A stretch of DNA of 64,000 nucleotides from Patescibacteria group bacterium (GTDB taxonomy: Bacteria; Patescibacteriota; Minisyncoccia; Phycocordibacterales; Phycocordibacteraceae): NCBI GenBank assembly GCA_040390125.1, contig JAZJYZ010000001.1, positions 70,428-134,427 on the forward strand, read 5' to 3'. The notes under the pieces are model-generated. The model searched no databases and was not told the origin of the DNA. It saw only the letters and a program-made list of their open reading frames with translations. This document shows positions 1 through 64,000 of the stretch, one piece after another; within the stretch, counting starts at the first letter, position 1, and each line of letters starts with the position of its first letter. The translations under genes were made by a program, and so were the position numbers.

Positions 1-274
1 GAAATGGGAGCCAAAGTGGTATTCCGAAGAACGATGGCTCTGCATAACTCCAAGCACCTGCTCTGATCGCAAGTATTTCAGTTGCTGGTCCAAAAACAAA
101 ACCGAACGAATAGAGAGCAACAAGTCGCTTGCTTTTCATGTAGTACGCATAGAACACCGAAGATAGAAAGAGAGAGATGCTCAGTAGTACCTCTGCGTGC
201 CAGAAGAAGAACACAAGGAGTGCAGTCCCAACGGCAAACAGAGTTGCTATCAGCAAGTTCAATAAAACTTTCAT
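1..274 (-). CDS. Partial (5' portion) hydrophobic membrane protein; the gene runs off the window start
   Basis: Reverse-strand ATG at 272-274 opens a stop-free frame (MKVLLNLLIATLFAVGTALLVFFFWHAEVLL...) to position 1. It is absent from the ORF track because there is no in-window stop. Strongly hydrophobic. Confidence 0.4.
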   Translation of the reverse strand, partial: MKVLLNLLIATLFAVGTALLVFFFWHAEVLLSISLFLSSVFYAYYMKSKRLVALYSFGFVFGPATEILAIRAGAWSYAEPSFFGIPLWLPF

Positions 275-365
275 GGGAAGCACAATATCACACGAGACAA
301 GTGGGCGATGCAGGACTTAATCAGGATTTTGCATAAAAAAGCATGTGGTGTACTCTAAATAATCT

Positions 366-441
366 GCGCGGTTAGCTCAGTTGGTAGAGCATCTCATTTA
401 CACTGAGAGGGTCGTAGGTTCGAGCCCTACACCGCGCACCA
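366..441 (+). tRNA. tRNA-Val (anticodon TAC)
   Basis: Cloverleaf read by eye. Acceptor GCGCGGT/ACCGCGC, D-arm GCTC...GAGC, anticodon stem TCTCA/TGAGA with loop TTTACAC, T-arm GTAGG-TTCGAGC-CCTAC, discriminator A. CCA is encoded. Confidence 0.85.
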
Positions 442-627
442 GAAGCAAATTTCTTGCTACTATCTTAGAGATATGAGTTTTATAAAAACACTATGATTCA
501 CAATCGCTACACGAAAAGCTGGTCTGGTTTTAACTAAGAAATTCCTTCCGACGCCTGGAAAGCGTGTCGGAGTTTTCTTATTCTCCCCGCTATACACTAT
601 TCACTGTCCACTAATCACTACTCATCT

Positions 628-1290
628 ATGATCCAACTCAGCGAATCATCATTCAAAAAACTGCTCCTTGCCCTTGCCATCTATCTCGCATCTCTTTTTG
701 CGGCAAACACTTTGGGTCTAAAGATTATGCCGTTTCTGTTTGGCACCGGTCTCTCTGTCGCTGTATTCTCATTCCCCATTGTGTTTCTCATGACAGACGT
801 CATCGGCGAAGTATATGGAAAACGCATCGCAAAATTCTTCGTTCTTGCTGGATTTATCGCCACTGCCCTATTCATTGCATATTCCTTCATTTCAATTGCC
901 ATGCCGTGGTCTGAGCGAGGCTTGTGGGTAAGCGAGAGCTACAATCAGGTCTTTGGCATTTCAGTGAGAATGGCAATCGCATCATTGGTCGCATTCGCCA
1001 TTGCGCAATATCAAGACGTCATATCGTTTTTCTTCTTCAAAAAGCTCTTGGGAAAATCTGGCTTTTGGCTTCGCTCAACACTCTCGAACATCTGGTCACA
1101 GTTCCTCGACACAGTAATCTTCATGGTGATCGCATTTGCGGGAGTGTATTCAACGTCAACACTCATAGGCATCATGTTTAGCTGGTGGCTCTACAAGGTT
1201 GCGATGGGCTTCCTCTATACTCCCCTTTCCTATCTCGCAATACGCCTACTCAAAGACAAGAATGAAATCAAAGAGCCAGCCTCTGTCTAA
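628..1290 (+). CDS. Queuosine-precursor transporter-like membrane protein (YhhQ/VUT family)
   Basis: 220 aa polytopic membrane protein. The motif TDVIGEVYGKRIA resembles the VUT/YhhQ signature. Family recognised by eye only. Confidence 0.45.
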   Translation: MIQLSESSFKKLLLALAIYLASLFAANTLGLKIMPFLFGTGLSVAVFSFPIVFLMTDVIGEVYGKRIAKFFVLAGFIATALFIAYSFISIAMPWSERGLWVSESYNQVFGISVRMAIASLVAFAIAQYQDVISFFFFKKLLGKSGFWLRSTLSNIWSQFLDTVIFMVIAFAGVYSTSTLIGIMFSWWLYKVAMGFLYTPLSYLAIRLLKDKNEIKEPASV

Positions 1291-1795
1291 AACACACTTC
1301 GTTGCCTATGTTGCGACATCCATAGATGGACGTATTTCACTTGAAAAAAGAAAGCTTCCTGATTGGACGAGCAAGGAGGATTGGAAATTCTTTCAGCGTG
1401 AACTCGCGAAAGCGGATGCCGTAGTGACAGGAAGAAACACATACCTATCTGCTGAGGGTCGCCTTAAAAAGCGTACGACTTTTGTATTGTCGAGCAGAGT
1501 AAAAAATACTCTCAAAAAAGGCACAGTGACCTTCATCAATCCAGCACACCAGAACCTTAAAAAACTCTTTTCAGAATATAAAACCGTCGCCATAGTTGGA
1601 GGTGCACGAGTGTATCAAGCAATGCTCGACAACAATCTACTCCATGATCTCTATGTAACTATTGAACCATTAGTGTTCGGGAGAGGAACCCCAATGTTTT
1701 CTGATGGACTACAAACAAAACGGTTTGAACTTGTCTCGGTAAAAAAACTAAACACGAAGAGCACTATTCTTCTTCACTACCGCATTAAAAAGTAA
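1262..1795 (+). CDS. RibD C-terminal domain / dihydrofolate-reductase-like reductase
   Basis: The motif YVATSIDGRIS...DW(T)S.ED...F..L...DAVVTGRNTY is typical of the RibD_C/DHFR-like family. I chose the internal Met start (MKSKSQ..) because the longer ORF (1199) overlaps the upstream gene. Confidence 0.55.
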   Translation: MKSKSQPLSKTHFVAYVATSIDGRISLEKRKLPDWTSKEDWKFFQRELAKADAVVTGRNTYLSAEGRLKKRTTFVLSSRVKNTLKKGTVTFINPAHQNLKKLFSEYKTVAIVGGARVYQAMLDNNLLHDLYVTIEPLVFGRGTPMFSDGLQTKRFELVSVKKLNTKSTILLHYRIKK

Positions 1796-1883
1796 GCTCT
1801 CATGACTACATTCGTTAAAACTAATCAATATAGTATAAAGTAACGACCGTTACTTTATACTATACTGCCACCCTATATACAGT

Positions 1884-2606
1884 ATGAATGTACGGGCAAT
1901 CAAAACACGTATTTTCAAACAAGAAGAAAACCTCTCGATGTTCATTGAGGAGCATATAAAAAAAATCCCTGACGGTTCAATTCTCCTCATCGCCTCAAAA
2001 ATCGTCGCCCTCTCCGAAGGCCAATTTGTGCAACCTCCGGAGGTTGCACAAATTGGAAAAGATTCTGTCGGCTCTCTGATAAGGAAAGAAAGTACGTGGG
2101 CAGTTCAGTCAGAGGGCGTATGGCTCACTGAGAAAGACGGAATGATCATGGCGAATGCTGGCATTGATAAGTCGAATGCAAACGGAGGCATCGTACTTCT
2201 CCCGAAAGACAGTTTTGCCTCAGCCGCACGCTTGCGAAAAGTTCTGCAAAAGAAATACCGAATAAAAAACCTCGGCATCGTGATTACCGACAGTGCACTC
2301 ATGCCCTTGCGTGCGGGTGTAGTGGGAGTAGCACTTGGCTATGCCGGCTTTACGGGAGTGCGTGACTACCGAGGGAAGAAGGATATTGTTGGACGAAAGA
2401 TGAAAATCTCTAGAACAAATATTGCCGACAGCATTGCAACCGCTGGAACTTTGATTATGGGGGAAGGAGCAGAACAACAACCAGTTGCTCTTATTACTGA
2501 TGCTCCTGTTGAGTTTGTAGAGAAAATAAATAAAAAAGAATTGAAAATTAACCCCAAAGAGGATATTTTCTGGCCGTTGTTGAAACGGGTCAGACGCACG
2601 AAATAG
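1884..2606 (+). CDS. CofE-like (F420-0:gamma-glutamyl ligase family) protein
   Basis: 240 aa. The motif ANAGIDKSNANGGIVLLPKDSFASAARL matches the CofE/F420-ligase fold signature. Confidence 0.5.
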   Translation: MNVRAIKTRIFKQEENLSMFIEEHIKKIPDGSILLIASKIVALSEGQFVQPPEVAQIGKDSVGSLIRKESTWAVQSEGVWLTEKDGMIMANAGIDKSNANGGIVLLPKDSFASAARLRKVLQKKYRIKNLGIVITDSALMPLRAGVVGVALGYAGFTGVRDYRGKKDIVGRKMKISRTNIADSIATAGTLIMGEGAEQQPVALITDAPVEFVEKINKKELKINPKEDIFWPLLKRVRRTK

Positions 2607-2628
2607 GCTTGGTATAATTGCTATATAT

Positions 2629-3018
2629 ATGGAGCTTACCGTCTTGTTGAGCAGAGTATTCGGTGTGTACCTGCTTATTATGGCAGTGGCAATATTCACG
2701 CGTCGAAAAGCACTAATGGTGAGCGTAGAGGCGATGTTTAAAGAGCAATTTGCACAGCTTGTGGCTGCGATGATTTCAATTCTTGGAGGTCTAATTTTTA
2801 TAAACATATATCAGGATTGGTCGTCAGTGCCGGCCGGGATTATCTCGACAATCGCCTGGCTGATTCTTATAAAGGGACTCTTGTACGCTTTCTTGCCTGA
2901 GGTCCGCCTTGCAGAGTTCACCAAGCTGTTCACGGAACGAGGGTGGTACACGATGGATGGGCTTTTGGCACTTAGTATCGGTATATATCTGACTGGTTTC
3001 GGATACGGACTCTGGTAA
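2629..3018 (+). CDS. Small membrane protein (3-4 TM), hypothetical
   Basis: 129 aa with hydrophobic segments. No recognisable motif. Confidence 0.4.
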   Translation: MELTVLLSRVFGVYLLIMAVAIFTRRKALMVSVEAMFKEQFAQLVAAMISILGGLIFINIYQDWSSVPAGIISTIAWLILIKGLLYAFLPEVRLAEFTKLFTERGWYTMDGLLALSIGIYLTGFGYGLW

Positions 3019-3254
3019 AAGATTCAAGTCGGTGCCCAGCCTCTCGGCACGATTTTCTAATCGCCTGCAGGAATCTCTCCTTACAGGAGCTGTACACCTC
3101 ATTCAGCAGAATGACTCTTGGAGCACGTGGATTTTTTCTTTCGGGAACTCAGAAAAAATGCACGCAGGATCTTCGATTCCTGCACGGATGTCTCCCAGAC
3201 ATCCTAGGGGGCACCAACAAAAATCGCCGCTCATGCGGCTGGTTTTTGTTTCTG

Positions 3255-3326
3255 TGCCCCCTGCAGGAATCGAACCTACATCGACGGCTTAGAAGTCCGC
3301 AGCTCTATCCATTGAGCTAAGGGGGC
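3255..3326 (-). tRNA. tRNA-Arg (anticodon TCT)
   Basis: The reverse complement reads GCCCCCT-TA-GCTC..GAGC-T-GCGGA-CTTCTAA-GCCGT-CGAT-GTAGG-TTCGATT-CCTGC-AGGGGGC-A. The anticodon loop is CTTCTAA. There is one 31-39 mismatch. No CCA is encoded. Confidence 0.8.
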
Positions 3327-3358
3327 GAGTACCGGGGCAATGATACCTCAATAACGGC

Positions 3359-3679
3359 TTATTTTCGAGCTGGAACGATGAGAGCAGGGTCAACAATTGG
3401 CAAAGGAAGTTCGGAGTTTGCATCATACATGGCCTTGCGGATGCGGTAAGAGGTAAGCACGGAGTCAATTTCATCTGACGTTACCACTTGTGCTGGGAAT
3501 GATGCGACATTCGCATTCACTATCAATCCCGATTGAATACCGAAAAAAATGTACCCTGCGTACGCTATGAAAAAAAGAAATGGCACCAATGCGATCACGA
3601 GCACAAGAAACCAATGACGCTCGGGGTTCGGTTGCATACTTGATGCAAAAAAGTGACCAATGTTTCTGATTTGATTCAT
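3359..3679 (-). CDS. Small membrane protein, last gene of the pilM-N-O operon, hypothetical
   Basis: 106 aa with one TM. It overlaps the upstream gene's stop by 4 nt, suggesting translational coupling. Confidence 0.4.
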   Translation of the reverse strand: MNQIRNIGHFFASSMQPNPERHWFLVLVIALVPFLFFIAYAGYIFFGIQSGLIVNANVASFPAQVVTSDEIDSVLTSYRIRKAMYDANSELPLPIVDPALIVPARK

Positions 3680-4197
3680 AGCGTGGGTGATTTTTCTTTT
3701 ATAAAATCAATCACGAAAGTTCCAAACCAGAGATGATTATCTGAAACTTGGAATGACATAGTGACGAGTCGAGATGCCTCTGGCAATGTCTCAAGCGCTG
3801 ATGCGAAGCGAACGAGGTCTCCCAGTGAACCTTGAGCGGAGAGCGTCACTCGTACCGGCTCATGATAGGTAAGCGTCGTAGACAACACTGAAACCGATCC
3901 GATTGTCGTTTTCACGTTTTCACGTTTTGCTGTAGCTTCAACCGCCTCGATAATACGCAATGAATTACTATCAGAAACTACAAACGTAGCTAGCTCTTCT
4001 CGACGTGAAGTTGTTTCAGCGAGTATGGTACCTGCACGTCGCAGAGCAAGATCCCGAGTATCGGTAGAGAAAGATACCTCCTTTGCTTTTGCAATTGTCG
4101 CAACAAATCCAGAAATGCGAACGTGGACAAACACGTACCCGGAAGTAGCTACACACAACAACAAGATTCCTAATAATAATGTGGTGACTTTTTTCAT
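3676..4197 (-). CDS. pilO: Type IV pilus assembly protein, PilO-like
   Basis: 173 aa with an N-terminal TM. It sits directly downstream of a PilN-like gene with a 4-nt overlap. The call is from position and architecture, not a motif. Confidence 0.4.
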   Translation of the reverse strand: MKKVTTLLLGILLLCVATSGYVFVHVRISGFVATIAKAKEVSFSTDTRDLALRRAGTILAETTSRREELATFVVSDSNSLRIIEAVEATAKRENVKTTIGSVSVLSTTLTYHEPVRVTLSAQGSLGDLVRFASALETLPEASRLVTMSFQVSDNHLWFGTFVIDFIKEKSPTL

Positions 4198-4769
4198 GGT
4201 GCGTTCACGTCAAAGGTAAATGGTATTGAAAAATCTATATCGACTCCGGTTGCAAGATCTGAAACTGGCACCACTGCTCCCTCGAACATACGCTCACTTT
4301 CGAGCTTCTTTCCAAAATTAATCAACGCAAGACGTGTGTTTGCCTTTCCGGAGACGGTTACCTTTCCAACACCGGAGCTCGTTACAACAAGAGATATTGC
4401 ATTAACGTGTATGTCATCCGCTACCCCTGCAGTAATGCGTGAAAGTACCAGAGCAGTCGCTTGATCCCCCTGATACTCTTTCAGAACAGAAATACGTTCT
4501 TTCAAGAGTGAAATTTGCTGAACAGTGCCTGAAGATTGGTAGAGCTTTACGCTCTCGGCGGACGACTCCATGGCACGAACAGCAATACCCGCTTCGCTTT
4601 CTGCGAGGAAATACGACGGCATAAGGAGTGCAATACCGACAATACAAACACCCACGAGCAAGAACACAAAAAGACTCGCAAGCGCTGTGTAGTAACGAAC
4701 ACGAAGATTCATCTGCTCCTTTGGAGGAAGAAGGTTCACTCCGATAGAAATTTTGGAATTGTTTTTCAT
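4194..4769 (-). CDS. pilN: Type IV pilus assembly protein PilN
   Basis: 191 aa. N-terminal VNLLPPKEQ (the INLLP motif), followed by a TM segment. Confidence 0.55.
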   Translation of the reverse strand: MKNNSKISIGVNLLPPKEQMNLRVRYYTALASLFVFLLVGVCIVGIALLMPSYFLAESEAGIAVRAMESSAESVKLYQSSGTVQQISLLKERISVLKEYQGDQATALVLSRITAGVADDIHVNAISLVVTSSGVGKVTVSGKANTRLALINFGKKLESERMFEGAVVPVSDLATGVDIDFSIPFTFDVNAP

Positions 4770-4829
4770 GATAGAAACGTCAAGAAATCGTGATGGACGA
4801 TAGTGTATGTAGTTTTTTTCTAACGGAGC

Positions 4830-5927
4830 TCACCATAGTACTTGGCGGTTTCCACGAAGTGCGAGACCGATTGCGGTTGCGTATTCCAACGATTCAGAAA
4901 ATTCCATCGGCGGTACGTAGCTATCGAGTGGGAAAGCATTCGTCCATACGTCTGCAATCGTCACAGGCACATTCAAAAATGTCTCAAGATATTCAGCGAT
5001 GCCACGTAAATTTGTACCGCCCCCCGAGAGGATCACCTTCTCTACAGGGAGTCTGGTTACATCGTCTGCAGATGGCGCATTCCAGTAGGAAAAATGTTTC
5101 ACTATTTCATCTTTCATAACTGACACTGTCGTCATGAGTGTTTCTACTAAGTCGGCATTTTGTGTACTCATCACAAAACCTTTTTCATTTTTCATCTTCT
5201 CGGCATCTACGCCAGAGATGCTGAATTTTTTCATGATGACACCCGTGAGTGCTTCGCTCCCCATGTCTACACTTGCCGTGAACGACACAACGCCTGCGTC
5301 CGCAATAGCAATGCGCGTGGAGTATCTCCCCAGGTCAATAATCATGATGGTGCGTGACAAATCCTCCGCACGTAACACTGAGCGAGCGAGTGCTTGTGAC
5401 TCCACTTCTATGGCACGAAGTATCACACCTGCAGATCGGAAGACAGAGGAATATTCTTCTATCATACGCTTCGCATATGCTGTGACGGATACAATGGTGC
5501 CGGCCTGGATACGCCGTACAATCTCGAAGTCAAAAAGCACCTCTCCTGGCGGCAGTGGCACATGAGCCTCGAGTCCAGATTCAACCCCGGCACGAAGATT
5601 TGTCACATTCTCTGGTATAAGCGCCTGGTAAAGATAGGCTTTTTGTTCGGGAATACTTGCCATTGCGTTTCGCACATGATGGCGAAGCCGATAGGAACGC
5701 AGAACATCAATAACTTTTTCTGGCTGTTCGATCTCACCCTCAACAACAATATCTTTTTGAAGCGGTGTTTCTTCACATGTTCGAACCTCTAAGCCAAGTG
5801 CGGTTGATTTCAAAGAAACACATTTTATAGAATTACTAGAAATATCAACCCCCGCAGCCGGCATGGCAATTACTGAGGGAGGTGGAAACATCGCAAGTAT
5901 GCGTTTCTGAAATGACATGCTTCTCAT
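4830..5927 (-). CDS. pilM: Type IV pilus assembly protein PilM (actin-like ATPase fold)
   Basis: 365 aa. The motif GVDISSNSIKCVSL resembles the PilM phosphate-1 motif, and the size and position upstream of pilN fit. Confidence 0.65.
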   Translation of the reverse strand: MRSMSFQKRILAMFPPPSVIAMPAAGVDISSNSIKCVSLKSTALGLEVRTCEETPLQKDIVVEGEIEQPEKVIDVLRSYRLRHHVRNAMASIPEQKAYLYQALIPENVTNLRAGVESGLEAHVPLPPGEVLFDFEIVRRIQAGTIVSVTAYAKRMIEEYSSVFRSAGVILRAIEVESQALARSVLRAEDLSRTIMIIDLGRYSTRIAIADAGVVSFTASVDMGSEALTGVIMKKFSISGVDAEKMKNEKGFVMSTQNADLVETLMTTVSVMKDEIVKHFSYWNAPSADDVTRLPVEKVILSGGGTNLRGIAEYLETFLNVPVTIADVWTNAFPLDSYVPPMEFSESLEYATAIGLALRGNRQVLW

Positions 5928-6028
5928 TATAAGCCCTCAATATCTCTGTACTCTATAGAGTCCCTCAAAAAAGAAGACACTAATTCCTCTCGATGGAGCA
6001 AAGTGCGGACTACACGGCAGTCCAAAAA

Positions 6029-6355
6029 TTAACGTATGCGACTTCCTGGATCAACAAACCTTGTTGGCGATAAAAGTGCAAACGTACTCCCCTCACCAAC
6101 AGCAAGAAGCATTCCATTGGAAACTTGTCCTCGAATTACACGTGGTTCAAGATTGGTGATGAAAGGAAACTGTCTACCTACAAGATCAGCCGGCGAAACA
6201 TATTCCGCAATACCGGAAAGAATTTGTCGCGGAGTCTCTTCCCCGAAATCAACTTCAAGTCGAAGGAGCTTGTCAGTATCAGGTACGTGTTCTGCAGAGC
6301 GGATGGTTCCAATCTGAATTTCAGCACGCTTAAAATCATCTAGTGAAAGAGACAT
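6029..6355 (-). CDS. tRNA-binding domain protein (CsaA/Trbp111-like)
   Basis: 108 aa with the signature of the MetRS-C/EMAP-like tRNA-binding fold (...GEGSTFALLSP...). Confidence 0.5.
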   Translation of the reverse strand: MSLSLDDFKRAEIQIGTIRSAEHVPDTDKLLRLEVDFGEETPRQILSGIAEYVSPADLVGRQFPFITNLEPRVIRGQVSNGMLLAVGEGSTFALLSPTRFVDPGSRIR

Positions 6356-6358
6356 AGA

Positions 6359-6745
6359 TTATTTTTTAGTTCGCTCTATGAAACTATTAAGAATTATAGC
6401 TGCTGCCTTTGCATCTACAAACTTATCGTCCGTGTCACGCCTCGCTTCAACGGAACTATAAAATTCAGGCTCATAGAAAATCTGCATCGCTGTCGCTCGC
6501 TCAAGATCCGCAACAAATTGCCGAGTATGTTTCATAACCGAGTTATCATTTCCGTCTTTATCCTTAGACTCCCCCACGACAATCTGTGCAACGTGTTCAG
6601 TTTTAATGAGCTCTGCCAACGTTGGTATAAGCGTGCGGTCAGTTGGAAAAATAGCTTTTGCAAAAGCAACAGAACCGGACTCGTCCGAAACTGCAACGCC
6701 AACGCGTTTTGTGCCATAGTCGATACCTAAAAGTTTGGAACCCAT
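6359..6745 (-). CDS. ruvX: Holliday-junction resolvase-like RuvX/YqgF
   Basis: 128 aa with N-terminal LGIDYGTKRVGVAVSD, the canonical YqgF motif. Confidence 0.8.
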   Translation of the reverse strand: MGSKLLGIDYGTKRVGVAVSDESGSVAFAKAIFPTDRTLIPTLAELIKTEHVAQIVVGESKDKDGNDNSVMKHTRQFVADLERATAMQIFYEPEFYSSVEARRDTDDKFVDAKAAAIILNSFIERTKK

Positions 6746-6868
6746 TATAAAAATAATTACGGAAGCTCTTCTTCAATAGTGGTTATTTTGAAATGGGATC
6801 CTTACACACTACTACTCTGTCCAGTATAGCGTGTTGCGAGTTCTAAGCGAGCACGCTAGGATGACGGT

Positions 6869-7153
6869 ATGTTTGGTTTTAACGTTGCGGGCTTTAATCT
6901 ATGGATTATTTTGTTGATCCTATGGACTTTGCCCTGGAAAGGCTACGCTCTTTGGCTTTCTGCAAGAAACAATCAGCCCCGCTGGTTTATCGCACTACTA
7001 CTACTCAACACTGTTGCAATTCTTGAAATAATCTATATCTTCGCTATAGGCCGTAAGGTCACAAAAAATCCAAACATTCAAGCAAACAAGGGGAAAGTAA
7101 CAGAATACAGCAAGCACGAAACAGTTCGAGTATATTCAGACTCTGAAAAATAA
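6869..7153 (+). CDS. Small membrane protein, hypothetical
   Basis: 94 aa with two hydrophobic helices. Confidence 0.35.
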   Translation: MFGFNVAGFNLWIILLILWTLPWKGYALWLSARNNQPRWFIALLLLNTVAILEIIYIFAIGRKVTKNPNIQANKGKVTEYSKHETVRVYSDSEK

Positions 7154-7210
7154 AAGTTCGACTAAGTCATGGTCTGACGTTCCATAAAAAATATCTGGTA
7201 TAGTGGTTGA

Positions 7211-7687
7211 GTGCGTGAGTACAAAAGAAAACCTAACACAAAATGTTCAACCTGTGACAGGCCAATCTACAGGCGCCCTGTTGAGCTCCAACGGGGGGCC
7301 GTATTCTGTAGCTCCATATGCTACGGAAAAGCTAACAGAAAAGAAAGGCCGTGTGTCATATGCAACAACCCTATCTTAGCAAGAGCTAACAAAAAAACGT
7401 GTAGCAGGGGTTGTGCAAATAAAAACCGAGCAGGTATCAAATACGGCACCAAGAGGCCTTATGACAAGGTAAGGAACGAAAGAACCATTAAGCTACGGGT
7501 ACTGGAAATCCGTGGAGCAAAATGTGAGCGATGCGAATATAGTAAAAAGCAAATTTTGCACGTACACCATAAGGACAGGAACCATAATAACAACGAACTT
7601 CGGAACCTAGAATTGATCTGCCCAAATTGCCACTACGAAGAACACTATTTAGAGAAAAGCTGGCTAAATGATACAGTGGGTCACTAA
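7211..7687 (+). CDS. HNH endonuclease-family zinc-finger protein
   Basis: 158 aa. The C-terminal HVHHKDRNHNNNELRNLELICPNCH is the HNH motif. There are multiple N-terminal CxxC pairs. The stop lies 1 nt before tRNA-Ser. Confidence 0.65.
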   Translation: MREYKRKPNTKCSTCDRPIYRRPVELQRGAVFCSSICYGKANRKERPCVICNNPILARANKKTCSRGCANKNRAGIKYGTKRPYDKVRNERTIKLRVLEIRGAKCERCEYSKKQILHVHHKDRNHNNNELRNLELICPNCHYEEHYLEKSWLNDTVGH

Positions 7688-7688
7688 C

Positions 7689-7775
7689 GGAGAGGTGGCA
7701 GAGTGGTCTAACGCACCGCACTTGAAATGCGGCGACCCTTAACGGGGTCCGAGAGTTCGAATCTCTCCCTCTCCG
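7689..7775 (+). tRNA. tRNA-Ser (anticodon TGA)
   Basis: Acceptor GGAGAGG/CCTCTCC, anticodon stem CCGCA/TGCGG with loop CTTGAAA, long variable arm, T-arm GAGAG-TTCGAAT-CTCTC. 87 nt. Confidence 0.85.
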
Positions 7776-7854
7776 CACGTTCGTTTTTTTTGAGCAATCG
7801 TTTACCGTTGAACTGGTAAACATAAGACTACATAATCAGACAAAAAATAACTAA

Positions 7855-8700
7855 ATGAAAATCCTTACTGCAAATATAGGGATGGGTATGCCCGGTATGC
7901 GGAGTGCTACAACAAGCCTCCGCATTCTTGTTGGCTTCCACGGATGGAGCGTTCTCCCTTTTATTATCTTCGGAGGAAGGCTCGGATGGCTCTTTCGTTA
8001 CAGTGTCTATGCGGATAGTAAACGAGAACGATGGCTCGGTAGCAAAAGTACACTTACGCCGACACTTGATCTTATAGAGAAAGAACAGCCTGATGTAGTG
8101 ATCCTCAACGAAGTGGTGTACGAAATCCATAAAGAAAGCCTGGAGACAGCACTGGAGCGACTTGGATTTCCACACATTGCGTGGGGTCGAAGTCTGCATC
8201 ACCCAGGAGCAACTATGTCGACTGTGACCGCGTCTAAGTTGCCATGTCTTTCTGATGGATTCACTCCTGAAATTCTTCAGCTTCCACAAATTTCCGGAGG
8301 TGCAGGGATAAGCGGTGTGCGTTTAGCACACCTGCCAGTAACCATTGTTGGTTTTCATTTAACGCTGGGGCTGCGCAAACTTTTCCAGAGACAGCTTGCT
8401 GATCTCGTGAAACTTGCTGAAGCTGAAAGAGCTGAAGGAAGAACAATGCTCTTGGCGGGAGATTTCAACGCACGAGCAAAAATAATAGGAAAACAAAAAG
8501 CGTTTGCAAAACTCCAAATGACATCAGTAACACGCCAGGTTACCTCTCCCTTAGGACTTCCGAAACAATTCCAACGAGATTTGGACCATATTTTTATCCC
8601 AACAAACTGGCACATTCAAGAAACAAAATATGCAGCATTCGGTTCAGATCACTCAGCAGTCATTGCAACGGTCACTCCACCGGTAGAATCAGATCAATAG
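7855..8700 (+). CDS. Endonuclease/exonuclease/phosphatase (EEP) family protein
   Basis: 281 aa with DVVILNEV, LAGDFNA and GSDHSAV motifs. Confidence 0.6.
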   Translation: MKILTANIGMGMPGMRSATTSLRILVGFHGWSVLPFIIFGGRLGWLFRYSVYADSKRERWLGSKSTLTPTLDLIEKEQPDVVILNEVVYEIHKESLETALERLGFPHIAWGRSLHHPGATMSTVTASKLPCLSDGFTPEILQLPQISGGAGISGVRLAHLPVTIVGFHLTLGLRKLFQRQLADLVKLAEAERAEGRTMLLAGDFNARAKIIGKQKAFAKLQMTSVTRQVTSPLGLPKQFQRDLDHIFIPTNWHIQETKYAAFGSDHSAVIATVTPPVESDQ

Positions 8701-8720
8701 AGAGCGGTATAATTTCATAC

Positions 8721-9665
8721 GTGCCCAAAAACACGATACCACTGAGTAGCGGAGCACTAATGCCAGCCTTAGGCTTAGGTACTTGGAAATCCCCTGCAGA
8801 TATTGTGGGTCAGGCAGTTGAATATGCTCTTACTGAAGGTGGGTACCGACACATCGACTGTGCAGCAATCTACCAGAACGAGAAAGAAATAGGACGTGCC
8901 TTTAAAAAAGTATTCGAAGGAGGCGCCGTGAAGCGTTCTGACGTTTTTATCACGAGCAAATTATGGAATTCGGCTCATAGAAAAAATGAAGTTCGAATAG
9001 CGTGTGAAAAAACATTGTACGATTTGAATTTAAAATATTTGGATCTCTACCTTGTGCATTGGGGTATTGCTACTCCATCACACTGGGCTATACCAACTAA
9101 CGGTGGGCCAGAAGCTGAGTACGATGAACATGGAGTCTTACTACTGGAAAAAATTCCAATTCGAGAAACATGGGAAGCAATGGAGGATTTGGTGCATGCG
9201 GGTCTGGTGAAAGCGATCGGCGTTGCGAACTTCACTGCACCAATGCTCATTGATATTCTCACCTATGCAACGATACCTCCTGCCATAAACCAGATAGAGC
9301 TTCATCCGTATCTTCAACAATCTCGACTTGTTGAGTTCTGCCAGCAAAAAAACATTGCGGTTACCGCATATTCCCCCCTTGGCTCTCCTGGGAATTACAC
9401 GAAATCAAATGTGCTAGAAGATGCATTGATCACAGAAATTGCAGAGACTCACAAAAAGTCCCCTGCCCAAGTATTAATCCGCTTCGCACTCGAGAGAAAC
9501 ACCATTGTTATTCCAAAAAGCACCTCCCCCGAAAGAATTAAAGAAAATATAGATGTGTTTGATTTTGAACTATCAGACCCTGAAATGGCAAAGCTCCGAG
9601 CACTAGAGCAGGGGCTTCGTTTTGTTGATCCATATGAATGGGGTAAAGTGCCGTATTTCGACTGA
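8721..9665 (+). CDS. Aldo/keto reductase
   Basis: 314 aa with PALGLGTWKS, YRHIDCAAIYQNE and IPKS motifs. Confidence 0.8.
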   Translation: MPKNTIPLSSGALMPALGLGTWKSPADIVGQAVEYALTEGGYRHIDCAAIYQNEKEIGRAFKKVFEGGAVKRSDVFITSKLWNSAHRKNEVRIACEKTLYDLNLKYLDLYLVHWGIATPSHWAIPTNGGPEAEYDEHGVLLLEKIPIRETWEAMEDLVHAGLVKAIGVANFTAPMLIDILTYATIPPAINQIELHPYLQQSRLVEFCQQKNIAVTAYSPLGSPGNYTKSNVLEDALITEIAETHKKSPAQVLIRFALERNTIVIPKSTSPERIKENIDVFDFELSDPEMAKLRALEQGLRFVDPYEWGKVPYFD

Positions 9666-9680
9666 ATCAATACAACGTAC

Positions 9681-10811
9681 ATGAAGCTGATTACGGTCAA
9701 CATTGAAGGCGACAAACACTTGGAACGTGTACTAGCTTTTTTAGAACGTGAACATGCGGACGTGATATGCATGCAAGAGCTTTTTGTAACAGATGCCGTG
9801 TTTTTTTCAGAGCGACTGAATATGCAGTATGCATACTCCCCTATGCTTTACGCAAAACGTAAAAAGTCTGATCTCGAAACAGGCGAAGAATTAGGTATAG
9901 GAATTTTTTCACACACTCCTTTAACCGATGTGAAATCACAAAACTATTGGTCACCGAGCGACACACTAGAACAATTTGACAGTACCGATGTGCACACCAA
10001 GCGTAAAACTGAAAGACATGTCCTTTTGTCAGGGAACATAGACATAGCCGGGGAACTATTTACAATTGCAACAACACATTTCACCTGGACGCCAAACGGA
10101 CTGCCTGACCACTATCAAGAAACTGACGCTGAAGCACTGCTTTCTCTTCTCTCTAGAATGCCCGAGGTAATTGTATGTGGAGATTTCAATATTCCTCGTG
10201 GACACAATAACCTATACAAAAAAATCACTACGATCTATAAGGATGCAATACCCACTTCATACATTTCGAGCTTAGACCTTACCTTGCATCGTGCGGGGAA
10301 AGACCCGATAGAAGCGACGAATTTGGCAAAGTTCATGGTCGATTACATTTTCCTTTCAAAGAAGTATGAGGCAACAGAAGTACGCCTTGAGGGAAACATC
10401 AGCGATCACATGGCAGTGATAGGAACTATACATGTGCTACACCCGGGTGTAGCACATGTAACGAAATATGCAGGGACAGTAGCACGAGGAGAAAGCACGG
10501 GAACACGACTCGGCTTCCCTACCGCAAACATTCCCCTTCAAGATGCGAAACTAACGGGCATCTACGCTGGCACAGTCATCGTTCAGGGCACTTCCTATCA
10601 GGCGGGTATATACGCAAACCAGCATCGACACATTCTTGAAGCACATGTATTGGATTTTTCGGGAGATCTGTATGGAAAAACAATCACGATTACTCTCGAT
10701 AAAAAAATCCGTGATGACAAAGAGTTCGCCTCTTTCTCAAACGAAGCAGAGCTCTCAAAGACGATTGCGGACGACATCAGACAGGTTCGTGAATATTTCA
10801 ATAAATCCTAA
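9681..10811 (+). CDS. Fusion protein: N-terminal EEP domain plus C-terminal riboflavin-kinase domain
   Basis: Residues 1-250 carry EEP motifs (ICMQELF, VCGDFNIP, SDHMAV). Residues 255-376 carry the RibF-C/riboflavin-kinase signature (GESTGTRLGFPTANIPL...LEAHVLDFSGDLYGK). Confidence 0.6.
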   Translation: MKLITVNIEGDKHLERVLAFLEREHADVICMQELFVTDAVFFSERLNMQYAYSPMLYAKRKKSDLETGEELGIGIFSHTPLTDVKSQNYWSPSDTLEQFDSTDVHTKRKTERHVLLSGNIDIAGELFTIATTHFTWTPNGLPDHYQETDAEALLSLLSRMPEVIVCGDFNIPRGHNNLYKKITTIYKDAIPTSYISSLDLTLHRAGKDPIEATNLAKFMVDYIFLSKKYEATEVRLEGNISDHMAVIGTIHVLHPGVAHVTKYAGTVARGESTGTRLGFPTANIPLQDAKLTGIYAGTVIVQGTSYQAGIYANQHRHILEAHVLDFSGDLYGKTITITLDKKIRDDKEFASFSNEAELSKTIADDIRQVREYFNKS

Positions 10812-10831
10812 TTACACGGTATCCTGAATCA

Positions 10832-11755
10832 ATGAATTTCTTTAAAAAATACGCTCCGTTTCTTGTCCTTTTTGCGGCGATGCTTTGGGCAACAGATGCA
10901 CCTTTCCGTATCCATTTAACCGAAGGTCTTTCAAGTAATTTTATTGTTCTTGGTGAGCACTTCATCGCCATACTATTTGTATTACCTATACTCCTTCTCA
11001 ATTTCAGAGAACTAAAAAAATTAAAACTAAAAGAGTGGTTAGCGGTTCTCTTCATTGCTATTGGCGGAAGTGCCCTTGCATCCATTGCGTTTACCCAAGC
11101 ATTCCATTACCTCAACCCATCGGTTGCAATTCTCTTACAGAAACTTCAACCATTCATGGTGATTGGTTTAGCGGCAGTCGTTTTGAAAGAAACACTGGGC
11201 AAGCGTTTTTGGCTTTTCGCTCTGGTCTCAATCGTGGGTGCATACCTCATCTCATTCCCTAATCTTATTCCGCAAACGTATCCCGGTGAGACATTTAATG
11301 CGAACCTGCTTGGCGTAGGACTCGCACTCATCGCTGCATTCTTCTGGGGTGCATCGACGGTGTTTGGTAAGGTGGTGCTGAATAAAACAAACTTTAAAGT
11401 TATGACGTCGCTCCGGTTTTGCGTTGCGTTTGTGTTTCTTGTTTTCTTGAACCTATTCCAACACTCGTTCCCCGAATGGAGCACCGTTACATCAACTGAC
11501 TATCTCTTCATATTCATAATCGGCATCACCTCAGGAGTGGTCTCACTCTTCATCTACTACAAAGGGCTTGAGAACACGAGTGCATCAGTTGCGACAATGG
11601 CGGAACTCGGCTTCCCTCTTGGGGCAGTTGTCGTGAACTGGATATTCCTAGGCGCCATTCTTCTCCCGATGCAAATCTTTGGCATGGCAATTCTACTGTT
11701 GGGTGTATACGGACTTGCGAAATACAACCGGGCATCTGAAGTGGCTAGCGTTTAG
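10832..11755 (+). CDS. EamA/DMT-family transporter
   Basis: 307 aa with about 10 TM helices and an EamA-like duplicated architecture. Confidence 0.6.
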   Translation: MNFFKKYAPFLVLFAAMLWATDAPFRIHLTEGLSSNFIVLGEHFIAILFVLPILLLNFRELKKLKLKEWLAVLFIAIGGSALASIAFTQAFHYLNPSVAILLQKLQPFMVIGLAAVVLKETLGKRFWLFALVSIVGAYLISFPNLIPQTYPGETFNANLLGVGLALIAAFFWGASTVFGKVVLNKTNFKVMTSLRFCVAFVFLVFLNLFQHSFPEWSTVTSTDYLFIFIIGITSGVVSLFIYYKGLENTSASVATMAELGFPLGAVVVNWIFLGAILLPMQIFGMAILLLGVYGLAKYNRASEVASV

Positions 11756-11799
11756 GGTTTAGTGCTCAGGGAACTCCCCTAAACGCTAAACGCTGTTCA

Positions 11800-12501
11800 C
11801 TAACCCCTGCGCTCTATCTCCTCAATCGATTTGTTGCGGTGCATGATTTCATCATTTCTCACTGACCTGAAGAATTCGTATTGATTCGGGGCCTCTCTAC
11901 CGTACCACTCAAGATATTTACTCACCATCGGTTTCTTTTTTAATTCTTCGCCGTTCGCTTCAAGAAAGCGAGAATACTGCTCAAATGCATGAGACTCAAA
12001 AAGATAGTTGAGCTCCAGTGCATTTCGTGGATTAAAAACATACAACCAGTAGGCCGCCCAAAAATAGAAGAAAGCAAAAAGCATCGGTATGACAGTGTGC
12101 ACAAGCACGTTGTCTTTCTGTTCAGCCTTGGCAAGCGCTGAAATTACTACAACATGCATTGTTTCGTTGTCTGTTGCTAAGCGAGCAAATTGCGAGAGTT
12201 TTGCAAGTCGCATAGCTTTACTCTCATTTTGATAAAACATTGTGAGAAAAGTAAATGCAGCAGAGTCCCATGAATGGTATGGGACGCGCGCAATCACTTC
12301 CACTGCTCTGAATTTCAAATATGAAGGTGCCTTGCCGTATACGGTATTCCCGCACCACACGAGCATGTGACCAAGAATACGTGGAAGTAAGTGGGGCTTG
12401 TAGTCATCGTATGGCTTTTTATATTCTTCGAGGGTGGTGGGATCATTGAGTGAAGCATTTAAAGCCTCAAGTTCTTCGTGCGTCTGCTCCATGCCGTACA
12501 T
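11800..12501 (-). CDS. Alternative oxidase (di-iron carboxylate quinol oxidase, AOX/PTOX family)
   Basis: 233 aa with four di-iron-binding-like motifs: AVEVIARVP, NETMHVVV, LFESHAFEQY and RNDEIMHRN. Confidence 0.6.
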   Translation of the reverse strand: MYGMEQTHEELEALNASLNDPTTLEEYKKPYDDYKPHLLPRILGHMLVWCGNTVYGKAPSYLKFRAVEVIARVPYHSWDSAAFTFLTMFYQNESKAMRLAKLSQFARLATDNETMHVVVISALAKAEQKDNVLVHTVIPMLFAFFYFWAAYWLYVFNPRNALELNYLFESHAFEQYSRFLEANGEELKKKPMVSKYLEWYGREAPNQYEFFRSVRNDEIMHRNKSIEEIERRG

Positions 12502-12568
12502 TGTAAACCAGTTCTTTTAAAGGAACGAGTGCCCTGTATGGTCTCAAAATGAGGTTATACTAAGCGGA

Positions 12569-13030
12569 ATGGAAAAACAGATACTCGCAAGCTGGCAAGC
12601 TCGGGAATATGAGTTTCGCCCTAAAGAACAGCAATGGTATTGGATAGTAGGTATTGTTGCGGTGGGTGCAGCTGTTGCAGCATTCATTCTCACTGATTAT
12701 CTTTTTTCTTTCATCGCAATCATAAGTGGGTTTGCCATCATGCTCGTTGGTTCAAAAAAACCTCAACGCCACAAGTATAGTCTTACGGAGCGAGGATTCT
12801 ACATTGGCACACACCTCATCCCCTATTCCCAAATGACAAAATTCGCCATCCGTGAAGACGAACCTAGGAAACTGAGTATTGAAACAAAGGGACTCACGGG
12901 AACCCTCAGTGCCCCGCTTGGAGACACGGACCATCGTGCAATTCGCACTGAACTCAAAAATAGGAACATCGAGGAAGTAGAGTCACTTGATTCATTTATA
13001 GATCAAGTAGTGAGGGGGATGGGACTTTGA
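12569..13030 (+). CDS. Membrane protein, hypothetical
   Basis: 153 aa with two N-terminal TM helices. Confidence 0.4.
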   Translation: MEKQILASWQAREYEFRPKEQQWYWIVGIVAVGAAVAAFILTDYLFSFIAIISGFAIMLVGSKKPQRHKYSLTERGFYIGTHLIPYSQMTKFAIREDEPRKLSIETKGLTGTLSAPLGDTDHRAIRTELKNRNIEEVESLDSFIDQVVRGMGL

Positions 13031-13234
13031 ACTAGGCGATGCCCCATCGGATCCGCAGGGATCATTTAGTGTTTAGGGGATAGGGTCTAGAGAAAACACA
13101 TAGGACAGTGTTTTTTCGGGGTTTTGTGCTAAATTTGAACGACTGTTCGTAGGCAACTGCTCCCGTAAGCGAAGCTTTCGGGGGCTCGCTCGAAGAGTAT
13201 GAAAATGCTAGCATTTTCATGTTCCTTCTCTCTC

Positions 13235-13306
13235 GCTCCCGTCGTTCAATGGATAGGACATATCCTTGCGGAGGATACGATGTGGGTTCGATTCCTGCCG
13301 GGAGCA
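13235..13306 (+). tRNA. tRNA-Arg (anticodon GCG as read)
   Basis: GCTCCCG-TC-GTTC..GGAC-A-TATCC-TTGCGGA-GGATA-CGAT-GTGGG-TTCGATT-CCTGC-CGGGAGC-A. The anticodon loop TTGCGGA gives GCG, which is unusual because bacteria typically use ACG. No CCA is encoded. Confidence 0.75.
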
Positions 13307-13310
13307 CAGG

Positions 13311-13347
13311 TATAGAAAAAGTCGGGATTACTCCCGACTTTTTCTAT
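13311..13347. terminator. Bidirectional rho-independent terminator hairpin
   Basis: agaaaaa-GTCGGGA-ttac-TCCCGAC-tttttct, directly after the tRNA-Arg. Confidence 0.6.
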
Positions 13348-13356
13348 ACTCTAAAT

Positions 13357-13510
13357 GTGCTCCCGGCAGGAATCGAACTGCGGGCCGCAGGGAGCGATGA
13401 GCGACCGTAGGTTTCGAGTCGTAGCAACGACGAGAGGCGATTCCTGCCGCAACTCGTGACCGATTCCTGCTGAGAGGCGATTCCTGCCAAAATGCACGAC
13501 CGATTCCTAA
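13357..13510. repeat. tRNA-Arg 3'-end fragment array: one inverted 21-nt copy plus 2 x 2 tandem T-arm-like units
   Basis: 13357-13377 gtgctcccggcaggaatcgaa is the exact reverse complement of the 3' end of the tRNA at 13235-13306. 13431-13510 holds [gaggcgattcctgcc-N9-gaccgattcctg] twice. Confidence 0.7.
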
Positions 13511-13511
13511 T

Positions 13512-13550
13512 AAAAAAATAAAACCTCGCAAATGGCGAGGTTTTATTTTT
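13512..13550. terminator. Rho-independent terminator (hairpin CCTCGC-aaatg-GCGAGG between A and T runs)
   Basis: aaaaaaataaaaCCTCGCaaatgGCGAGGttttattttt. It sits downstream of the minus-strand small gene at 13569-13745. Confidence 0.55.
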
Positions 13551-13568
13551 AGAAAATCTTAATCCCCC

Positions 13569-13745
13569 CTACTCAGCGTTAGCCGCATCTATTTCTTGTC
13601 CGCAAAACTCATTGCCACAGATACCAGTCTTTCGATCCTTCAAACCTACATGGCAAATTCCACACCTTACCCCCGTTTCTCTCGAAACTGAAGTTCCACC
13701 AATGAGGCCTCTTTCAAGAGCACTCCATCTATCTGCACTAGACAT
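13569..13745 (-). CDS. Small zinc-ribbon-like protein (58 aa), not in the ORF track
   Basis: Reverse strand reads MSSADRWSALERGLIGGTSVSRETGVRCGICHVGLKDRKTGICGNEFCGQEIDAANAE. It has CxxC...CxxxxC pairs and lies between rpsT and a terminator. Confidence 0.35.
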   Translation of the reverse strand: MSSADRWSALERGLIGGTSVSRETGVRCGICHVGLKDRKTGICGNEFCGQEIDAANAE

Positions 13746-13758
13746 AATTCTACGAAAT

Positions 13759-14022
13759 TTATTTCCCTGACTTCTTCAAAAGTGCAGAAAGACGAGCTTT
13801 CTTGCGGGAGGCAGTGTTCTTTTTGATAACCCCACGCTTTGCTGCCTTATCTATAACGCTATATGCCTTTGCGAGCTCAATCATCTGTTCCTTTCTGTCT
13901 TTACCAACGAATGAACGTGCTACTTTGACGCCCTCTGCCATAGCTCGCTTCCGACGGATATTGAAAACACGCTTACGTAGCGACGCACGATGTGCCTTTT
14001 TTGCTCCCTTTGTTATTGCCAT
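13759..14022 (-). CDS. rpsT: 30S ribosomal protein S20
   Basis: 87 aa, basic, with MAITKGAKKAHRASLKRRV... the typical S20 N-terminus. Confidence 0.85.
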   Translation of the reverse strand: MAITKGAKKAHRASLRKRVFNIRRKRAMAEGVKVARSFVGKDRKEQMIELAKAYSVIDKAAKRGVIKKNTASRKKARLSALLKKSGK

Positions 14023-14112
14023 AGTGTTCGCAGGCTACCATGAGTGGATTCAAGATTCAAGATTCACGAGCTAAAACTGTCCACTGTACACTCTTCGCTG
14101 TACACTATTCTC

Positions 14113-14685
14113 ATGATTGGCTCTTTAGACGGCACTGTGCGGGGGATAATCCGTGACAGCATCATTCTTGAAATAAACGGGGTTGGCTACCGTGTGGCGG
14201 TACCAATACCAACGCTCACAGGCGCAAAAGAAAACGACCATCTGTTCCTCTGGACACATATGGCAGTGCGGGAAACTGCCCAAGATCTCTACGGATTTGA
14301 AACACAAAACGAATTGTCGTGGTTTGAGCTACTCCTCAGTGTTTCGGGTATAGGCCCTAAATCAGCACTGAACATCATGAATACGGTTGATACTAAATCT
14401 TTAGAAAGTGCGATTGGTAGAAATGATGCAGGTATGCTCTCAAAATCGTTTGGAATCGGAAAGAAAACTGCAGAAAAAATAGTACTGGAACTTCGAGAGA
14501 AGGTTGGCTCCATTCAAGACAAAGGAACCGAAAGCGGGTCTGATGGTGATGTGGTTGATGCACTCGTAGGCTTGGGATATTCACTTCGTGAAGCTAGGGA
14601 CGCCGTACATGCGGTTTCCAAAGATCTGGTAACGCCGGAAGCACGCTTACGCGGTGCAATTCGCATTGCATCACGCTCTCGCTAA
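14113..14685 (+). CDS. ruvA: Holliday-junction DNA helicase RuvA
   Basis: MIGSLDGTVRGI...INGVGYRV...VRETAQDLYGF...LLSVSGIGPKSALNIM...GIGKKTAEKIVLEL are the canonical RuvA domain I/II/HhH motifs. I chose the internal Met start. Confidence 0.85.
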   Translation: MIGSLDGTVRGIIRDSIILEINGVGYRVAVPIPTLTGAKENDHLFLWTHMAVRETAQDLYGFETQNELSWFELLLSVSGIGPKSALNIMNTVDTKSLESAIGRNDAGMLSKSFGIGKKTAEKIVLELREKVGSIQDKGTESGSDGDVVDALVGLGYSLREARDAVHAVSKDLVTPEARLRGAIRIASRSR

Positions 14686-14690
14686 CACCC

Positions 14691-15968
14691 ATGCACAATT
14701 TGCTGAAAAAAGTTCTCCAAACACTCATTCCTCCATTTATATTTTCTCGCTTACTTGCGACGTATCATTTTCTGTTTGCATGGGGGGCAACAATACGTTA
14801 CGGATTCCCCTCTCGAAAACTTTTCGTCATTGGTGTTACTGGCACTAAAGGAAAATCGTCCGTTTCTGAAATGATGAATGCGATTCTTGAGGAAGCCGGA
14901 TACCGCACTGCACTTGCAAATACCATTCGTTTTAAGATAGATAAAAATTCAAAACCAAATCTCTTTAAAATGACCATGCCGGGACGAGGATTTCTTCAGA
15001 AATTCTTAAGGGAAGCGAAAAATAAAGACTGCACGCACGTGGTGTTAGAAATCACCTCCGAGGGTGCCAGGCAATTCAGGCACCAAGGCATTGACCTTAA
15101 TGCACTCATCTTCACCAATATTGCGCCTGAACATATTGAATCGCATGGCTCATTTGAAGCATACAAGCAAGCGAAGTTGGCTATCGGCATGTCACTCGTG
15201 CACTCACCAAAACGTCCACGCATCGTAGTAGCAAACGCCGAAGACGAAGTTGGAAAAAAATTCCTTACACTGCCCGTCGAGCACGTGCTCCCTTTTCATC
15301 TTGATGATGCGAAACCATATGAAACCAGAACAAATAAAATCTCAATGACATTCGATGGAGTTACCTTCGATATGCCGTTTCCAGGAATCTTCACCATTTT
15401 AAATGCACTTGCGGTAAGTACCCTTGCTCGAGCTCTGAACATCAACGCCGAAACAATAGGCCACGCTCTTCAGCATATACAGCCTATCCGTGGGCGAGTT
15501 GAGAGAATAGAATGCGGACAAACATTCACAGCAGTCGTGGACTATGCACACACCACAGATTCCCTCAAAGCGCTCTACGGTGCATTCCCTCAAACACGAA
15601 AAATTTGCGTGCTTGGAAATACTGGCGGTGGCAGAGACAGCTGGAAACGTAAAGAAATGGGTGCTATCGCAGATCAACTATGCGACACAGTGATTCTCAC
15701 CGATGAAGACCCGTACGATGAGAACCCGACGGATATCGTCAGAGCTATGGCCGAAGGAATGTCACGACCACCTCTCATAATTATGGATCGACGAGAGGCA
15801 ATTGCACATGCGCTAAAAGAAGCCCGCAAAGGAGATGCGGTATTGATTACTGGCAAAGGGACAGACCCATACATAATGGGACCACAAGGGACTAAAACAC
15901 CTTGGTCAGACTCCAGTGTGGTTCGGGAAGAACTTGAAAAGTTACTGCATGAAGAAGACTCAGATTAA
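14691..15968 (+). CDS. Mur ligase family protein (MurE/MurF-like, with a reduced N-terminal domain)
   Basis: 425 aa with P-loop GVTGTKGKSS, TNIAPEHIESHGSFEAY (Mur central domain) and DYAHTTDSLKAL (C-terminal domain). Only about 48 aa precede the P-loop. Confidence 0.6.
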   Translation: MHNLLKKVLQTLIPPFIFSRLLATYHFLFAWGATIRYGFPSRKLFVIGVTGTKGKSSVSEMMNAILEEAGYRTALANTIRFKIDKNSKPNLFKMTMPGRGFLQKFLREAKNKDCTHVVLEITSEGARQFRHQGIDLNALIFTNIAPEHIESHGSFEAYKQAKLAIGMSLVHSPKRPRIVVANAEDEVGKKFLTLPVEHVLPFHLDDAKPYETRTNKISMTFDGVTFDMPFPGIFTILNALAVSTLARALNINAETIGHALQHIQPIRGRVERIECGQTFTAVVDYAHTTDSLKALYGAFPQTRKICVLGNTGGGRDSWKRKEMGAIADQLCDTVILTDEDPYDENPTDIVRAMAEGMSRPPLIIMDRREAIAHALKEARKGDAVLITGKGTDPYIMGPQGTKTPWSDSSVVREELEKLLHEEDSD

Positions 15969-15998
15969 AAACAAGTAGTATCATTACATTAAATTTAT

Positions 15999-16982
15999 AT
16001 GGGGAACGCAAAGAGTGACTTCATGATTGTAATCTTGCTTGTGATAGCACTCGGCATTGCGTGGGTGATGACTGGTGGCCCAAGTAATCCTATGACACAT
16101 CAAGGCGGGCTTTTCAGTGCCCCATGGCCCTTAGGAGACGGAGGAAACGCATACACAGTGCCAACTATTCCCTTGGAATCAGGTAGTGTGTCTTCAAACA
16201 ACGAAGTAGCCCCAACAGCTCCAACAAACTCAACCACAAAATCAAAAACAACCGTTTTTGATTACTTTTTTGGATACCGTCCTGGTGTGGGCGCCGTAGC
16301 AGATCCGAGTGCTTCACCCTATGCATCGTATGTGCGACTAGAAAGAGGTAATGCAGAGAATACAGACCCCAAAAAAGAATACGTGACCATCCGCACGTCA
16401 GGCTCTCTCCAAAACAGCGTGACGATTACCGGCTGGGCACTGCAGAGCACGACAAACAACCTGCATGTCGTCATAGGTTCTGCAGCACAAATTCCATCCT
16501 TGGGTGGTCTAAACACCGACACACCAATCACACTCGGTTCAGACAGCGTTGTCTCCATAACAACAGGTCGCTCCCCAAATGGCGCATCGTTTCGCTTAAA
16601 TATGTGCACTGGGTATTTTGAGCAGTTCCAAGATTTTTCACCATCACTTCCGCAAGAATGCCCGAGACCCCGAGATGAAATGTATCTTTTTCCTGAAAAA
16701 ACCGCAGGCAATGCAGAGTGTGAAAACTTCATCAACACGCTCAACCAATGCACACTTACAGTTACAGAAATCCCTGGAAAAATTGGCAACTCCTGCCAAG
16801 ATTTCGTACTCACTAACCTCTCCTATAACGGATGCATCGCGAAGCACAGGAATGACCCCGACTTCTATCACAATGAATGGCGTGTCTTTTTAGGGCGTGA
16901 CCAAGAACTTTGGAATAATAGCCACGACCGCATTCTCCTTCTTGATGAAAATGGGAAATTAGTGTCGGTAGTGAGTTACTGA
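15999..16982 (+). CDS. Secreted/membrane-anchored protein with a Cys-rich C-terminal domain, hypothetical
   Basis: 327 aa with an N-terminal TM/signal. The C-terminus has 8 Cys (CTGYFEQ...ECPRP...AECENF...NQCT...NSCQDF...NGC). Confidence 0.45.
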   Translation: MGNAKSDFMIVILLVIALGIAWVMTGGPSNPMTHQGGLFSAPWPLGDGGNAYTVPTIPLESGSVSSNNEVAPTAPTNSTTKSKTTVFDYFFGYRPGVGAVADPSASPYASYVRLERGNAENTDPKKEYVTIRTSGSLQNSVTITGWALQSTTNNLHVVIGSAAQIPSLGGLNTDTPITLGSDSVVSITTGRSPNGASFRLNMCTGYFEQFQDFSPSLPQECPRPRDEMYLFPEKTAGNAECENFINTLNQCTLTVTEIPGKIGNSCQDFVLTNLSYNGCIAKHRNDPDFYHNEWRVFLGRDQELWNNSHDRILLLDENGKLVSVVSY

Positions 16983-16986
16983 TTTT

Positions 16987-17256
16987 CTACTTCTTCTTTG
17001 TGGTTGGAGGTACAGTCACATCATTGGGGTGCACCGACATCAGCCCTTTACCTTTTTCACCGTCCTTACGCTGAATACGCACGTACCCGTCATGAGCTCG
17101 GGCTTTGATGATGTAACGATGCCCATGCATTTCTACTATACGCCCAACACGTAATTTTTTAGACCTCCAAATTTCGAACATCCTCTTTCTAAAAAGATTA
17201 GCCGCATGTCGCATCTCAGCAACAAGATTAGAACCTATACCATGACGATTCTCCAT
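16987..17256 (-). CDS. Small basic protein, hypothetical
   Basis: 89 aa with no recognisable motif. Confidence 0.35.
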   Translation of the reverse strand: MENRHGIGSNLVAEMRHAANLFRKRMFEIWRSKKLRVGRIVEMHGHRYIIKARAHDGYVRIQRKDGEKGKGLMSVHPNDVTVPPTTKKK

Positions 17257-17277
17257 AATTCGTAGGAGTCTAATTGT

Positions 17278-17781
17278 TTACCTGTCTCTTGTCAAAGATT
17301 CTGATGCTTTAAAAAGAATAATGCCTGCCGCCACAGAAACATTGAGTGACTCCTTCTTTCCTCGCATAGGAATTTCCACGATCTCATCGCACACACGAAG
17401 TAAGGCGGATGACACACCCAAGACTTCATTTCCCAAAATCAATGCGGTTGGAAATTTTGGCTGCCACTTTGTATAAGAAACAGCACTCCGTGCTTGCTCG
17501 ACTGCAACCACTCTCACGCCTTCTTTCTTTAGTCGTTTTATGAGTGCTGATGCACTTTTGCACGACTCCCATGCAATCACCTGTTCAGCACCAAGCGCCG
17601 TCTTTGCTATCTTGCCGTCAGCTCTTCCAAAACGATCCAACGGTGCGGGTGTGTAGCCAGTTAAATATATCTTCCCTACCCCAACTGCATCTGCAGTGCG
17701 AAAAACAGAGCCTACGTTTTGAGCACTCCTAATATTGTGGAGAATAACGGAAAGAGTTGGAGAGCTTGAGTTCACAGACAT
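17278..17781 (-). CDS. SpoU/TrmH-family RNA 2'-O-methyltransferase
   Basis: 167 aa with LHNIRSAQNVGSVFRTADA and LILGNEVLGVS...ESLNVSVAAGIILF, the SPOUT motifs. Confidence 0.75.
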   Translation of the reverse strand: MSVNSSSPTLSVILHNIRSAQNVGSVFRTADAVGVGKIYLTGYTPAPLDRFGRADGKIAKTALGAEQVIAWESCKSASALIKRLKKEGVRVVAVEQARSAVSYTKWQPKFPTALILGNEVLGVSSALLRVCDEIVEIPMRGKKESLNVSVAAGIILFKASESLTRDR

Positions 17782-17828
17782 ACCGTAGCATTTTGAAGCT
17801 TATCGCTCCATGTGCTACCATTTTGCGA

Positions 17829-18176
17829 ATGGAAAGCTTATTCCCCTCACTCTTTACGTTTACTTTTTTTGCACCACTCATTCTACGAATTGCGATTGCA
17901 TTTGTATTCTTCGAAGCAGCTCGTGGCACTTGGAAGCAACAGAAGTCAGGCAAGGTGGCATCTTTCACCTCCGGCATCCTAGGCATTGCGCTTATGCTTG
18001 GTGCGTTTACCCAGCTCGCTGCAATATTAGGAATTGCAAAAATTATTCTTCTCACTTCTCAGAGACGAGTTCCTTCTATCTTTCATCGTAGAGCATTTGC
18101 ACTTCTCGTTATTGCCATACTACTCTCGCTCATTTTGACCGGCCCTGGAGCAATAGCGATTGATTTGCCGTATTAG
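17829..18176 (+). CDS. DoxX-like small membrane protein
   Basis: The APLILRIAIAFVFFEAARGTWKQ pattern and about 4 TM helices fit. I chose the internal Met because the longer ORF overlaps the convergent methyltransferase gene. Confidence 0.4.
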   Translation: MESLFPSLFTFTFFAPLILRIAIAFVFFEAARGTWKQQKSGKVASFTSGILGIALMLGAFTQLAAILGIAKIILLTSQRRVPSIFHRRAFALLVIAILLSLILTGPGAIAIDLPY

Positions 18177-18243
18177 GACTCTCACGCTCGACTTTTGAAG
18201 AGTGAATTGCTTTTTCTATTTTAAGGATTATTCTTGACCGGGT

Positions 18244-18420
18244 ATGGGACCTGGACATAAAGAAAAATCTGGACCTTCGGGCGACAGTCCGGCCACTGAA
18301 GAATTCCCGACTAAAATTCCTGGTGAGGGCCCTGGCCATGAAAATATTGATTGGAATCTACGTGCGGCGCTGCGGGCGCAAGAAAGGTTTGAGGAAGAGG
18401 GTGAGTTTGATGACGATTAA
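18244..18420 (+). CDS. Small acidic protein (58 aa), hypothetical, not in the ORF track
   Basis: MGPGHKEKSGPSGDSPATEEFPTKIPGEGPGHENIDWNLRAALRAQERFEEEGEFDDD. An AGGA-like motif lies about 15 nt upstream. Confidence 0.3.
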   Translation: MGPGHKEKSGPSGDSPATEEFPTKIPGEGPGHENIDWNLRAALRAQERFEEEGEFDDD

Positions 18421-18562
18421 CCATACCGGGGCTCGGCTACAACTCTCGGCTCACCCATGTTCACCTCGGTCGCAGCCCCAGCTCACGGTTTTTTGAAACC
18501 AAAAAACATCGTTCCGCTTTTCGAGCCCAGGACGCATGCAAACTATTGCATGCTCGGTCGCA

Positions 18563-18596
18563 CAGCAAAAACAGCACTTTCGTGCTGTTTTTAAAA
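18563..18596 (-). terminator. Rho-independent terminator downstream of tRNA-Lys
   Basis: aaaaACAGCACtttcGTGCTGTttttt hairpin flanked by A and T runs. Confidence 0.55.
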
Positions 18597-18600
18597 GCTG

Positions 18601-18673
<73 letters not shown>

Positions 18674-18893
18674 AAGCGAGAAGGAAAGTGTCTGCGGAGC
18701 AGTGTTTTTGCGAGGAAGAGGCAAAGGAAAGTCTTGCTTTCATTTTGACTCGACGAAACAAAAACAAGAGCGTCAGCGAACTTTCTTCGAGTGACCCGCC
18801 CGAAAGGTTCCCTTACGGGCGGGTGTTTCTTCTCCTAGTGTCCACCCGAAAGCAAAGCTTTGGGGCGAATTCGTGGATTATGCTCTAAAAATC

Positions 18894-19586
18894 TTATTTT
18901 TTCAACAAGAACGCCTCGAGTAAGTCCCCCAAATTCCCCCCACCCATACGAGACCGGTGCACTATTGCGACAAGCTCTCGAGAGATTTCTTCACATCCCG
19001 CCTCCCCTAAACGGGCTCCCGCTTTTTTTGCTTTTGAATATACAAATGGTTTTAGCCCTGCCTCTTCTGCTGTTTTTGATTTAGACGCAACAACCATCGC
19101 ACGTGCCTGCCACATCAAAATTCCGTGAATTTCTTCAGGTTGAGATCCTGCCTCAATAAGCCTACGGTACGTTATCCAAGAGCCTTTCCTGTCACCTGTC
19201 GCAAACGAATCGGTTAATGCAAATGCACTCAGTGGTGGTGCTTCATTTTTTTCTTTTACATCAAAGTGTTCTATCTCTGCACTCTTGGGGATTGCCTTAA
19301 GAATGAGGGCTGAAAGTGCAAGTTCAACAACAATAACAAGAGCATCTCCTTCTGCTAAATCTTTTCCATGCTCAGTGAGTAACACTTTCCCATCTGCATC
19401 CTCGAGAGGCCTGTCTAGAAGAAGGGTCGTTTTTGGAACAAAGAGACCTCTAGCACTCAAGTATCCAAGCGCATTGAAAAACGGTTCGCCTCCTTCACCA
19501 AACCGCACAACCTCGGAGCCTTCTGCAAGCTTCGCTGCTCGCACTTTTGCTTTTGGTATGTCAGAACCTATAAGTAAATAAAGCAT
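18894..19586 (-). CDS. Hypothetical protein; possible DNA polymerase III delta (HolA)-like, short
   Basis: 230 aa. The N-terminal LYLLIGSD and a mid-region helical segment weakly resemble HolA. It is adjacent to polA. Confidence 0.3.
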   Translation of the reverse strand: MLYLLIGSDIPKAKVRAAKLAEGSEVVRFGEGGEPFFNALGYLSARGLFVPKTTLLLDRPLEDADGKVLLTEHGKDLAEGDALVIVVELALSALILKAIPKSAEIEHFDVKEKNEAPPLSAFALTDSFATGDRKGSWITYRRLIEAGSQPEEIHGILMWQARAMVVASKSKTAEEAGLKPFVYSKAKKAGARLGEAGCEEISRELVAIVHRSRMGGGNLGDLLEAFLLKK

Positions 19587-19611
19587 GATGATGTTCCCTA
19601 AACGCTAAACC

Positions 19612-22077
19612 CTATTCACTAAATGTTCCCTCCGGAACCGACGAGGCGTCGCCTAGTTTAGACATTTCCCCCCAATTAGCTCCGACGGAAGAAGAGGAAA
19701 GAATGGGAACGCCTTTTGTTTTCTCAGGCGGGACTATTCCCTGCATATGCTCAAGGATTTTTGGGGCAAGCTCTTTTACTTTTTCTTTTCGTATTTCGAA
19801 AATAAGCTCATCGTGCACCTGGAGAATGAGGTGGGCATCTCCTTTGTATTCTCTCTGCAAAAGAGCATCGATTTCAATCATGGCGAGCTTGATGATGTCA
19901 GCTTGGGTGCCCTGCATCGGTGCGTTCAGTGCCTGTCGCTCTGCCTCGGCGCGCACGAAGGGCAATTTTGAACGAAGCCCCAGGAAAAAACGTTTCCTGC
20001 CGAAAAGTGTTTTCGTATAGCCGAGCCTGGACGCATCCGCTTTCACTGAAGTTAGATACTCTGCAAGACCTGCAAAGTTTGCAAAGTAGTCAGTGAGGTA
20101 TGCCTGTGCTTCGCTACGCTCAACTTTTTGTGCTCCAGTATCGAGGTTCATCTTGAGCGCATTGACTCCCATGCCATAGAGAATGCCGAAGTTAATAACC
20201 TTTGCCCTGCGACGCATCTCCGCATCAACTTCCTCGGGTGGAACTTTAAAAACGGCGGCGGCGACCGCACGGTGTACGTCCTCTCCACGCTTAAAAATAT
20301 CAATGAGCTTTTCATCACCCGAGAGAAATGCTGCAATGCGCAATTCTATTTGCGAATAGTCGAATGCTGCGAGCACAAAGCCTGGAGTAGCAACAAACGC
20401 ATTGCGGATACGTCGGCCAAGTTCGGTCTTAACAGGAATATTTTGCAAACCCGGGTCCTTTGAAGCCATGCGACCAGTTGCAGCGCCGGTCTGAATAAAC
20501 GTCGTGTGCAGACGACTTTCCTCGTCCAAGAGAGGCGGAATGGCGTCAATGTAGGTACCTAACAGCTTGGAGAGACTGCGATACGCAAGAATGTCATCGA
20601 TAATAGGATGTGCGTCTTTTAATTTTACTAGCTCGGATTCTTTAGTTGAGAGTTGGCCAGTTGCTGTCTTTTTTTGGCGTTTACCCTCTATGCCAATGCC
20701 AAGTTTAGTAAAAAGAATATCCCCTAGTTGCTTTGGTGAACTTATATTAAATTCTGTCCCCGCATGGGCATGTATTTTTTTCTCGAGCTTCGCAAGTTCT
20801 TTTGTATATTGATGCGATAGGTCTTTTAAATACGGCGCATCAATCAATACGCCACGTTTATTCATAGCCTCAACGACAGGAATGAGTGGTTTTTCAATGT
20901 TTTCAAAAACCCATGTTAATTCTTCCTTTTCCACCAGGATTTTGAGCTTCGCATGTGCCTCAGCAATACTGGCTGATTTTGTGTTCGCAAGCACGTCGTC
21001 GAGCGTCGGATTCGTAATCTCTGACTGGGTGAGCCAAAGCATGACTGCAGATTCAGCGAGAAGCGCTGAATCTGCAGAGTTTAGAGTACTGAGTCCAGAG
21101 TTCTGAGTTTCAGTAGTAACTTTGGACTCTGGACTCAGTACTCTCGACTCAGAACTGCCCGCCAAAGCACTCATTCTCGGCACAAGAGAACGGAACCCCA
21201 GATCGGTAAAAAGAGCCGTAGCGTTTGCAACATCAAGAGTGTCTCTAAATGTCTTTTCAGGTTCTTTAAAAACAATTGGTGCGTCGGTGCGTATCGTTGC
21301 CAAAACCTTTGAAAATTCAGCTTCATCTTCGTGCTCCCGAAGTAAATTTACGTTCCTCTCTGAAAACCCCGCCTCTTTCCACCTGTCCGTCGTCCACTGC
21401 GCACTGTGCACTGCTTTATATACCCCTTCCATTGAGTCAAATGCCTGCAAAAGCTTGGTTGCAGTTTTCTCACCAATACCAGGAATTCCTATGATGTTGT
21501 CAGATGGATCACCTGCAAATCCTTTGTAATCAGGAATGCGAACAGGTAGAAACCCGTATCTCGCAAGCACTGCTTTCTCATCGTAGAGAATAGTATCTTG
21601 AATACCTTTGCGAAGCGTAAATACTCGAACTTTTTCATCGTCAACCAACTGCAATGTATCCATGTCGCCGGACGCAATGATGACATTAAAGTTTTTTTTC
21701 GCACTCGTGGCTATCGTGCCAATAATATCGTCGGCTTCAAAGCCTGGCATTTCATAGATAGGAATACTGAACGCCGACAAAATGTCCCTTGAGCGATTAA
21801 TTTGCGTTATGAGAGAATCATCGATTTGTGGACGTTTCGCTTTGTACTCTTTATATACCTCGTGACGATGCGTTGGCCCTGGCAGGTCATACGCGGCAAC
21901 TACGTGGTCGGGCTTTAAATCCTTGATGATTTTTATGAGCATCGCTGCAAGTCCGTACACAGCATTCACTGGCTCCCCTGACGGCGAGTACATCTCCGGT
22001 AGTGCATGGTAGGCGCGATGGATAATCGCATGGGTATCAAGGAGGATGAGCGTCTCTTTTGCTTTTTTTGCACTCAT
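19612..22077 (-). CDS. polA: DNA polymerase I (5'-3' exonuclease plus polymerase domains, no recognisable 3'-5' exo domain)
   Basis: 821 aa. N-terminal DTHAIIHRAYHA (FEN/5'-exo). Motif B RRRAKVINFGILYGMG and motif C LQVHDELIFE are present. Confidence 0.9.
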   Translation of the reverse strand: MSAKKAKETLILLDTHAIIHRAYHALPEMYSPSGEPVNAVYGLAAMLIKIIKDLKPDHVVAAYDLPGPTHRHEVYKEYKAKRPQIDDSLITQINRSRDILSAFSIPIYEMPGFEADDIIGTIATSAKKNFNVIIASGDMDTLQLVDDEKVRVFTLRKGIQDTILYDEKAVLARYGFLPVRIPDYKGFAGDPSDNIIGIPGIGEKTATKLLQAFDSMEGVYKAVHSAQWTTDRWKEAGFSERNVNLLREHEDEAEFSKVLATIRTDAPIVFKEPEKTFRDTLDVANATALFTDLGFRSLVPRMSALAGSSESRVLSPESKVTTETQNSGLSTLNSADSALLAESAVMLWLTQSEITNPTLDDVLANTKSASIAEAHAKLKILVEKEELTWVFENIEKPLIPVVEAMNKRGVLIDAPYLKDLSHQYTKELAKLEKKIHAHAGTEFNISSPKQLGDILFTKLGIGIEGKRQKKTATGQLSTKESELVKLKDAHPIIDDILAYRSLSKLLGTYIDAIPPLLDEESRLHTTFIQTGAATGRMASKDPGLQNIPVKTELGRRIRNAFVATPGFVLAAFDYSQIELRIAAFLSGDEKLIDIFKRGEDVHRAVAAAVFKVPPEEVDAEMRRRAKVINFGILYGMGVNALKMNLDTGAQKVERSEAQAYLTDYFANFAGLAEYLTSVKADASRLGYTKTLFGRKRFFLGLRSKLPFVRAEAERQALNAPMQGTQADIIKLAMIEIDALLQREYKGDAHLILQVHDELIFEIRKEKVKELAPKILEHMQGIVPPEKTKGVPILSSSSVGANWGEMSKLGDASSVPEGTFSE

Positions 22078-22511
22078 ACGATCCTCTCTCTAAGCTCCCG
22101 TTCGTTTTCAGATAAGACTTCGAAATCAAGACAATGAAGCCCTGGTTGCATCCCACCGGGCACCCGCTCAGGCCACTCTACAAGAATGAGATTCTCGGGC
22201 TCTCCTATGTACTCTTTCCATCCGACAGTGTCGGTGTCGGCACTCTCTAGACGATACGCATCAACGTGTACTAATTTCTTGAAGGGAGGATGTGGAATGG
22301 GCATAGGATATACCTGAACAATTGGGAATGTCGGGCTCGTTACTGCAGATTCAATACCTAGTGCCTTAGCCACTTCTTTGGTAAAAGCAGTCTTCCCCGC
22401 ACCAAGCTCCCCACATAAGCCCACAATGTACGCCCCCTGCCTATGGTGTTTCGGCAAACCCTCCACAAACTTTCTGGCATATTCTGGCAGTTCTTCCAAC
22501 GTCACTTTCAT
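22074..22511 (-). CDS. tsaE: tRNA threonylcarbamoyladenosine biosynthesis protein TsaE
   Basis: 145 aa with GELGAGKTAFTKEVAKALG...SPTFPIV...HVDAYRL. Confidence 0.8.
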   Translation of the reverse strand: MKVTLEELPEYARKFVEGLPKHHRQGAYIVGLCGELGAGKTAFTKEVAKALGIESAVTSPTFPIVQVYPMPIPHPPFKKLVHVDAYRLESADTDTVGWKEYIGEPENLILVEWPERVPGGMQPGLHCLDFEVLSENERELRERIV

Positions 22512-22608
22512 ATCTCTTATAATCAGTATAATGCCGTTTCTTGGATGTTCCCAAGCTAAAAGCTAGAAGCTAGAAGCTAGAAGCTACCTTTAAGGTACTA
22601 TTCTCTCT

Positions 22609-24282
22609 ATGGTACAAACCGACGACACTGACAACCGCCTCCGAGAGCTACAGCTCAGGGAAGAAGAAGAGCTCACACTTATGCTTTCGCATAGGTATAA
22701 GGTTCGCTATCTGGATTTGACTCGGGTCTCCATTAACACTGATGCACTTCGTCTTATTCTGGAACCTACCGCTCGGGACGCTGAAGTTGCAGCGTTCGAC
22801 ATCGTTGGTAAAAAACTTACACTCGCTGTACGCTCTCCTCAACATCCGAAGCTTCCACTACTCTTAGAAGATTTAAAAAAACTTGGATACGAAATCGAAG
22901 AGGTAATGGTGTCACGTGTATCTTTGGAGCGTGCATGGGAACACTATAAAGATCTTTCTTTCGCAGTAGAGTCAAAGCAAGGTGTGCTGGATGTTTCACC
23001 GGAGGAGTTAAAAAAGGTAATCGGGACAATACATACCATAGAAGACATACAGAAAGCTGTTGCAAGCGTGACTGAGATGAAGCGTGCGTATCGTGTATCA
23101 AAAATACTTGAAGTAGTTCTTGCTGGAGCATTTGCGGTTGAAGCCTCCGACATTCACATTGAGCCGGAACAAACTCAAGTACGCCTGAGGTATCGCCTTG
23201 ATGGTGTCTTGCACGACGTTATCAATTTCGACACAGATACATCAAATCTTCTATTGTCCCGACTAAAGCTACTCTCGGGGTTGAAGTTGAACCTTAAGAG
23301 TCGCCCACAAGACGGACGATTTAGTCTTGCAATGGAAGGCAAAGAGATAGAAATTCGCACTTCTGTGATTCCCGGTGCGTACGGAGAAACAGTGGTGATG
23401 CGTCTTTTGAACCCTGACACTATTTCCGTACCATTTGAGGCTCTCGGCATGGAACCGAAACTACGAGCGCTCGTTGAGCGTGAAATCGGTAATCCAAACG
23501 GCATGCTCTTAAACACGGGGCCAACAGGTAGTGGAAAAACAACCACGTTGTATGCGTGCATGAAAAAAATAAATTCTTCTGAAATCAAAATAATTACCAT
23601 TGAAGACCCTGTTGAATATCACGTCGACGGCCTCGTGCAAACCCAAGTGGATGAAAAAAATTACACATTCCTCCAAGGGCTACGTTCCGCCTTGCGACAA
23701 GATCCCGATGTCATCATGATTGGAGAAATTCGTGACGAGGAAGTTGCGAAAACTGCAATTGATGCTGCACTCACCGGTCACTTCGTATTCTCAACATTGC
23801 ACACAAACGATGCCGCCGGCTCATTCCCTCGCCTTGTTGATCTTGGAGTGGATGCAAAAGTGTTTGGCTCTGCAATCAACGTGGCAATGGCACAAAGATT
23901 GGTGCGAGTTTTGTGCAAGCAATGCAAGAAACAAGTTCCACTTGAAGGTAAAGATAAGGAGCACGTTGATACGGTGCTTGCGGGTCTGCGGGATAAAAGC
24001 ATCATTCCAGCTGACATCTCAAAGGTATTTGCACCAGTGGGGTGTCCTGCCTGCAACAATACTGGGTTCAAGGGTCGTATCGGTGTATTTGAAGCGGTAG
24101 TAATTGATACTGAGATGGACACACTGCTTCGCACATCCCCTTCCGAACACGACATACAGAAGCTTCAACGCACAAAAGAAATACTCACGATGGTTGAAGA
24201 CGGCATTATGAAAGTTTTGACTGGCGTCACTTCTCTCGACGAACTCAACCGAGTGGTCTTAATTGAGGAAACCCTGAAATAA
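22609..24282 (+). CDS. pilB: Type IV pilus/T2SS assembly ATPase (PilB/GspE family)
   Basis: 557 aa with Walker A GPTGSGKTTT and EDPVEY, a His box (TLHTNDAAG) and a CxxC...CxxC tetracysteine. Confidence 0.85.
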   Translation: MVQTDDTDNRLRELQLREEEELTLMLSHRYKVRYLDLTRVSINTDALRLILEPTARDAEVAAFDIVGKKLTLAVRSPQHPKLPLLLEDLKKLGYEIEEVMVSRVSLERAWEHYKDLSFAVESKQGVLDVSPEELKKVIGTIHTIEDIQKAVASVTEMKRAYRVSKILEVVLAGAFAVEASDIHIEPEQTQVRLRYRLDGVLHDVINFDTDTSNLLLSRLKLLSGLKLNLKSRPQDGRFSLAMEGKEIEIRTSVIPGAYGETVVMRLLNPDTISVPFEALGMEPKLRALVEREIGNPNGMLLNTGPTGSGKTTTLYACMKKINSSEIKIITIEDPVEYHVDGLVQTQVDEKNYTFLQGLRSALRQDPDVIMIGEIRDEEVAKTAIDAALTGHFVFSTLHTNDAAGSFPRLVDLGVDAKVFGSAINVAMAQRLVRVLCKQCKKQVPLEGKDKEHVDTVLAGLRDKSIIPADISKVFAPVGCPACNNTGFKGRIGVFEAVVIDTEMDTLLRTSPSEHDIQKLQRTKEILTMVEDGIMKVLTGVTSLDELNRVVLIEETLK

Positions 24283-24477
24283 AAAAACCGCACCCCTCTA
24301 AACAACGCTTTGCAGTGAAGGTGGAACAAGTGATGAGGAGGTCGCCAGAGTGTAGGCCGAAACCTAGAACCAGCGAATCCTTACAATGATGCCACGGCGT
24401 TGCTTAGATGGGCACGATTTCTGTACAAGAAAACCCCTTTCGGGGCTATAATACAATGCTAGCATAGGCTTTTAGAT

Positions 24478-25509
24478 ATGTCAAGGGCACAACCATTACG
24501 GAACGATTCAGAAGACGACGCACCCAAAGAGGCCGGCGAGCGTGTTTTAGATCAGACACTTCGCCCGGAAGCATGGGAAGAATATGTCGGACAGGAAAAT
24601 GTAAAAGAAAATCTACGTGTGCTCATAGCAGCAGCAAGAGAAAGAAACCACGCCCCCGAACACACACTCCTTTATGGTCCTCCTGGTCTTGGAAAAACTA
24701 CACTTGCACATTTGATGGCAAAAGAGCTCGGTGCAAACATGCGTGCAACGGCAGGTCCCGTTATAGAGCGTGTGGGTGATCTTGCTGCGATTCTTACAAA
24801 CCTCGAGCCAGGTGATGTGCTTTTTATCGACGAGATACATAGACTCAACAAAACTATTGAGGAAGTTTTGTATCCTGCAATGGAAGCAGGTAAGCTCGAC
24901 ATTATTATCGGCAAAGGCCCCTCAGCTCGCACCATAGAGCTCGCCCTCCCCTCTTTCACGCTCGTAGGCGCAACAACAAGAATTGGACTCATCTCGGCAC
25001 CACTGCGCTCACGCTTCTCAGGCGGAGTATTCCAACTTGATTTTTATTCTGAAAAAGAAATCGAGAGAATCCTTGCCCGCTCTGCACAAATTCTAGGAAT
25101 TGAAGCTGACGCAGATGCACTTCAGGAAATTGCAAAACGTTCACGTAAAACACCACGCACCGCAAACTATCTTTTAAAAAGAAGCCGTGATGTTGCACAG
25201 CTTGATAGAACGGCACTCTCAAAAGTAGCAGCAGAAAAAGCGCTCGCCATGATTGGTATTGATACTGCCGGCCTCACCCCTTCCGACAGGCGAATCCTTG
25301 AAGCCCTTATAACGAAATTCGGCGGAGGGCCCGTGGGCGTAAAGACACTCGCAGCGGCAGCAGCTGAGGACGAGCAAACAATCGAGGATGTGTATGAGCC
25401 GTACTTAATGCAAGAGGGATTCTTGGAACGCACACCTCGTGGGCGTATTGTTACTGCTAGAGCTCGAGAGCATTTAGGGAAAGGAGGTGCGCAAAAAAAA
25501 CTTATATGA
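24478..25509 (+). CDS. ruvB: Holliday-junction branch-migration helicase RuvB
   Basis: 343 aa with [19 protein letters not shown]...[14 protein letters not shown]...[10 protein letters not shown]. Confidence 0.9.
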
Positions 25510-25838
25510 GTTTACTTTCAGACAAATTAAAGGCTTGGGTAAAAAATCAGGAGGCAATTATTTGGCAAGCCCAGAAGAAAGAGCGTGGTGATGCATCACA
25601 CCTACTTGCCTACACAGTAAAACTTGGGGAAGAAGTTGGAGAACTTGCAGAACAGGTATTGGCTCGGTTTGGGTATCAAAGAAAGTCAAAAGTGCTTGCA
25701 CAAGGAGACGATGAACTTGCTGACGAATGTGCCGATGTCATTATCGTGTCACTCTTTCTCGCAGAAGCTGCGGGTATTGATGTAGAAAAAGCGCTGGAGA
25801 GAAAAATGGAGAAGCTAGAAAAACGGAACCGTGAATAA
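25506..25838 (+). CDS. MazG-like nucleotide pyrophosphohydrolase (small single-domain)
   Basis: 110 aa with the EEVGELAE...[10 protein letters not shown] pattern of the MazG/NTP-PPase fold. There is a 4-nt overlap with ruvB. Confidence 0.55.
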
Positions 25839-26033
25839 TCAATCGTCTTCCTTTATCCAGCCCAAAGCGTTTGCTACATCTCTCGGCACTATTCCAGAAC
25901 CGTTACAGGTGGAGCAACTCTCCTCTTTCATACCAGAGCGTCTTCCATAGAAGCCCGGGCGCACTTTGCTGCAACCCTCCGCCATGCAACGTAACGCTCT
26001 ATTTTCAAAACGTAAGTGAGGCTCTCCAAGCAT
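25839..26033 (-). CDS. Small zinc-ribbon-like protein with a CxxCxGxG motif, hypothetical
   Basis: 64 aa containing RCMAEGCSKV...ESCSTCNGSG. Confidence 0.3.
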   Translation of the reverse strand: MLGEPHLRFENRALRCMAEGCSKVRPGFYGRRSGMKEESCSTCNGSGIVPRDVANALGWIKEDD

Positions 26034-26572
26034 CTGAAGAAGATATCATTTTTAGGCTGACTAACTTGAGTTTTTTAGAAAAACTATTGTTTTTATCAAC
26101 CTTTGTTACATTCATAACAAAACCTCTCTACTATTTGAGATAAATCTCTGTCATTGATCAGGATTCGGTTGACGTCCTGTTCCGCCACACCAAACACAGT
26201 CCCCTCCTTTGCCGCCACACATCCAGCATTGTTCCTCCGGGAGAATGTGCGAGCGTCTTTCGTTATTCAAGAACATAAATATTTGTCCCCTCTATATTCC
26301 TGTAATGTCGACCTGTTACTTCCTGCTCAGGCTGTATTGAAGTAGGCCGTGTCTCCGACGTGTACGTCAGAGAACGTGGCCGCCCCCCTAATCGCCCGGC
26401 ATTGCTAATGAGAACATCGAGAATGGACGGTTGTTCTGATGGGTGTTCGTAGTTCATATTGTTTTTTTATTTATTACCACTACTAATATTTAAAGTGTGC
26501 CGGCATGAAGGAATAAAGTTAATTTCTTTGCGAAGGTTATTGATTTTTAACAAATTATGTTACATTTAAAAC

Positions 26573-27214
26573 ATGTTAAGTATTCCTGAAGCCGTACAGC
26601 AAGCTACGGAGAAGGATGGATTTCTTCATTTCGGACTCTCGAATGGAGTGTTAAACCTTTCTAAAACAGCACGTTTCATAAAACCGCTCATTGAGGTTCG
26701 TACGAAAAAAAGCGTGAGCGTGGCGGCTATCACTATGGCGCTTTCACGCCTTAAAACATTAAAAAAGAGAACTAATGTTCAATTGAAACAAGTAAAACTT
26801 GATTCAATAAATATCACAAAAAATCTTGCGGAAATTACATTCGAAAGAACCTCACACAATATTGCTGCACTTGAAAAAGTAGAGAAAGAAGTGCGTAGTA
26901 AGAACGGGTATATCGTCATAACGTTCGGCACTACTGAACTTACCATCATCGTCGAGGAAAATTTTCTTCCGAGTATTAAAAAAATCATGCCCGCAAGCCC
27001 GAAAGTAATACTGCCAGGACTTGTTGCCGTAGGGGCACAATTTAATGAAAATTATATTGCTCACGTCGGAATGGTATACGCACTGATACAGCAACTCACC
27101 TTTCAAAACATTAACGTAGTTGAATTCTCCTCAACATATACGGAACTCGTTTTTTACCTCAATAAGAAAGATATGAAGCTCGCATTTGATACGCTGTACG
27201 AGCAATTCATGTAA
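26573..27214 (+). CDS. Hypothetical protein
   Basis: 213 aa with no recognised motif. Confidence 0.4.
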   Translation: MLSIPEAVQQATEKDGFLHFGLSNGVLNLSKTARFIKPLIEVRTKKSVSVAAITMALSRLKTLKKRTNVQLKQVKLDSINITKNLAEITFERTSHNIAALEKVEKEVRSKNGYIVITFGTTELTIIVEENFLPSIKKIMPASPKVILPGLVAVGAQFNENYIAHVGMVYALIQQLTFQNINVVEFSSTYTELVFYLNKKDMKLAFDTLYEQFM

Positions 27215-27220
27215 ATATTC

Positions 27221-27736
27221 ATGTCCTCCCTAAAAGCTGAAAGCCAAAAGCTAAAAGCCTCTGTCATCGCTGTCGACCCTGGTTACGATCGGGTGGGCAT
27301 TGCGGTAATGGAAGGAAGCGCCCTCATTCACTCTGAATGCTTCACTCCTGAGAAGGGCGCCGTATCGTTGCGCTTAGGTGCAGTGTTTCAACACGTGAAT
27401 GCTGTTATAAAAAAATACGCCCCTGACGCACTCGCAATAGAGACTCTCTTTTTCACTAAGAACCAAAAGACCGCAATACACGTAGCTGAAGCTCGGGGCG
27501 TGATAACCCTCGCCGGGGTGGAGGCGGGCATCCCTGTGTTTGAATATTCTCCTCAAGAGGTGAAAATCGCAGTATCAGGATCAGGCAATGCAAGCAAAAA
27601 GGGCGTCATCAGAATGGTGGAGATGTTGGTGCCAATGGGTCATAAAAAGCGTCATGACGACGAATACGACGCCATAGCATTAGCTATAGCTCATCAATCG
27701 AGTGCAAAATTCAGGCAGGCTCGCAGTGGAAAATAA
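27221..27736 (+). CDS. ruvC: Crossover-junction endodeoxyribonuclease RuvC (with a short N-terminal extension)
   Basis: VIAVDPGYDRVGIAV...ALAIETLFF...AIALAIAH. The first 14 codons (MSSLKAESQKLKAS) are encoded by the aaagctgaaagc-type oligo-repeat. Confidence 0.8.
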   Translation: MSSLKAESQKLKASVIAVDPGYDRVGIAVMEGSALIHSECFTPEKGAVSLRLGAVFQHVNAVIKKYAPDALAIETLFFTKNQKTAIHVAEARGVITLAGVEAGIPVFEYSPQEVKIAVSGSGNASKKGVIRMVEMLVPMGHKKRHDDEYDAIALAIAHQSSAKFRQARSGK

Positions 27737-27741
27737 TAGAA

Positions 27742-27898
27742 CCTGTCTAGAACCTTCCCCCTGCCCAAAAAGCTCTGTTTCCGGCTACAAAACTTCGTCT
27801 CGTCCTTAACGTAATGCTATTACGTTTCGGATTCCGACTCGTTTCTCGCTCAGAAACAGAACTTTTCAGTCTGGGTACCACGAGATTCTAGACAGGTT
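27742..27898. repeat. Structured element of about 157 bp bounded by perfect 15-bp inverted repeats (agaacctgtctagaa / ttctagacaggttct) with nested internal IRs
   Basis: Seen directly in the sequence. Internal sub-hairpins: ctctgtttc...gaaacagaac and cttaacgtaatgctattacgtttcgg. Confidence 0.6.
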
Positions 27899-27994
27899 CT
27901 TACGTTTCTGGTGTTTTCCCCTACCGCCCCCTAATGCCACTTGCTAAGAAATAAAGTTTTGGTACAAATAGGGCGTTAGAAAAATATATTACGT

Positions 27995-28135
27995 ATGCTG
28001 AGCGATTCTAAGAAAAAGAAAGGTTTTGAGGACGAGGAGCTGGAAGATACGCTTGTGTCTCCTCCGGCGGAAGAAGATTTACTCGATGAGGAGGAAGAGG
28101 AAGACACCTTCGGAGACGAAGACGACATGATGTAA
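27995..28135 (+). CDS. Small highly acidic protein (46 aa), hypothetical, not in the ORF track
   Basis: MLSDSKKKKGFEDEELEDTLVSPPAEEDLLDEEEEEDTFGDEDDMM, followed immediately by a plus-strand terminator. Confidence 0.3.
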   Translation: MLSDSKKKKGFEDEELEDTLVSPPAEEDLLDEEEEEDTFGDEDDMM

Positions 28136-28142
28136 TAAAGCT

Positions 28143-28176
28143 CCGCCCGACGAGACACTCCAGGGCGGTTTTTTTA
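28143..28176 (+). terminator. Rho-independent terminator (CCGCCC...GGGCGG plus T8)
   Basis: ccgcccgacgagacactccagggcggtttttttattt. The T-run is on the plus strand only. Confidence 0.5.
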
Positions 28177-29376
28177 TTTACGACTGATCGCAGCAAACCT
28201 ATGTTTGCCTACACGAATAATCGTTCCGTTTTCGGGTTGAAAATCAATGTCTGTAATTTTCTCATCGCTTCCAACTATCCGCACCGCCCCCTCGTTTATT
28301 AACCGCCGCCATTCCGTCTTCGAAGCAATCACCCTATTTCGAACAAGCACATCAACGAGCAATTCGCTGGCCGACATTTCGTACACAGGCACACCACTTG
28401 GTGCTTCTCGTTTAGAAAAAGCCGAAGTGAAATGTTCCTCTGCCTTCTTGCTTTCCTTATCGCCGTGATACATCCGCACAATTTCTGATGCAAGTTCAAA
28501 TTTCGCATCCCGGGGACCTTTGGTGAGAATACTCTTCACTGTGTCGAGTGGTACACGTGTGCAGTGAATAAAATACGTCTCAATAAGTGGGTCAGGTATG
28601 CTCATGACTTTGCCAAACATATCTTCCGGCACATCATTGAGATTTATAGTGTTGCCCCAGCTTGAGCTCATCTTTCTACCGTCAGTTCCAGGAATAAGCT
28701 CGCTCATCAGAATATGCTGAGGAGCTTGGCCTGCTTTCCCTTGGAGCACTCTGCCTGCAAGGAGATTAAATCTCTGGTCGGTACCGCCTAACTCAACGTC
28801 CGCTTGAACCGCAACGCTGTCATACCCTTGCATGAGTGGGTACAGCACTTCACGAAGAGAAACCCGCTTCCCGTCGTCTAAGCGACGCTTAATGTTGTCG
28901 CGAGCAATGAAGTCGGATACAGAAAACGCATCTGCCTGATCGCCAATTTGCGCATAATTCAGTTTTAAAAGCCACTCAGAGTTGTGTCGCACTTCAAGTA
29001 AGTTTTTGTCGAGGATTTTCTCTGCTTGTGCAACATACTGTGCGAGGTTCTTTTCGACATCAGCTTGACTGAGCATGGGGCGTTCACTCTCTTTGTCTGA
29101 AGTGTCGCCAACAACGCCCGTTGCATCCCCTATGATGAAAACTACGGTGTGCCCTAGGTTCTGAAAATCTCTAAGTTTCAAAAGTGGTACTGCTCGGCCA
29201 ATGTGAAGATTCGGACTCGTCGGGTCTATGCCAAGCTTGATACGTAAACGCTTTCCGCTCAATAAAAGTTTCCGGAGCGATTCACCCGATGGAATAATTT
29301 CAATGACACTCCTCGTTACTAGTGTTTCTATCTTCGCAGGGTCAGTGCTCACGGGGACTTTAGATTTAAAAAACAT
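28174..29376 (-). CDS. tyrS: Tyrosyl-tRNA synthetase
   Basis: 400 aa. HIGH-region PTSPNLHIGRAVPL...GDATGVVGD, KMSKS variant GRKMSSS, and a C-terminal S4-like domain. Confidence 0.85.
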   Translation of the reverse strand: MFFKSKVPVSTDPAKIETLVTRSVIEIIPSGESLRKLLLSGKRLRIKLGIDPTSPNLHIGRAVPLLKLRDFQNLGHTVVFIIGDATGVVGDTSDKESERPMLSQADVEKNLAQYVAQAEKILDKNLLEVRHNSEWLLKLNYAQIGDQADAFSVSDFIARDNIKRRLDDGKRVSLREVLYPLMQGYDSVAVQADVELGGTDQRFNLLAGRVLQGKAGQAPQHILMSELIPGTDGRKMSSSWGNTINLNDVPEDMFGKVMSIPDPLIETYFIHCTRVPLDTVKSILTKGPRDAKFELASEIVRMYHGDKESKKAEEHFTSAFSKREAPSGVPVYEMSASELLVDVLVRNRVIASKTEWRRLINEGAVRIVGSDEKITDIDFQPENGTIIRVGKHRFAAISRK

Positions 29377-29434
29377 GAAATAACTCTAGCATGCCACCTG
29401 GCACAGAGCCTCTTCCCTTGCTACGATTCACTCT

Positions 29435-31603
29435 ATGCGGAAAAGAGGATTCATTCGTAAGCACAAACGAAACATTGCGTTAATACTAGGGGCAGGAGCA
29501 CTTTTTTCTTTTGGCGTACTCGCACTATGGGCAGTGTCTCTAAAGATTCCCGATATTACATCCTTAGAAACCCGCAAAGTTGAGCAGTCGACAAAAATTT
29601 ATGATCGCACCGGCACTGTTCTTCTGGACGACTTGAGTGAGAACATGAAACGTACCGTAGTTAAAAGCGACGAGATTTCGCCATACATAAAACAAGCAAC
29701 GGTAGCTATCGAGGACACGGAATTTTACAATCACATCGGAGTGCGGCCAATAGCATTTTTGCGAGCGGCTATTGTTAACGTACTTTCTCTCGGATTTGAA
29801 CAAGGAGGCTCAACCATCACACAACAGGTGGTCAAAAATTCGATACTCACACTCGACAAAACCATTGCCAGGAAAGTGAAGGAATGGATCTTAGCAATAA
29901 AACTTGAGCGGGTCCTCACGAAAGAGCAGATACTCGAGCTTTACCTAAACGGGAACCCCTATGGCGGACTCATTTATGGCGTTGAGGAAGCAAGTGAACA
30001 GTTTTTCAGCAAACACGCAAAAGATGTGAGCCTAGCCGAAGCCGCGTATCTCGCAGCACTACCCCAAGCTCCCACCTATTACTCACCGTACGGGAATCAC
30101 CAAGACGCCTTGGACACACGAAAAAACGTAGTGTTGTCGAGAATGAAGGAGCTCGGATTCATCACTACAGAGGAGTACGAACAGGCTAAGGCTGAAAGAG
30201 TGGCGTTTGCTCCGCAAGCAACATCTGGCATACGTGCTCCACATTTTGTTTTCTATGTCCGAGGTTTGCTCGAGCAAGAATTTGGAACAAGTGCACTCGA
30301 ACAATCCGGCTGGCGTATTATCACCACACTCGATGCCGACCTTGAAGCAAAGGCAGAGGAAATCGTTAAAAAGAGAGCTACTGAAAATGAAAAAAACTTT
30401 AATGCAGAGAATGCGAGTCTCGTTGCGATCGACCCAAAAACAGGAGACATCCTTGTAATGGCTGGCTCTCGAGACTATTTTGATCCCGAAATAAATGGTG
30501 CCTACAATATTACCCTTGCAAAACGCCAGCCTGGTTCATCATTTAAACCATTCGTATACGCAGCATCCTTTCTAAAGGGATACACACCTGACACCGTGCT
30601 CTTCGATGTGCCTACACAATTTTCAACCTCGTGCCCCCCAACAAGTCTCAGCAATACTCCCCCATGCTATGCACCACAAAACTTTGATGACAAATTCTTT
30701 GGCCCCCTAACCCTCCGCGATGCACTCGCACAATCAAGAAACATTCCCGCACTGAAAGTTCTCTATCTTGTAGGAATTAATAATGCACTATCGCTTGCAC
30801 GGTCTATGGGTATCTCAACCTTGGCGGGGGCCGACCGATACGGCCTCACATTAGTGCTCGGAGGCGGAGAAGTGACACCACTTGATATGACGAGTGCCTA
30901 CGGCGTCTTCGCAAATGAAGGTGTGCGAAACCCACATCGTGCACTACTGCGTATCGAAGATAAGGACGGAAAGGAAATAAAAACATACCCTCTATCGCCA
31001 GAGCGAGTCCTTGATCAGAATGTAGCCTTAAACATATCTGACATCCTATCTGACAACGTGGCACGCACCCCCGAGTTCGGATCAGACTCAGCACTTAACT
31101 TTCCGGGTCGCCACGTTACCGCAAAAACCGGCACAACCAACGACTATAGGGACGCCTGGATCATGGGTTATACACCAGACATTGCAGTGGGTGCGTGGGC
31201 TGGCAATAACGACAACACGCCCATGGTAAAGCGAATTGCGGGCTTCATCGTCGCACCGCTTTGGCATGAATTTTTCGAATACGCACTCACTAAGTTTCCT
31301 AATACCCCATTCCCTGAAGCACGGGCATTAGACAGTGCGAGCGATAAACCGATCTTGCGAGGAATATGGCAGGGGGGTGATGTAACCCCCGTTGATGGGG
31401 GTACTACTTCAGGGGCTGATGTAGGCAAAAACCGCATTACCGTATCGGTGCATTCCATTCTCTTCTGGTTAAATAAAGACGATCCCCGTGGAGCGCCTCC
31501 TAGTAATCCGAACGAAGACCCTCAATTTGCACGCTGGGAGTGGGGTGTTAGAAATTGGGCCACGCAACATGGACTTGTTGATGGAACCACAATCATTCAG
31601 TAG
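29435..31603 (+). CDS. Class A penicillin-binding protein (glycosyltransferase plus transpeptidase)
   Basis: 722 aa. GT51 motifs EDTEFYNHIG and GGSTITQQ. TPase motifs SSFKP, SRN and KTGTT. Confidence 0.85.
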   Translation: MRKRGFIRKHKRNIALILGAGALFSFGVLALWAVSLKIPDITSLETRKVEQSTKIYDRTGTVLLDDLSENMKRTVVKSDEISPYIKQATVAIEDTEFYNHIGVRPIAFLRAAIVNVLSLGFEQGGSTITQQVVKNSILTLDKTIARKVKEWILAIKLERVLTKEQILELYLNGNPYGGLIYGVEEASEQFFSKHAKDVSLAEAAYLAALPQAPTYYSPYGNHQDALDTRKNVVLSRMKELGFITTEEYEQAKAERVAFAPQATSGIRAPHFVFYVRGLLEQEFGTSALEQSGWRIITTLDADLEAKAEEIVKKRATENEKNFNAENASLVAIDPKTGDILVMAGSRDYFDPEINGAYNITLAKRQPGSSFKPFVYAASFLKGYTPDTVLFDVPTQFSTSCPPTSLSNTPPCYAPQNFDDKFFGPLTLRDALAQSRNIPALKVLYLVGINNALSLARSMGISTLAGADRYGLTLVLGGGEVTPLDMTSAYGVFANEGVRNPHRALLRIEDKDGKEIKTYPLSPERVLDQNVALNISDILSDNVARTPEFGSDSALNFPGRHVTAKTGTTNDYRDAWIMGYTPDIAVGAWAGNNDNTPMVKRIAGFIVAPLWHEFFEYALTKFPNTPFPEARALDSASDKPILRGIWQGGDVTPVDGGTTSGADVGKNRITVSVHSILFWLNKDDPRGAPPSNPNEDPQFARWEWGVRNWATQHGLVDGTTIIQ

Positions 31604-31605
31604 TG

Positions 31606-31700
31606 GGGGGGGCTTCCAGCTGTCAGCTTCTAGCTTTCAGCTTTCAGCTTTAATTTCAGAAAAGCTGGAAGCTGGCACCTGGAAGCTAGAAGCTAATTAG
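31606..31700. repeat. Oligo-repeat spacer forming a long imperfect hairpin (agctttcag / agctagaag words) between convergent genes; likely a bidirectional terminator
   Basis: cttccagctgtcagcttctagctttcagctttcagcttt-aatttc-agaaaagctggaagctggcacctggaagctagaagct. Confidence 0.55.
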
Positions 31701-31960
31701 CGGATATCCCTCACTATATTTCGAGCTTTAGGTATTTCTTGAAATAGCTCTGCAAGAATCGCACCCCTCGCAACTTGAATTGCACTTTTTGCAATAGAGG
31801 AACACTTAACAAACGCCACATTGTTAGAAATTGAAATATCTTCTTTTTTAACAGGTACTTTTGCAATAAAAGAAACTGAAGACGCAACGGCACGACGAAT
31901 CGCATCATCTGGCGGGGTGAGGTTCTGGAACCTGGCGAGAAAATCATTTACGAGTTTCAT
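31697..31960 (-). CDS. Small protein downstream of dnaN; possible DUF721/DciA-like
   Basis: 87 aa. The position immediately after dnaN is typical for DUF721. The family assignment is unverified. Confidence 0.3.
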   Translation of the reverse strand: MKLVNDFLARFQNLTPPDDAIRRAVASSVSFIAKVPVKKEDISISNNVAFVKCSSIAKSAIQVARGAILAELFQEIPKARNIVRDIR

Positions 31961-32025
31961 AAGGTGCTAGGTGCTAGGTGCTAGGTGCTAGCTTTAAAAG
32001 CTAGAAGCTAGTCCCTAGAACCTGA
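31961..32025. repeat. Oligo-repeat spacer ((ggtgctag)x4, agctagaag)
   Basis: aaggtgctaggtgctaggtgctaggtgctagctttaaaagctagaagctagtccctagaacc. Confidence 0.5.
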
Positions 32026-33126
32026 CTAACGATTCATCGGCATCACAAGGTAGGTGAACCCCTTTCCTTGGCTATCGGTCATAACCATTGGTTTCCCGGC
32101 GCCCGCCACAGAAAAAGTAACACTATCCCCCGCAACGATTGAGAGTGCATCAATGATGTATTTTGCATTAAAGTTTATATCGATATCCTCGCCGGTGAGC
32201 ACTGCGGGAATATGATCAACCGTCTCCCCCACTGACGCATTAACCGCACGAACCGTAAAAGTCTTCTCTGAGGGTTTAAGAGAAATGTGGACCTGATTAA
32301 ATGAGTCAGTGAATATGGATACTTTGCGAAACGCACGTATAGCATCCTCTTTGAGACAGGTTGCGGACGCAACGTAATCTCGAGGAATAATCGCATGATA
32401 GTCAGGAAAGGCACCATCAATAGTTCTTGAAGTAATGTGCCCAAAATCAGAAATAAATGAGCACTGATTATCCCCCACACGTACTTCAACCTCAGACCCA
32501 AACTCAATCGCTCGCAGGATATCAAGAACATTCCGAGCAGGAATCAATACCGAACCAAAAGAACTTTTTGTTTTGATGGGTATTTTTACCTCAGCAAGAC
32601 GAAATGAGTCGGTAGCCACCGCAACCAATTCCCCTTTTTCTAAAGTAAGAGAAATACTTGAGAGCTCAGGCTTAACGCTCGACACTGATGCAGAAAATGA
32701 AACCGACTTTAGTGCACCAATAAACTCACGGACTGGTAATACAGTAGACGTACCCACACCCTCCTTTACATACGGCAGTGTAGGAAATTCCGATGGATCG
32801 ACTAACGTAATTGATGTAGTCCCCCTATCCCCATCAATAATAAGATTATTACCTGATGTTTTTAAAATTAATTTCTGATCAGTAAGTGCTGAAACTGTTT
32901 GCGACAAGATATGTGCAGGGACAGCAATAACCCCATCCTGACTCGTCTTTGCTTTAAGTACCACCTCAACACTCAAATCAAGATTGGTGGCACGAAGAAC
33001 AGCCCTCCCACCTTCAACTACTATCAAAACACAACCAAATACTGGAAGTGAGAGACTTTTATTACTCACCTTAGAGGCAATACCAACAGCCCTCTCTAAA
33101 TTCTCTCTTAATATCTCAATTTTCAT
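32026..33126 (-). CDS. dnaN: DNA polymerase III beta sliding clamp
   Basis: 366 aa, three-domain size, with MKIEILRENLERAVGIASKVS...LPVFGCVLI. Confidence 0.85.
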   Translation of the reverse strand: MKIEILRENLERAVGIASKVSNKSLSLPVFGCVLIVVEGGRAVLRATNLDLSVEVVLKAKTSQDGVIAVPAHILSQTVSALTDQKLILKTSGNNLIIDGDRGTTSITLVDPSEFPTLPYVKEGVGTSTVLPVREFIGALKSVSFSASVSSVKPELSSISLTLEKGELVAVATDSFRLAEVKIPIKTKSSFGSVLIPARNVLDILRAIEFGSEVEVRVGDNQCSFISDFGHITSRTIDGAFPDYHAIIPRDYVASATCLKEDAIRAFRKVSIFTDSFNQVHISLKPSEKTFTVRAVNASVGETVDHIPAVLTGEDIDINFNAKYIIDALSIVAGDSVTFSVAGAGKPMVMTDSQGKGFTYLVMPMNR

Positions 33127-33358
33127 ATGTATTTATAGTTAAGAGAATATCTCTATTCTAATACACTGTGGACTGTGTGGGTAGCTTAAAAAACCTTTAA
33201 TTAAGCTGTATTTATTAATTATTTTTATGAAAAGCTGTTTATTAGCCACGTTTCTACTGTGCGTAATGTCTCTAAGTATATTTTGTGATTTTTTAGAAAA
33301 AACTCTCCACATGTTTTCCACTAACTTTTTCAAGTAGTTATTCATGTTATTTTCAACA
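33127..33358. promoter_or_regulatory. AT-rich dnaA-dnaN intergenic region; candidate oriC/DUE segment
   Basis: 232 bp, very AT-rich, with DnaA-box-like 9-mers (ctgtggact, ttttccact, tctccacat). The ORF at 33139-33345 here is judged spurious. Confidence 0.4.
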
Positions 33359-34705
33359 TCATTTCAACATCCCACGAATTTCCTCTATTTGGGTTTTTAA
33401 ATCACCATCAGTAATGATTCCTCCACGAACTTTTTCACATGCATGAATAACAGTTGTGTGATCTCGCCCACCAAAAACAGTCCCTATAGCTGGATACGAT
33501 AGATGAAAATCTTCCCGGAGTATGTACATCATTATTTGACGAGGACGAACCACCTCTCTGCGTCTTGTTTTTGCATACATACTCGCCTCATCGATGTTAT
33601 AGAATTCAGCAATTCTTGAAATAACATGCTTTACAGACACAATACGTTTAGGTCTGGCGGTATTTTTTATAAGATCTTTTATTTGATCTTCTCCTAGTAT
33701 TCCCTTGAGTTGTATTTGGCAAAGAATAGTATTTAACATACCCTCTATTTCACGGATGTTTCCTGGCACCGCCATAGAAAGGCTCTCTATAGCCGTATCT
33801 GAGAGGTTGAGGTTCATTGATTCAGCTTTCGTTTTAATGATTGCCATTCTGGACTCATGGTCAGGTTCATTTATGGCGACAGCCATCCCCGCTACAAAAC
33901 GAGACTTGAGACGTTCCGTTATGTCAGGGATGAGGTTTGGGTGTTTATCGCTTGAGCAAACGATTTGCTTGTTCGCATCGTGGAGTGTATTGAAAAGGTG
34001 GAAAAATTCTTCTTGGATCGTCCCCTTTTTCGAAAAGAACTGTATGTCGTCGATTATAAGAACGTCATACGAGCGATATTTCTCTTTAAATGAAGGGATA
34101 CTGCGGTTATTGATGGCGTTCATGAACTCAAACCCAAATCTCTCAGCAGTAAGATAGAACACTTTCTTTGATGGGTAGGCTTTTTTTATCTGATTACCCA
34201 CCGCTTGAGTGAGATGCGTTTTCCCGCGTCCTGTTTCTCCGTATACGAAGAGTGGGTTGTAGGCAATACCGGGATTTTTAACAACCACTTGACCTGCAGT
34301 GAAGGCGAGCTCATTAAAAGGCCCCACGACGAAGGTATCGAAGGTGTAGCGTGGATTAAGATTGTCTGAGCGGTTGATGTAGTAGTCGGACAAAGGAAGC
34401 TCTGATTCGGTTCGAGTTTCTACGATGACCTTTTCTGGTGCTCTTTTAGGGCTTTCTTTTGAAACGATATATTCGACGCCACGAAGTGTGTCAACAAAGC
34501 CACGGATGGTCTTTAAAACGAGTTTTCCGAAGCGTTCAGATATCCATTCTTTCGTCAGTTGGTTGGGAACCCCGACAAACACAACCCCGTCTTCTATCCG
34601 TACAATGTGAGTTTCGCCGAACCACATCTTGAAACTCGCAGGAGATATTGAAAGCTCTATGTTCGTAAGCGTATTTTCCCAGAGTTGTTTTGTGTCAAGT
34701 TCCAT
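33359..34705 (-). CDS. dnaA: Chromosomal replication initiator DnaA
   Basis: 448 aa. Walker A GETGRGKTHL, IIDDIQF, and a C-terminal DNA-binding helix (...VFGGRDHTTVIHA). Confidence 0.9.
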   Translation of the reverse strand: MELDTKQLWENTLTNIELSISPASFKMWFGETHIVRIEDGVVFVGVPNQLTKEWISERFGKLVLKTIRGFVDTLRGVEYIVSKESPKRAPEKVIVETRTESELPLSDYYINRSDNLNPRYTFDTFVVGPFNELAFTAGQVVVKNPGIAYNPLFVYGETGRGKTHLTQAVGNQIKKAYPSKKVFYLTAERFGFEFMNAINNRSIPSFKEKYRSYDVLIIDDIQFFSKKGTIQEEFFHLFNTLHDANKQIVCSSDKHPNLIPDITERLKSRFVAGMAVAINEPDHESRMAIIKTKAESMNLNLSDTAIESLSMAVPGNIREIEGMLNTILCQIQLKGILGEDQIKDLIKNTARPKRIVSVKHVISRIAEFYNIDEASMYAKTRRREVVRPRQIMMYILREDFHLSYPAIGTVFGGRDHTTVIHACEKVRGGIITDGDLKTQIEEIRGMLK

Positions 34706-34820
34706 GCAAAAGTATTGTGAGTTCAGCTATTATACCTGTGTGGAGAAAACGGCAAACTTGCGGAAAAGCCCCGCTCATGTTAATAAACTGTGAGATACTT
34801 GTGTATAACAGTTCACTTCA
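34706..34820. promoter_or_regulatory. dnaA upstream / rpmH divergent region with DnaA-box-like sites (candidate oriC part)
   Basis: tgtggagaa (34737-34745) and tgtgtataa (34800-34808) resemble TGTGGATAA. Confidence 0.4.
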
Positions 34821-34976
34821 ATGAAAAGAACATACCAACCTAAAAAAAGAAAGAGAGCTACAACCCACGGCTTCTTGGTCCGCACAGCAACTACCTCTGG
34901 CAGGAAGGTTTTGAAGAATCGTCGTCGCAAAGGCCGTGCAAAACTCACTGTTCAAAGCAAGAAAAAGGGAAAATAG
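34821..34976 (+). CDS. rpmH: 50S ribosomal protein L34
   Basis: 51 aa: [44 protein letters not shown].... It is not in the ORF track because it is under 60 aa. Confidence 0.85.
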
Positions 34977-35052
34977 TGTTTAGGGTGTAGGGAAAGAAGT
35001 TTATTTTTCATGCTTCCCTAGTGGCTATACCCTAGTGGCTACCCCCTAATCT

Positions 35053-35367
35053 ATGTTGTCGAAAAAAGAGCGCGTTTCAAGGCTCACATTCCAAAAGCGA
35101 CCTGTACGTACAGGTCGCTTTATATATGGCTCTATAAAAGGGTTTGAGGGAGATCCTGCTGGGGCCGTTGTCGTTTCAAAAAAAGTCTGCCGTACGGCTC
35201 CAGCACGAAATAAGCTTAGACGAAGGATTTACAATATTCTCCGTCCTCTCATCCGCACCAAGGCACTTCAAGGTAACGTTATCGTGTATCCAAATGCACT
35301 GGCTATGAAGGCTCCGTTTCAAGAGCTGAAGAAAGAACTGGAGAAGCGTTTAGGGGTTAGCGTTTAG
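35053..35367 (+). CDS. rnpA: RNase P protein component
   Basis: 104 aa. LSKKERV...RNKLRRRI... is basic and RnpA-like, and its position after rpmH fits. Confidence 0.75.
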   Translation: MLSKKERVSRLTFQKRPVRTGRFIYGSIKGFEGDPAGAVVVSKKVCRTAPARNKLRRRIYNILRPLIRTKALQGNVIVYPNALAMKAPFQELKKELEKRLGVSV

Positions 35368-35450
35368 GGGCTAGTGTTGACAGAAAGGTAAAAAATATAG
35401 AACCCTACTTCGCTAAACGCTAAACACTAGCCCCTAACCCCTCTCCTGCG
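35368..35450. repeat. Oligo-repeat spacer forming an inverted repeat (ggggttagcgtttaggggctagtgtt ... aacactagcccctaacccct)
   Basis: Seen directly. It contains the ctaaacgctaaac word shared with other junctions. Confidence 0.55.
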
Positions 35451-35465
35451 TTATGATGCCTTGAA

Positions 35466-36200
35466 ATGGCATCTTTTTTTCATACAGCGGTATATCAGCC
35501 AATCTATAACGCACTCGCATTCATTATAGGTATTGTGCCGGGAGGCGACATAGGTGTCGCCATTATAGTTATTACCATTTTGGTGCGTTTTGTTCTGTTC
35601 CCTCTTTCCCTTACGGCAATAAAAACGCAAATCTCGATGCGTGCCATTGAACCGCAATTGAAGGCACTGAGAGATGAGCTGAAAGATAACAAGGAAGAGC
35701 TGGCACGCCGTACCATGGCACTTTTTAAAGAAAATAATATTAATCCGTTTGCAAGCTTCCTTTTGATACTGATCCAACTTCCTATAATTATTGGCTTGTA
35801 TTTAGTGCTTCAAAGTGAGACTAAGGTCGTATCGTTTGATCCAAGCGTACTCTACTCATTTGTGCACGCCCCCGAACAAGCGTCACTCCTATTTCTTGGT
35901 CTTATGGACCTTACGGGCAAAAGTATCCTCTTGGCACTCTTGGTCGCAGTCACCCAATTCATCTATGCCCGCCTCATGACCCCCGTGGCTCCTCCAAAAA
36001 ATACTTCAGGAAAACCTGCTTCTTTTCAAGATGATTTGGCAAGGAGTATGCATCTTCAAATGAGATATGTCTTCCCTGCGGTTATTGGCTTTGTCGCATA
36101 CGCCGCATCCTCAGCCATCGCACTCTACTTCCTTGTCGGTAACCTTTTCAGTATTGGACAGGAAATACTTATACGACGTATGCATCATGGAAAAAGATAA
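35466..36200 (+). CDS. yidC: Membrane protein insertase YidC (short form)
   Basis: 244 aa with 5 TM helices and a YidC/Oxa1-like core. It sits in the conserved rnpA-yidC-jag order. Confidence 0.75.
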   Translation: MASFFHTAVYQPIYNALAFIIGIVPGGDIGVAIIVITILVRFVLFPLSLTAIKTQISMRAIEPQLKALRDELKDNKEELARRTMALFKENNINPFASFLLILIQLPIIIGLYLVLQSETKVVSFDPSVLYSFVHAPEQASLLFLGLMDLTGKSILLALLVAVTQFIYARLMTPVAPPKNTSGKPASFQDDLARSMHLQMRYVFPAVIGFVAYAASSAIALYFLVGNLFSIGQEILIRRMHHGKR

Positions 36201-36660
36201 AGTAATTGCGATAATTAAAGAACTTGTTTCAAGAATGGGCTTACACCTCAAGGATGTTCAGGTATCTGAGGTTGCGGGGCACACGCTTTTCACACTTCTT
36301 TCCGATGATTCAGGAGCTCTTATTGGTACCGGGGGAGAGACACTCCACGCCTTAAACCATATAGTCAAAAAATCGCTTGAGTCGGGGACAAAAACAGACG
36401 AGCCATTTCGTTTCGTTGTTGATGTTAATGGGTACCACCTAAAACATATCAAAATGCTTGAAGCACAAGCTCACATGCTTGCTGAGCGTGCACGCACATT
36501 CAAATACGACATCGATATGAGCCCTATGAGTCCGTACGACCGTATGATCGTTCACGCATCACTACAAGGCTCTCCAGACGTCCTTACAGAATCAAACGGC
36601 GAAGGAAAGCTTCGGCACATCGTGATCCGCTATAAGGGAGAGACTCCACCAACGGTGTAA
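36187..36660 (+). CDS. jag: Jag/KhpB-like RNA-binding protein (R3H domain)
   Basis: MEKDKVIAIIKELVSRMGL... with a C-terminal R3H-like segment. It overlaps the yidC end by 14 nt. Confidence 0.7.
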   Translation: MEKDKVIAIIKELVSRMGLHLKDVQVSEVAGHTLFTLLSDDSGALIGTGGETLHALNHIVKKSLESGTKTDEPFRFVVDVNGYHLKHIKMLEAQAHMLAERARTFKYDIDMSPMSPYDRMIVHASLQGSPDVLTESNGEGKLRHIVIRYKGETPPTV

Positions 36661-36668
36661 GTTCACTG

Positions 36669-37886
36669 CTACTCGTCTCGAGTGAGGTCGAGCGACCATA
36701 AAGTGAGGTCGTTTTTATTCATGAATGTGACGTATTTTTGATCAGGAGAAATCACTGGGTTTATTAGATCAACTGGTGTGCCTGCTATTTCTTCAAGATG
36801 TCCTAATGACTGAGCTGTGCTTTCAAGGGGACGAATAATCCATGCGGAGTCATTGCGGGCAATTTTTCCTAAGAGCCAGTCGTCAGGAAGTGCAATGCTA
36901 CCTGCCATGAGAGGATCTGAAACCCCGCAGAATACAAGAGGAGCTTCCTCGGAAATCCACGCACACTTTGTTGCAAGCGTTCCCAAAGGCGATGCATAGG
37001 TTTGTCCGGTTTTAGTATCCACCATTCCCAAAGTAGTGCGAATGCCTACACCACTGCTATAAAGCACGTAACGCCCTCCCGGGCTTGGTAGTGCGAGTAG
37101 CCCCGGTACGTCACCTATAATTTTTGTCAGAGTGCCATTGGTTTTGATTTCATATAAAAACCCAGAGATTCCGGAGGATGGTGCACTTGCTATAAAGAAA
37201 CGCTCTCCGCCAGCTAAGGGTACCCATGAGCGAATGGGAGACAATAGAACTGTTCGAGGTTTAGCTCCATCAGGTTGCATGAGCTCTATGTGTGAACCGC
37301 CCGAGGTTTCGCTCACGGTAAGCATGGTTAATCCGCTTTTTGCCACTGCAGAACGCTTGAATCCTTTGAGCGGAAGCGTATACACGGACTGCTGAGAACT
37401 TGTTGCATTTAAAACCGCGAACGCATTAACGATTGTTTCTGTGTCGGGCAATGTACGGAGTAGCAGTGTGGAATCGGTAATCGCAATCAAATCTTGTATT
37501 AGGGGGATGGTGGTGTTGGAGAGTCGTACTTCTGTGTATGAGTCTACTGGTGTTTCAAATATATGTCCCGTCGCTCTTTCCATGAAGCGAATGTGCGAAG
37601 GAGTGGTGGTACTCGCTTCCGAGGCAAACCATGATCCTGCCGTTGGGCGACTGCTCACTTGGCGGAGGCGTGTAAGTACTTTTTGTACGGAAACTTCTTC
37701 GGTGCTCCCTTCAGGTGTTTTTGTTGCAGGAGTTCCAGCTCCGAATGGGAAAAATGCACTGAAAAAATCTCTTGGTGCTGGGGTGCCGCCATTCGGTGTT
37801 TTTTGGGCAGTGAAAAAAAAGTACCCCGAAACTAAGACAATGCCGAAGAGAAAGAGAACGACAATGAGGATGAGACGTCTATTCAT
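36669..37886 (-). CDS. Secreted beta-propeller (TolB/PD40-like) protein, hypothetical
   Basis: 405 aa with an N-terminal TM/signal and PD40-like segments (SPGGRYVLYSS, SPDQKYVTFMN). Confidence 0.45.
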   Translation of the reverse strand: MNRRLILIVVLFLFGIVLVSGYFFFTAQKTPNGGTPAPRDFFSAFFPFGAGTPATKTPEGSTEEVSVQKVLTRLRQVSSRPTAGSWFASEASTTTPSHIRFMERATGHIFETPVDSYTEVRLSNTTIPLIQDLIAITDSTLLLRTLPDTETIVNAFAVLNATSSQQSVYTLPLKGFKRSAVAKSGLTMLTVSETSGGSHIELMQPDGAKPRTVLLSPIRSWVPLAGGERFFIASAPSSGISGFLYEIKTNGTLTKIIGDVPGLLALPSPGGRYVLYSSGVGIRTTLGMVDTKTGQTYASPLGTLATKCAWISEEAPLVFCGVSDPLMAGSIALPDDWLLGKIARNDSAWIIRPLESTAQSLGHLEEIAGTPVDLINPVISPDQKYVTFMNKNDLTLWSLDLTRDE

Positions 37887-37898
37887 AGAAGCTCAAAG

Positions 37899-38597
37899 TT
37901 ATTTAGGGAGGGCACAGCACTGGTACCCTTCCGCAAGAGCCGGGCAACACTGGTTGTTTATTCTGGAGTAACCGACATCCATGAGTCGTTCACACGAGGC
38001 CCCGGTGGGCACAGCTCGAGGATTCTTAAATTGCGTACACGCCACCGTTACTTCCGCAGCTTGGGACACTGTTGGAACGGTACAGATAATAACAGACTCA
38101 TTTTTTGTAGCAGTTCCACCTTGCTTTTTGCAGTCTGCTTCGCTCGTTGCAGGAATTGTCGTTCGAGCGTCACTTTCAAAACTGCCCAGCATCGTTAAAT
38201 CTTTGGTAAGTGCATCCAGGTTAAGAATATTGGGGTTAATCACGTGCAAAATTACATATGCCAAGAGAAGCAGGATAAGACCCATCGCCGCACCCTGCAG
38301 GCCCTCCATCGCAGCCTGCTTTTTACCGACGACATCTGATGCCATGTATTTGAATCCGTCGAACGTAATCATGATGACCCCAAGGATTGCCGCAATGGCA
38401 ATCGTGAGCCCAAACACCGCATTCAGGTAGCTGGTGAGCGAGGTGCTGGAATCAACGGCACCACTTCCAGTTGGGAGTGGCACTGAGACGATTGGTTGAA
38501 ACTGAAATTGCGGAGCTTTGTCTGCCGCTAGTGCAGGAGTTATTCCTCCGAGGAGTGAAGCGAAGAGAAATGCGAGGGTTATGAGTATGCGGGACAT
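37899..38597 (-). CDS. VirB2/TrbC-like pilin candidate with a Cys-rich C-terminal extension
   Basis: Signal peptide (...ITPALAADKA), then two hydrophobic helices separated by a short loop (LTIAIAAILGVIMITF / AAMGLILLLLAYVILHVI), then a tail with 8 Cys. I chose the internal Met start, which gives a 4-nt-type overlap with the upstream gene. Confidence 0.4.
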   Translation of the reverse strand: MSRILITLAFLFASLLGGITPALAADKAPQFQFQPIVSVPLPTGSGAVDSSTSLTSYLNAVFGLTIAIAAILGVIMITFDGFKYMASDVVGKKQAAMEGLQGAAMGLILLLLAYVILHVINPNILNLDALTKDLTMLGSFESDARTTIPATSEADCKKQGGTATKNESVIICTVPTVSQAAEVTVACTQFKNPRAVPTGASCERLMDVGYSRINNQCCPALAEGYQCCALPK

Positions 38598-38598
38598 A

Positions 38599-39567
38599 TT
38601 AAAATGTAAGTTGGAATGATGTGTTTGCATGTTCTAAGAATTTTTTTATGTTTTCAAAAGATACACGCACCGTGTGTGCGCCACTTCCAGTTCCAACTTT
38701 TCTAAATGTTGCACTCTGTGGCTTTGTTGGATCGACAGTAAAGGGCACCGTGTCGAGAGTCCATGTGTATGATACGTCACCGGTGTTCTCTATGGAAAGA
38801 GGGTACGCAACAAATGATACTTCGTCTCCAGTTAGTGGAAACAATGCTGTGTGTGCCTTATCAAATCGCACGCCAAGTAGTGGCGCATCCTCGTATATAA
38901 CCAGAGATGGCGTTTGAGGCTGCACCGTGAGCGACTGCTCGCCAGCAATGGAGCCGTCTTGCGTGCTCACCACAACGGAGACAGTGAATGCGCCTCCGAA
39001 GCTGGGGGCTGTGACCACCGCACTCCATTTACCGTACCCAGATTGCTTTTGCAAAGGTACGTTATTTACTTTCCATGAATATACCAATGCGTTTGAAGGG
39101 GCCTCAGCTCCGTTTATTACCAAATGCGGTATAGCCATGAGTGTAACGGAACTGTGACCATTGGGGAGTGGGCGTCCGATGTAAAGAGCTGGCGTGTATG
39201 TGTTCCCTTCCCAGAGGATATCGACTGACGCTGGTCGAATAATGGTTATGCCGTCCGCTCGAGCGGAGTTGTTTTCGACCGCAATAACACGAATGGTTTC
39301 CGTCGTGCCCAAGCCATCGAGAATAATGGCAATTGAGGTGTGGTCAATTCCTTGGTCAACAACCTCACCGTTCAGACTCCATACGTATGCGGTGGTACCT
39401 ACTTCCCTGCCTGGATCAGAGACCGTCAATGTAACCTGGCTTCCTGGTCGTGGGTGTGCAGGGTTCACCCCTATTTCGAGCTCGGAGCTGAACGTTGGCA
39501 GAATTTCCGCCGAAGCGAAGACTGGAGCCAGGAATAGTAAAGAAAGCGCAAATGTCGCCCGAAGCAT
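38599..39567 (-). CDS. Secreted beta-rich protein, hypothetical (T4SS-like cluster)
   Basis: 322 aa with an N-terminal signal peptide (MLRATFALSLLFLAPVFASA). Confidence 0.45.
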   Translation of the reverse strand: MLRATFALSLLFLAPVFASAEILPTFSSELEIGVNPAHPRPGSQVTLTVSDPGREVGTTAYVWSLNGEVVDQGIDHTSIAIILDGLGTTETIRVIAVENNSARADGITIIRPASVDILWEGNTYTPALYIGRPLPNGHSSVTLMAIPHLVINGAEAPSNALVYSWKVNNVPLQKQSGYGKWSAVVTAPSFGGAFTVSVVVSTQDGSIAGEQSLTVQPQTPSLVIYEDAPLLGVRFDKAHTALFPLTGDEVSFVAYPLSIENTGDVSYTWTLDTVPFTVDPTKPQSATFRKVGTGSGAHTVRVSFENIKKFLEHANTSFQLTF

Positions 39568-39574
39568 CTGTTCA

Positions 39575-39738
39575 TTATAAGGGATGGGGAAGCTTTCAGC
39601 TTTCAGCTTTCAGCTTTCAGGGGGGAAATCAGCAGGGAGGCTTCTAGCGGACAGGCGATGTTTCATCGGATCCGTAGGGATCATTTAGCGTCTAGCTTTA
39701 ACTGCAGAAGCTAGTCGCTAAACGCTAGCCGCTATCCC
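39575..39738. repeat. Oligo-repeat spacer ((agctttcag)x3, agctagtcgctaaacgctagc) plus a 32-nt motif shared with 13045-13076
   Basis: Seen directly in the sequence. Confidence 0.55.
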
Positions 39739-41550
39739 CTAGCTGTTTCCCTCTCTTTTCTCCCGTGCTATCGAAAGCAACTGGGATGGGTCTGAGGTAA
39801 TTATCTGGTCTTCTGTGTAGGAGGCGATGATTTTTATGGCTACGTGCTTAAGACCTGCGAAGAAAATACCTTCACCGACGTCAGATTCTAGAAGCAGGTA
39901 TTTCTCCTCCTCGGTTAAGTTGAAGGTTTTTTGCACGGCCTCTATGGATGTGGGTGACTGCTTGAGAAGAATCTGAATAGAAGAGTTGGTGAGCATCGGC
40001 AAACCGTAGGGAGACTTCAAGAAGTCTTCTACGTCTTGAGTAATAGTGGCGAGCCCCAGATAGTATTTTCTTCCACGTTTCGCCATACCATAGAGGAATG
40101 CAGCAGTGTCTTCAGATTTCATCATCCACCACGCCTCGTCAATGACGAGCAGACGTTTACGCAGGTCCTTCCTGACCGCATTCCAAATAAAGTGCGTAAT
40201 GATATACATCGCAATCGTTTTTAGCTCGTCTTCCATGTTTCGAACTGAAAACGCCACGAACTTTTTGTTGATGTCTACGTTTGTTGGTCGGTTAATGAAG
40301 CCAGACCACGTACCTTTTGTGTATTTTGTAACTCTCTGCACCAAGGACTCGCTTCCTTCCATGCCTGCAAGCACAAGTTCGAAGTCAGACAAAAGCGGCG
40401 GCTCCATGTTGGTGAAGTCGTTGGCACCAGTGATGTCTTTAAGTGCGTACGTTTCTGTAATGGCCCGATCAATAATTGCATCTTCTTCAGGGGTAAGACC
40501 GCCAAGCATCAACCGAAACAATCCCACTAAGTTGATTATGTTTGATCGCAAGATGTCAGCCGGCGATTCATCTTCACGTGGCACCGGCAAATCGAAAGGG
40601 TTGATGCGGTTTTCTGAAGACAGTGAAATATTGAAAAATCTTCCACCAACGGCGTTTGCCAGGTACTCGTATTCGCTTTCAGGGTCTATGACGATGACTT
40701 CAGTGTCGAACATGAGCGACCGCAATATTTCAAGCTTCGTACCATATGACTTTCCGGAGCCAGATTTCGCAAAGGTGACGGAGTTATAGTTTTCCAAGGA
40801 AAATCTGTCGAACAAGATTAACGATGAGTTGTGTCTGTTAATGCCGTACAGAATTCCCTTGTCGCTTGTGAGGTCGAATGAAATGAATGGGAAGAAGCTT
40901 GAAAGCGGAGCAGAGTTCATTTTTGAGTTAACGGCGAGCTGGTCATCCCCTATCGGTATGACGCTTCGAAATCCCTGCTCTTGCTGGAAGAGAGCTGGTT
41001 TTATGTATACGAGTTTTGCGTCAAGAATCGAACGCATTTCGGCCTCTGTTTTGTCGAGCTCATCTTGGTTCGTGCCATAAATCGATATATAAAGACCAAC
41101 ATCAAATATGCGTTCTTGTGCCTGCTGGAGTTGATCACGGAGTTGTTCAATGTCTTGGGAGGCCGTGTCGAGTATTGGGTCACGCACCATCCCCTTCTCT
41201 TGGCGTGTCATTCTTTGGCTTTGAACCTCGGCAACCTTTTTCTGTAGTTTTCGAAGGACTGCCGCAGTGTCGATTGGATGGATGAATATAGAAATATCCA
41301 AAACCCTGTCACGGTTAATGATTGGTGCAAACCATGTGCCAGACAAAAAGCGAGGATATGAAATCACGTAAAAGGTACGCACCAGCTTGTCGCCCAAGTT
41401 CATCTCACGAGGAGTAATTTTGAGAGCTGACGGTGCAATAATGTCAGCAAAGTCTAACTTCGCCGCTTCGTAAATGTCTTTTGGCAAAAACGGCGTCAGT
41501 GCGTCTTTCTTTTTTGTTCCTTTCCCAGTGAATGCGTCGAAAATTCCCAT
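39739..41550 (-). CDS. Type IV secretion/conjugation ATPase, VirB4/TraC/TrbE class (C-terminal ATPase portion)
   Basis: 603 aa with Walker A FAKSGSGKSYG, DPESEY and Walker B LLVIDEAWWMM. The overall pattern matches VirB4-family ATPases. Confidence 0.7.
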   Translation of the reverse strand: MGIFDAFTGKGTKKKDALTPFLPKDIYEAAKLDFADIIAPSALKITPREMNLGDKLVRTFYVISYPRFLSGTWFAPIINRDRVLDISIFIHPIDTAAVLRKLQKKVAEVQSQRMTRQEKGMVRDPILDTASQDIEQLRDQLQQAQERIFDVGLYISIYGTNQDELDKTEAEMRSILDAKLVYIKPALFQQEQGFRSVIPIGDDQLAVNSKMNSAPLSSFFPFISFDLTSDKGILYGINRHNSSLILFDRFSLENYNSVTFAKSGSGKSYGTKLEILRSLMFDTEVIVIDPESEYEYLANAVGGRFFNISLSSENRINPFDLPVPREDESPADILRSNIINLVGLFRLMLGGLTPEEDAIIDRAITETYALKDITGANDFTNMEPPLLSDFELVLAGMEGSESLVQRVTKYTKGTWSGFINRPTNVDINKKFVAFSVRNMEDELKTIAMYIITHFIWNAVRKDLRKRLLVIDEAWWMMKSEDTAAFLYGMAKRGRKYYLGLATITQDVEDFLKSPYGLPMLTNSSIQILLKQSPTSIEAVQKTFNLTEEEKYLLLESDVGEGIFFAGLKHVAIKIIASYTEDQIITSDPSQLLSIAREKREGNS

Positions 41551-41552
41551 AT

Positions 41553-42227
41553 TTATTGAGTTTCAGCTGGCTGTTCCATAACAATTGGTTTTTCTAATTC
41601 GCCCGGATTAAATTCCTTATACAAAAGTTCAATCACCTCTTCAGTGCCAAGGGGTACTGTTCGCACTCCCGTGCGGGCAAGTCCTTGCTCCACCGTTCCC
41701 ATTCTTTGCTCAAGTTGAGTGCGGTGCTCTTCAAATCCTATGGCCCCTTTATCTTGCCTCGCAGAAAGATCAGTTTTCCCGAAAATTTTGTTTTGCACAG
41801 TCTTTTTAATATCAAGCATTGGAGGAGCATACGGAATCACTATAAAGAAGTGCTTGCTCATGATGTTGGCACGTTCAGTGAATGTTTTTATGAATTCTAT
41901 ATATTCACGCACCTGTATTTTCATGAGCTCCTCTGTTTGTGCTTTGAGACGCTCTTCAAGGAGTGCGATATAAGGACGGATGTCCAGTTTTCGAGATTGA
42001 ATGAAAAACTGTACGCTGAAATCGAGCGAATTCATGAAGCTCTGAAATTGCGAGAGTATCGCATTCTGCTCGTCTTCGGATTTAAGTGCGAAGTTCACGG
42101 ATGACGCTAGCATCACCCCCACGAGCGTTCCGCTTTTCATTACCATCACGCCCCCACGCACTTCTTTCACCGGAACGAAGTCCTGTGCCGCTTTTGTTTT
42201 TGCTGTTTTTTCGTCTCCGCCTGCCAT
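41553..42227 (-). CDS. Protein encoded immediately upstream of VirB4 with a 4-nt overlap; possibly a separately encoded VirB4 N-terminal domain
   Basis: 224 aa. 224 + 603 is about the size of a full VirB4 (around 800 aa). ATGA overlap. Confidence 0.4.
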   Translation of the reverse strand: MAGGDEKTAKTKAAQDFVPVKEVRGGVMVMKSGTLVGVMLASSVNFALKSEDEQNAILSQFQSFMNSLDFSVQFFIQSRKLDIRPYIALLEERLKAQTEELMKIQVREYIEFIKTFTERANIMSKHFFIVIPYAPPMLDIKKTVQNKIFGKTDLSARQDKGAIGFEEHRTQLEQRMGTVEQGLARTGVRTVPLGTEEVIELLYKEFNPGELEKPIVMEQPAETQ

Positions 42228-42249
42228 AGTATTTGAAAGGTTCTAGCTT

Positions 42250-42630
42250 CTAGGTGCTAGCTTTAAGGCTAGCAATCACAGCGACAAGCATTCTTGAAAC
42301 TTCTTCGAGCATTGCCGTCGATTCATTATAGTCGATTTTTTCTCCGTATTCTAAGCGTTTAGCCATTTCCAACTGTGTTTCTAGCTCTGAAGTAGATCCT
42401 AATGCGATGTGTAAAAATTGTGCAAAATCTTTTCTGGTACCACGTGATCTACCTTCGGCTATATTGGAAGGAATAGAAACAGCACTTCTTCTCATTTGAG
42501 AAATAAGTCCAAATTTTTCTTCCGATGGAAACTTTGAAGTAAATTTGTAAATAACCATTGCTAAATCTACCCCCTTTTGCCAAACAATCAGGTCTTTATG
42601 AGAACGTATTTGAGTTTTAGTTTTTTGCAT
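42250..42630 (-). CDS. Four-helix-bundle protein ('23S rRNA intervening-sequence protein' family), paralog 1
   Basis: 126 aa with LIVWQKGVDLAMVIYKFTSKFPSEEKFGLISQMRRSAVSIPSNIAEGRSR...FLHIALGSTSELETQL, the family signature. Confidence 0.7.
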   Translation of the reverse strand: MQKTKTQIRSHKDLIVWQKGVDLAMVIYKFTSKFPSEEKFGLISQMRRSAVSIPSNIAEGRSRGTRKDFAQFLHIALGSTSELETQLEMAKRLEYGEKIDYNESTAMLEEVSRMLVAVIASLKAST

Positions 42631-42674
42631 TTGAAAGCTAGCACCTAGAACCTAGTCCCTAGCACCCCCCCCCT

Positions 42675-43112
42675 CTACTGTTGTTTCTTGTCACTATATA
42701 CACTCTCCTTTATATCCAAACTCCACGCCAGATCTTTTATCTTGTTCGAGGTTGCTGAGGGCACATATTTTGAAGGATCTTCAGCACGTATTTCTCCTGG
42801 CAGTATGATTTCGTCAGGCAGTACCGTTTTTGATTGCTTCTTTTCCCAAATGTAGAGTTTAGTGCGAAATAGGTATTGAAAACCTGCCTCAAGAGCATTG
42901 ATGAGTGGTCGGTCATTTATTTTATAGAATGCGAGTCCAGCACCTAGTGCCGCTACGGGTCCGCCTATAAGGATGGCAAGCCAATGGGGAGCAATGAGCC
43001 ACATGGCAAACAAGAACCCACCTCCTCCAATGAGATAGATGAATTGCACTGCGGTTAAGGGACCGAAGATTTTATCTTCAACTTCTACGAATTGTGGTAC
43101 TTGGAATTGCAT
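42675..43112 (-). CDS. Small membrane protein, VirB3/PrgI-like candidate
   Basis: 145 aa with 2 TM helices near the N-terminus. Its size and position upstream of VirB4 fit. Confidence 0.35.
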   Translation of the reverse strand: MQFQVPQFVEVEDKIFGPLTAVQFIYLIGGGGFLFAMWLIAPHWLAILIGGPVAALGAGLAFYKINDRPLINALEAGFQYLFRTKLYIWEKKQSKTVLPDEIILPGEIRAEDPSKYVPSATSNKIKDLAWSLDIKESVYSDKKQQ

Positions 43113-43171
43113 GGAAGTGAATAGAACAGTGAACAGAGTACAGTGTACAGTGAACAGAGAGAAAAATGGAG

Positions 43172-43564
43172 TTACGTATGTGCTTTTGTTTTCAATACTG
43201 CGATAAGTTTTGAAAGCATGAGTTTAAGTTCAAGGGTTTGTTGGCGTAAATTGACACATTCTTTATTTGAGGAAAATTTGAGTTTTTCGGCTATAACAAT
43301 TTGAGTATCTAACTCCGCAAGTGAACCAAGTGCAATGTGCAAAAACTGTATAAAGTCTTTAGTGGTATTACGTGATTTCCCTTCAGCAATATTTGATGGA
43401 ATAGAAACCGCTGACCTCCGCATCTGAGAGATAAGTCCAAATTTTTCATCGGACGGATATTTTGATGTCGCAATATATATTTTTTCTACAAGGTTGATTG
43501 ATTTCTGCCACACCAATAAATTCTCATGCGAAGCTACACGGCCACCGTTATCAGAGTCACTCAT
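43172..43564 (-). CDS. Four-helix-bundle protein ('23S rRNA intervening-sequence protein' family), paralog 2
   Basis: 130 aa with LLVWQKSINLVEKIYIATSKYPSDEKFGLISQMRRSAVSIPSNIAEGKSR...FLHIALGSLAELDTQI, over 60% identical to paralog 1. Confidence 0.7.
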   Translation of the reverse strand: MSDSDNGGRVASHENLLVWQKSINLVEKIYIATSKYPSDEKFGLISQMRRSAVSIPSNIAEGKSRNTTKDFIQFLHIALGSLAELDTQIVIAEKLKFSSNKECVNLRQQTLELKLMLSKLIAVLKTKAHT

Positions 43565-43629
43565 ATTTTCTAGCTTCTTAATTCAGCGTCTTAAAGCTGT
43601 ACACTGTTCACTAAACACTATCCCCTACC

Positions 43630-44436
43630 TCATTCCACTGGTTCTCTATACGGGTCCACTCCTCCTTTATATATTGGTTTTGCTGATGTTGGCGACGGTG
43701 GGGGCGTTGGTGCTTTTTCTGCGACCGGTGTTTCTTTTGCAGGCTGAACGCTCTCCGCAGGAGCTGGTTCAGATTTAGGGGTTGTTTCTAGCCCGAGTTT
43801 TTGTAGGGCGATGTTTGGCTGTATTGGAGAGATACGAGGTGCGCTCGAGTCAGTCTCTCTTGGTTTCAGTTCTATTGAGTTGTCATGCTCTGGTACTGGA
43901 GTTTTTTCAGCTTCAAGGAGTGCTTCTGCAAGCTCCTTGTCCGCCTCCTCTTGCAATTTTTGAGCCTCCTCTTGCTCGGCTTTTTCTAGTGCCAACAGTT
44001 CCGGGTCATCGTCTGCCAGGTACTCTATTCTTTCTCTACGTGCATTTTCGGCTATTTCTTCTGCGGTAAGTTCTCGTTCGGGTTCGGAGACTCCCTCCGC
44101 AACTTTCTTAGGTTCGAGGATACCCTCTTTGAGGCGTCTTTTTGCTTCCTTAAATAGGCGGTCATTCATGTCAGCAACGAGTTCATGCGTTATTGCGTTC
44201 GACAGCTCCGGCATCCATTGGTGCAGATTTGTTTCAAGGGCCGACTCTGCTTCCAATCCCATCAACGTGACGTTGCCAATTTCGCTTATTATCATAAGCT
44301 CCCGTAAATCCAGGTTGAACTTTTTTTGTATCCCAATATAGATATTTGTTAAGGCTTCTGTACCTAGGAAATCAGAAACCGACTCAGGTAGTTTTTTTCT
44401 CGCTTCATCTTTTTCTTCGTTGGTGTGGGGTTTCAT
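43630..44436 (-). CDS. Acidic coiled-coil protein with a Pro/Thr-rich C-terminus, hypothetical
   Basis: 268 aa. E/K-rich heptad-like region, then PAPAESVQPAKETPVAEKAPTPPPSPTSAKP. Confidence 0.45.
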   Translation of the reverse strand: MKPHTNEEKDEARKKLPESVSDFLGTEALTNIYIGIQKKFNLDLRELMIISEIGNVTLMGLEAESALETNLHQWMPELSNAITHELVADMNDRLFKEAKRRLKEGILEPKKVAEGVSEPERELTAEEIAENARRERIEYLADDDPELLALEKAEQEEAQKLQEEADKELAEALLEAEKTPVPEHDNSIELKPRETDSSAPRISPIQPNIALQKLGLETTPKSEPAPAESVQPAKETPVAEKAPTPPPSPTSAKPIYKGGVDPYREPVE

Positions 44437-44439
44437 AGG

Positions 44440-47400
44440 TTATGTGGTTGGTGGTGGCAGTAGTGTATTGAATTCATCTGAATCTACAAATTGTTGCACA
44501 TCTCTACTCAATGCAACATCAGGTCGCCTACGGAATTCTTGCAGTGTTCTTCTAATATACTGCAGTCCTGTAGTATCACCTCTGCTTTGTGCCTTGCTTA
44601 TGATTGCACGAAGTGCTGACGCCCTTGGTGCTGCAGCTACTGCGTTTGGAATAAATTCATACGGCACCTGAGCCCACTGTTCATCCGTGCGACCCTCCAT
44701 GAATTTGCGGGTACTCTCCAATACTTGCGGGGTAAAGCGTGCTGCGGGGTCGATATTTCTAAAATGATCTTCCCATGTCGTTGGTGTTACTAAGTTACCC
44801 GCAGTAGGAGTGTCTGTGGAGGTGTTTACTAAACTACTTGCTACAGGTTCAGTCCCTGTGTATGTTTGTCCAACTAAACGAGGTGCATCAATGTCACTTT
44901 GGCCTCCTGGCATTCGTGCTTGTGAGCCCGACAGTGACATATTTGCGGATGGTTCCTCGGCATCCTCTGGCTCGCTATCGGCTTCATCAGGTCCTGATAC
45001 GTTTACATCACTATTATTTGGGATGATTTGTGGTTCGTAGATTGGCTCGCTTCTGGTTATTGTTGGGGGTTCTATTGTCTGCCCACCCCCGTCCGGACTA
45101 CTACCTCCCGGGTTATTCCCGTTATCGCCCCCATCATTTCCGTCGTCTGGATCATCATCTTCGTCGTCCCCATCATCACGGTTATCATTCATAGAAGCTT
45201 GTCCAGGTACAAATTCAGTCGTGAATGGGTCAGAAGGTAGATTATTTTTCCCATACCAGTTTCTACGGATTTTGTTGATTTCTGCCAATCGCTCTTCGTT
45301 TGGCCAACCGAATTGTTTTTTGATGTCGGGGTTTGTTAGGGCATTTGCAATGAAGGTGTCGTCGCCGTGCATAAGCATATTTTCCCATACTGCCGTTTTC
45401 TCGGCTTTATCCTGTCCTGAAAAGAGTGCTGTCAATCTGTCCGCATCTTTTACACCGAATACGGTCGAGATAGTGTGCGCCTCTCTTTTACCTAAGAGAC
45501 CCATTTCGAAGTCATTTTTCCCATCATGCCATCCTGGGATACCCGTTGGATCGTTGGGGTCATACCCACCTTCAATCATTTTCATCCTGTCGAAAATGAT
45601 ATTCAAAGGATCTGAACCAACCACTCCTCTAATTGCCTCTGCTTTTTCCTGTGGCGTTTTCTTTCCTACAAGGGCCGCGGCAATTTTTTTGTCATACTCT
45701 TTTCTTGCGTCACGAATTGCTCGCATCCTTTGAGCTTCGTTTTTGATACTGCTGAGTTCTGTTTTTTTGCCGTCCGGTGATGTTAGTGTTAAATTTTTAT
45801 TTAATGTAGCTTCAGCAAAATCTCGATCTCGCTTTGCTATCTTATAAGTGCTTACAGTGACCCCAGACAATTCACCGTCACCGTAGGCCCTCTCGGCACC
45901 CTCATAGAGATCGATTGTCTTTTGTCTATCTGCCATGAGACTTGTTCGACGTTTATAACCTCTCTCGACACCGTCATATTCTACGGTGCCGCCTACCTCT
46001 GGGACCATATTCTTGTTTTTTCCAAGTCCAAGTGCTAGCAAGGCCAAGCTGTATTCGTCACGCATGTCGGTCATCGGTGAGCGTTTCATACTGCCTGCTT
46101 TTCGTTGTTCAGTGGAAGAAAGAAGTTTGTCCCGTTTGATTTCAATTGCTGCGGTACTGCTGGTGCCAAGCCATAACTCCGGCATGGCACGCAGTTGTGC
46201 ACCGGTCAGTGCATCGTGTCCAGTACCAATGTGGTCAGCTTTGATGAGTGCCTTCAGCTCGTCATTTGGGAGGTATTTTGACTGATAGTTGTACGGAACC
46301 AATATGCGCCTACCATACTCCTCGCTACCGCGGATAAGCTTGCCATCCTCTACATCTTTATTTATATCCTTAATCATGCCTACAAACTCACCTGTGCGGA
46401 GTCCCCACATTGCATCTTTGATGTCATGTCTTATGGAATGATCATCTTGGAGTGCTTTAAATTGCGGGGTTGAAAGTAGCGTTGAATACTGAAGAAGTGA
46501 TTTAGGGTCCTTGCGGTATTCACGTTTCAAGAATTCCGGAGAAAACACGTCAACAATACTTTGGGCTTCGCCTCGCAATTCACGTGATTTGAAATGGTTA
46601 TCCAAACGTTCGTAGTAGCCCCAGTCCCCGTTGCTTTCATCGGCTGCGGCACCGTTAACGCCTTTTTTCTTTTTGCCGACCCCTTGTTTGATGCGAAGTG
46701 TAATTTCGTCGTCGTTTTCCAATCTATCGAGACCGGTATCTTTGTCTTTCACCATTATTTTTGCTTTATCAAGACCACCTCGAGCTCGCAATTCTTGCAG
46801 GTTTTCCCACCGCATCTTGCCATTTTTGTCTTTCACTTTCTGAAGGCCAGTACGTGCCAACACCTCCTCGTCGGTCTCCATTTCCCCGTTCTCTTTCCTT
46901 ATTTTGTGATCACGCAGTGCTTGCCTATTCCAAAATTCGTCTTGTGTCTCCACTCTGTCTTTAGAGAGTTTTTGTCCGGTCGTTGGGTCTATCTCCCCTT
47001 TCTTAAGTGTTTTTGGTTTGAAGCCGTCATTGAATTCTCTCTGGAAGTTTCTTTGTGCTTTTTCTAGAGCTGGACGTTTATCTGCGAGTTCTTTTTTTCT
47101 CTCCTCGTCCTTTTTAATTTCGTCTATGGCGATTTCACGAGCTTCTCTTTCTTTTTTTACAGTTTCATAACCTTTGAATCCTTCGTGTTTTTTGCCGTCT
47201 GCGTCGGTGTAGGCGCCGAACTTTTTGTCTGCAAGTTTATCCAAAACCTGAGCTTTTATAACTCGATCAGCACCTGTTCTCATAAGAAATTTTCCAAGGC
47301 GTGTCTCTTTTGCTATGTATTCGTCAAATTTATATGTAGCTCTTTCAGCCACTCTCCCCACAGTATTTCGTGCTGCAACAGCTCCAATCCAACTGGTAAG

Positions 47401-48660
47401 GCCAATGTAACCGTTTGGCATCCAGTTGGTCCATTTACCCGCAGCCTTGTATACATCGCCGAGCCTTTTTGCTTGTTCACTTAAGCCTTTCGCCATTGTA
47501 AGCGACTGTTGCATAAAAACAGTCGCCACTATGAATGTCAGCATGGTGCCAAGAAGCGCCTCGAGCCCAACTGCATTCACGCTAAAGAGTGCCCCCTTAG
47601 AGCCTTCTAGAATGGTGAGTGAAATACCTACAAGAAGAAAATATACCGGGGCAAAAAATGACTGACTGAAAATATCTTCCCACCACTCCTTTGCGTATTT
47701 GTTGACACGAGGTATCGCCATTGCCGCTATGCCAACGGGCGAGGTGATTATCAAAAACACCAGTGCAACGAAGCGTCCCACGAGCAGGCCTATGACTGAT
47801 AAAAAGAGGAAAATGGTTGTACTTTCAAAACCTATGAGGAAAATATTAAAGACGAGATGGTCGAGAGTGCTTAAAACAGTGAGACCGGTGGTATTGAATA
47901 TGCCCTGCTCGGGAGAGCGGAGCTTTTGATAATCTGCAATCTGCATAAATCTGCTGGCGATGTTGCACTTGAAGAATGTTTTATCTACACATGATTCCGT
48001 GGTGATGACACTTTCATATATTTTCGTTGCAACAAAATTTGATGAATCAATGATGGCTCCGGCAAAGAAGTAGCTGAAATTGATGAGGAGTGCTCCAATG
48101 ATGAGGCGCACAAGCCACTTTTGTACGTTTATATTAGGCAGATGGAGGATCGTCCCGATGGCGGTAGCGATGAGTCCGCCAATGATGCCGATGTTTGCGA
48201 GGTCGCGCATTATCCCCCACGCAATGCGTACCCCCACAGCGTCTGAAGAAGTGACGAAACGCCCCATCTGTACGACTGTGGTATTTACAACGAAGTTCAT
48301 AAGTGAACCCACAAAAGCCAGGACGATACTCATTACTATGAGTATGATTTCGGTAAGTTGAACTAGTCCTTTTAGAAGATTGTCAAAAGGTTGCAGAAGC
48401 GTGTTTGCGATAACCATTTTTGCTCCAGAAGCAAACTTCTCCACTCCACTAGGAGAATCGTCCGAAGATGTGGGTTCCGCTGTGGTGGCAGCCGCAGAAG
48501 GTGTTGCAGGAGCTGGAGTCGTTGCTGAGGCAGGTGCAGTAGTTGCAGGAGGAGGTACAACTGTTGCCGAAAGAGCACTGAGAGGCAGGGCTCCTGCAGT
48601 AAGGAAAACGAGAACTCCAAAAAGTATTAGGAGTTTTTTCATGCCTAATAGTTCTTGCAT
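44440..48660 (-). CDS. Giant VirB6/TrbL-like polytopic membrane protein with an extension of about 1000 aa
   Basis: 1406 aa. Signal peptide plus Thr/Pro/Ala-rich linker, then about 6-8 TM helices (residues about 100-400), then a long hydrophilic K/E/D-rich region ending in an acidic low-complexity tract (DNRDDGDDEDDDPDDGNDGGDNGNN). The alternative start MKKLL at 48642 would abolish the overlap with the upstream gene. Confidence 0.5.
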   Translation of the reverse strand: MQELLGMKKLLILFGVLVFLTAGALPLSALSATVVPPPATTAPASATTPAPATPSAAATTAEPTSSDDSPSGVEKFASGAKMVIANTLLQPFDNLLKGLVQLTEIILIVMSIVLAFVGSLMNFVVNTTVVQMGRFVTSSDAVGVRIAWGIMRDLANIGIIGGLIATAIGTILHLPNINVQKWLVRLIIGALLINFSYFFAGAIIDSSNFVATKIYESVITTESCVDKTFFKCNIASRFMQIADYQKLRSPEQGIFNTTGLTVLSTLDHLVFNIFLIGFESTTIFLFLSVIGLLVGRFVALVFLIITSPVGIAAMAIPRVNKYAKEWWEDIFSQSFFAPVYFLLVGISLTILEGSKGALFSVNAVGLEALLGTMLTFIVATVFMQQSLTMAKGLSEQAKRLGDVYKAAGKWTNWMPNGYIGLTSWIGAVAARNTVGRVAERATYKFDEYIAKETRLGKFLMRTGADRVIKAQVLDKLADKKFGAYTDADGKKHEGFKGYETVKKEREAREIAIDEIKKDEERKKELADKRPALEKAQRNFQREFNDGFKPKTLKKGEIDPTTGQKLSKDRVETQDEFWNRQALRDHKIRKENGEMETDEEVLARTGLQKVKDKNGKMRWENLQELRARGGLDKAKIMVKDKDTGLDRLENDDEITLRIKQGVGKKKKGVNGAAADESNGDWGYYERLDNHFKSRELRGEAQSIVDVFSPEFLKREYRKDPKSLLQYSTLLSTPQFKALQDDHSIRHDIKDAMWGLRTGEFVGMIKDINKDVEDGKLIRGSEEYGRRILVPYNYQSKYLPNDELKALIKADHIGTGHDALTGAQLRAMPELWLGTSSTAAIEIKRDKLLSSTEQRKAGSMKRSPMTDMRDEYSLALLALGLGKNKNMVPEVGGTVEYDGVERGYKRRTSLMADRQKTIDLYEGAERAYGDGELSGVTVSTYKIAKRDRDFAEATLNKNLTLTSPDGKKTELSSIKNEAQRMRAIRDARKEYDKKIAAALVGKKTPQEKAEAIRGVVGSDPLNIIFDRMKMIEGGYDPNDPTGIPGWHDGKNDFEMGLLGKREAHTISTVFGVKDADRLTALFSGQDKAEKTAVWENMLMHGDDTFIANALTNPDIKKQFGWPNEERLAEINKIRRNWYGKNNLPSDPFTTEFVPGQASMNDNRDDGDDEDDDPDDGNDGGDNGNNPGGSSPDGGGQTIEPPTITRSEPIYEPQIIPNNSDVNVSGPDEADSEPEDAEEPSANMSLSGSQARMPGGQSDIDAPRLVGQTYTGTEPVASSLVNTSTDTPTAGNLVTPTTWEDHFRNIDPAARFTPQVLESTRKFMEGRTDEQWAQVPYEFIPNAVAAAPRASALRAIISKAQSRGDTTGLQYIRRTLQEFRRRPDVALSRDVQQFVDSDEFNTLLPPPTT

Positions 48661-50504
48661 TGATTCAGCTCTGTGTTTGCATCCTCAGTCATACCATCCA
48701 AGAGTGTTTTTGATGCGTCGCGGTCGTTGGTAAGCTGTGCCAAGTCATTTTCAGTGTGGAGAGTGCTGTACGAGCGAAGGCCATTAAACGCATCCGAAAG
48801 TGCATTAATTTCAGTGGCAGTCGTTGCACCTGCAACTTGCTCTTGCAGAGCTTCAAGTGATGCGACTGTCCCTTCTGAGTCATCAAGTGCATTCGATTCT
48901 ATCTGTATCTGGGGCTCTATAACAGTGAGAATTGTTGATGATGCCTGGTTCATCTTTAGTGTTGCACCAGAAAGATCAATACTTGTTGTCCCTCCTCTGG
49001 TGACGAGCGTTTTGTAGCAAGCCTGCACTTCGCTATATGTGTCTTTCGTGTTTTCCAAGTTCCACAGCATGTCGGCAAGGGTCACTTGATATGCGTACTC
49101 AACTTCGAGTGCATTGTTTACGCTGTTTCGAAGGCTCGTTTTCGCTGGTGTGATTGCAGAATTCTGACTCGTGCCTGCAACGGTGTCGAGATATGAGCCT
49201 TTTCCTGTAGAGCTTTTTTCTGAGAGCCCCACCAAGCCTGTTAGGCTCGTGAGAACCTGCTGGCCGATTTGTGCAAACAGAGGATCAACCAACTGGCCAA
49301 TTTGCGTTGCACGTGCCTGCTGGTCGTACCCAGCATTCACTGCTCTTTGTACTACGCTGTTGTTAATTGAGCTTGGACTTTTGATTATGAAATGTTCACA
49401 CTGGTTCAAAGGCTTTCCTTCCCCGCCTTCATCGTTGCACGTAATGGCAGGGTAGATGTCTGATGTTTTTGTTATTTCTTCTTGTACTGCTAACCTATTT
49501 GCTGTGCGTGTGTACAGCAGCGAGTTTGCAGCAGAATACGCACCGAGATCTGTGCACTGCGGATTGTATGCCATAATATCTGCAAAGTTTTCAAACGTAG
49601 TGAAATGTTTTAGGTCTACATTTTCGATTGGGCATTTCAGTGCATTTTTATTTTCAGCTTTATTTATTTCATCGAGGTATTGTTGCACTTTGTGTGGGTT
49701 GTTGACTCCACTTTCAGGCAGTTCATTTATCAGGTTTGTAAATACTGTGTTTGTCAAAGAAGCAATATCATCTCCGGGGTTTTGAGAATACCCTGGTGTG
49801 CCACCGTTTCCAGTGTTTAATTGGTTTAAGACATTCTTACTATTTTCAGCTGCGAATTGCTGGCTTACTTTACTCACCAATACGTTTTGAACGCACGTTA
49901 CTTCAAGTTGAGTGTCTTGATCGGCTTGTATCTTTTGGGTGTTTCCTTGAATTTTTTGCGTGGTGCTTCTCACTTGACTGTCGTTTACCGGAACACCCCC
50001 TAAAAACCCGCTTACAAGCCCTAAAGGTCCACTTGTAAGAGCACTTAATCCTCCACCACTAATAAGACTAGTGACAGAACTACCAATATTGCCAAGCCCG
50101 TTGCCGCTTAACAGATTTCCAGCAATATTTCCCAAAGATGAGCTTATGCTTCCACCACTACCACCAAGTAGACTAGAAATGATTTGACCGGTTTGACTAC
50201 CTCCGGTAATTGCACTAATTACCCCGCCGGTATTTCCGCTTCGAAGGCTACTGAGTGCAGAGCTCCAGTTAGCGTCTTTCACTAGGTCTTTAAAGGCAGA
50301 GCTTATTCCTCCAAGGGAACCCGATGATTTCGAATTACAATTTGCAAGTGCAGAATGAGATGAAGTATCAAGCTCTACATCCGTTGGTGCACCTGGGAGG
50401 AGATCAACATTATTTTGAACAGTTTCTGCTTGTATCACTTCCTCTGCGACCGCAGACATTGGCACAAGAGCAATTACCAGAATCATGGCTAAAATTTTTT
50501 TCAT
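48645..50504 (-). CDS. Secreted Gly/Ser-rich protein, hypothetical (possible surface or pilus-associated component)
   Basis: 619 aa with a signal peptide (MKKILAMILVIALVPMSAVA) and a GGSGGSISSSLGNIAGNLLSGNGLGN low-complexity block. Confidence 0.45.
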   Translation of the reverse strand: MKKILAMILVIALVPMSAVAEEVIQAETVQNNVDLLPGAPTDVELDTSSHSALANCNSKSSGSLGGISSAFKDLVKDANWSSALSSLRSGNTGGVISAITGGSQTGQIISSLLGGSGGSISSSLGNIAGNLLSGNGLGNIGSSVTSLISGGGLSALTSGPLGLVSGFLGGVPVNDSQVRSTTQKIQGNTQKIQADQDTQLEVTCVQNVLVSKVSQQFAAENSKNVLNQLNTGNGGTPGYSQNPGDDIASLTNTVFTNLINELPESGVNNPHKVQQYLDEINKAENKNALKCPIENVDLKHFTTFENFADIMAYNPQCTDLGAYSAANSLLYTRTANRLAVQEEITKTSDIYPAITCNDEGGEGKPLNQCEHFIIKSPSSINNSVVQRAVNAGYDQQARATQIGQLVDPLFAQIGQQVLTSLTGLVGLSEKSSTGKGSYLDTVAGTSQNSAITPAKTSLRNSVNNALEVEYAYQVTLADMLWNLENTKDTYSEVQACYKTLVTRGGTTSIDLSGATLKMNQASSTILTVIEPQIQIESNALDDSEGTVASLEALQEQVAGATTATEINALSDAFNGLRSYSTLHTENDLAQLTNDRDASKTLLDGMTEDANTELNQCKNY

Positions 50505-51253
50505 GTTTTCTTTTGGAGCGTTACGATTGCGACCGCAAGAGTATCCATGCTGTTGGTCACGTACACTTGTGCTTTGTTAAATGTGTCCACATCGGTGAGT
50601 GCTTGTATTGGATCGCCTTTCCAATTTGCCATGTTCTCAACGGCTTTTGCTAGGGCCCCAACGCTTTTTACTGCTTCGAGATGTTGTGGTGCAAGTTTTA
50701 CGGGAACCTCCATTACAAGGAGTGATGCGGCAATTCTCTTATAGAGTTCTGCCGTCTCTTGCAGTGCAGGTGTTCCGTGTATGTTGCCCGCCGTGACGCT
50801 TTCTGTGAATACGGCAACTTCATATTTTTTTACCAAAGAAGCCTGACTCATAATGACGGCAAATAGTTTGACGTAGACATCTAAAGACGCTGTGTTGCTT
50901 GCATTCAAGTCAGCGAGGTTGATGATTGGGACTATCGCAGGAGTGGTGATGTGTCGCTTTGCCAAGTCTGCCAGCATTGCGTCTCTTTCAAGGGCCGTAA
51001 ATGTGCCACTTTGAGCGAGGTCAAGGTAGTTGTTATACAAATCCGTAGAAAGCGACTCGGATGTATTGAGATTAGAAGAAGCGTTTAAGGCAGTGCTCGA
51101 CACTTTTTGCCAATCCCCCAAATTTCCTTCTCCGAGGCGTGAGGCGTCTTTTGCAGGTTGGTTTTGAAAGTAATAGAAAGAAGCACCGCCTATCATAAGT
51201 AGCGCAAATATCACTGCCAAAAAAGACCCACCCCATTTTTTTCGGGTTTCCAT
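50501..51253 (-). CDS. Bitopic membrane protein, hypothetical (VirB8-like topology?)
   Basis: One N-terminal TM (FLAVIFALLMIGGASFYYF) plus a domain of about 200 aa. I chose the internal Met (METRKKW); the longer ORF reaches 51355. Confidence 0.35.
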   Translation of the reverse strand: METRKKWGGSFLAVIFALLMIGGASFYYFQNQPAKDASRLGEGNLGDWQKVSSTALNASSNLNTSESLSTDLYNNYLDLAQSGTFTALERDAMLADLAKRHITTPAIVPIINLADLNASNTASLDVYVKLFAVIMSQASLVKKYEVAVFTESVTAGNIHGTPALQETAELYKRIAASLLVMEVPVKLAPQHLEAVKSVGALAKAVENMANWKGDPIQALTDVDTFNKAQVYVTNSMDTLAVAIVTLQKKT

Positions 51254-51338
51254 TCTACCCTCAAGTATAACCCCACGTATAAAGGACGCTTGTCCTTTAT
51301 ACGTGTGCGTGGGGATTAGGACGGGATATAGTGTACGT

Positions 51339-52223
51339 ATGATTTCACTCCGCACGAATCTAAAAACTCACCGCAGTTTCACCGCCGTTCTTTTTTTGCT
51401 CGCACTTATAGTGATACCCGTTTCTGCACTGGCAATCAGTCAAGCACCAGTGAAACAAGGCTCTTTCGGAGGCACGGTACTTCAAATTCTTCCGTGCACC
51501 AACATTTCTGGCTCTCTCATAATGGTTTCTCCCTCTGGTTTTCAGTTTGTACACCGTACCAATGTCCCAAAATTACCTTTTTTAGGGAAAATGCCAACTC
51601 TTGGACAAGAGGTTGGGGGTGTATTGCTCCCCTCTTTTGTTGAATGCACTGTGGTAGAGGCGGGTGAGTCAAAGACTTTCTTAAAACAACCTGCTCTTTA
51701 CTACTCTGCCAAGCGATCTAGCAATACAGCTACCCCACCATCTCAAGGGTCGTCCTCGGGTTCTGGCAGTTCGTTTTCATCAAGTAACCTTTCATCACTA
51801 TTCAACACGCTCAAAAACCCACTTTCCTCTCTGTTTTCTAATGGAGCTGGAAGTTTACTCTCCAATGGCATGGCGAATGTTGGTGCCCATAGTGTGCTCA
51901 CGTCCTCCGCCAGTGGCGTCGCTGCCACAAATGCTGTGGCGGGAGGATCGGGAATTACTTTGATACCGTTTGGCGGGATAGTGCTGAGTCCTCCTGTTCC
52001 TTGCACCACCCCGCCGGGGGCATATATGGTAGTTCTTGGGCCACCGAGCCCAGGTAGTTACATGTACGTTCCTGTAGTTACAAAAAGTTATTTGTACGGA
52101 CCTCCAGTTATTCCCGGTCAATGGGTTTTGGGACAAGCGGTGCCTGGGGTGTGCGTGGTAGGTACTGTACCAACTCCGGTCATGTTAATAATGACTCACG
52201 GCACAAGCCTTTTGCCAATATAA
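51339..52223 (+). CDS. Secreted Ser/Gly-rich protein, hypothetical
   Basis: Signal peptide (AVLFLLALIVIPVSALA), an SSGSGSSFSSSNLSSLF tract, and a Pro/Val-rich C-terminus. Confidence 0.4.
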   Translation: MISLRTNLKTHRSFTAVLFLLALIVIPVSALAISQAPVKQGSFGGTVLQILPCTNISGSLIMVSPSGFQFVHRTNVPKLPFLGKMPTLGQEVGGVLLPSFVECTVVEAGESKTFLKQPALYYSAKRSSNTATPPSQGSSSGSGSSFSSSNLSSLFNTLKNPLSSLFSNGAGSLLSNGMANVGAHSVLTSSASGVAATNAVAGGSGITLIPFGGIVLSPPVPCTTPPGAYMVVLGPPSPGSYMYVPVVTKSYLYGPPVIPGQWVLGQAVPGVCVVGTVPTPVMLIMTHGTSLLPI

Positions 52224-52232
52224 TTTCTCTCT

Positions 52233-53048
52233 TTATTTATTACTCGACAGTGCCTCGGTGATTTTGAGCCACATATCCAAGGGCACATCTTCTGCACGGG
52301 TGTTCTTTGTAAGTTGAAATCTCTCCCACGCTAGTTCAATAGGTACCGCAGGAAATGCTTTTTTCAAATTCCCCAACAGCGTTTTTCTCTTTTGTGCAAA
52401 GCCTGCTTTCAGGATTGAAAAAAAACGTTCCTCAGAAATAGTTTTAAAATTTTTCCCTGAAATTTCAGTGATTGCAAGAATTGCCGAATCCACAGACGGT
52501 GGTGGATTAAAGCTCCCTCTCGAAACGGTCTTCACATATTTGGGAGTACCGTACACTTTTACTGACAGCGAAAGAATACTTTCTTTTTTGTTTCTTGCGA
52601 TTCTTTCGGCAACTTCTTTTTGAACGAGGAACGCTAATGCGACCGGTTTATTTTTTGCAGAGAGTGCACTTCGCACGAGCTCTCCCGTGATGTAGTACGG
52701 AATGTTAGCAGCAATCTTGTATTCGCCTTTAGGAAAAAGTGTGTCGGGCGTGAGTTCCCTCGCATCCCCTTCGTAAATCGTAAATCGTAACTCTTTAATC
52801 TCAAGTGCGAATCTTTCACGAAGCACTTCAATCATTCCCGGATCTTTTTCAACTGCACTCACCTCTGCCCCAAGTGCCAAAATTTCTTTTGTGAGCATTC
52901 CTTTGCCCGGCCCTATCTCCAGTACTCGGTCTCCTTTTTGAATAGTTGCAGCAAGAGCTACCGCTTTTGCGATTCCAACATTGGTAAGCAAATGTTGCCC
53001 GAGCTTTGCTCCTGGGCGTTTTTTATGTGATCGAGGGGATTTCATCAC
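52233..53048 (-). CDS. rsmA: 16S rRNA (adenine1518/1519-N6)-dimethyltransferase
   Basis: 271 aa with GQHLLTNVGIAKAV...VLEIGPGKGMLT. Confidence 0.85.
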   Translation of the reverse strand: MMKSPRSHKKRPGAKLGQHLLTNVGIAKAVALAATIQKGDRVLEIGPGKGMLTKEILALGAEVSAVEKDPGMIEVLRERFALEIKELRFTIYEGDARELTPDTLFPKGEYKIAANIPYYITGELVRSALSAKNKPVALAFLVQKEVAERIARNKKESILSLSVKVYGTPKYVKTVSRGSFNPPPSVDSAILAITEISGKNFKTISEERFFSILKAGFAQKRKTLLGNLKKAFPAVPIELAWERFQLTKNTRAEDVPLDMWLKITEALSSNK

Positions 53049-54960
53049 TCCAAAAAGGAAAGGTTATCATCATTTTAAGATCGGGGTCGAGTTCGCTCAT
53101 AAATACTGAAGGAGTGTTCTCTGAACGTGTGCCAAATATTCGACGTGTTTGTGCGTATGTTGCGTACACAAGCTTTCTGGCTCGAGTGAGTGCAACGTAG
53201 AAAAGTCGTCGCTCTTCCTCAGTGTCGACGTCGTCAGAGCCGTCTCGCTCATGTGGGAAAAGTCCCTCTTCAAGGCCTGTAATAAAGACCGTATCAAATT
53301 CAAGACCTTTTGCGGCGTGTATGGTCATAAGTTTTACCCCCGACTTTTCTTCTTTCAGTTCATCTTGATCTGACTGGAGTACCGCTTCTTCTATAAGTCG
53401 TTCAATGCCAGCCCCTCCCACAAGCTCGTCATATTTTGTGGCGACGGTAATCAATTCTTTCAGGTTTTCCAAACGTTCTTTATCTTCTGCATCGCCGTGC
53501 TCGTACATATGCCACATCCCGCTCTCTTTAATGGCATATAAAACAGCGTCAGAAGTTTTTTTGTCGTTGATAGCTTTTTCTATTCGCTCTAATGTTTGGC
53601 GAAACAGATATATTTTTTCTTGAGTTTTTGCTGGGAGCGTATGCTCGGTGTGATTGATTATTTTTGCAAGACTAACTTTCCCGATACCGCGAGACGGTGT
53701 GGCGATAGCTCGCATCATGTCCCCTGCTGAATCGGGGTTGAGTGCGGCACGAATATAGGAAAGCGTGTCTTTGATTTCTTTTCGCTCAAAAAATCGAGTT
53801 CCGAGAACCTGATAGACAACTCCAGCTTTCAAATACGCTTCTTCGAGTACTCTCGATTGGAAGTTTGCTCGATACAAGACTGCAATGTTGTCAGGTTTTT
53901 CTCCTCTTTCAATCAGTCCTTTTGATTCGTTAGCCACGAAGCGTGCTTCCTGAACTTCGTCACTGAACGCACCTATTTTTATTTTTTCTCCATCTTCGTT
54001 TTTTGTGTGCAATTCTTTTTCACGGCGGTTAACATTTTTTGCAATTGCATCGTTTGCAGCGGTCAAAATAGTTTTGGTGGAGCGATAATTTTCTGTGAGC
54101 AAGATTATCTCGGCGTTTGGGAATGCAGTTTCAAAATTCATAATGTGTTCGATGGAAGCTCCTCTCCACGAGTAGATATTTTGATCCACGTCACCAACGG
54201 CAGCAATGTTGCCATGACGCTCGGCAAGGATTTTTACAATCTCATATTGAACCCGATTGGTATCCTGATATTCGTCAACGTGTACGTAGTCCCATGCGTT
54301 TTGGAAATGTTCCCGAGCAGGTGCATGGTTTTCAAGGAGCCAGTGTGCGGTAAGAAGTATGTCGTCAAAATCGAGTGCCTTCTCTTTTTTTAATAGTGCT
54401 TCGTATCGCCCCCACACTTCAGCTATCGCTTCATCTATATACGAGGAAGCATGTTCATTTTGAAATTCCTTTTGGCCTATGGCGTCCCCCTTCTTTCTTC
54501 CAATGACAGAAATCACCCGGCGTGGTTCTAGTTGTTTCGGGTCAAAACCAGCTAGAGTAATTGCCTCTCGCATGGCACGCATTGAGTCTGAGCGGTCGTA
54601 AATGGTAAACCGTGCTGGCAGTCCTACTGCCCCATGAAAAGCTTTGATTATTTCTAGAGAAAGTCGATGAAATGTACCGATGAATGGAGCGTGGCGAGGC
54701 TTGTCGTATGGAGAAAGGGTAAGGTCAGTCTTTATCAGGTGCTCAACTCGCTCTTTCATCTCCCGGGCCGCTTTATTGGTGAAGGTAACTGCAAGTATCC
54801 TCTCAGGGGGCACACCGTGCCGAATAATTTCCGCAATACGGTGGACTATAACTCGGGTTTTACCTGCCCCAGCACCTGCCAATATAAGGAGGGGGCCTTC
54901 TAGATGAGTAACTGCCTTTTTCTGGGCTTCGTTGAGGTGCTTGAGGTGATCCATCCCCAT
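53023..54960 (-). CDS. UvrD/PcrA/Rep-family DNA helicase
   Basis: 645 aa with LNEAQKKAV, Walker A AGAGAGKTRV and helicase motifs (VDEYQDTN ...). Confidence 0.85.
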   Translation of the reverse strand: MGMDHLKHLNEAQKKAVTHLEGPLLILAGAGAGKTRVIVHRIAEIIRHGVPPERILAVTFTNKAAREMKERVEHLIKTDLTLSPYDKPRHAPFIGTFHRLSLEIIKAFHGAVGLPARFTIYDRSDSMRAMREAITLAGFDPKQLEPRRVISVIGRKKGDAIGQKEFQNEHASSYIDEAIAEVWGRYEALLKKEKALDFDDILLTAHWLLENHAPAREHFQNAWDYVHVDEYQDTNRVQYEIVKILAERHGNIAAVGDVDQNIYSWRGASIEHIMNFETAFPNAEIILLTENYRSTKTILTAANDAIAKNVNRREKELHTKNEDGEKIKIGAFSDEVQEARFVANESKGLIERGEKPDNIAVLYRANFQSRVLEEAYLKAGVVYQVLGTRFFERKEIKDTLSYIRAALNPDSAGDMMRAIATPSRGIGKVSLAKIINHTEHTLPAKTQEKIYLFRQTLERIEKAINDKKTSDAVLYAIKESGMWHMYEHGDAEDKERLENLKELITVATKYDELVGGAGIERLIEEAVLQSDQDELKEEKSGVKLMTIHAAKGLEFDTVFITGLEEGLFPHERDGSDDVDTEEERRLFYVALTRARKLVYATYAQTRRIFGTRSENTPSVFMSELDPDLKMMITFPFWSDEIPSIT

Positions 54961-55180
54961 GACTATAGCAGTGCATTGTCCCTAAGTGTTTATATTCTTA
55001 TAAAATGGCTCTGTAGAGGCATATTTTTATATATACAGGAAAAAGTACCTAAAAACCATTTTCCCCGTCATTTAAAGAGGTGTTTTTCTAAAATATGGCT
55101 TAAATAAAAGGTTTTATGAATTTTTATTACTAAAAACACCCTTTGTCCAGCATATTATCCCCCTAATGAGTTTTTCATGG

Positions 55181-55208
55181 TTGACTCCAAAGTTGGTGAG
55201 GATATAGT
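55181..55208 (+). promoter_or_regulatory. Candidate sigma70-like promoter (TTGACT-16 nt-TATAGT)
   Basis: ttgactccaaagttggtgaggatatagt, upstream of the LysM/M23 gene. Confidence 0.35.
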
Positions 55209-55265
55209 GAACGTAAGGTACCGCCCATCCTCGTCTCTCGCATTGGCTCGTATCAGCCATTCTTC

Positions 55266-56408
55266 TTGGAGACTCCCGTTCGGCTATCCCTAGAGTGGGG
55301 AATACATATAGAAAAAGAAAATAATAACGCCCGTGACCTCTCTCATTCAGGTCTTCGAGCTACACAAAGGAAGTACCGTTCGGTTTTCATTGCCGTCCTC
55401 ATCTTCTTTTCATGTGTCGGAATTTTTAATGAAGCACAAGCCTTCTCTTTTTCTTCCTTGTCTAACTTCTTTTCTCCTCTTATCTCTCTTTCGGGAGATC
55501 CTGCCCCGTATTTCTCTGCTTCAAAGACTCCCGCCCTTAAGGCTGCGGTAAACGTTGACCCAAACCCAGCAAAAGGCGGTGGGGATATTAGTATTGTGGG
55601 TGGTGTGGCTCTTGTGTCGGAGGCTGGCCCCGAAGGGACACTCGCAGACATCGAGGAGCAGAAACCAGTTTCGAGCCAGATTTCAATATATGTAGTCCGG
55701 CAGGGAGATTCACTCTCCGAAATCGCAGGAATGTTTGATGTTTCTGTAAATACCATCCTTTGGGCTAACAATTTGACGAGTGCAAAATCAGTGCACCCTG
55801 GCGATACTCTAGTCATTCTTCCAGTTACAGGAGTCGAGCACACCGTTTTGAAAGGAGAGACACTCGCTGGAATTGTTAAGAAGTACAAGGGAGACATGAA
55901 AGATGTGCTGGATTTCAATAATCTTTCTTCTGGGGCATCGCTTGCAGTCGGAGACACCATTGTGATACCTGACGGGGTTGAGGCATCTGCTCCTAGTGTG
56001 TCTTCTGGTTCTTCCTCGAAGGGTAATACAAAACTCGTAAAAAGTGCCGGAGGTCCAGTTGTGGAAGGGTATTACTTGCGACCTCTCATCGGTGGTAGGA
56101 AGTCGCAGGGACTTCACGGATATAACGGTGTGGACATCAGCACTCCTGTCGGTACGCAGATATTAGCTTCATGTCCTGGTAGTGTCATGGTAAGCAGAAA
56201 CTCTGGCTGGAACGGTGGTTATGGCGACTACATAGTCATTCAGTGTTCAAACGGTACGCAAACAGTGTACGGGCATCTTTCGGAAACACTGGTGTCTGCG
56301 GGCTCGTCAGTGGTACAAGGACAAGTCATCGCTCTCTCAGGAAACACAGGGCGTTCAACAGGTGCACATCTTCACTTCGAAATTCGTGGTGCCACGAATC
56401 CTTTTTAA
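55266..56408 (+). CDS. LysM-domain M23 metallopeptidase (cell-wall hydrolase)
   Basis: 380 aa. Two LysM repeats (YVVRQGDSLSEIA..., HTVLKGETLAGIV...) plus M23 motifs HGYNGVDI ... GAHLHFE. The track start is TTG, and there is no in-frame ATG before the signal segment. Confidence 0.75.
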   Translation: METPVRLSLEWGIHIEKENNNARDLSHSGLRATQRKYRSVFIAVLIFFSCVGIFNEAQAFSFSSLSNFFSPLISLSGDPAPYFSASKTPALKAAVNVDPNPAKGGGDISIVGGVALVSEAGPEGTLADIEEQKPVSSQISIYVVRQGDSLSEIAGMFDVSVNTILWANNLTSAKSVHPGDTLVILPVTGVEHTVLKGETLAGIVKKYKGDMKDVLDFNNLSSGASLAVGDTIVIPDGVEASAPSVSSGSSSKGNTKLVKSAGGPVVEGYYLRPLIGGRKSQGLHGYNGVDISTPVGTQILASCPGSVMVSRNSGWNGGYGDYIVIQCSNGTQTVYGHLSETLVSAGSSVVQGQVIALSGNTGRSTGAHLHFEIRGATNPF

Positions 56409-56424
56409 AAATTTACGTTAGCGT

Positions 56425-57429
56425 TTAAGCAACTCGCTGGGTTTGAGCCTCATCAAAAAATTCTTCCCCGTCTTCATTTGCAGGAAGAGTGTTTTCGGTT
56501 TCAGAAATTTCTACTTCTTCTGGGTCATCCACAGGCTCTTGTCTGAATACTGGTTGTGTATTTACGAGTGTGGAACTTTCAGGTCTACTAGAGCCACTAG
56601 TATTCATTAAATTGCTAGCGACTGGTTGCCTATTTGACGCATTACTTACAAACGCTGCACTTTGAGGGTCACCGGTGTTCCCTCTATTCACCAAATCGCT
56701 GGAGCTAGTAGTCCTCTCGGAAGATTGATTGACGAGGGTGGTACCTGTCGTTTGTGGTGGCCTTGCAATTCCGTCTACATTTCTACTTTCAAGTGGAGTA
56801 TTTTCTCTACGGGAGTCCCTCGAGGCATTTTGTGGGCTGTTGTCGTTTGCACCTGCCATGTTTGAAGGATCATAATTTTGGTTTGGAGTTCCTCCATAAG
56901 AGCTCATTCCTCCGTTGTAGCCGGCAGGCATAGGGCCTTCTGCCGTTTGAGTATCTTGGAGTTCTTCACGGGCATCGTTCAGCATTTTTACGATGCTTCT
57001 TTTTTTGCGGTATGCCACGAGAACGAATATAGTTTCGAGGGGAAGCACGTTGAGGCCGGGTATGAACTCTGCCACAACAGTTGTGCTCAATCTTTTCCAT
57101 ATCCACTTTTTCCAAATGCTTTTTATCAGCATTTTTTTCCACCAATCGCCATGCCGTATGTCGTCGGCGATACACCAGAAAAATAGAACTACCCATAAGA
57201 CCACTCCTGTAACAAAAGTTAATACAATGCCGACACCGGTTAAAGTTAGGCCAATATCTAAAGCATCTTTCAATGCAGATAACCCGAAGAGGTTAAAAGG
57301 GAATTTTGGCATTTCTATAGGATCGTCCTCGAGTAGTTTTTCTTCGCTGTCTTGAAGGTCGCCACCTCCATCACGCATTGCCTTGCGTGTTTCTTCAAGA
57401 GCCGTTCCCTTTCCTTTCCAAGATGCCAT
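56425..57429 (-). CDS. Membrane protein with a long disordered C-terminal region, hypothetical
   Basis: Two TM helices, then an S/T/N/P-rich tail. I chose the internal Met (MASWKG) to avoid a 110-nt overlap with comM. Confidence 0.35.
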   Translation of the reverse strand: MASWKGKGTALEETRKAMRDGGGDLQDSEEKLLEDDPIEMPKFPFNLFGLSALKDALDIGLTLTGVGIVLTFVTGVVLWVVLFFWCIADDIRHGDWWKKMLIKSIWKKWIWKRLSTTVVAEFIPGLNVLPLETIFVLVAYRKKRSIVKMLNDAREELQDTQTAEGPMPAGYNGGMSSYGGTPNQNYDPSNMAGANDNSPQNASRDSRRENTPLESRNVDGIARPPQTTGTTLVNQSSERTTSSSDLVNRGNTGDPQSAAFVSNASNRQPVASNLMNTSGSSRPESSTLVNTQPVFRQEPVDDPEEVEISETENTLPANEDGEEFFDEAQTQRVA

Positions 57430-57457
57430 TACGCTATTGTAACTCGTTACTCTTGGC

Positions 57458-58960
57458 TTACTGTCGGGGCAGACGTGGCCGGTACTGCAAGGCTTCAAGT
57501 ACGTGAGATGAGCCAACCACTTCCTCATCCGAAAGATCTGCGATAGTTCGTGCAAGCCGAAGCACACGATGGTACGAGCGTGGTGAGAGTTTTAATGTTT
57601 TTGCAGCACCAGTTAAGGTATTTCGTGCGTCATCAGAAATATCCACCTGCTCGTCGAGAACTTTTGAGGGAAGTTCGCTGTTTGTGGTGATGTTCAGCTT
57701 AAGATTTTTTGAACGTTCAATTTGTTTTTCTCTCGCTTTCATCACACGAGCCCGCACCGTGTGAGATTTTTCAGATTCGTTTTTGCTATTCAGTTTTTCG
57801 TGCGGAACGTGCGGAGCGTCTATCCATACGTCAACCCTATCAACGATGGCACCAGAAAGTTTTTTATAAAAACGAGACGCTTCTCGGGGGTCAGCGTTAT
57901 TTCCAGGTGGGTTCATCGCAGCGACGAGCATAATGTTAGCGGGGAACGTGGTTGAACCCACGGCTCTGGAGATGGTGATGGCTCGATTCTCCAAAGGTTC
58001 TCGTAGCGCTTCAAGAGCTCGTCTATCAAATTCAGGAAATTCATCAAGGAAAAGTACACCACGATGTGCAAGTGTTATCTCCCCTGGCCTGAGTGAGTTA
58101 CCTCCACCAACGAGTGCGACATAGGAAGATGTGTGATGTGGTGCACGCACAGGTGCATAGGTAATGAGTGTTTCTTTGAGTGTTCCTGCAACTGAGTGAA
58201 TTGCGGTTACTTCCACGGCTTCTTCAAAAGATAACGGCGGGAGGATTCCTGAAAGTGCGTGTGCAAGCATGGTCTTTCCTGTGCCGGGAGGGCCAACAAA
58301 CGCAATGTTATGGCGTCCTGCAGCCGCAATTTCAAGCCCACGTTTTGCAGTTTCTTGGCCTTTTATATCTGCAATGTCTACCGACGGGAGCATACTTTCT
58401 TCCGTTTTCCCTCCGTGGTGTGGAGTTTCAGCGAGTGCTTTTCTCCCCGTTATGTGTTCAATTACTTCTTTGAGTGAGTGTGCTCCGAATACCTTAATGC
58501 CAGCGACGAGCCCTGCTTCAAGGGCGTTTTTTTCAGGGACGAATATCGTAGTAAATCCTTTTGCTTTTGCGGTGAGTGTTGCTGGCAGTATTCCTCGTAC
58601 CTCTCTGAGTGTTCCGTCGAGCGCCAATTCTCCCAAGAAAGCTATTTTTTCGGGATCAAATTTAATTTCTTCTGCAGACAACAGATACGACAATGCCATT
58701 GGTAAATCAAAAACCGCCCCCTCCTTTTTCAGTCCGGCGGGGGCGAGTGAAATAACTATTTTATGATTGAACGTCTTTGGCGACTTGAAGCCAGAGTGTT
58801 TTATTGCGGCTGAAAGGCGATCTCTCGCTTCTTCCACTGCTTTATCTGCAAGTCCGACAACTGAAAATGCATACAGCGTCCTTTCGGTGACGTCAGCTTC
58901 AATAGTTACTATCGTGGAATGTGGAAATCCTGGCTGAACGCTAAAGGTGCGTGCAAACAT
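57458..58960 (-). CDS. comM: Mg-chelatase-family AAA+ ATPase YifB/ComM
   Basis: 500 aa with IKGQETAKRGLEIAAAG.HN, GPPGTGKTMLA and VLFLDEFPEF. Confidence 0.8.
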   Translation of the reverse strand: MFARTFSVQPGFPHSTIVTIEADVTERTLYAFSVVGLADKAVEEARDRLSAAIKHSGFKSPKTFNHKIVISLAPAGLKKEGAVFDLPMALSYLLSAEEIKFDPEKIAFLGELALDGTLREVRGILPATLTAKAKGFTTIFVPEKNALEAGLVAGIKVFGAHSLKEVIEHITGRKALAETPHHGGKTEESMLPSVDIADIKGQETAKRGLEIAAAGRHNIAFVGPPGTGKTMLAHALSGILPPLSFEEAVEVTAIHSVAGTLKETLITYAPVRAPHHTSSYVALVGGGNSLRPGEITLAHRGVLFLDEFPEFDRRALEALREPLENRAITISRAVGSTTFPANIMLVAAMNPPGNNADPREASRFYKKLSGAIVDRVDVWIDAPHVPHEKLNSKNESEKSHTVRARVMKAREKQIERSKNLKLNITTNSELPSKVLDEQVDISDDARNTLTGAAKTLKLSPRSYHRVLRLARTIADLSDEEVVGSSHVLEALQYRPRLPRQ

Positions 58961-59045
58961 AACTGCGAGCAGTATATCAGCTCAGAGAATGATCAAATTT
59001 CAATTATCAATTTTCCAGTCTAATATTCCAAACCTTCCCTCATGA

Positions 59046-59073
59046 TCTGACTATACGATCAATCGTATAGTCA
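59046..59073. promoter_or_regulatory. 24-26 bp palindrome (gactatacgatcaatcgtatagtc), copy 1, in the comM upstream region
   Basis: Near-perfect dyad. The same core recurs at 59533-59560. Confidence 0.5.
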
Positions 59074-59511
59074 GGAGTCATAGTATTCACTTTGGCGAGC
59101 CCCACGCTTGAATGCATCCCATCTGCCACGTCCTAGTGGGAGCACGCCGGCTTCAAGCAGTTTTTCTAAAAGATCTAGAAATGACTCACCTTCGAATTTT
59201 TTTGAGTTGTTCTTTGCGTACCGAATGACATGTGCATAACGACCCTTCTTCATATCTCGCACAATCCGGCCAACGGTATCCGGGCTTACCTTCAGAAGTT
59301 CCTCTATTTGTGGTGCACTATATGAACGAACGAGCATCACTATGATTGCCAGTCGTTTTGCTAGCACGATACGCTCCTCTTTTCCTAAGAGTTCCTTTAT
59401 GAGGGCATATGCATCGCGTTTGGTTCGTGCGTGCACTACCGACATAAGAAAGTAATCACCAATCGTTTCCGCAGTGTTAGGAGCGAGTTTCTTTTTTGAA
59501 GTATGTGCCAT
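59071..59511 (-). CDS. TrpR/YerC/YecD-like small HTH regulator
   Basis: About 146 aa with LLKVSPDTVGRIVR, a helix-turn-helix, and overall TrpR-like family resemblance. Confidence 0.45.
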   Translation of the reverse strand: MAHTSKKKLAPNTAETIGDYFLMSVVHARTKRDAYALIKELLGKEERIVLAKRLAIIVMLVRSYSAPQIEELLKVSPDTVGRIVRDMKKGRYAHVIRYAKNNSKKFEGESFLDLLEKLLEAGVLPLGRGRWDAFKRGARQSEYYDS

Positions 59512-59532
59512 AGACACGCATACCATACCACA

Positions 59533-59560
59533 AGACTATACGATCAATCGTATAGTCTTG
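59533..59560. promoter_or_regulatory. Palindrome copy 2 (caagactatacgatcaatcgtatagtcttg), immediately upstream of the TrpR-like gene
   Basis: Seen directly. A candidate autoregulatory operator. Confidence 0.5.
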
Positions 59561-59654
59561 TGTAGTGAATATAGCTCACTAGAATCTGAATTTTCCTCGG
59601 AGCTCTGCTACGAGGTTCTTAATTTAAATGAGTGCTCCAAAAATTCGAAGGAGT

Positions 59655-60032
59655 TTATCCAACCGTTTCTCGCATGTGCTTCTTGCAGGTGGGTGCTGCA
59701 GGATTTGCTTCAAGGCGATCCATTTCAATTGCCTCTCCTGAAATTTCACACGTACCGTACGTGCCCTCTGTTATTTTCAACAGTGCGTTCACGACTTGGT
59801 TCAATCTGCCTTCGAGTTCATTGAGAGCTGCATTGTTGTCTTGCATGTCTTCAATGATGTCGGCGTTGTCATTTCGGTCAGCACCAAATTCGTCTCCCGC
59901 AGGTTTAACAGGCATCCAGTCTGAAGGGTTTGAAGGATTTCTGCTCCCAAGCTCTGAAAGCTCTGTTTCTAGGAGCACCTTCTCTTCTTCGAGCAATTTT
60001 TTAAACTTTACAGTGTCGTTTTGTGTGAGCAT
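59655..60032 (-). CDS. DksA/TraR-family C4 zinc-finger protein
   Basis: 125 aa with a coiled-coil and CEISGEAIEMDRLEANPAAPTC. Confidence 0.65.
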   Translation of the reverse strand: MLTQNDTVKFKKLLEEEKVLLETELSELGSRNPSNPSDWMPVKPAGDEFGADRNDNADIIEDMQDNNAALNELEGRLNQVVNALLKITEGTYGTCEISGEAIEMDRLEANPAAPTCKKHMRETVG

Positions 60033-60039
60033 GCGGGTA

Positions 60040-60128
60040 TCCTAACATGGCTAGCCATTAGCCACTAGAGATTAGCCAATAGGGAGGATTTGGTCAGTCT
60101 GAGTTCCCTACACCCTAGTGGCGAGTGG
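60040..60128. repeat. Oligo-repeat spacer (ctagccattagccactag ... ccctagtggcgagtggctaat)
   Basis: Same word style as 34977-35052 (cctagtggcta). Confidence 0.5.
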
Positions 60129-61484
60129 CTAATTACTCGTTTTTTGCAATGAAAGCCGGGTGATTATTTCACGGAGTGTACTTTCGTTTGTGGTTATGAG
60201 AATAAGGTCAGGTCGAAGGAAGGTGTACATAATGTGCCACGAGACTTGGCTTTCACGGATGTCGATATTTTGAATAGTGCGATCAGTAAATGTGAGGGCT
60301 GGCGGAGTGGAAGTGATGCTTGCGGGTGCAAGCGAGGAAGGTCGGAAGAAATCCCCCAAGCCCTCGTTCATTCTTGTTTCCCAAGAGAGCATCGCTTCAA
60401 AGGCGCGGTCATACGCTGAAACAGTAACTAAGAGAAATGGTTGATTGTGATCAAACGCATGTATGCCGACCATAATGCCCGTTGCATTGCGCGACAATTC
60501 GTTCGGTGAACCAAGAAGTGTAAGAATTTCTGATGCATTCAACTCACTTCCATTGCTGGCTATTACAAATTCTTCCACTTCCCCGAGATTAATAACGGCC
60601 GACTCTTTTATTTTTGCGAGCTCGGTAGAAAGCACTTCTTCCGAAGTATGTTCTACCGAGAGTGCATGGTTAGCTGGAATGAGCGATTGGCGTGGTGGAT
60701 TTATTTCTGAAGACGTGTGTAAGAAAAATGCGACACCAACACTCCCAATGCCAATCACTATCAAAAAAAGAGCTCCCACCAAAAACATGCGTCCACGATT
60801 TTTACGTCGGCCAATTGCTGCCTCGTCTTCGTATGGTCCTTCAGTCATCGTGCGTTGTTGCTCAGCACCTACAATTGCGGTGAGTGTAGTATTTCTCTTT
60901 CGAATTTCCATACTGATGTCGTTCGCATAGGTGCGAACTCGGGGGATCCCATCTCCCCCGTCCTCAGTGTGTTTGATAGATTCAATTTCTGGTGGCGGAG
61001 TTTTTTCCCTGATTGGCTGTTCTCCAATGCCAATTTCACGCTCGCTTCTTTCGGCGGGTGGGATTGAACGCACAAGCTCAGGAGCGTCCTTTGCCAGTTC
61101 TTTTTTTCCCGGTAGAGTCGAGGCGATATTTTGTGCCTCAGTGATTGCGTTTCCTATATGCAAAGAATTTTGCGCTTTTGTGAGAGGTTCTTCCAATCCA
61201 AACTTTCTTTTCAACTCCAAAGCTCCCAGTGGCAGTACTACTTTATTAGGAACTACCGGGGCTGGTTTCTCAGTATTTTTTTCAGGCCCATCAAGAAGTA
61301 CTGGTGCAATAACTGGCAACAGTTCAGGGTGGTCTGTATTTGGAGAGTCCGCACTCTTTGTAGGGGCATCAAGAAGAGGCTCTTTCTCTGGGGTTCTATT
61401 ACCAGCGGTGTCCTCCGCCTTGTTCACGTCTGTCTCCATTTCGTCTATCATTGTAACCTCCTCTCGGTGCTTCTCCTCCTCCAT
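60129..61484 (-). CDS. Membrane protein with a Pro/Glu-rich N-terminal region, hypothetical
   Basis: 451 aa with a central TM (FLVGALFLIVIGIGSVGVAFFL). Its start overlaps the pnp 3' end by up to 85 nt. Confidence 0.45.
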   Translation of the reverse strand: MEEEKHREEVTMIDEMETDVNKAEDTAGNRTPEKEPLLDAPTKSADSPNTDHPELLPVIAPVLLDGPEKNTEKPAPVVPNKVVLPLGALELKRKFGLEEPLTKAQNSLHIGNAITEAQNIASTLPGKKELAKDAPELVRSIPPAERSEREIGIGEQPIREKTPPPEIESIKHTEDGGDGIPRVRTYANDISMEIRKRNTTLTAIVGAEQQRTMTEGPYEDEAAIGRRKNRGRMFLVGALFLIVIGIGSVGVAFFLHTSSEINPPRQSLIPANHALSVEHTSEEVLSTELAKIKESAVINLGEVEEFVIASNGSELNASEILTLLGSPNELSRNATGIMVGIHAFDHNQPFLLVTVSAYDRAFEAMLSWETRMNEGLGDFFRPSSLAPASITSTPPALTFTDRTIQNIDIRESQVSWHIMYTFLRPDLILITTNESTLREIITRLSLQKTSN

Positions 61485-63612
61485 TCCCCTCGGCAGGCTT
61501 CAAGCCTTTCCTTGTAGCGAAATCAGGGTCAATCATTTTTATAGAAAGATTCACCCGTCCTTGGTCGTCAACCTCTTTCACTACTACTTTCACCACGTCA
61601 CCCACTTTAAACGCCTCATCTACTGTGGCAATTTTGAAAGGTGCTACTTCAGAGATGTGCACTAATCCTTCTGCTTTGGCGTTGAGTCGGACGAATGCTC
61701 CGAAATTCATCAATCGTGTTACTGGCCCCTCAATTACGTCGCCCGCTTTGAATACACGTGTCATGTCTCGAATTATCTGTGCCGCTTTCTCTGGCGCATC
61801 CCCCACTCCGGTGAGGAATACGGTACCGTCATCATCTATTGCGATTGAACCGACTCCTGTCTCTTCTTCAATTTTGCGAATATTTTTTCCTTGTGGTCCG
61901 ATTACCATACCAATCATGTCAGGAGGAATGGTGAGCGAAACAATTTTTGGGGCACGAGGTGAGAGGTCGCCTCGTGGCTCTGCAATAGCTCCTGCCATTG
62001 TTTCAAGAATACTGAGGCGTGCTTTTTTTGCTGCAACGAGACCTTCAGCAAGTACCGCTACAGGTACACCTTCGACTTTCACGTCGAGCTGGATTGCAGT
62101 TACTCCGTTTTTTGTACCAGCTACTTTGAAATCCATATCGCCGTGGTGATCTTCAGGCCCCTGAATATCAGTCATTATTGCGTAGCGTGTTGGGCCATCG
62201 TACATAACGCCCATCGCAATGCCAGCAACCGGAGCTGAAAGTGGAACGCCACCATCCATAAGTGCCAACGTTGATGCACACACAGAACCCATTGAAGTGG
62301 AACCATTTGATGCGAGCGCTTCTGAAACGAGGCGAATGGTGTACGGGAAAGTTTCTTTTGGAGGAATCACAGCCGAGAGTGCTTTTTCTGCGAGTGCACC
62401 ATGGCCAATCATGCGACGGTTCATGCCTCCCATGCGCCCCGTCTCACCGACTGAGAATGGAGGAAAGTTGTAGTGATGCATGAAACGCTTCTTCACTTCT
62501 TTACCCTCGATGGAGTCAATAATTTGTGAATCATCGGGTCCACCCAAGGTGAGTGCTGAGAACACGTGCGTTCCACCACGATAGAAAATCCCTGAGCCGT
62601 GGAGCATTGGAGAAAAACCACCTGCTTCTGCGAAGAGTGGACGTAGCTCATCGAGCGCTCTTCCGTCCACACGCTCTTTTTTGTCGATGGCACGATCACG
62701 CATCATTTGTGCAACTTGATCTTCAAAATATGAGTCAGCTGTTTTGACTAACTCCGGCAAGGTTTCTGCTACGGTTTTTAGAAACCGATCTTTCAACTCA
62801 GCAGAGGCTTCTTTTCCTGGAACCCCCGAGAACACTGCCTGGCTAAACTCCCCTTCTATCGTTTTAAACAGGTCAGCAATTTGAGTATTCACTACTCGTT
62901 CCGGTACTACTTTTTTCTGCTTACCCATCGCTGCAATAATTTCCTTTTGAAACGCTTGAAGTTTTTCAAGTTCTTCCACTCCTCGAGAAAGCCCTGCAAC
63001 AAGCACGTCTTCAGAAACTTCTTTTGAGCCGACCTCAATCATCGTAACGACCCCGTCTTTACCACAGACCAGCAAGTCGAGCTCTGCGTCATCCGCATTT
63101 CTCATTGCATACGTAGGGTTCACATCGAATTCCGTTGCTCCTTTTTTTCTTCCGATACGTACCGCTGACACTGGACCGTTCCATGGGATGTGAGAAACGG
63201 CGAGTGCAATTGATGCCGCATTCACTGCCAAAATATCAGGATCGTCTTCGTCGATCGAGAGCACTGTAGTTACCACCTGCACTTCTTGTCGAAGATTGTG
63301 ATCGAAAAGAGGGCGAACCGTTCTGTCGATAACCCGACCCGAAAGAATGGCATCTTCAGAAGGTCTGCCTTCTCTGCGGAGGTAGCGTGAACCCAAGATG
63401 GAGCCTGCTGCATAAAATTTTTCTTCGTACTCAACGGTGAGAGGAAAATAATCAATGTCATTTCGCTCTCGTTTGCTCATGACGGCCGTTGCAAAGACTA
63501 TCGTGTTGCCATAGCGAACCATGACACTGCCATGTGCTTGTTCTGCAAGATCAGTAAATGTTGCAGTCAGCTTTTTCCCGCCAATCTCGGTCGAGAATTC
63601 TTTTTTTTGCAT
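61399..63612 (-). CDS. pnp: Polynucleotide phosphorylase
   Basis: 737 aa with two RNase PH domains, KH and S1, and an RGG-like C-terminal tail. Confidence 0.9.
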   Translation of the reverse strand: MQKKEFSTEIGGKKLTATFTDLAEQAHGSVMVRYGNTIVFATAVMSKRERNDIDYFPLTVEYEEKFYAAGSILGSRYLRREGRPSEDAILSGRVIDRTVRPLFDHNLRQEVQVVTTVLSIDEDDPDILAVNAASIALAVSHIPWNGPVSAVRIGRKKGATEFDVNPTYAMRNADDAELDLLVCGKDGVVTMIEVGSKEVSEDVLVAGLSRGVEELEKLQAFQKEIIAAMGKQKKVVPERVVNTQIADLFKTIEGEFSQAVFSGVPGKEASAELKDRFLKTVAETLPELVKTADSYFEDQVAQMMRDRAIDKKERVDGRALDELRPLFAEAGGFSPMLHGSGIFYRGGTHVFSALTLGGPDDSQIIDSIEGKEVKKRFMHHYNFPPFSVGETGRMGGMNRRMIGHGALAEKALSAVIPPKETFPYTIRLVSEALASNGSTSMGSVCASTLALMDGGVPLSAPVAGIAMGVMYDGPTRYAIMTDIQGPEDHHGDMDFKVAGTKNGVTAIQLDVKVEGVPVAVLAEGLVAAKKARLSILETMAGAIAEPRGDLSPRAPKIVSLTIPPDMIGMVIGPQGKNIRKIEEETGVGSIAIDDDGTVFLTGVGDAPEKAAQIIRDMTRVFKAGDVIEGPVTRLMNFGAFVRLNAKAEGLVHISEVAPFKIATVDEAFKVGDVVKVVVKEVDDQGRVNLSIKMIDPDFATRKGLKPAEGNGGGEAPRGGYNDRRNGDRREQGGGHRW

Positions 63613-63790
63613 GAATGTATAACGTTATGAGATTCGCAGAATTCAGGGCGGGCTAACCCTCCTCTGTATCTGAGAACCTCGCTTTTAATAGGCTGAGTAT
63701 AGCAAAAAACGCCTTTTGTGAAAGACGTTTTTTGCGCCGTCGTTTTTAGAAAAGCTGAAAGCTGACACCTGTAAGCTGAAAGCTTCTTGT

Positions 63791-64000
63791 TTATCTCCCA
63801 TCCGTATCCGACCCAACTACCGTAGGGGCTGAGTCATCAGTGTCATCGAACTCGCCAGACTTCGGAGCTGTGCCAATTGCTTCCGCTGCCATATCAAGGA
63901 AGTTGCGGCCGTGAGGCATGAGGAATTTTTTAGGTTCTTCCGACATATCGATGAAATCGTTTGCTGACTCTATAAGTCGTGCTGAAGACGATTTACCAAA
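63791..64000 (-). CDS. Partial CDS (C-terminal 69 codons); the gene continues beyond the window end
   Basis: Stop-free reverse frame ...FGKSSSARLIESANDFIDMSEEPKKFLMPHGRNF...DGR*. It is not rpsO-like. Confidence 0.3.
   Translation of the reverse strand, partial: FGKSSSARLIESANDFIDMSEEPKKFLMPHGRNFLDMAAEAIGTAPKSGEFDDTDDSAPTVVGSDTDGR

Follow-up and report, generated by a model that had tools for sequence, protein, structure and literature searches.

A gap among housekeeping genes of a Candidatus Paceibacterota bacterium probably holds three small protein genes, two of them encoding putative Cys4 zinc-binding proteins

What is encoded in the 734 nucleotides (25839-26572) that separate a mazG-like gene from the next large gene in the window, the whole 64,000-nt stretch of DNA analysed here? 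The host is a tiny-genome bacterium of the Candidatus Paceibacterota (CPR/Patescibacteria), a group in which a large share of the genes has no known function and small proteins are often missed by annotation. An earlier note had described the gap as unannotated and GC-richer than its surroundings, with three small minus-strand ORFs that could represent a degraded larger gene, a family of small zinc-ribbon proteins or precursor peptides. The three ORFs were recovered on the minus strand with the coordinates and sequences given there: ORF1 at 25839-26033, ORF2 at 26151-26276 and ORF3 at 26263-26457. The gap lies among core housekeeping genes and carries no mobile-element marks. Identifiable neighbours within about 10 kb on either side encode RuvA, a Mur ligase, SpoU, PolA, TsaE, a PilB-like ATPase and RuvB, together with MazG, RuvC, a class-I tRNA synthetase, a penicillin-binding protein (PBP), DnaN and DnaA. 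The adjacent 213-aa gene had been considered as a candidate for RuvA, an assignment that was ruled out because RuvA sits at 14044-14685.

The description fared better for motifs than for composition. Both Cys-rich ORFs contain the CxxCxGxG unit, twice in ORF2 (CWMCGGKG and CVWCGGTG) and once in ORF1 (CSTCNGSG), and these three are the only matches in a six-frame translation of the entire 64-kb window, compared with 0.32 +/- 0.53 (maximum 2) in shuffled windows. The gap is not GC-richer: its GC content is 42.8% where the window averages 45.6%, and among stretches of equal size it ranks at the 11th percentile. With 50.3% and 51.6%, respectively, ORF1 and ORF2 reach just the 86th-88th percentile and the two spacers are AT-rich (24-28% GC), and the argument for a GC-rich island falls with these figures. 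The decamer gccgccacac, reported as repeated, occurs exactly only once (26211), while the 9-mer CCGCCACAC occurs twice (26182 and 26212); this recurrence arises because the string, read on the opposite strand, spells the W/M-C-G-G codons of both peptide motifs. The label "unannotated" proved right for ORF1 and ORF2, since exact-protein look-ups of both from the host genome returned no record. It did not hold for ORF3: the exact look-up gave no match, yet the protein is catalogued from both NCBI and Logan, and gene calls on Logan assemblies include it. The reported lack of RNA signatures was borne out, as no Rfam 15 family matched on either strand, whether the gathering threshold or a permissive cut-off of E<=10 was applied, the latter yielding just three chance matches to eukaryotic snoRNAs (13-17 bits); a tRNA/tmRNA scan found nothing inside the gap.

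Evolutionary evidence came from three related Paceibacterota lineages only, covered by 7 related contigs. All three are close, with 85-93% amino acid identity in a neighbouring gene. Lineage C comprises contigs L003, L006, L007 and L008, and another lineage includes L004 and L010. When the neighbouring 213-aa protein was used as query, scans of genomes and of metagenomes yielded one MAG contig, the same in both. Homologues of ORF3 were sought exhaustively with HMMER among 1.84 billion representatives, those of ORF1 and ORF2 by word-index searches. For the three ORFs, Pfam, NCBIfam, PHROGs, PADLOC and PDB sequence searches gave nothing at family level, with DnaJ-motif matches below threshold, and viral contigs and phage genomes held no relatives. 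The three ORFs fall in no described family.

ORF2 (MFLNNERRSHILPEEQCWMCGGKGGDCVWCGGTGRQPNPDQ) encodes a 41-aa peptide whose two CxxCxGxG motifs lie two residues (G-D) apart, so that four Cys fall within 14 residues (Cx2C-x6-Cx2C) in what may be a single Zn(Cys)4 knuckle. It was found at the same offset in 7/7 related contigs, with a pN/pS of 0.05-0.07 (Fisher p 1.5e-9 and 2.2e-11 in two lineage comparisons) and substitutions concentrated at the third codon position (0/3/13 and 2/2/16). Its synonymous divergence is on par with that of RuvB, MazG and the 213-aa gene. Purifying selection spans the entire ORF, N-terminus included, and all Cys and motif Gly are unchanged in the three lineages, except for one Gly (G31, replaced by D or N). 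ORF2 is a genuine gene, on which purifying selection acts as strongly as on RuvB. In an index of 5.8 billion proteins only one homologue cluster was detected (P0001, 41 aa, 90% identity), and AlphaFold2 models of ORF1 and ORF2 were uninformative (pLDDT about 52).

ORF3 (MNYEHPSEQPSILDVLISNAGRLGGRPRSLTYTSETRPTSIQPEQEVTGRHYRNIEGTNIYVLE), the first gene of an ORF3-ORF2 pair, encodes 64 aa free of Cys, in which Pro, Arg and Glu abound and the stretch AGRLGGRPR is invariant. The 3' end of ORF3 overlaps the start of ORF2 by 14 nt, and the geometry of the pair is the same in the 7 contigs of the three lineages, with no indels. It is the sole frame open across the full span in every lineage, and displays a pN/pS of 0.26-0.29 (p 0.005 and 9e-5) with a 10/5/19 distribution of substitutions over codon positions. 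ORF3 can be regarded as a real or probable protein-coding gene, intact in all lineages. An antisense frame of 30 codons within 26360-26449 shows a similar pN/pS, while the substitution patterns of other antisense ORFs are not coding-like. The exhaustive search retrieved only the ORF3 cluster itself and one repeat protein, P0003, a 339-aa tandem-repeat protein matching residues 8-32. This candidate homologue was rejected: its E-value of 1e-6 sums six identical repeats, and the match is probably a repeat artefact.

At the junction of both genes, RNAalifold and RNAfold predicted an mRNA hairpin (26261..26307, minus strand) spanning the ORF3 stop and the ORF2 start, with a GAGGGG sequence in the loop and the AUG of ORF2 in the stem. 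Predicted energies were -13.0 kcal/mol in the window (z -4.3), -17.9 in L004 (z -6.0) and -8.7 in L003 (z -1.4), so that lineage C has a weak hairpin. Between lineages the segment keeps 88-100% identity and shows no compensatory changes, so that the fold is backed by conservation alone; it is put forward as a candidate translational-coupling element. Shine-Dalgarno sites are rare in this host (5/55 long ORFs), and the GAGGGG ahead of ORF2 may therefore be incidental.

The 64 aa of ORF1 (MLGEPHLRFENRALRCMAEGCSKVRPGFYGRRSGMKEESCSTCNGSGIVPRDVANALGWIKEDD) carry a putative Cys4 zinc ribbon (Cx4C-x18-CxxCxGSG). In L004 and L010 the same position is occupied by a 49-aa allele with 20/49 identical residues (41%; BLASTP E=5e-8), and in lineage C (L003, L006, L007, L008) ORF1 is missing, ORF2 and ORF3 being unaffected. 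Both alleles keep 4/4 Cys as well as NRA.RC, PGFYG and GSG, with a shared pattern Cx3-4C...CxxCxGSG, despite about 59% nucleotide divergence (41% identity), which makes the homology visible at the protein level only. The dN of ORF1 (0.8) is 6-25x that of its neighbours, and word-index protein searches and viral contigs gave no homologue beyond the L004/L010 allele. ORF1 is best read as an accessory, fast-evolving, paralogue-like gene present in 2/3 lineages. The sequence reads as having its own promoter: a putative extended -10 (TGaTATCTT, 26040..26048, minus strand) ends 6 nt before the ATG, a position that would imply a leaderless mRNA, and we infer a leaderless-type promoter at this site. 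In the unalignable L004 allele, too, a -10-like hexamer (TATTCT) precedes the ATG by 7 nt.

Such a layout seems to be common in this genome. Indeed, TANNNT hexamers ending 6-8 nt before the ATG were found in 14/55 long ORFs of the window, against 2.1 expected, and scans for consensus sigma-70 promoters and intrinsic terminators gave zero sites; the pattern suggests that the host genome uses a non-consensus, leaderless-type promoter layout. On this leaderless pattern also rests the assignment of a second putative extended -10 (TGtTACATT, 26558-26566, plus strand), from whose end the start codon of the 213-aa gene is 6 nt away and which we infer to be the promoter of that gene. It lies in an AT-rich (24% GC) divergent control region (26458..26572) between ORF3 on the minus strand and the 213-aa gene on the plus strand, where a palindrome (TGTTA-N6-WAACA), located some 100 nt ahead of ORF3, shares sequence with both the -10 and the ATG of the 213-aa gene. 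The region also contains copy A (26544-26573) of a 30-nt repeat. Copy B (26090-26119), which includes the palindrome TGTTA-N6-TAACA (26104-26119), belongs to a conserved non-coding block (26068..26140) situated between the ORF2 stop and the ORF1 promoter; within it, TGTTACATT at 26104-26112 reads as an extended -10 on the plus strand. Copy B is absent, along with ORF1, in lineage C. Only these two copies exist in 64 kb, which ruled out the repeat as a general promoter motif, and the significance of their local alignment is modest (z about 2.8). A 36-aa ORF at 26005-26115 with an SD-like AGAGAGG was likewise discarded, its ATG being ATA in L004. Conservation of these spacers is high: the divergent region is 85-86% identical in both lineage comparisons, and the 26068-26140 block is 90% identical between the window and L004, where the adjoining ORF1 region reaches 32-41%. 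The flanking non-coding blocks thus remain 85-90% identical, although the synonymous sites of the neighbouring genes are saturated.

Taken together, these observations make it probable that the gap contains three small minus-strand protein genes in two units, a coupled ORF3-ORF2 pair and an accessory ORF1, with ORF2 and ORF1 encoding lineage-restricted proteins that would bind zinc through four Cys. Among the interpretations offered in the earlier note, that of a family of small zinc-ribbon proteins gains from the strong purifying selection on ORF2 and from the retention of the Cys4, PGFYG and GSG elements of ORF1. The pseudogene, structured-RNA and precursor-peptide readings are disfavoured because the fragments tile no longer protein, neither Rfam nor family models match, and no maturase or methyltransferase gene of the required type lies near. 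According to the favoured reading, translation of ORF3 and ORF2 would probably be coupled, with the ribosome that ends ORF3 opening the hairpin stem and thereby freeing the ORF2 start codon, whereas ORF1 would be transcribed separately from its own leaderless-type promoter. ORF2 and ORF1 would each fold round one Zn2+ held by four Cys, as the motifs of DnaJ and anti-TRAP suggest, and might act as small, metal-stabilised, non-enzymatic binding modules.

As for what these modules might bind, one speculative possibility, of low probability, is that ORF3 and ORF2 form a small nucleic-acid-binding complex, in which a basic arm of the GRPR type and a Trp-bearing zinc knuckle would engage the highly conserved AT-rich control regions on either side and regulate the pair itself and/or the divergent operon of the 213-aa gene and ruvC.

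The synonymous sites of ORF3 and both flanking non-coding blocks are conserved well beyond what coding would account for, and some of the signal may thus stem from an RNA or DNA element instead of the ORF3 protein. Taken further, the ORF3 region and the intergenic blocks could be mainly such an element, with the ORF3 peptide secondary or unmade and ORF2 and ORF1 as the true proteins; candidates would be, on the minus strand, a dual-function RNA or the leader of an mRNA and, from the plus-strand -10 at 26104-26112, a transcript that is antisense or serves as a 5' leader. We consider this unlikely, in spite of several features that speak for it. The pS of ORF3 is unusually low (0.19 and 0.38, compared with 0.59 and 0.73 in the flanking genes; p 3.5e-7 and 1.2e-5), the spacers are as conserved as described above against saturated synonymous sites elsewhere, a long-range plus-strand helix contains one compensatory pair (U-A to A-U), and repeat copy B, oriented antisense, is similar to the 213-aa gene promoter. 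Nevertheless, the low pN/pS of ORF3, its codon-position bias, its freedom from indels and its status as the only fully open frame speak for a coding sequence, Rfam is silent on both strands, whole-region folding is weak (z -1.0 on the plus and -2.05 on the minus strand), and lineage C lacks copy B, yet conserves ORF3 and the intergenic region. A broader proposal, which we regard as distinctly unlikely, is that the locus is a compact, lineage-specific regulatory device, acting on its own expression and on the ruvC operon through an undescribed small nucleic-acid-binding/chaperone pair or through a dual-function RNA, with ORF1 as a rapidly diversifying paralogue. Protein and nucleic-acid constraints would then be overlaid, and the mRNA together with the two flanking 70-115-nt blocks would be under strong purifying selection. 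From this mRNA, a GRPR-bearing partner would be translated along with a 14-residue all-Cys zinc knuckle, whose two CxxC units each contain an aromatic residue (CWMC...CVWC), in formal resemblance to retroviral nucleocapsid knuckles.

It is quite improbable that the gap holds a miniature conflict system, with ORF3-ORF2 as a toxin-antitoxin-like pair and ORF1 as a component of an arms race, for instance anti-phage or, in an episymbiotic CPR bacterium, anti-host. Two small overlapping genes behind a palindrome-bearing control region would suit such a system, as would the high dN and presence/absence polymorphism of ORF1 and a possible antisense promoter facing ORF2 and ORF3. However, neither PADLOC nor Pfam or NCBIfam provided a match to a known toxin or antitoxin family, PHROGs gave no match, and viral contigs and phage genomes offered no relatives. 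Moreover, the proteins are below the size of typical type II modules, they are not hydrophobic as type I toxins are, and their surroundings are housekeeping genes free of mobile-element marks.

The suggestion that the Cys-rich ORFs are precursor peptides, namely RiPP precursors of a cysimiditide-like Zn-tetracysteine type or of the ranthipeptide/sactipeptide type, is very improbable. Both peptides are short and Cys-rich, and ORF2 has a conserved Asp between its two CxxCxGxG motifs, the hallmark motif pair of cysimiditide precursors; nevertheless, its motifs are 2 residues apart instead of 14-22, and a Cys takes the place of the Gly expected after the Asp. Within about 10 kb on either side no gene was recognised for a PIMT-type methyltransferase, radical-SAM enzyme or other maturase, lanthionine synthetase, YcaO, protease, ABC exporter or other transporter, the sole identifiable methyltransferase being the SpoU rRNA methylase some 8.5 kb off. 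NCBIfam and Pfam precursor families did not match, no leader or signal sequence is present, and selection acts over the whole of ORF2, N-terminus included. Hardly credible is the remaining suggestion, that the three ORFs are what is left of a larger gene, degraded and broken up by frameshifts and stops: ORF3 and ORF2 do overlap in different frames, and ORF1 and ORF2 share a frame, but no fragment has a longer homologue, the same split with constant lengths and frames is kept in the three lineages despite saturation of their synonymous sites, pN/pS is well below 1 and ORF2 is selected as strongly as RuvB, an independent assembly is 100% identical, which excludes a sequencing frameshift, and ORF1 is cleanly missing in one lineage where ORF2 and ORF3 are intact.

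With three small protein genes as the favoured reading, the 41-aa double-CxxCxGxG peptide would add a well-founded family of small zinc proteins to the phylum and offers a target for biochemistry. The conservation of ORF3 and the spacers, together with the leaderless signature, may aid the understanding of gene control in uncultivated CPR bacteria. Practical impact is limited, the family being confined to a few close lineages.

The nearest known systems include DnaJ, in which two CxxCxGxG units jointly hold one Zn2+ through four Cys; its cysteine-rich domain, located between the J-domain and the C-terminal domains, comprises four units and two Zn. ORF2 has two such units and ORF1 one plus a Cx4C pair; in contrast with DnaJ, both are stand-alone proteins of 41-64 aa with no J-domain, and the ORF2 units are just 2 residues apart. 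When tested against PF00684, ORF1 scored 16.7 bits (E 0.0089), below the gathering threshold of 32.7, and ORF2 gave no match at E<=1, while NCBIfam DnaJ models reached 13-16 bits against cut-offs of 377-556. Judged by these scores, ORF1 and ORF2 resemble DnaJ at the level of the motif only and are not members of its family. Anti-TRAP (RtpA) of Bacillus is a stand-alone, 53-aa, protein-binding, non-catalytic regulator that needs for its fold a Cys4 zinc site including CxxCxGxG. Its layout is like that of ORF1, with a Cys pair, a spacer, CxxCxGxG and a short C-terminal tail; however, the ORF1 locus has no TRAP or trp context and belongs to another phylum, and for ORF1 and ORF2 Pfam gave no anti-TRAP match at E<=1 and the PDB no anti-TRAP chain at E<=10.

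Pairs of CxxCxGxG motifs bind Zn in DnaJ, anti-TRAP and cysimiditides alike (bioRxiv 10.1101/2024.10.02.616296). In cysimiditide precursors, known only from Actinomycetota, two CXXCXGXG motifs, separated by a spacer of 14-22 residues that contains Asp-Gly, serve to anchor a Zn-tetracysteine hairpin, and a PIMT-like methyltransferase gene next to them is obligatory (bioRxiv 10.1101/2024.10.02.616296). ORF2 has the two motifs and the Asp in common with them, whereas the spacing, the Asp-Gly and an adjacent PIMT-type gene are absent. A further comparison is provided by the haloarchaeal C(P)XCG micro-proteins such as Brz, of <=70 aa with two Cys pairs; small zinc-finger micro-proteins of this kind are often lineage-restricted and located in unannotated gaps, and some regulate neighbouring genes (PMC2253796, PMC10117724). 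ORF1 and ORF2 differ from them in the motif, CxxCxGxG, belong to another domain of life and bear no sequence relationship to them. Nevertheless, with <=70 aa and two conserved Cys pairs, both ORF2 (41 aa) and ORF1 (49-64 aa) match this kind of small zinc-finger protein.

Judged from sequence and its conservation, the gap at 25839-26572 holds new, narrowly distributed genes for small zinc-finger-type proteins in this CPR genome, a sound but modest finding, and annotation has partly missed these genes. The three minus-strand ORFs were present exactly as described in the earlier note: ORF1 (25839-26033, 64 aa), ORF2 (26151-26276, 41 aa) and the Cys-free ORF3 (26263-26457, 64 aa), with the reported CxxCxGxG unit in both Cys-rich ORFs, ORF2 having two copies and ORF1 one. 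No further copy turned up when the 64-kb window was translated in all six frames; shuffled windows averaged 0.32. The gap had been considered GC-richer, but its GC content is 42.8% versus 45.6% in the window (11th percentile); within it, ORF1 and ORF2 show a mild GC enrichment and the spacers are rich in AT, as expected of short genes with intergenic DNA between them. The gccgccacac repeat corresponds, in reverse complement, to the Cys-Gly-Gly codons that encode the two peptide motifs.

The gap begins directly after a MazG-like gene (25506-25838, +), which follows ruvB (24478-25509, +), and is bounded on the other side by an orphan gene (26573-27214, +) separated by a 6-nt spacer from ruvC (27221-27736, +). 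The 213-aa orphan product has the same sequence as MES2134723.1 (Patescibacteria group bacterium), shares 93% identity with a protein from a Candidatus Paceibacterota MAG, and is weakly similar to ACT-domain/aspartate-kinase C-terminal sequences (E 0.001-0.02). It is annotated as hypothetical and is 85-93% conserved across the three lineages compared here; RuvA was ruled out as its identity, since RuvA is encoded at 14044-14685. Farther neighbours include RuvA, a Mur ligase, SpoU, PolA, TsaE, a PilB-like ATPase, a class-I tRNA synthetase, a PBP, DnaN and DnaA, and no mobile-element or biosynthetic genes were found among the surroundings; this is core housekeeping territory close to the replication origin. 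Judging by dnaN (32026-33126, -), dnaA (33359-34705, -) and yidC (35466-36200, +), the origin region of the chromosome is about 8 kb away from the gap, and oriC may lie in the spacer 34706-35465. Beyond it, a T4SS-pilin-like protein is encoded at 37899-38630 (-) between two large minus-strand ORFs, 36669-37886 (405 aa) and 38599-39567 (322 aa), neither with a Pfam match at E≤1e-5.

Only three lineages were found for comparison: A, the window itself (gap of 734 nt); B, comprising contigs L004 (the same contig as L005) and L010 (699 nt); and C, comprising L003 (the same contig as L009), L006, L007 and L008 (448 nt). A Logan assembly (L001/L002) matches the window at 100% identity throughout the gap, which excludes assembly error as the cause of the ORF3/ORF2 frame offset. 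Flanking genes share 85-95% protein identity among lineages (RuvC about 81%), and their synonymous sites are saturated (pS 0.54-0.77), so that sequence still similar is held by selection. Just 3' of ruvC, another small gene (27995-28135, +), likewise unrecognised, encodes an extremely acidic protein of 46-47 aa (MLSDSKKKKGFEDEELEDTLVSPPAEEDLLDEEEEEDTFGDEDDMM), kept in all three lineages (KKxKGFEDEE...DDDDMM; L004 5246-5389, +; L003 1685-1936, -; L007 1487-1690, -), with inconsistent lengths from gene callers (47-83 aa).

ORF2 was found in seven of seven contigs with its offset unchanged. Its pS (0.59 versus lineage B, 0.71 versus lineage C) is comparable to that of the flanks, whereas pN does not exceed 0.03 and 0.05, respectively (pN/pS 0.05-0.07; Fisher p 1.5e-9 and 2.2e-11), and substitutions at codon positions 1/2/3 number 0/3/13 and 2/2/16. 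This constraint equals that of RuvB, marking ORF2 as a genuine protein-coding gene. No variation occurs at residues 12-30 (LPEEQCWMCGGKGGDCVWC), and the four Cys fall within 14 residues (Cx2C-x6-Cx2C).

ORF3 is also read as coding from its substitution pattern: its length is equal in all lineages, no other frame is open over its span, pN/pS is 0.26-0.29 (p 0.005 and 9e-5), and substitutions by codon position versus lineage C are 10/5/19. Its pS is low (0.19 and 0.38 versus 0.59 and 0.73 in neighbours; p 3.5e-7 and 1.2e-5), a feature not seen in ORF2. An exhaustive HMMER search of 1.84 billion representatives returned only its own cluster and one tandem-repeat artefact, the metagenomic protein P0003 (339 aa, built of a 52-aa unit repeated six times without change). 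The P0003 segment IPGIQDILLSTSSRLLGNSRNTRY is 44% identical to ORF3 residues 8-32 (E 1e-6, summed over repeats), probably a chance match to a translated tandem DNA repeat. The ORF2 ATG lies 14 nt before the ORF3 end, within a predicted minus-strand hairpin (26261-26307) that has GAGGGG in its loop and the ORF2 AUG in its stem (folding energy in kcal/mol and z-score: window, -13.0 and -4.3; lineage B, -17.9 and -6.0; lineage C, -8.7 and -1.4). On the basis of conservation rather than covariation, this hairpin is compatible with ORF3-ORF2 translational coupling.

ORF1 is far more divergent, with dN of about 0.8 versus 0.03-0.16 in neighbours. Its lineage B counterpart is a 49-aa ORF in the same place (MQFGFVEAFDNRATRCKLNCRKVAPGFYGTKKNGILTACGGCGGSGYSS) with 41% protein identity (BLASTP E=5e-8), the DNA being essentially unalignable (41%); the two alleles share their start position, NRA.RC, the second Cys, KV.PGFYG and CxxCxGSG. 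In lineage C, ORF1 is missing together with the block upstream of it, leaving 26 nt between the ORF2 and MazG stops, and no homologues were found beyond lineages A and B. A hexamer resembling a -10 box precedes the ATG of both alleles by 6-7 nt (TGaTATCTT in the window, TATTCT in L004). The whole window has 55 ORFs of 150 aa or more; in 14 of them a TANNNT hexamer ends 6-8 nt upstream of the ATG (2.1 expected), in several cases with an extended TG, which is a strong leaderless-type signature. Shine-Dalgarno sites are hardly used in this genome, just 5 of the 55 having such a motif. Thus, ORF1 has the appearance of an ordinary leaderless gene for this organism. A standard sigma-70 scan of 1.6 kb around the gap detected no promoter. 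ORF1-ORF2 likeness is confined to EExCxxCxGxG (pairwise E 0.006), a match compatible with, and not proof of, an old duplication. A 36-aa ORF (26005-26115, -) overlapping the ORF1 start, with AGAGAGG upstream, is probably spurious, its ATG being ATA in L004.

Three further stretches are conserved far beyond what saturated synonymous sites allow: the 115-nt spacer between ORF3 and the 213-aa gene (85-86% identity versus lineage B and versus lineage C), a 73-nt block at 26068-26140 (90%, lineages A versus B), and the ORF3/ORF2 overlap (14 nt, 100%; adjoining 64 nt of ORF3, 88-94%). A 30-nt direct repeat with TGTTA-N6-WAACA occurs at just two sites, 26544-26573 (copy A) and 26090-26119 (copy B). 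Copy A also supplies the 213-aa gene, which is leaderless, with its extended -10 (TGtTACATT). Copy B contains the identical TGTTACATT (26104-26112, +), in lineages A and B only; it points into ORF2/ORF3 in antisense orientation, no ATG follows it, and it may be an antisense promoter. Folding of the region as a whole gave unremarkable scores (z -1.0 and -2.05), with a single compensatory pair.

Of the earlier proposals, small zinc-ribbon proteins proved right, with conserved Cys4 patterns in two of the three small genes. RiPP precursors are not plausible. Cysimiditide precursors share with ORF2 the presence of two CXXCXGXG motifs, but theirs are separated by 14-22 residues with Asp-Gly, a PIMT-like methyltransferase must be encoded next to them, and all known examples come from Actinomycetota (bioRxiv 10.1101/2024.10.02.616296); the ORF2 spacer is 2 residues, and no such methyltransferase lies nearby. 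A degraded larger gene is contradicted by the conserved split and strong selection, and no longer homologue was found. A known RNA was rejected, neither strand of the gap matching an Rfam family.

The ORFs matched no defence-system or phage family and had no relatives in viral and phage collections. Our preferred guess, albeit an improbable one, is that ORF3 and ORF2 bind nucleic acid or act as regulators at the AT-rich spacers that are so conserved, because the invariant GGRPR of ORF3 may resemble minor-groove "GRPR" arms and the Trp-bearing knuckle of ORF2 may match nucleocapsid knuckles in size; both likenesses are speculative, the PDB matches being non-significant (E 2-5). From their layout, ORF3 and ORF2 would be made together and probably act together. 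By sequence, the ORFs belong neither to the family of DnaJ Cys-rich domains nor to anti-TRAP. By analogy with DnaJ, anti-TRAP and cysimiditides, each Cys-rich peptide (ORF1, ORF2) would wrap one Zn2+ to form a rigid small binding module.

Follow-up and report, generated by a model that had tools for sequence, protein, structure and literature searches.

A 161-bp segment immediately downstream of ruvC (27739-27899) in the window, i.e., the whole 64,000-nt stretch of Patescibacteria DNA that was analyzed, is very probably a MITE that arose as a non-autonomous derivative or hitch-hiker of an ~830-bp IS5-family IS of the IS1031-like type. The partner IS type encodes one transposase of ~262 aa, is bounded by 17-bp terminal repeats, and duplicates 3 bp of its target (TNA). 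The MITE reading is preferred because the ends of the segment are identical to those of an autonomous IS, TNA flanks are found family-wide, homologues occur at unrelated loci, and the corresponding site is empty in relatives. The first-pass annotation had left the choice between a MITE-like element and a highly structured small RNA; the former is strongly supported by the IS-identical ends, the TNA flanks, and the empty sites, whereas for the latter there was no Rfam match, no consensus promoter, and no conservation at the locus.

Structure of the Element Downstream of ruvC

The segment carries a perfect 15-nt inverted repeat, agaacctgtctagaa at 27738-27752 and its exact reverse complement at 27886-27900; with up to two mismatches allowed, this 15-mer was found at these two sites only in the 64 kb, compared with 0.15 expected from shuffles. 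The inverted repeat lengthens to 18 nt at 94% (27738-27755 / 27883-27900), and the terminal repeats themselves are 17 nt long, with the consensus GAACCTGTCTAGAA(C/T)CT. The left repeat, GAACCTGTCTAGAACCT (27739-27755, + strand), pairs at 16 of 17 positions with the right repeat, which reads GAACCTGTCTAGAATCT on the − strand (27883-27899). An IS on contig L095 has a left end (1534-1550) that agrees with the right repeat at 17/17 positions, as do the group A and group B ends described below, and with the left repeat at 16/17. The first-pass annotation, which had outlined 27737-27994 and placed 15-bp perfect repeats at 27742-27756 and 27884-27898 around an element of about 157 bp, was correct in that the perfect repeats are present and the bounded element is real; however, the repeat coordinates were off by 4 and 2 nt, the body (GAACC...GGTTC) is 161 bp long (27739-27899), and the outlined span, although it holds the element, also takes in the conserved upstream region of the next gene (27901-27994).

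Between the terminal repeats lies an internal imperfect palindrome (27759-27875), whose arms at 27759-27781 and 27853-27875 form a nested dyad of 23 nt at 78%, with an apical hairpin of 13 nt at 85% (27803-27815 / 27819-27831), in agreement with the earlier statement that the segment contains at least two inner dyads. A 201-nt stretch folded into one rod hairpin on either strand, with an energy of −69.6 kcal/mol and a z-score of −7.2 for the + strand and of −83.6 kcal/mol and −7.7 for the − strand; none of 200 shuffles folded as well, and hairpin z-scores overall were −7 to −10. The 161-bp element alone likewise forms a single rod hairpin, of −78.6 kcal/mol on the − strand and −60.8 kcal/mol on the + strand.

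The description of the region as non-coding was essentially upheld: the longest stop-free stretches span 44-46 codons on both strands, and a six-frame peptide query of the element against 5.8 billion protein clusters returned no relative at E <= 1. Such a query is a weak proxy for a DNA search, and a known 38-aa ORF at the edge of Logan contig L002 was also missed by it. This contig and a second one of the same genome, L001 (both SRR26324623), stop inside the MITE, ending at window positions 27775 and 27802, respectively, and overlap by 28 nt only; the breaks may stem from reduced coverage at the hairpin, from further diverged copies, or from strain polymorphism.

A profile of the window element and two relatives (L089 and L096, described below) found the window copy with nhmmer at E 2e-37, and no second copy was detected by blastn-short or nhmmer in the 64-kb window or in 69 fetched loci. 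The copy-number check proposed in the first-pass annotation therefore gave one copy within these 64 kb of the 748,944-bp contig. Phage and plasmid collections held no blastn match to the element, and no IS5 transposase was found in the 64-kb window by tblastn with the L095 transposase.

The Insertion Is Absent From Syntenic Relatives

The ORF at 27221-27736 (+ strand) is ruvC, as had been annotated (PF02075 RuvC, E 4.6e-35), and its stop codon, TAA at 27734-27736, aligns with the stops of relatives; the element starts 2 nt past this stop codon. Beyond the element lies the native spacer between ruvC and the next gene (27903-27994, + strand), which aligns with the spacers of seven relatives after removal of the MITE and contains a conserved promoter-like block (TTGCTA at 27941-27946, 16 nt, and TACAAAT at 27963-27969). 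Judged from its sequence, this block may be a promoter; a consensus promoter scan did not call it. The spacer leads into a conserved ORF encoding a 46-aa acidic protein (27995-28135, + strand), also outside the element. Relatives have a 43-47-aa ORF in this place, identity at the DNA level is ∼70%, and a convergent tyrS lies downstream.

The locus was compared with 15 syntenic relatives with RuvC identities of 60-86% (L003-L011 from GTDB genomes and L065-L069 from protein look-ups), in which the gene order is ruvB, mazG, (a hypothetical gene), ruvC, acidic ORF, tyrS, and a penicillin-binding protein (PBP) gene. The element was missing from all 15, seven of which were aligned explicitly. The spacer between ruvC and the acidic ORF is roughly 60-120 nt in the relatives, L010 excepted, compared with 258 nt in the window, and DNA similarity to the closest relatives breaks off at 27723 and restarts at 27957. 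When 27739-27902 (the element plus one copy of the duplication) was taken out, the window spacer became collinear with those of the seven relatives, including the stop codon and the promoter-like block, and the reconstructed empty site reads ...GGAAAATAATACGTTTCTGG.... The surplus length of the spacer and its collinearity after removal therefore identify the hairpin as a ∼164-nt insertion specific to the window lineage; the insertion is not narrowly dated, because RuvC identity to the closest relatives is just 83-86%.

The exceptional spacer, that of L010, contains an unrelated structured insertion of ∼230 nt (4480-4740), which is GC-rich, forms several hairpins, and has no similarity to the window element. 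A structured element shared 3′ of ruvC across lineages was considered and rejected, as the L010 insertion is unrelated, the L029 and L030 candidates are high-GC coding sequence, and the L022 candidate is a coding repeat.

Several further features of the neighborhood were recorded. An arrangement of TTGCYA, ∼16 nt, and TACAAATAGGGCGTTAGAA lies upstream of the acidic ORF in the spacers of L003-L009, L011, L065-L068, and the window. In several relatives the TTGCYA block is preceded by TTATCCACA, which is identical to the consensus DnaA box; the window has TTTTCCCCT there. On the other side of ruvC, the interval between mazG and ruvC (window 25839-27214) is a variable segment encoding a 213-aa protein without a Pfam match together with small CxxC-rich ORFs; it occurs only in the window, L004, and L066, and mazG directly precedes ruvC in L003, L005, L006, and L007. 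The window and L004 are 83% identical in RuvC and 98% identical in RuvB.

Related Elements in Metagenomes

Metagenome contigs were scanned with a one-armed 18-mer, AGAACCTGTCTAGAAYCT, and the resulting 32 loci were oriented and clustered. Group A (11 loci) has a common extended sequence behind the repeat and 11 different flanks, and many of its hits sit about 110-127 nt from the end of a contig and face inward, the signature of an assembler-collapsed repeat. This group codes for ...TFAWLENYRRLWKNCERTLENSRQSCLLAGVAILLKRF*, with the stop TAG falling within the terminal repeat, and because the peptide aligns to the C-terminus of a transposase (residues 224-260 of P0121, a 261-aa IS5-family transposase, E 1e-11), group A represents the right end of an autonomous IS. 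The six loci of group B are MITE copies of ∼170 nt, with six different flanks. Related subfamilies thus occur in multiple copies in other assemblies, as 11 group A IS ends and six group B sites. About a dozen further matches were unrelated singles, as chance predicts for an 18-mer.

The loci also comprised five complete MITEs with the terminal repeats of the window element, on L070 (77 bp), L072 (162 bp), L095 (162 bp), L089 (186 bp), and L096 (183 bp). Beyond the terminal repeats, the elements on L089 and L096 also resemble the window element across the interior, sharing with it the motif GCGA(A/G)AA(T/A)C and the apex CGAAACGTA...TACGTT, and have an additional ∼30 nt near one end. The profile of these D-type elements is directional, giving the window element 127 bits one way round and 36 bits the other, and it found the window, L089, and L096 copies each at full length. 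Both relatives occupy loci unrelated to that of the window: L089 lies between alaS and khpA (a KH-domain gene) on a 784-kb contig, and L096 between a pilB-like T2SSE ATPase gene and a response-regulator gene.

A two-armed pattern, ACCTGTCTAGAA N{118,148} TTCTAGACAGGT, returned no matches in the metagenomes, because the gap was too narrow and the pattern too strict, the cores of the relatives being ∼50 to 158 nt apart or having a mismatch in one arm. Among viral contigs, the 18-mer had one match (L064), which lacked a partner arm, apparently lay in coding sequence, and was judged to be due to chance.

The Probable Parent IS Belongs to the IS5 Family

The IS on L095, a metagenome contig from another organism than that of the window, starts with the same 17-mer as the window element. 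Its transposase ORF begins 34 nt past the terminal repeat and is split by a frameshift, and it matches PF13340 DUF4096 (E 1.8e-18) followed by PF01609 DDE_Tnp_1 (E 1.2e-15); once joined, the transposase reaches 157 bits (cut-off 110; E 5.9e-46) with NCBIfam NF033580, "IS5 family transposase." On the same contig (1366-1550), the 162-bp MITE and the IS5-family IS stand head to tail with one common TTA (...GGTTC TTA GAACCTGTCTAGAATCT...), an arrangement that suggests either that one inserted within or beside the other at a duplicated target or that MITE formation is caught at an intermediate stage.

The closest full-length transposases, at 68-73% identity, are named as IS5 family and come from Candidatus Kaiserbacteria, Elusimicrobia, Candidatus Spechtbacteria, Moraniibacteria, and others. 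Intact ISs were delimited in Candidatus Kaiserbacteria (L102, 829 bp, with perfect 17-nt repeats GAAACTGTCTAAATTCT) and Candidatus Spechtbacteria (L103, 840 bp, with perfect 17-nt repeats GAGCCTGTTCAAAATCT); both are flanked by a perfect TAA/TAA target duplication, and in both the only ORF, of 261-262 aa, runs to a stop within the right repeat. Members of the IS1031 group of the IS5 family commonly have one ORF and a three-nucleotide insertion site (PMC2516522). The parent IS is accordingly assigned to the IS5 family and, provisionally, to an IS1031-like type, the subgroup (IS1031 vs. IS427) being read from sequence layout rather than from a phylogeny.

The window element shares with these IS1031-like ISs 17-bp repeats starting with GA, which are identical to those of the L095 IS and match those of L102 and L103 at 14/17 and 13/17 positions, as well as an AT-rich spacer as the insertion site and, imperfectly in the window copy, the 3-bp TNA/TWA target duplication. 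Unlike these ISs, which are ∼830 bp long, it is 161 bp long, has no transposase, and is unrelated to them in its interior beyond the terminal repeats.

Target-Site Duplications and Stop Codons

The first-pass annotation had proposed looking for a target-site duplication, and candidate flanking copies were found. The right copy is TTA (27900-27902), the three bases after GGTTC; however, the left copy, where TTA would be expected, is an imperfect ATA (27736-27738) that overlaps the final base of the ruvC stop codon, so that two of three positions match. Because the ruvC stop codon of the relatives sits at the aligned position, the left copy is most simply explained in one of two ways: either the element inserted at a TTA just past the TAA stop and one T was then lost, or a single base was substituted. 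A perfect TTA/TAA duplication is found in four of the five other complete MITEs (TAA/TAA in L070; TTA/TTA in L072, L095, and L096), the fifth, L089, being flanked by TAA/TAC. Among the one-ended sites of groups A and B, TNA was present in all 17 (TAA 7, TTA 7, TCA 2, and TGA 1). Since TAA and TGA fit TNA, stop codons are natural targets, and their use as landing sites explains the presence of hairpins directly at gene ends; in L096, the duplicated triplet doubles as the stop of the adjacent pilB-like gene.

Other Repeats and Structures in the Window

Intergenic arrays of the form (TAGNNNN)n are a separate feature of the window, with 20 runs of at least three units compared with 0.74 expected in shuffles. 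They include arrays at 11746-11788, 13067-13094, 19594-19621, 22552-22586, 31625-31694, 31963-32022, 34974-35048, 35351-35436, 39686-39741, 42238-42264, 42634-42666, 43607-43627, and 60052-60117. The TAG-heptamer arrays often occur on both strands, so that their arms form a hairpin and stops fall in all frames, and at least one position is common to the window and the relative L006; a role as terminator or insulator modules is possible. Arrays of heptamer repeats are known from other phyla (PMC4679880). Two of the ORFs in the window lie between such arrays. TAG-heptamer inverted repeats of 27 nt enclose a gene (42250-42630, − strand) whose 126-aa product is a 23S-rRNA-intervening-sequence protein (PF05635, E 5e-41), which gives the whole (42238-42660) a cassette-like look, and heptamer arrays likewise enclose an 87-aa ORF without a Pfam match (31697-31960, − strand).

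Inverted partial copies of tRNA-Arg genes, which may be remnants of integration sites, were found at two places: a 30-nt copy of the 3′ end of tRNA-Arg(gcg), 90% identical, at 13349-13378 (region 13286-13378), preceded by a perfect 18-bp hairpin (13310-13349), and a 16-nt copy near tRNA-Arg(tct) at 3172-3274. The 821-aa polA ORF (19612-22077, − strand) contains two strong hairpins (14 nt, perfect; 33 nt at 85%) at 21045-21150, placed, apparently in frame, where the exonuclease domain gives way to the polymerase domain. The gene dnaN (32026-33126), with all three DNA_pol3_beta domains, is about 4 kb away from the MITE, so that the replication origin region may be nearby; a 448-aa ORF (33359-34705) adjoins dnaN.

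Alternative Explanations

Three other explanations of the hairpin were weighed against the MITE reading. If the segment were a structured small-RNA gene or a cis-acting RNA element (3′-UTR stabilizer, RNase III substrate, or terminator), the hairpin would be under selection and the likeness to IS ends secondary, as in a co-opted MITE, and such a reading would accommodate the very stable fold on both strands, the greater stability of one orientation by 8-20 kcal/mol in every subfamily, the 18 of 70 pairs that changed on both sides yet remain paired among three diverged members, and the UUAUUUU that follows the stem on the − strand. It is nevertheless highly unlikely, given that the element matches no Rfam family even at E 10, has no consensus promoter on either strand, and is missing from every syntenic relative, and that its family lies at unrelated loci with TNA duplications, which is the behavior of a transposon and not of a gene; moreover, apparent compensatory changes in a palindromic transposon can also come, with no selection on RNA, from arm-to-arm conversion or repeated fold-back formation. 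The covariance search that the first-pass annotation had suggested yielded only tRNAs when Rfam 15 was run at gathering thresholds over the whole window, and two chance-level matches, both outside the element, over 27600-28200 at E <= 10. Two specific RNA candidates were also considered. A housekeeping RNA (6S, SRP, or similar) was rejected for want of a large central bubble or a conserved SRP motif and because the element is missing from relatives. An intrinsic ruvC terminator is at most a possible side effect: the + strand tail, UACGUUUCU, is only weakly U-rich, and a terminator scan made no call.

That the segment might be an odd member of the TAG-heptamer arrays, namely an ORF-less form of the 23S-rRNA-intervening-sequence cassette, is suggested by the two occurrences of TAGAACC in its left arm, by a 9-mer, CTAGAACCT, found only in the element and in the arrays at 32015, 42645, and 42238(−), and by the heptamer-built 27-nt inverted repeats that flank the PF05635 gene (42250-42630). 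The TAGAACC copies, however, are 11 nt apart rather than 7, no run of three or more units occurs in 27737-27900, and ∼0.7 shared 9-mers are expected by chance (an estimate for a 164-nt element against ∼1200 array 9-mers); the CTAG is accounted for by the stop codon of the transposase, which falls within the terminal repeat of the IS, and the ends match IS ends at 17/17. We therefore consider this origin extremely unlikely, and the earlier judgment that the segment does not resemble the oligo-repeat spacers essentially holds, CTAGAACCT being the only 9-mer in common. Scarcely credible is a chance palindrome, or a local one made by a template-switching inverted duplication, with no mobility: a single copy in the window and imperfect interior arms are what it would give, but identical 17-nt ends with a homologous interior recur in unrelated contigs, the flanks obey the TNA rule, and neither half of the element resembles the local sequence of the relatives. 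The first-pass annotation had held that a single copy with no expression and no conservation in relatives would mark a chance palindrome; the element is literally a single copy within the window and is not conserved among syntenic relatives, yet its identification as a MITE stands because the family occurs at other loci and in other organisms.

Strand Asymmetry of the Hairpin

Folding gave one continuous rod hairpin for each subfamily (B, C, D, as well as the 77-bp form), and in all seven folded elements one orientation is more stable than the other by 8-20 kcal/mol. The energies (stable / other orientation, kcal/mol) are −78.6 / −60.8 for the window element, −94.8 / −78.6 for L089, −120.5 / −112.7 for L096, −81.0 / −66.2 for L072, −77.5 / −58.9 for L095, −71.5 / −51.6 for L075, and −35.9 / −27.1 for L070. 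The asymmetry exists because transition mismatches fall as G.U on one strand; in the window element, six are A.C on the + strand (G.U on the − strand), compared with two in the reverse sense. In the three D-type members, both partners have changed in 18 of 70 consensus pairs, with pairing kept. In six of seven insertions, the stable orientation runs antisense to the genes on either side, a bias that is not significant (two-sided binomial p ∼0.125).

It is possible, though we think it unlikely, that the full-length rod hairpin is a selected, strand-specific feature of the MITE family and not a by-product of similar ends. The asymmetry and the paired changes could reflect selection on a single-stranded hairpin, or arm-to-arm conversion or repeated fold-back formation, between which three sequences cannot separate. 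Were the hairpin selected, it might serve as a single-stranded DNA form in transposition, or in RNA as a terminator, a processing site, or an antisense transcript; alternatively, selection might filter the orientation that is tolerated beside genes in small Patescibacteria genomes.

Discussion

Under the MITE reading, a transposase supplied in trans by an IS of this type, the presumed route of mobilization, would bind both 17-bp repeats, excise or copy the element, and insert it at a TNA site, mostly TTA or TAA, with duplication of the trinucleotide. In the window lineage, the element would have landed directly after the ruvC stop codon and upstream of the promoter of the next gene, so that nothing would have been disrupted. 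An mRNA reading through from ruvC would, according to the folding model, bear a very stable 3′ hairpin (∼−61 kcal/mol) that could act as a stabilizer or terminator, and we infer that the element may insulate ruvC from the downstream promoter.

Bacterial MITEs are elements of 50-1000 bp with terminal repeats and target duplications, and this kind of element is already known, because MITEs whose sole resemblance to IS5-family elements lies in the terminal repeats have been described, including the type II MITEs BrickBuilt in Porphyromonas gingivalis and ATR in Neisseria, which have IS5-family ends (PMC4596501). Like these, the window element is short, lacks a transposase, and has ends (near-)identical to those of full IS5-family elements around an unrelated interior (PMC4596501). 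It differs from them in host phylum and in the terminal repeat, theirs being GAGACCTTTGCA, and also in that it is a continuous rod hairpin without internal tandem repeats.

Comparable features are found in other groups of repeats as well. Eukaryotic Tourist-like MITEs are moved by PIF/Harbinger transposases, the eukaryotic relatives of IS5, and have a 3-bp TWA (TTA/TAA) duplication, short terminal repeats, and a tendency to form hairpins; being eukaryotic and unrelated in sequence, they resemble the window element in mechanism only. Correia elements in Neisseria, ERIC, and RUP are intergenic imperfect palindromes of 100-200 bp that are co-transcribed with their neighbors and can affect mRNA processing or stability. 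The window element is likewise an intergenic imperfect palindrome but has no sequence similarity to them.

For annotation, the segment is a mobile-element insertion that should be labeled a MITE; it is neither a new RNA gene nor a regulatory structure of ruvC. The strand asymmetry of the hairpin is the sole feature that might repay more work. The 17-nt signature GAACCTGTCTAGAATCT can be used for finding more copies. No description of MITEs in the phylum Patescibacteria was found in the literature, and the present analysis documents, in Patescibacteria and in metagenomic organisms, a system of an IS5-family IS and MITEs with a TNA target.

Follow-up and report, generated by a model that had tools for sequence, protein, structure and literature searches.

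The question raised by this locus is why two small paralogous genes, of a protein family named for intervening sequences (IVSs) of rRNA, should lie inside an operon of protein-coding genes with short tandem repeats at every border. The stretch of DNA analysed, referred to here as the window, is 64,000 nucleotides long, and the host operon is a T4SS-like operon of the Paceibacteria (CPR), located next to oriC. The initial annotation had read the two genes and their repeats as small insertion units and suggested that gene and repeats together behave as a mobile cassette. The features involved, with the two units called cassettes 1 and 2 for convenience, are these:

41553-42227: TraC-like gene, the next gene after the 3' arm of cassette 1.
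42228-42264, minus strand: 3' arm region of cassette 1; the arm itself, 42238-42264, overlaps the last 15 nt of IVP1.
42250-42630, minus strand: IVP1, a 126-aa PF05635/TIGR02436 gene, cargo of cassette 1, at the PrgI/TraC-like junction ("site B").
42631-42674, minus strand: 5' spacer of cassette 1, with a G9 tract (42665-42673) right after the PrgI stop codon, followed by the 5' arm (42634-42660).
42675-43112, minus strand: PrgI-family (VirB3-like) host gene, between the two cassettes.
43113-43171, minus strand: 3' spacer of cassette 2; the 3' arm is the (GAACAGT)n array at 43124-43157 (4.9 copies), ending 11 nt before the PrgI start codon.
43172-43564, minus strand: IVP2, a 130-aa PF05635/TIGR02436 gene, cargo of cassette 2, at the junction 5' of PrgI ("site A").
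43565-43629, minus strand: 5' spacer of cassette 2, holding the 5' arm 43597-43626 (CTGTACA/CTGTTCA/CTAAACA/CTATCCC on the plus strand), with 8 stops in the sense direction, covering all three frames.

Both ORFs are present as described, on the minus strand; the identity between their products, put earlier at more than 60%, measures 57% (68/120, 76% positives, E=9e-47). Their assignment to the 23S rRNA IVS family is borne out by full-length HMM matches of both to PF05635, 23S_rRNA_IVP (E=5e-41 and 1e-37; 139.7 and 128.8 bits, cut-off 33.8), and both also match TIGR02436, "four helix bundle protein" (132.5 and 127.3 bits, cut-off 24), and NF008911 (142.2 and 141.1 bits, cut-off 137). They are the only two IVP copies in the window. 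Solved structures of similar sequence are 2GSC (XCC0516, E=2e-33) and 2RLD (Bacteroides, E=1e-26), each deposited with five chains, and by likeness to these homologues the IVP assembly is probably a homopentamer. The family motif QxxR-x7-NxxE...E is conserved, with invariant polar residues Q45, R48, N56, E59 and E82, and the proteins are basic (median pI 9.3). At the protein level there is no difference from the family as represented by 2GSC and 2RLD, the likeness being full-length and above the cut-offs. PF05635/TIGR02436 proteins are very common, often with many copies per genome, and their structures have long been solved, but they have no assigned function, so that membership in the family has no explanatory power for the element.

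The repeats at the boundaries are period-7 tandem arrays, present at all four as the initial annotation had proposed. Three are reported by Tandem Repeats Finder (42241-42263, 42638-42666 and 43124-43157, with 3.3-4.9 copies), and the fourth, at 43597-43626, was read by eye. The arrays on either side of each IVP gene are reverse complements, a point missed earlier, so that a long stem could form with each gene in its loop. The arms of cassette 1 (42238-42264 and 42634-42660) match over 27 nt at 89% complementarity and those of cassette 2 (43128-43150 and 43597-43619) over 23 nt at 78%, with a 16-nt core at 94%. Their inverted-repeat scores, 19.5 and 13.5, exceed the shuffle maximum of 12, neither being attained in any of 2000 shuffles, and the closing stem is predicted in both the minimum-free-energy and the centroid folds of both cassettes. 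The arm sequences of the two cassettes are unrelated. In the sense direction the 5' arm of cassette 1 reads TGCTAGG GACTAGG TTCTAGG TGCTAGC and ends 7 nt before the IVP1 ATG, and its 3' arm stops 10 nt short of the TraC-like start codon. The TAG-rich strands of the arms face inward; the spacers had been called stop-rich, which is true of the two upstream ones (4 and 8 sense stops, all three frames) but not of the two downstream (1 and 0). Neither a sigma-70-like promoter nor an intrinsic terminator was found at the cassette borders, nor any known RNA family in the arms.

The gene flanked by both cassettes is VirB3-like, as annotated, and of the PrgI family; downstream in the operon lie the TraC-like gene, a VirB4-like ATPase and a T4SS pilin. 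An exact look-up of the window PrgI returned no record. Relatives of the locus, gathered by similarity to the window PrgI and here numbered with an L, include 73 species-level genomes that span the three junctions. Only eight of these carry an IVP gene there, at site A in four cases, at B in three and at C in three, and one relative has a further copy at a fourth junction, upstream of a 1406-aa gene. The empty PrgI/p224 junctions measure 3 to ~110 nt and have no heptamer arrays. Close relatives, with PrgI 76-88% identical, can be filled (L161, L163, L165, L167, L168), empty (L162, L164) or decayed at the same junction, L169 being a remnant that has kept its arms. All IVP copies of the operon set are on the operon strand. 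In the ±10-kb loci 13 of 13 IVP copies sit in the T4SS-like operon, but of the metagenomic copies only 6 of 80 do, which makes the operon a hot spot and not the sole home of these cassettes. A role as T4SS component was considered and rejected, the gene being present in 8/73 related operons and at varying positions. The same junctions in relatives also host a GxxExxY nuclease-family gene and RAYT-like genes. GxxExxY and IVP genes occur together on contigs L126 and L146, and three GxxExxY genes, from loci in the sample, stand in similar repeat brackets; GxxExxY homologues on plasmids, sought as a test of a second cargo family, gave no match.

Arm similarity follows protein similarity (Mantel r=0.24, 0/500 permutations), and gene and arms are therefore inherited as one unit. 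Several junctions of the conserved operon have this unit in some related genomes, lack it in others or retain a decayed form, and it also occurs in unrelated housekeeping operons of other phyla. For the site-B cassette dN/dS is ~0.06 with dS saturated, and the 5' arm is conserved at 32/33 positions across the window, L161 and L163; gene and 5' arm are both under purifying selection. The site-B cassette, being old and under such selection, is thus no recent arrival. L161 combines a decayed 3' arm with an intact 5' arm, and the latter must therefore do something beyond pairing. Cassettes at the same junction have arms of CTAGG-, GTTTAGG-, GAAGCTW- or AGCTGSC-type, all still pairing, and the heptamers differ between same-junction cassettes whose proteins are 60-66% identical. 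The decay series comprises a pseudogene (L003), a truncated gene (L066) and L169, where the arms and the C-terminal 41 codons are left. Vertical retention over so long a time, with purifying selection, is more in keeping with a useful gene than with one that is purely selfish.

The association of gene and arms is not confined to the operon. Bracketing was found in 11 of 13 other copies in related genomes, in 43 of 67 independent metagenomic homologues, from a scan with a 5-sequence alignment as query, and in five of six copies on cyanobacterial plasmids. The metagenomic figure (64%) is the share with an inverted-arm score above the 95th percentile of neighbouring genes (5%; p=5e-18), and ~36% of these copies have no significant arms. 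Repeats do border ordinary genes, but much less often: 26-45% of IVP flanks have period-7/8 arrays, as against 2-3% of controls, a 12-15 times enrichment, and period 7, less often 8, is dominant across 96 cassettes. Strong cognate arm pairing is found for 61% of IVP genes versus 18% of ordinary genes on the same contigs, with a duplex energy of -35.1 kcal/mol for cognate arms, -21.9 for non-cognate arms (p=3e-12) and -22.9 for ordinary genes. The arms of one cassette stay complementary while their sequence drifts between cassettes. In the metagenome sample the upstream neighbour is on the same strand in 55/60 cases (background 78%), and neighbouring genes include sdhA/B, rml, ABC, L13, KsgA and DnaB. 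On cyanobacterial plasmids the IVP gene lies between nrdB and nrdA, cas6 and cas4, or parA and parB, with heptamer arrays of up to 8-16 units, which in one copy (L173) are direct, not inverted. A fixed array size of five units was rejected; the window arrays cluster at 4-5 units, but the cyanobacterial ones have up to 16. None of the 80 metagenomic relatives is inside rRNA, and for this reason the link of IVP to true IVSs rests on the literature. In the literature searched, no description was found of such gene-plus-heptamer-arm cassettes in operons.

Heptamer arrays also occur in the window with no gene between them, a form that the initial annotation did not mention. Three spacers with hairpins stand out (no strand assigned):

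31612-31694: gene-less heptamer hairpin, (GCTTTCA)n / (AAGCTGG)n, with a 9-nt loop and a G8 tract in front.
31962-32015: gene-less heptamer hairpin, (AGGTGCT)n / AGCTAGA..., between dnaN and a conserved 87-aa gene.
39591-39743: gene-less arrays and hairpin in the spacer between the VirB4 gene and the next gene, with (AGCTTTC)4.3, a small GATCC-N4-GGATC hairpin and a TTTAGCG.CTAGCTT/AAGCTAG.CGCTAAA hairpin.

The junction of the first measures just 12-29 nt in relatives L001-L004 and that of the second 3-20 nt in relatives. About 15 other window spacers have period-7 arrays beside ordinary genes (dnaN, rnpA, TsaE and PBP, for example), and in the majority of related loci no intergenic spacer has a period-7 array at all. 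Gene-less arrays are four times denser in IVP-bearing loci (26 per 256 kb versus 29 per 1150 kb), and the heptamer types of the solo arrays in the window match resident or closely related cassettes. Internal deletion of a cassette leaves gene-less heptamer hairpins like those across the window.

As insertion units the two stretches are supported by the empty sites, the brackets around other copies, the lower frequency of repeats at ordinary genes and the co-inheritance of gene and arms. The proposal of a mobile cassette draws on the comparative patterns and not on any machinery: no transposase was found in or for the cassettes, nor conserved termini or a recombinase, arm sequence varying between cassettes, and there is no target-site duplication (longest outside direct word 3.27 nt versus 3.22 nt for non-cognate controls, in 62 cassettes with fuzzy arm boundaries); the site-B cassette, moreover, is not recent.

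The whole explanation toward which we lean, with modest confidence, is that units 42228-42674 and 43113-43629 are IVS-type gene cassettes living in mRNA operons. Such a cassette would be a promoter-less PF05635 gene in the loop of an inverted repeat of tandem ~7-nt arrays. Its point of insertion would fall precisely after one gene's stop codon and before the following start codon, and it would read in the same direction as the host operon. If the analogy with rRNA IVSs holds, the arms would pair in the polycistronic transcript as a stem of ~20-27 bp and be cut by RNase III, which would free the cassette RNA (the IVP mRNA) and sever the operon transcript at the junction; because of this proposed cut the insertion would be tolerated. 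Inward stop codons in all frames may, by the same analogy, release ribosomes that enter the cassette. The weakest steps are the remaining two. Spread without a transposase might proceed by homologous recombination, via conserved flanking genes or similar arrays, after DNA uptake, and the basic, probably pentameric protein may act on nucleic acid, for which the arrays are one candidate. Pairing at the RNA level left no mark in the wobble-type (G·U) mismatches, equal on both strands (79 versus 79), and the preference for sense duplexes (better in 51, antisense in 32) is only marginal (Wilcoxon p=0.16); no RNase III signature is encoded within the 64-kb window. If the cassette model is right, operon mRNAs should be cut at the arms in an RNase III-dependent way, and the protein should bind the arrays that flank its gene.

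Much of this anatomy would also fit if the IVP homopentamer were a trans-acting partner that binds heptamer arrays, as RNA or DNA, at about one unit per subunit, so that the arrays at its own gene serve autoregulation or maintenance and those without a gene are additional targets or non-autonomous derivatives; as in the RAYT/REPIN analogy, function would then lie in recognition of repeats by protein and not in arm-arm pairing. The 5' arm, conserved at 32/33 despite saturated synonymous sites and intact in L161 though its partner has decayed, speaks for such recognition, as do the fourfold density of gene-less arrays in IVP loci, the match of their heptamers to resident or related cassettes and the 4-5 units of many window arrays beside the five chains of the solved homologues. 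The median pI of 9.3, the five invariant polar residues and the tracking of protein type by arm type point the same way, and the related Avd binds nucleic acid according to literature cited in PMC10053308. Against it, the 57%-identical paralogues of cassettes 1 and 2 have unrelated arms, proteins 60-66% identical at the same junction go with different heptamers, GxxExxY genes stand in similar brackets and cyanobacterial arrays run to 8-16 units. We consider this reading possible but rather less than probable.

A further mechanism would be intronless homing, as in free-standing homing-endonuclease genes, in which IVP or a co-resident GxxExxY PD-(D/E)XK nuclease would cut an empty junction in a cassette-less genome and repair from a cassette-bearing copy would import the cassette via the conserved flanking genes. 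PF05635 has no nuclease motif that we know of, most cassettes have no nuclease gene nearby, the site-B cassette has long been kept vertically, and the inverted heptamer arms and gene-less hairpins would be left unexplained; homing is accordingly unlikely, even though the cassettes show presence/absence polymorphism and no target-site duplications and stand between genes of high conservation (T4SS core, sdhAB, nrdAB, rml), GxxExxY and RAYT-like genes occupy the same junctions (GxxExxY with IVP on L126 and L146), and IVP ORFs in CPR rRNA insertions fill the niche of LAGLIDADG/GIY-YIG endonucleases (PMC11270868). The arrays might instead be an ordinary genome-wide feature of spacers, such as slippage-prone repeats, terminators or insulators, with their adjacency to IVP genes coincidental. 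The ~15 window spacers with arrays beside ordinary genes would agree with this, and heptamer repeats, often as inverted pairs, are known from intergenic DNA of Xanthomonas and Nostoc (PMC4692102), but cognate arms are far rarer in ordinary genes (18% versus 61%, and 5% versus 64%), gene-less relatives lack repeats at these junctions, most loci lack period-7 arrays, the association is repeated in cyanobacteria and own arms match better than those of other cassettes. Coincidence is largely refuted by the within-contig controls and appears very improbable. Least credible of all is that the IVP genes are the Avd accessory of a diversity-generating retroelement (DGR), or small subunits or chaperones specific to the T4SS-like system. 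They are embedded and co-oriented in that operon, under purifying selection, and match the bAvd and DGR Avd models weakly; these scores are far under the cut-offs (NF033474, 27.5 and 23 bits, cut-off 80; PF22296, 22.7 and 23.1 bits, cut-off 40), the reverse-transcriptase motif [YF]xDD is in no window ORF of more than 200 aa, 65 of 73 related operons do without the gene, and homologues lie in unrelated operons.

The cassette reading joins a protein family without an explanation to a class of bacterial repeats without one, as a single testable object, and the package of gene plus arms recurs from CPR bacteria to cyanobacteria. The family name implies a home in rRNA, where 0 of the 80 sampled relatives lie. 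Tandem heptamer repeats have long been known in cyanobacteria and Xanthomonas, to which CPR genomes are added here; these genomes are small and tightly packed, yet core operons beside oriC have been colonised by such units. PF05635 has been reported as "CRISPR-associated" (PMC10910872, PMC3936711), an annotation explained by the one plasmid copy that sits between cas6 and cas4. More speculatively, and with doubt outweighing confidence, there may be a two-part system across bacterial phyla, in which a pentameric PF05635 protein recognises tandem 7-nt arrays, the gene cassette being the autonomous form and gene-less hairpins its non-autonomous or decayed derivatives, among them the window repeats, the cyanobacterial STRR and the Xanthomonas GGGAATC pairs. 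If true, a large "unknown" family would acquire a function and a repeat class unexplained since 1990 an origin, and the system would count as a novel type of mobile or self-maintaining element, found at operon junctions and in rRNA helices.

Among known systems the closest is the rRNA IVS. 23S rRNA IVSs with an S23p/IVP ORF occur in Leptospira, Coxiella burnetii and Brucella; in Coxiella the PF05635 ORF is enclosed by terminal inverted repeats, whose 28-bp stem is cleaved by RNase III (PMC4990558), and IVP ORFs also occur in CPR rRNA insertions (PMC11270868). Shared with the window cassettes are PF05635 as sole ORF, an element of ~430-520 nt, complementary termini with a stem of 20-28 bp, transcription within the host transcript without an own promoter, and sporadic presence/absence (PMC4990558, PMC11270868). 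Both cassettes thus have the complementary closing termini of an IVS, but neither lies inside a 16S/23S rRNA helix: there is no rRNA in the window, and they stand between protein genes, with arms that are tandem heptamer arrays and stops that face inward. Purifying selection acts on their intact ORFs; the Coxiella ORF, by contrast, is in decay and apparently untranslated. RNase III cutting, known for the Coxiella IVS, is a prediction for the cassettes.

Other systems share single traits. Avd (bAvd, PF22296 / NF033474) is a distantly related small basic four-helix bundle that forms pentamers and binds nucleic acid (PMC10053308). Free-standing homing-endonuclease genes and integron cassettes are likewise small promoter-less genes between conserved genes, with presence/absence polymorphism, and integron cassettes also use inverted repeats defined by structure and variable in sequence; the IVP cassette differs in having no identified nuclease or integrase, and from integrons in its two arms in place of one attC site and in forming no cassette array. 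A transposon or MITE was rejected, with no target-site duplication, no transposase and no shared termini (the window arms being unrelated). REP/REPIN-RAYT systems resemble the cassettes in hairpin repeats that are intergenic, both as solo doublets and as inverted brackets of a small gene, but the cassettes have no Y1 transposase and their repeat sequence is not conserved within the genome; a RAYT/REP origin of the arrays was rejected because the RAYT-like genes at the same junctions (L025, L035, L037, L128) are flanked by their own, different palindromes. As to the arrays themselves, at least three tandem 7-nt copies in spacers, often as inverted pairs, place them with the STRR-like repeats. 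The literature on these has no link to PF05635, and the window arrays differ in bracketing a gene and in varying by cassette. The known intergenic heptamers, the cyanobacterial STRR, Nostoc GGGGAYT and Xanthomonas GGGAATC (70-75 convergent inverted pairs), are tandem 7-nt repeats, often in inverted, hairpin-capable pairs, with positions conserved between related species (PMC4692102), and both Xanthomonas and Nostoc carry PF05635 genes.

The two small genes of the 23S-rRNA-IVS-protein family (PF05635), IVP1 and IVP2, lie within a minus-strand run of T4SS-like genes, in the following order.

Minus strand, first in the run from 44436 to 39739: 268-aa gene
Minus strand, 65 nt: spacer between the 268-aa gene and IVP2
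43172-43564, minus strand: IVP2, 130 aa
Minus strand, 59 nt: spacer between IVP2 and the PrgI-family gene
42675-43112, minus strand: PrgI-family gene
Minus strand, 44 nt: spacer between the PrgI-family gene and IVP1
42250-42630, minus strand: IVP1, 126 aa
Minus strand, 22 nt: spacer between IVP1 and the TraC-like gene
41553-42227, minus strand: TraC-like gene, 224 aa
39739-41550, minus strand: VirB4-like ATPase

Both proteins score far above the cut-offs of PF05635 (E=5e-41 and 1e-37) and TIGR02436, which bears out the family assignment of the initial annotation; they also flank, as it held, a VirB3-like gene, namely the PrgI-family gene at 42675-43112. At 57% identity over 120 residues, the pair falls short of the more than 60% claimed, and a third copy is absent from the 64 kb window. 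A 12-protein profile, with invariant residues Q45, R48, N56, E59 and E82, matches the solved structures 2GSC (E=2e-33) and 2RLD (E=1e-26), each deposited with five chains. Identity with the DGR protein Avd was considered and rejected, both proteins matching Avd models only far below cut-off; the reverse-transcriptase motif [YF]xDD is found in no window ORF longer than 200 aa.

A scan with the VirB4-like protein yielded 80 species-level Patescibacteria genomes (Paceibacteria/Parcubacteria) at 73-88% identity, and the relatives keep the gene order 1406-aa protein, 268-aa protein, PrgI, TraC-like, VirB4, 322-aa protein and pilin. In the closest of them the neighbourhood is kept as far as dnaA, dnaN and a PBP, and the T4SS-like operon is therefore placed beside oriC on the chromosome. 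The adjoining replication-origin gene set (29435-37886) has the same gene order in the related loci L001-L004.

33359-34705, minus strand: dnaA
32026-33126, minus strand: dnaN
31697-31960, minus strand: conserved 87-aa gene
29435-31603, plus strand: PBP1
35053-35367, plus strand: rnpA

The 1406-aa product of the first operon gene (44440-48660) has no Pfam match, carries hydrophobic segments near its N-terminus and long low-complexity, acidic and Gly/Asp-rich stretches, and is only 24-36% identical across relatives, vs. 73-88% for VirB4. After VirB4, a TATAAT box, with a conserved GTTTCCCCCYTAA motif directly upstream, stands about 5-10 nt 5' of the ATG of the 322-aa gene (about 39568-39590, sense strand minus) and is kept at the same junction in four relatives (L162, L163, L168 and L169). 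Its position points to a leaderless transcript that begins here, in which case the VirB4 operon would end at 39739.

Oligo-repeat spacers had been described at every boundary of the two IVP genes, and tandem units of about 7 nt are indeed present in all four, the fourth recognised by eye; the label "stop-rich" fits the upstream spacers (4 and 8 sense-strand stops, in all frames) and fails for the downstream ones (1 and 0). A point beyond the initial annotation is that the repeats on opposite sides of each gene are reverse-complementary. In cassette 1 (42228-42674, IVP1 with its flanking arms), 42238-42264 matches 42634-42660 over 27 nt at 89%; in cassette 2 (43113-43629, the same for IVP2), 43128-43150 matches 43597-43619 over 23 nt at 78%, with a 16-nt core at 94%. 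None of 2000 shuffles reached the arm score of either cassette, and a long-range arm stem is predicted to close each in both the minimum-free-energy and the centroid structure of the sense RNA. Neither a sigma-70-type promoter nor an intrinsic terminator was found at the cassette borders, and an Rfam search gave no match. The 64 kb contain only two G/C homopolymers of at least seven, at 31605-31612 (G8) and 42665-42673 (G9, sense strand), both one base past a stop codon and abutting the outer edge of a heptamer array; the orthologous cassettes of the closer relatives L161 and L163 have only GAGG at the G9 position.

In the related genomes no IVP copy lacks a bracket of inverted oligo-repeat arrays, whose sequences vary between cassettes (CTAGG, TATAGAA, TAGCTNN, CAACAAC/GTTGTTG and A-rich types), and by arm score 11 of 13 such copies rank at the 99th percentile of other genes or close to it. 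In a second, independent set of 80 loci from metagenomes, retrieved by protein alone, 67 copies were testable, and 43 of them score above the 95th percentile computed from 284 other genes of their contigs (Mann-Whitney p=5e-18). The repeats are found at ordinary junctions too, though less often, which goes against the refuting case named with the initial annotation. Predicted duplexes between cognate arms average -35.1 kcal/mol, against -21.9 kcal/mol for 5' arms paired with the 3' arms of other cassettes (paired p=3e-12) and -22.9 kcal/mol for ordinary genes not adjoining a cassette. Strong tandem periodicity, with a period almost always of 7 and sometimes of 8, is seen in 26% of 5' flanks and 45% of 3' flanks vs. 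2-3% of controls. Gene and arms are co-inherited, arm similarity increasing with protein similarity (Mantel r=0.24, 0/500 permutations). TAG is enriched upstream on the sense strand (1.93 vs. 0.94 per 45 nt, p=3e-4) and downstream on the antisense strand (1.76 vs. 0.62 per 45 nt, p=2e-5), so the cassettes are polar, with stops facing inward on both sides.

The search for empty sites in related genomes, proposed with the initial annotation, found filled and empty states alike. Among the 73 genomes covering the three junctions, eight carry an IVP gene there: four at site A (upstream of PrgI), three at site B (PrgI/TraC-like) and three at site C (TraC-like/VirB4); one further IVP gene, outside this count, precedes the 1406-aa gene. 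Where site B is empty, the junction is short (such as 3 nt in L003 or about 20 nt in L004) and free of heptamer arrays. In closer relatives, chosen through PrgI homologues of 76-88% identity, site B is occupied in L161, L163, L165, L167 and L168 and vacant in L162 and L164, while in L169 the last 41 codons of an IVP gene stand alone, still enclosed by a complementary pair of arms. Both the window and L168 have a gene at site A, where L165 has a gene-less hairpin; at site C, L163 and L168 carry a gene. Other decayed copies are a pseudogene in L003 and a truncated gene in L066, and the path of decay from cassette to bare hairpin is visible.

In relatives, the junction upstream of PrgI and those next to it are insertion hot spots for small genes of other kinds, among them RAYT-like genes for a Y1 transposase, with REP-like palindromes of their own (L025:8008-8790, L035:1990-2544 and L037:8118-8813) and two further ORFs (L070:124-1471). 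A GxxExxY gene (TIGR04256, PD-(D/E)XK family) lies between inverted arrays at L024:8730-9137, a bracket similar to that of the IVP genes; this kind of bracket may therefore carry more than one cargo. Two more GxxExxY genes are found near IVP genes.

IVP1 is under purifying selection: the window gene and its L163 orthologue show differences at 9% of non-synonymous and 68% of synonymous sites (dN/dS about 0.06), and PrgI has a similar pattern. Judged by these substitutions, the site-B cassette is old and the IVP1 protein functional. The 33-nt 5' arm is identical at 32 of 33 positions across the window, L161 and L163, despite saturated neutral sites. The 3' arm of L161 has diverged (TAG to TGA, CGG or TGG), with weaker predicted pairing (-26 vs. 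-43 kcal/mol), while the 5' arm is unchanged, which indicates that the latter has a role of its own. The nearest sampled relative of IVP2 is IVP1, yet their arms are unrelated in sequence; arm sequences thus change more rapidly than the protein and yet stay complementary to each other.

Period-7 arrays occur in about 15 other spacers of the window, and several of these form complete hairpins that contain no gene.

31612-31694: complete gene-less hairpin
31962-32015: complete gene-less hairpin
35345-35429: complete gene-less hairpin
11750-11805: complete gene-less hairpin
39692-39740: complete gene-less hairpin

The two around the 87-aa gene downstream of dnaN stand at junctions of only 3-29 nt in L001-L004 and are accordingly insertions as well. 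The heptamer types belong to families found in the window cassettes or in the site-B cassettes of close relatives, and a 12-mer of the 31612 hairpin is found again in the site-A hairpin of L165. Counting only intergenic period-7 arrays remote from IVP genes, the density among the 80 related loci is four times as high in those with such a gene, and the majority of loci have no array of this kind. A 25-nt element, CATCGGATCCGYAGGGATCATTTAG, containing a small GATCC-N4-GGATC hairpin, occurs twice in the window: at 13045-13069, with GTTTAGG-type heptamers after it, and at 39664-39688, where the hairpin that follows consists of AGCTAG/CGCTAAA-type units. L161 has a similar ATCCGCAGGGAT in its site-A spacer.

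The metagenomic copies neighbour varied housekeeping genes (succinate dehydrogenase subunits, dTDP-rhamnose genes, ABC transporters, L13, KsgA, DnaB and cytochrome b); T4SS genes adjoin only 6 of the 80, and none of the 80 is located in rRNA. On a Nostoc edaphicum plasmid the IVP gene lies between nrdB and nrdA, with (TAGGGAG)8 upstream and (TCCCTAC)5 downstream; a Geminocystis plasmid carries one between parA-like and parB genes, and there, as for the Stanieria plasmid copy, the heptamers are inverted. On plasmid pPg_01 of Pseudanabaena galeata (L173, 46268-46627) the copy is enclosed by cas6 and cas4, and its flanking heptamers, 16 on one side and 10 on the other, are in direct orientation; the "CRISPR association" reported for PF05635 may be a side effect of such cassette insertion into operons. 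Plasmids gamma (L170) and alpha (L171) of Nostoc PCC 7120 encode the identical four-helix-bundle protein WP_010994075.1 and share a downstream (CTGCCYT)n array; the upstream side is interrupted by IS, the two flanks being unlike and adjoining transposase genes (ISL3 in L170), so this copy may have moved within a larger IS-associated segment. The presence of the same architecture on cyanobacterial plasmids argues that it is ancient and not a CPR peculiarity.

All IVP copies of the operon set are co-oriented with the operon, and at other loci 55 of 60 upstream neighbours are on the same strand, vs. a background of 78%. The arms would pair within the polycistronic RNA, and RNase III may cut them there by analogy with the Coxiella IVS, in which the same ORF lies between terminal inverted repeats with a 28-bp stem that RNase III cuts at its middle (PMC4990558). 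The ORF is also present in Leptospira and Brucella IVSs (PMC4990558), and rRNA insertions of CPR likewise contain IVP ORFs (PMC11270868). Against a view confined to RNA stand the wobble-type mismatches, which have no sense-strand bias (79 vs. 79), and the sense duplexes, which are not significantly better than the antisense ones. PMC4990558 also records an early proposal that the IVS ORF serves mobility. No target duplication, conserved termini or recombinase was found at the cassettes; spread by recombination through conserved flanking genes or similar arrays is our best guess, and only a guess, and the IVP protein possibly binds the arrays.

The proposal that gene and flanking repeats form a cassette is sustained by the presence/absence pattern, the co-inheritance and the decay series, and holds well beyond the window. 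The window proteins are plain members of PF05635/TIGR02436, and the element appears to work like an rRNA IVS, by analogy, but without the defining feature of location in rRNA. It is neither a DGR component nor a REPIN/RAYT system, and the usual criteria do not make it a transposon or MITE; in three relatives the same junction holds RAYT-like genes, whose palindromes are of a different kind. Intergenic heptamer repeats of Xanthomonas and Nostoc, often in convergent pairs, have been called unexplained in a paper that leaves the PF05635 gene family unmentioned (PMC4692102), and the literature consulted, mainly non-subscription full texts, so that earlier notice is possible, gave no account of PF05635 genes with inverted heptamer brackets or as operon-interleaved cassettes. 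The cassette joins two long-standing unknowns into one experimentally tractable object.
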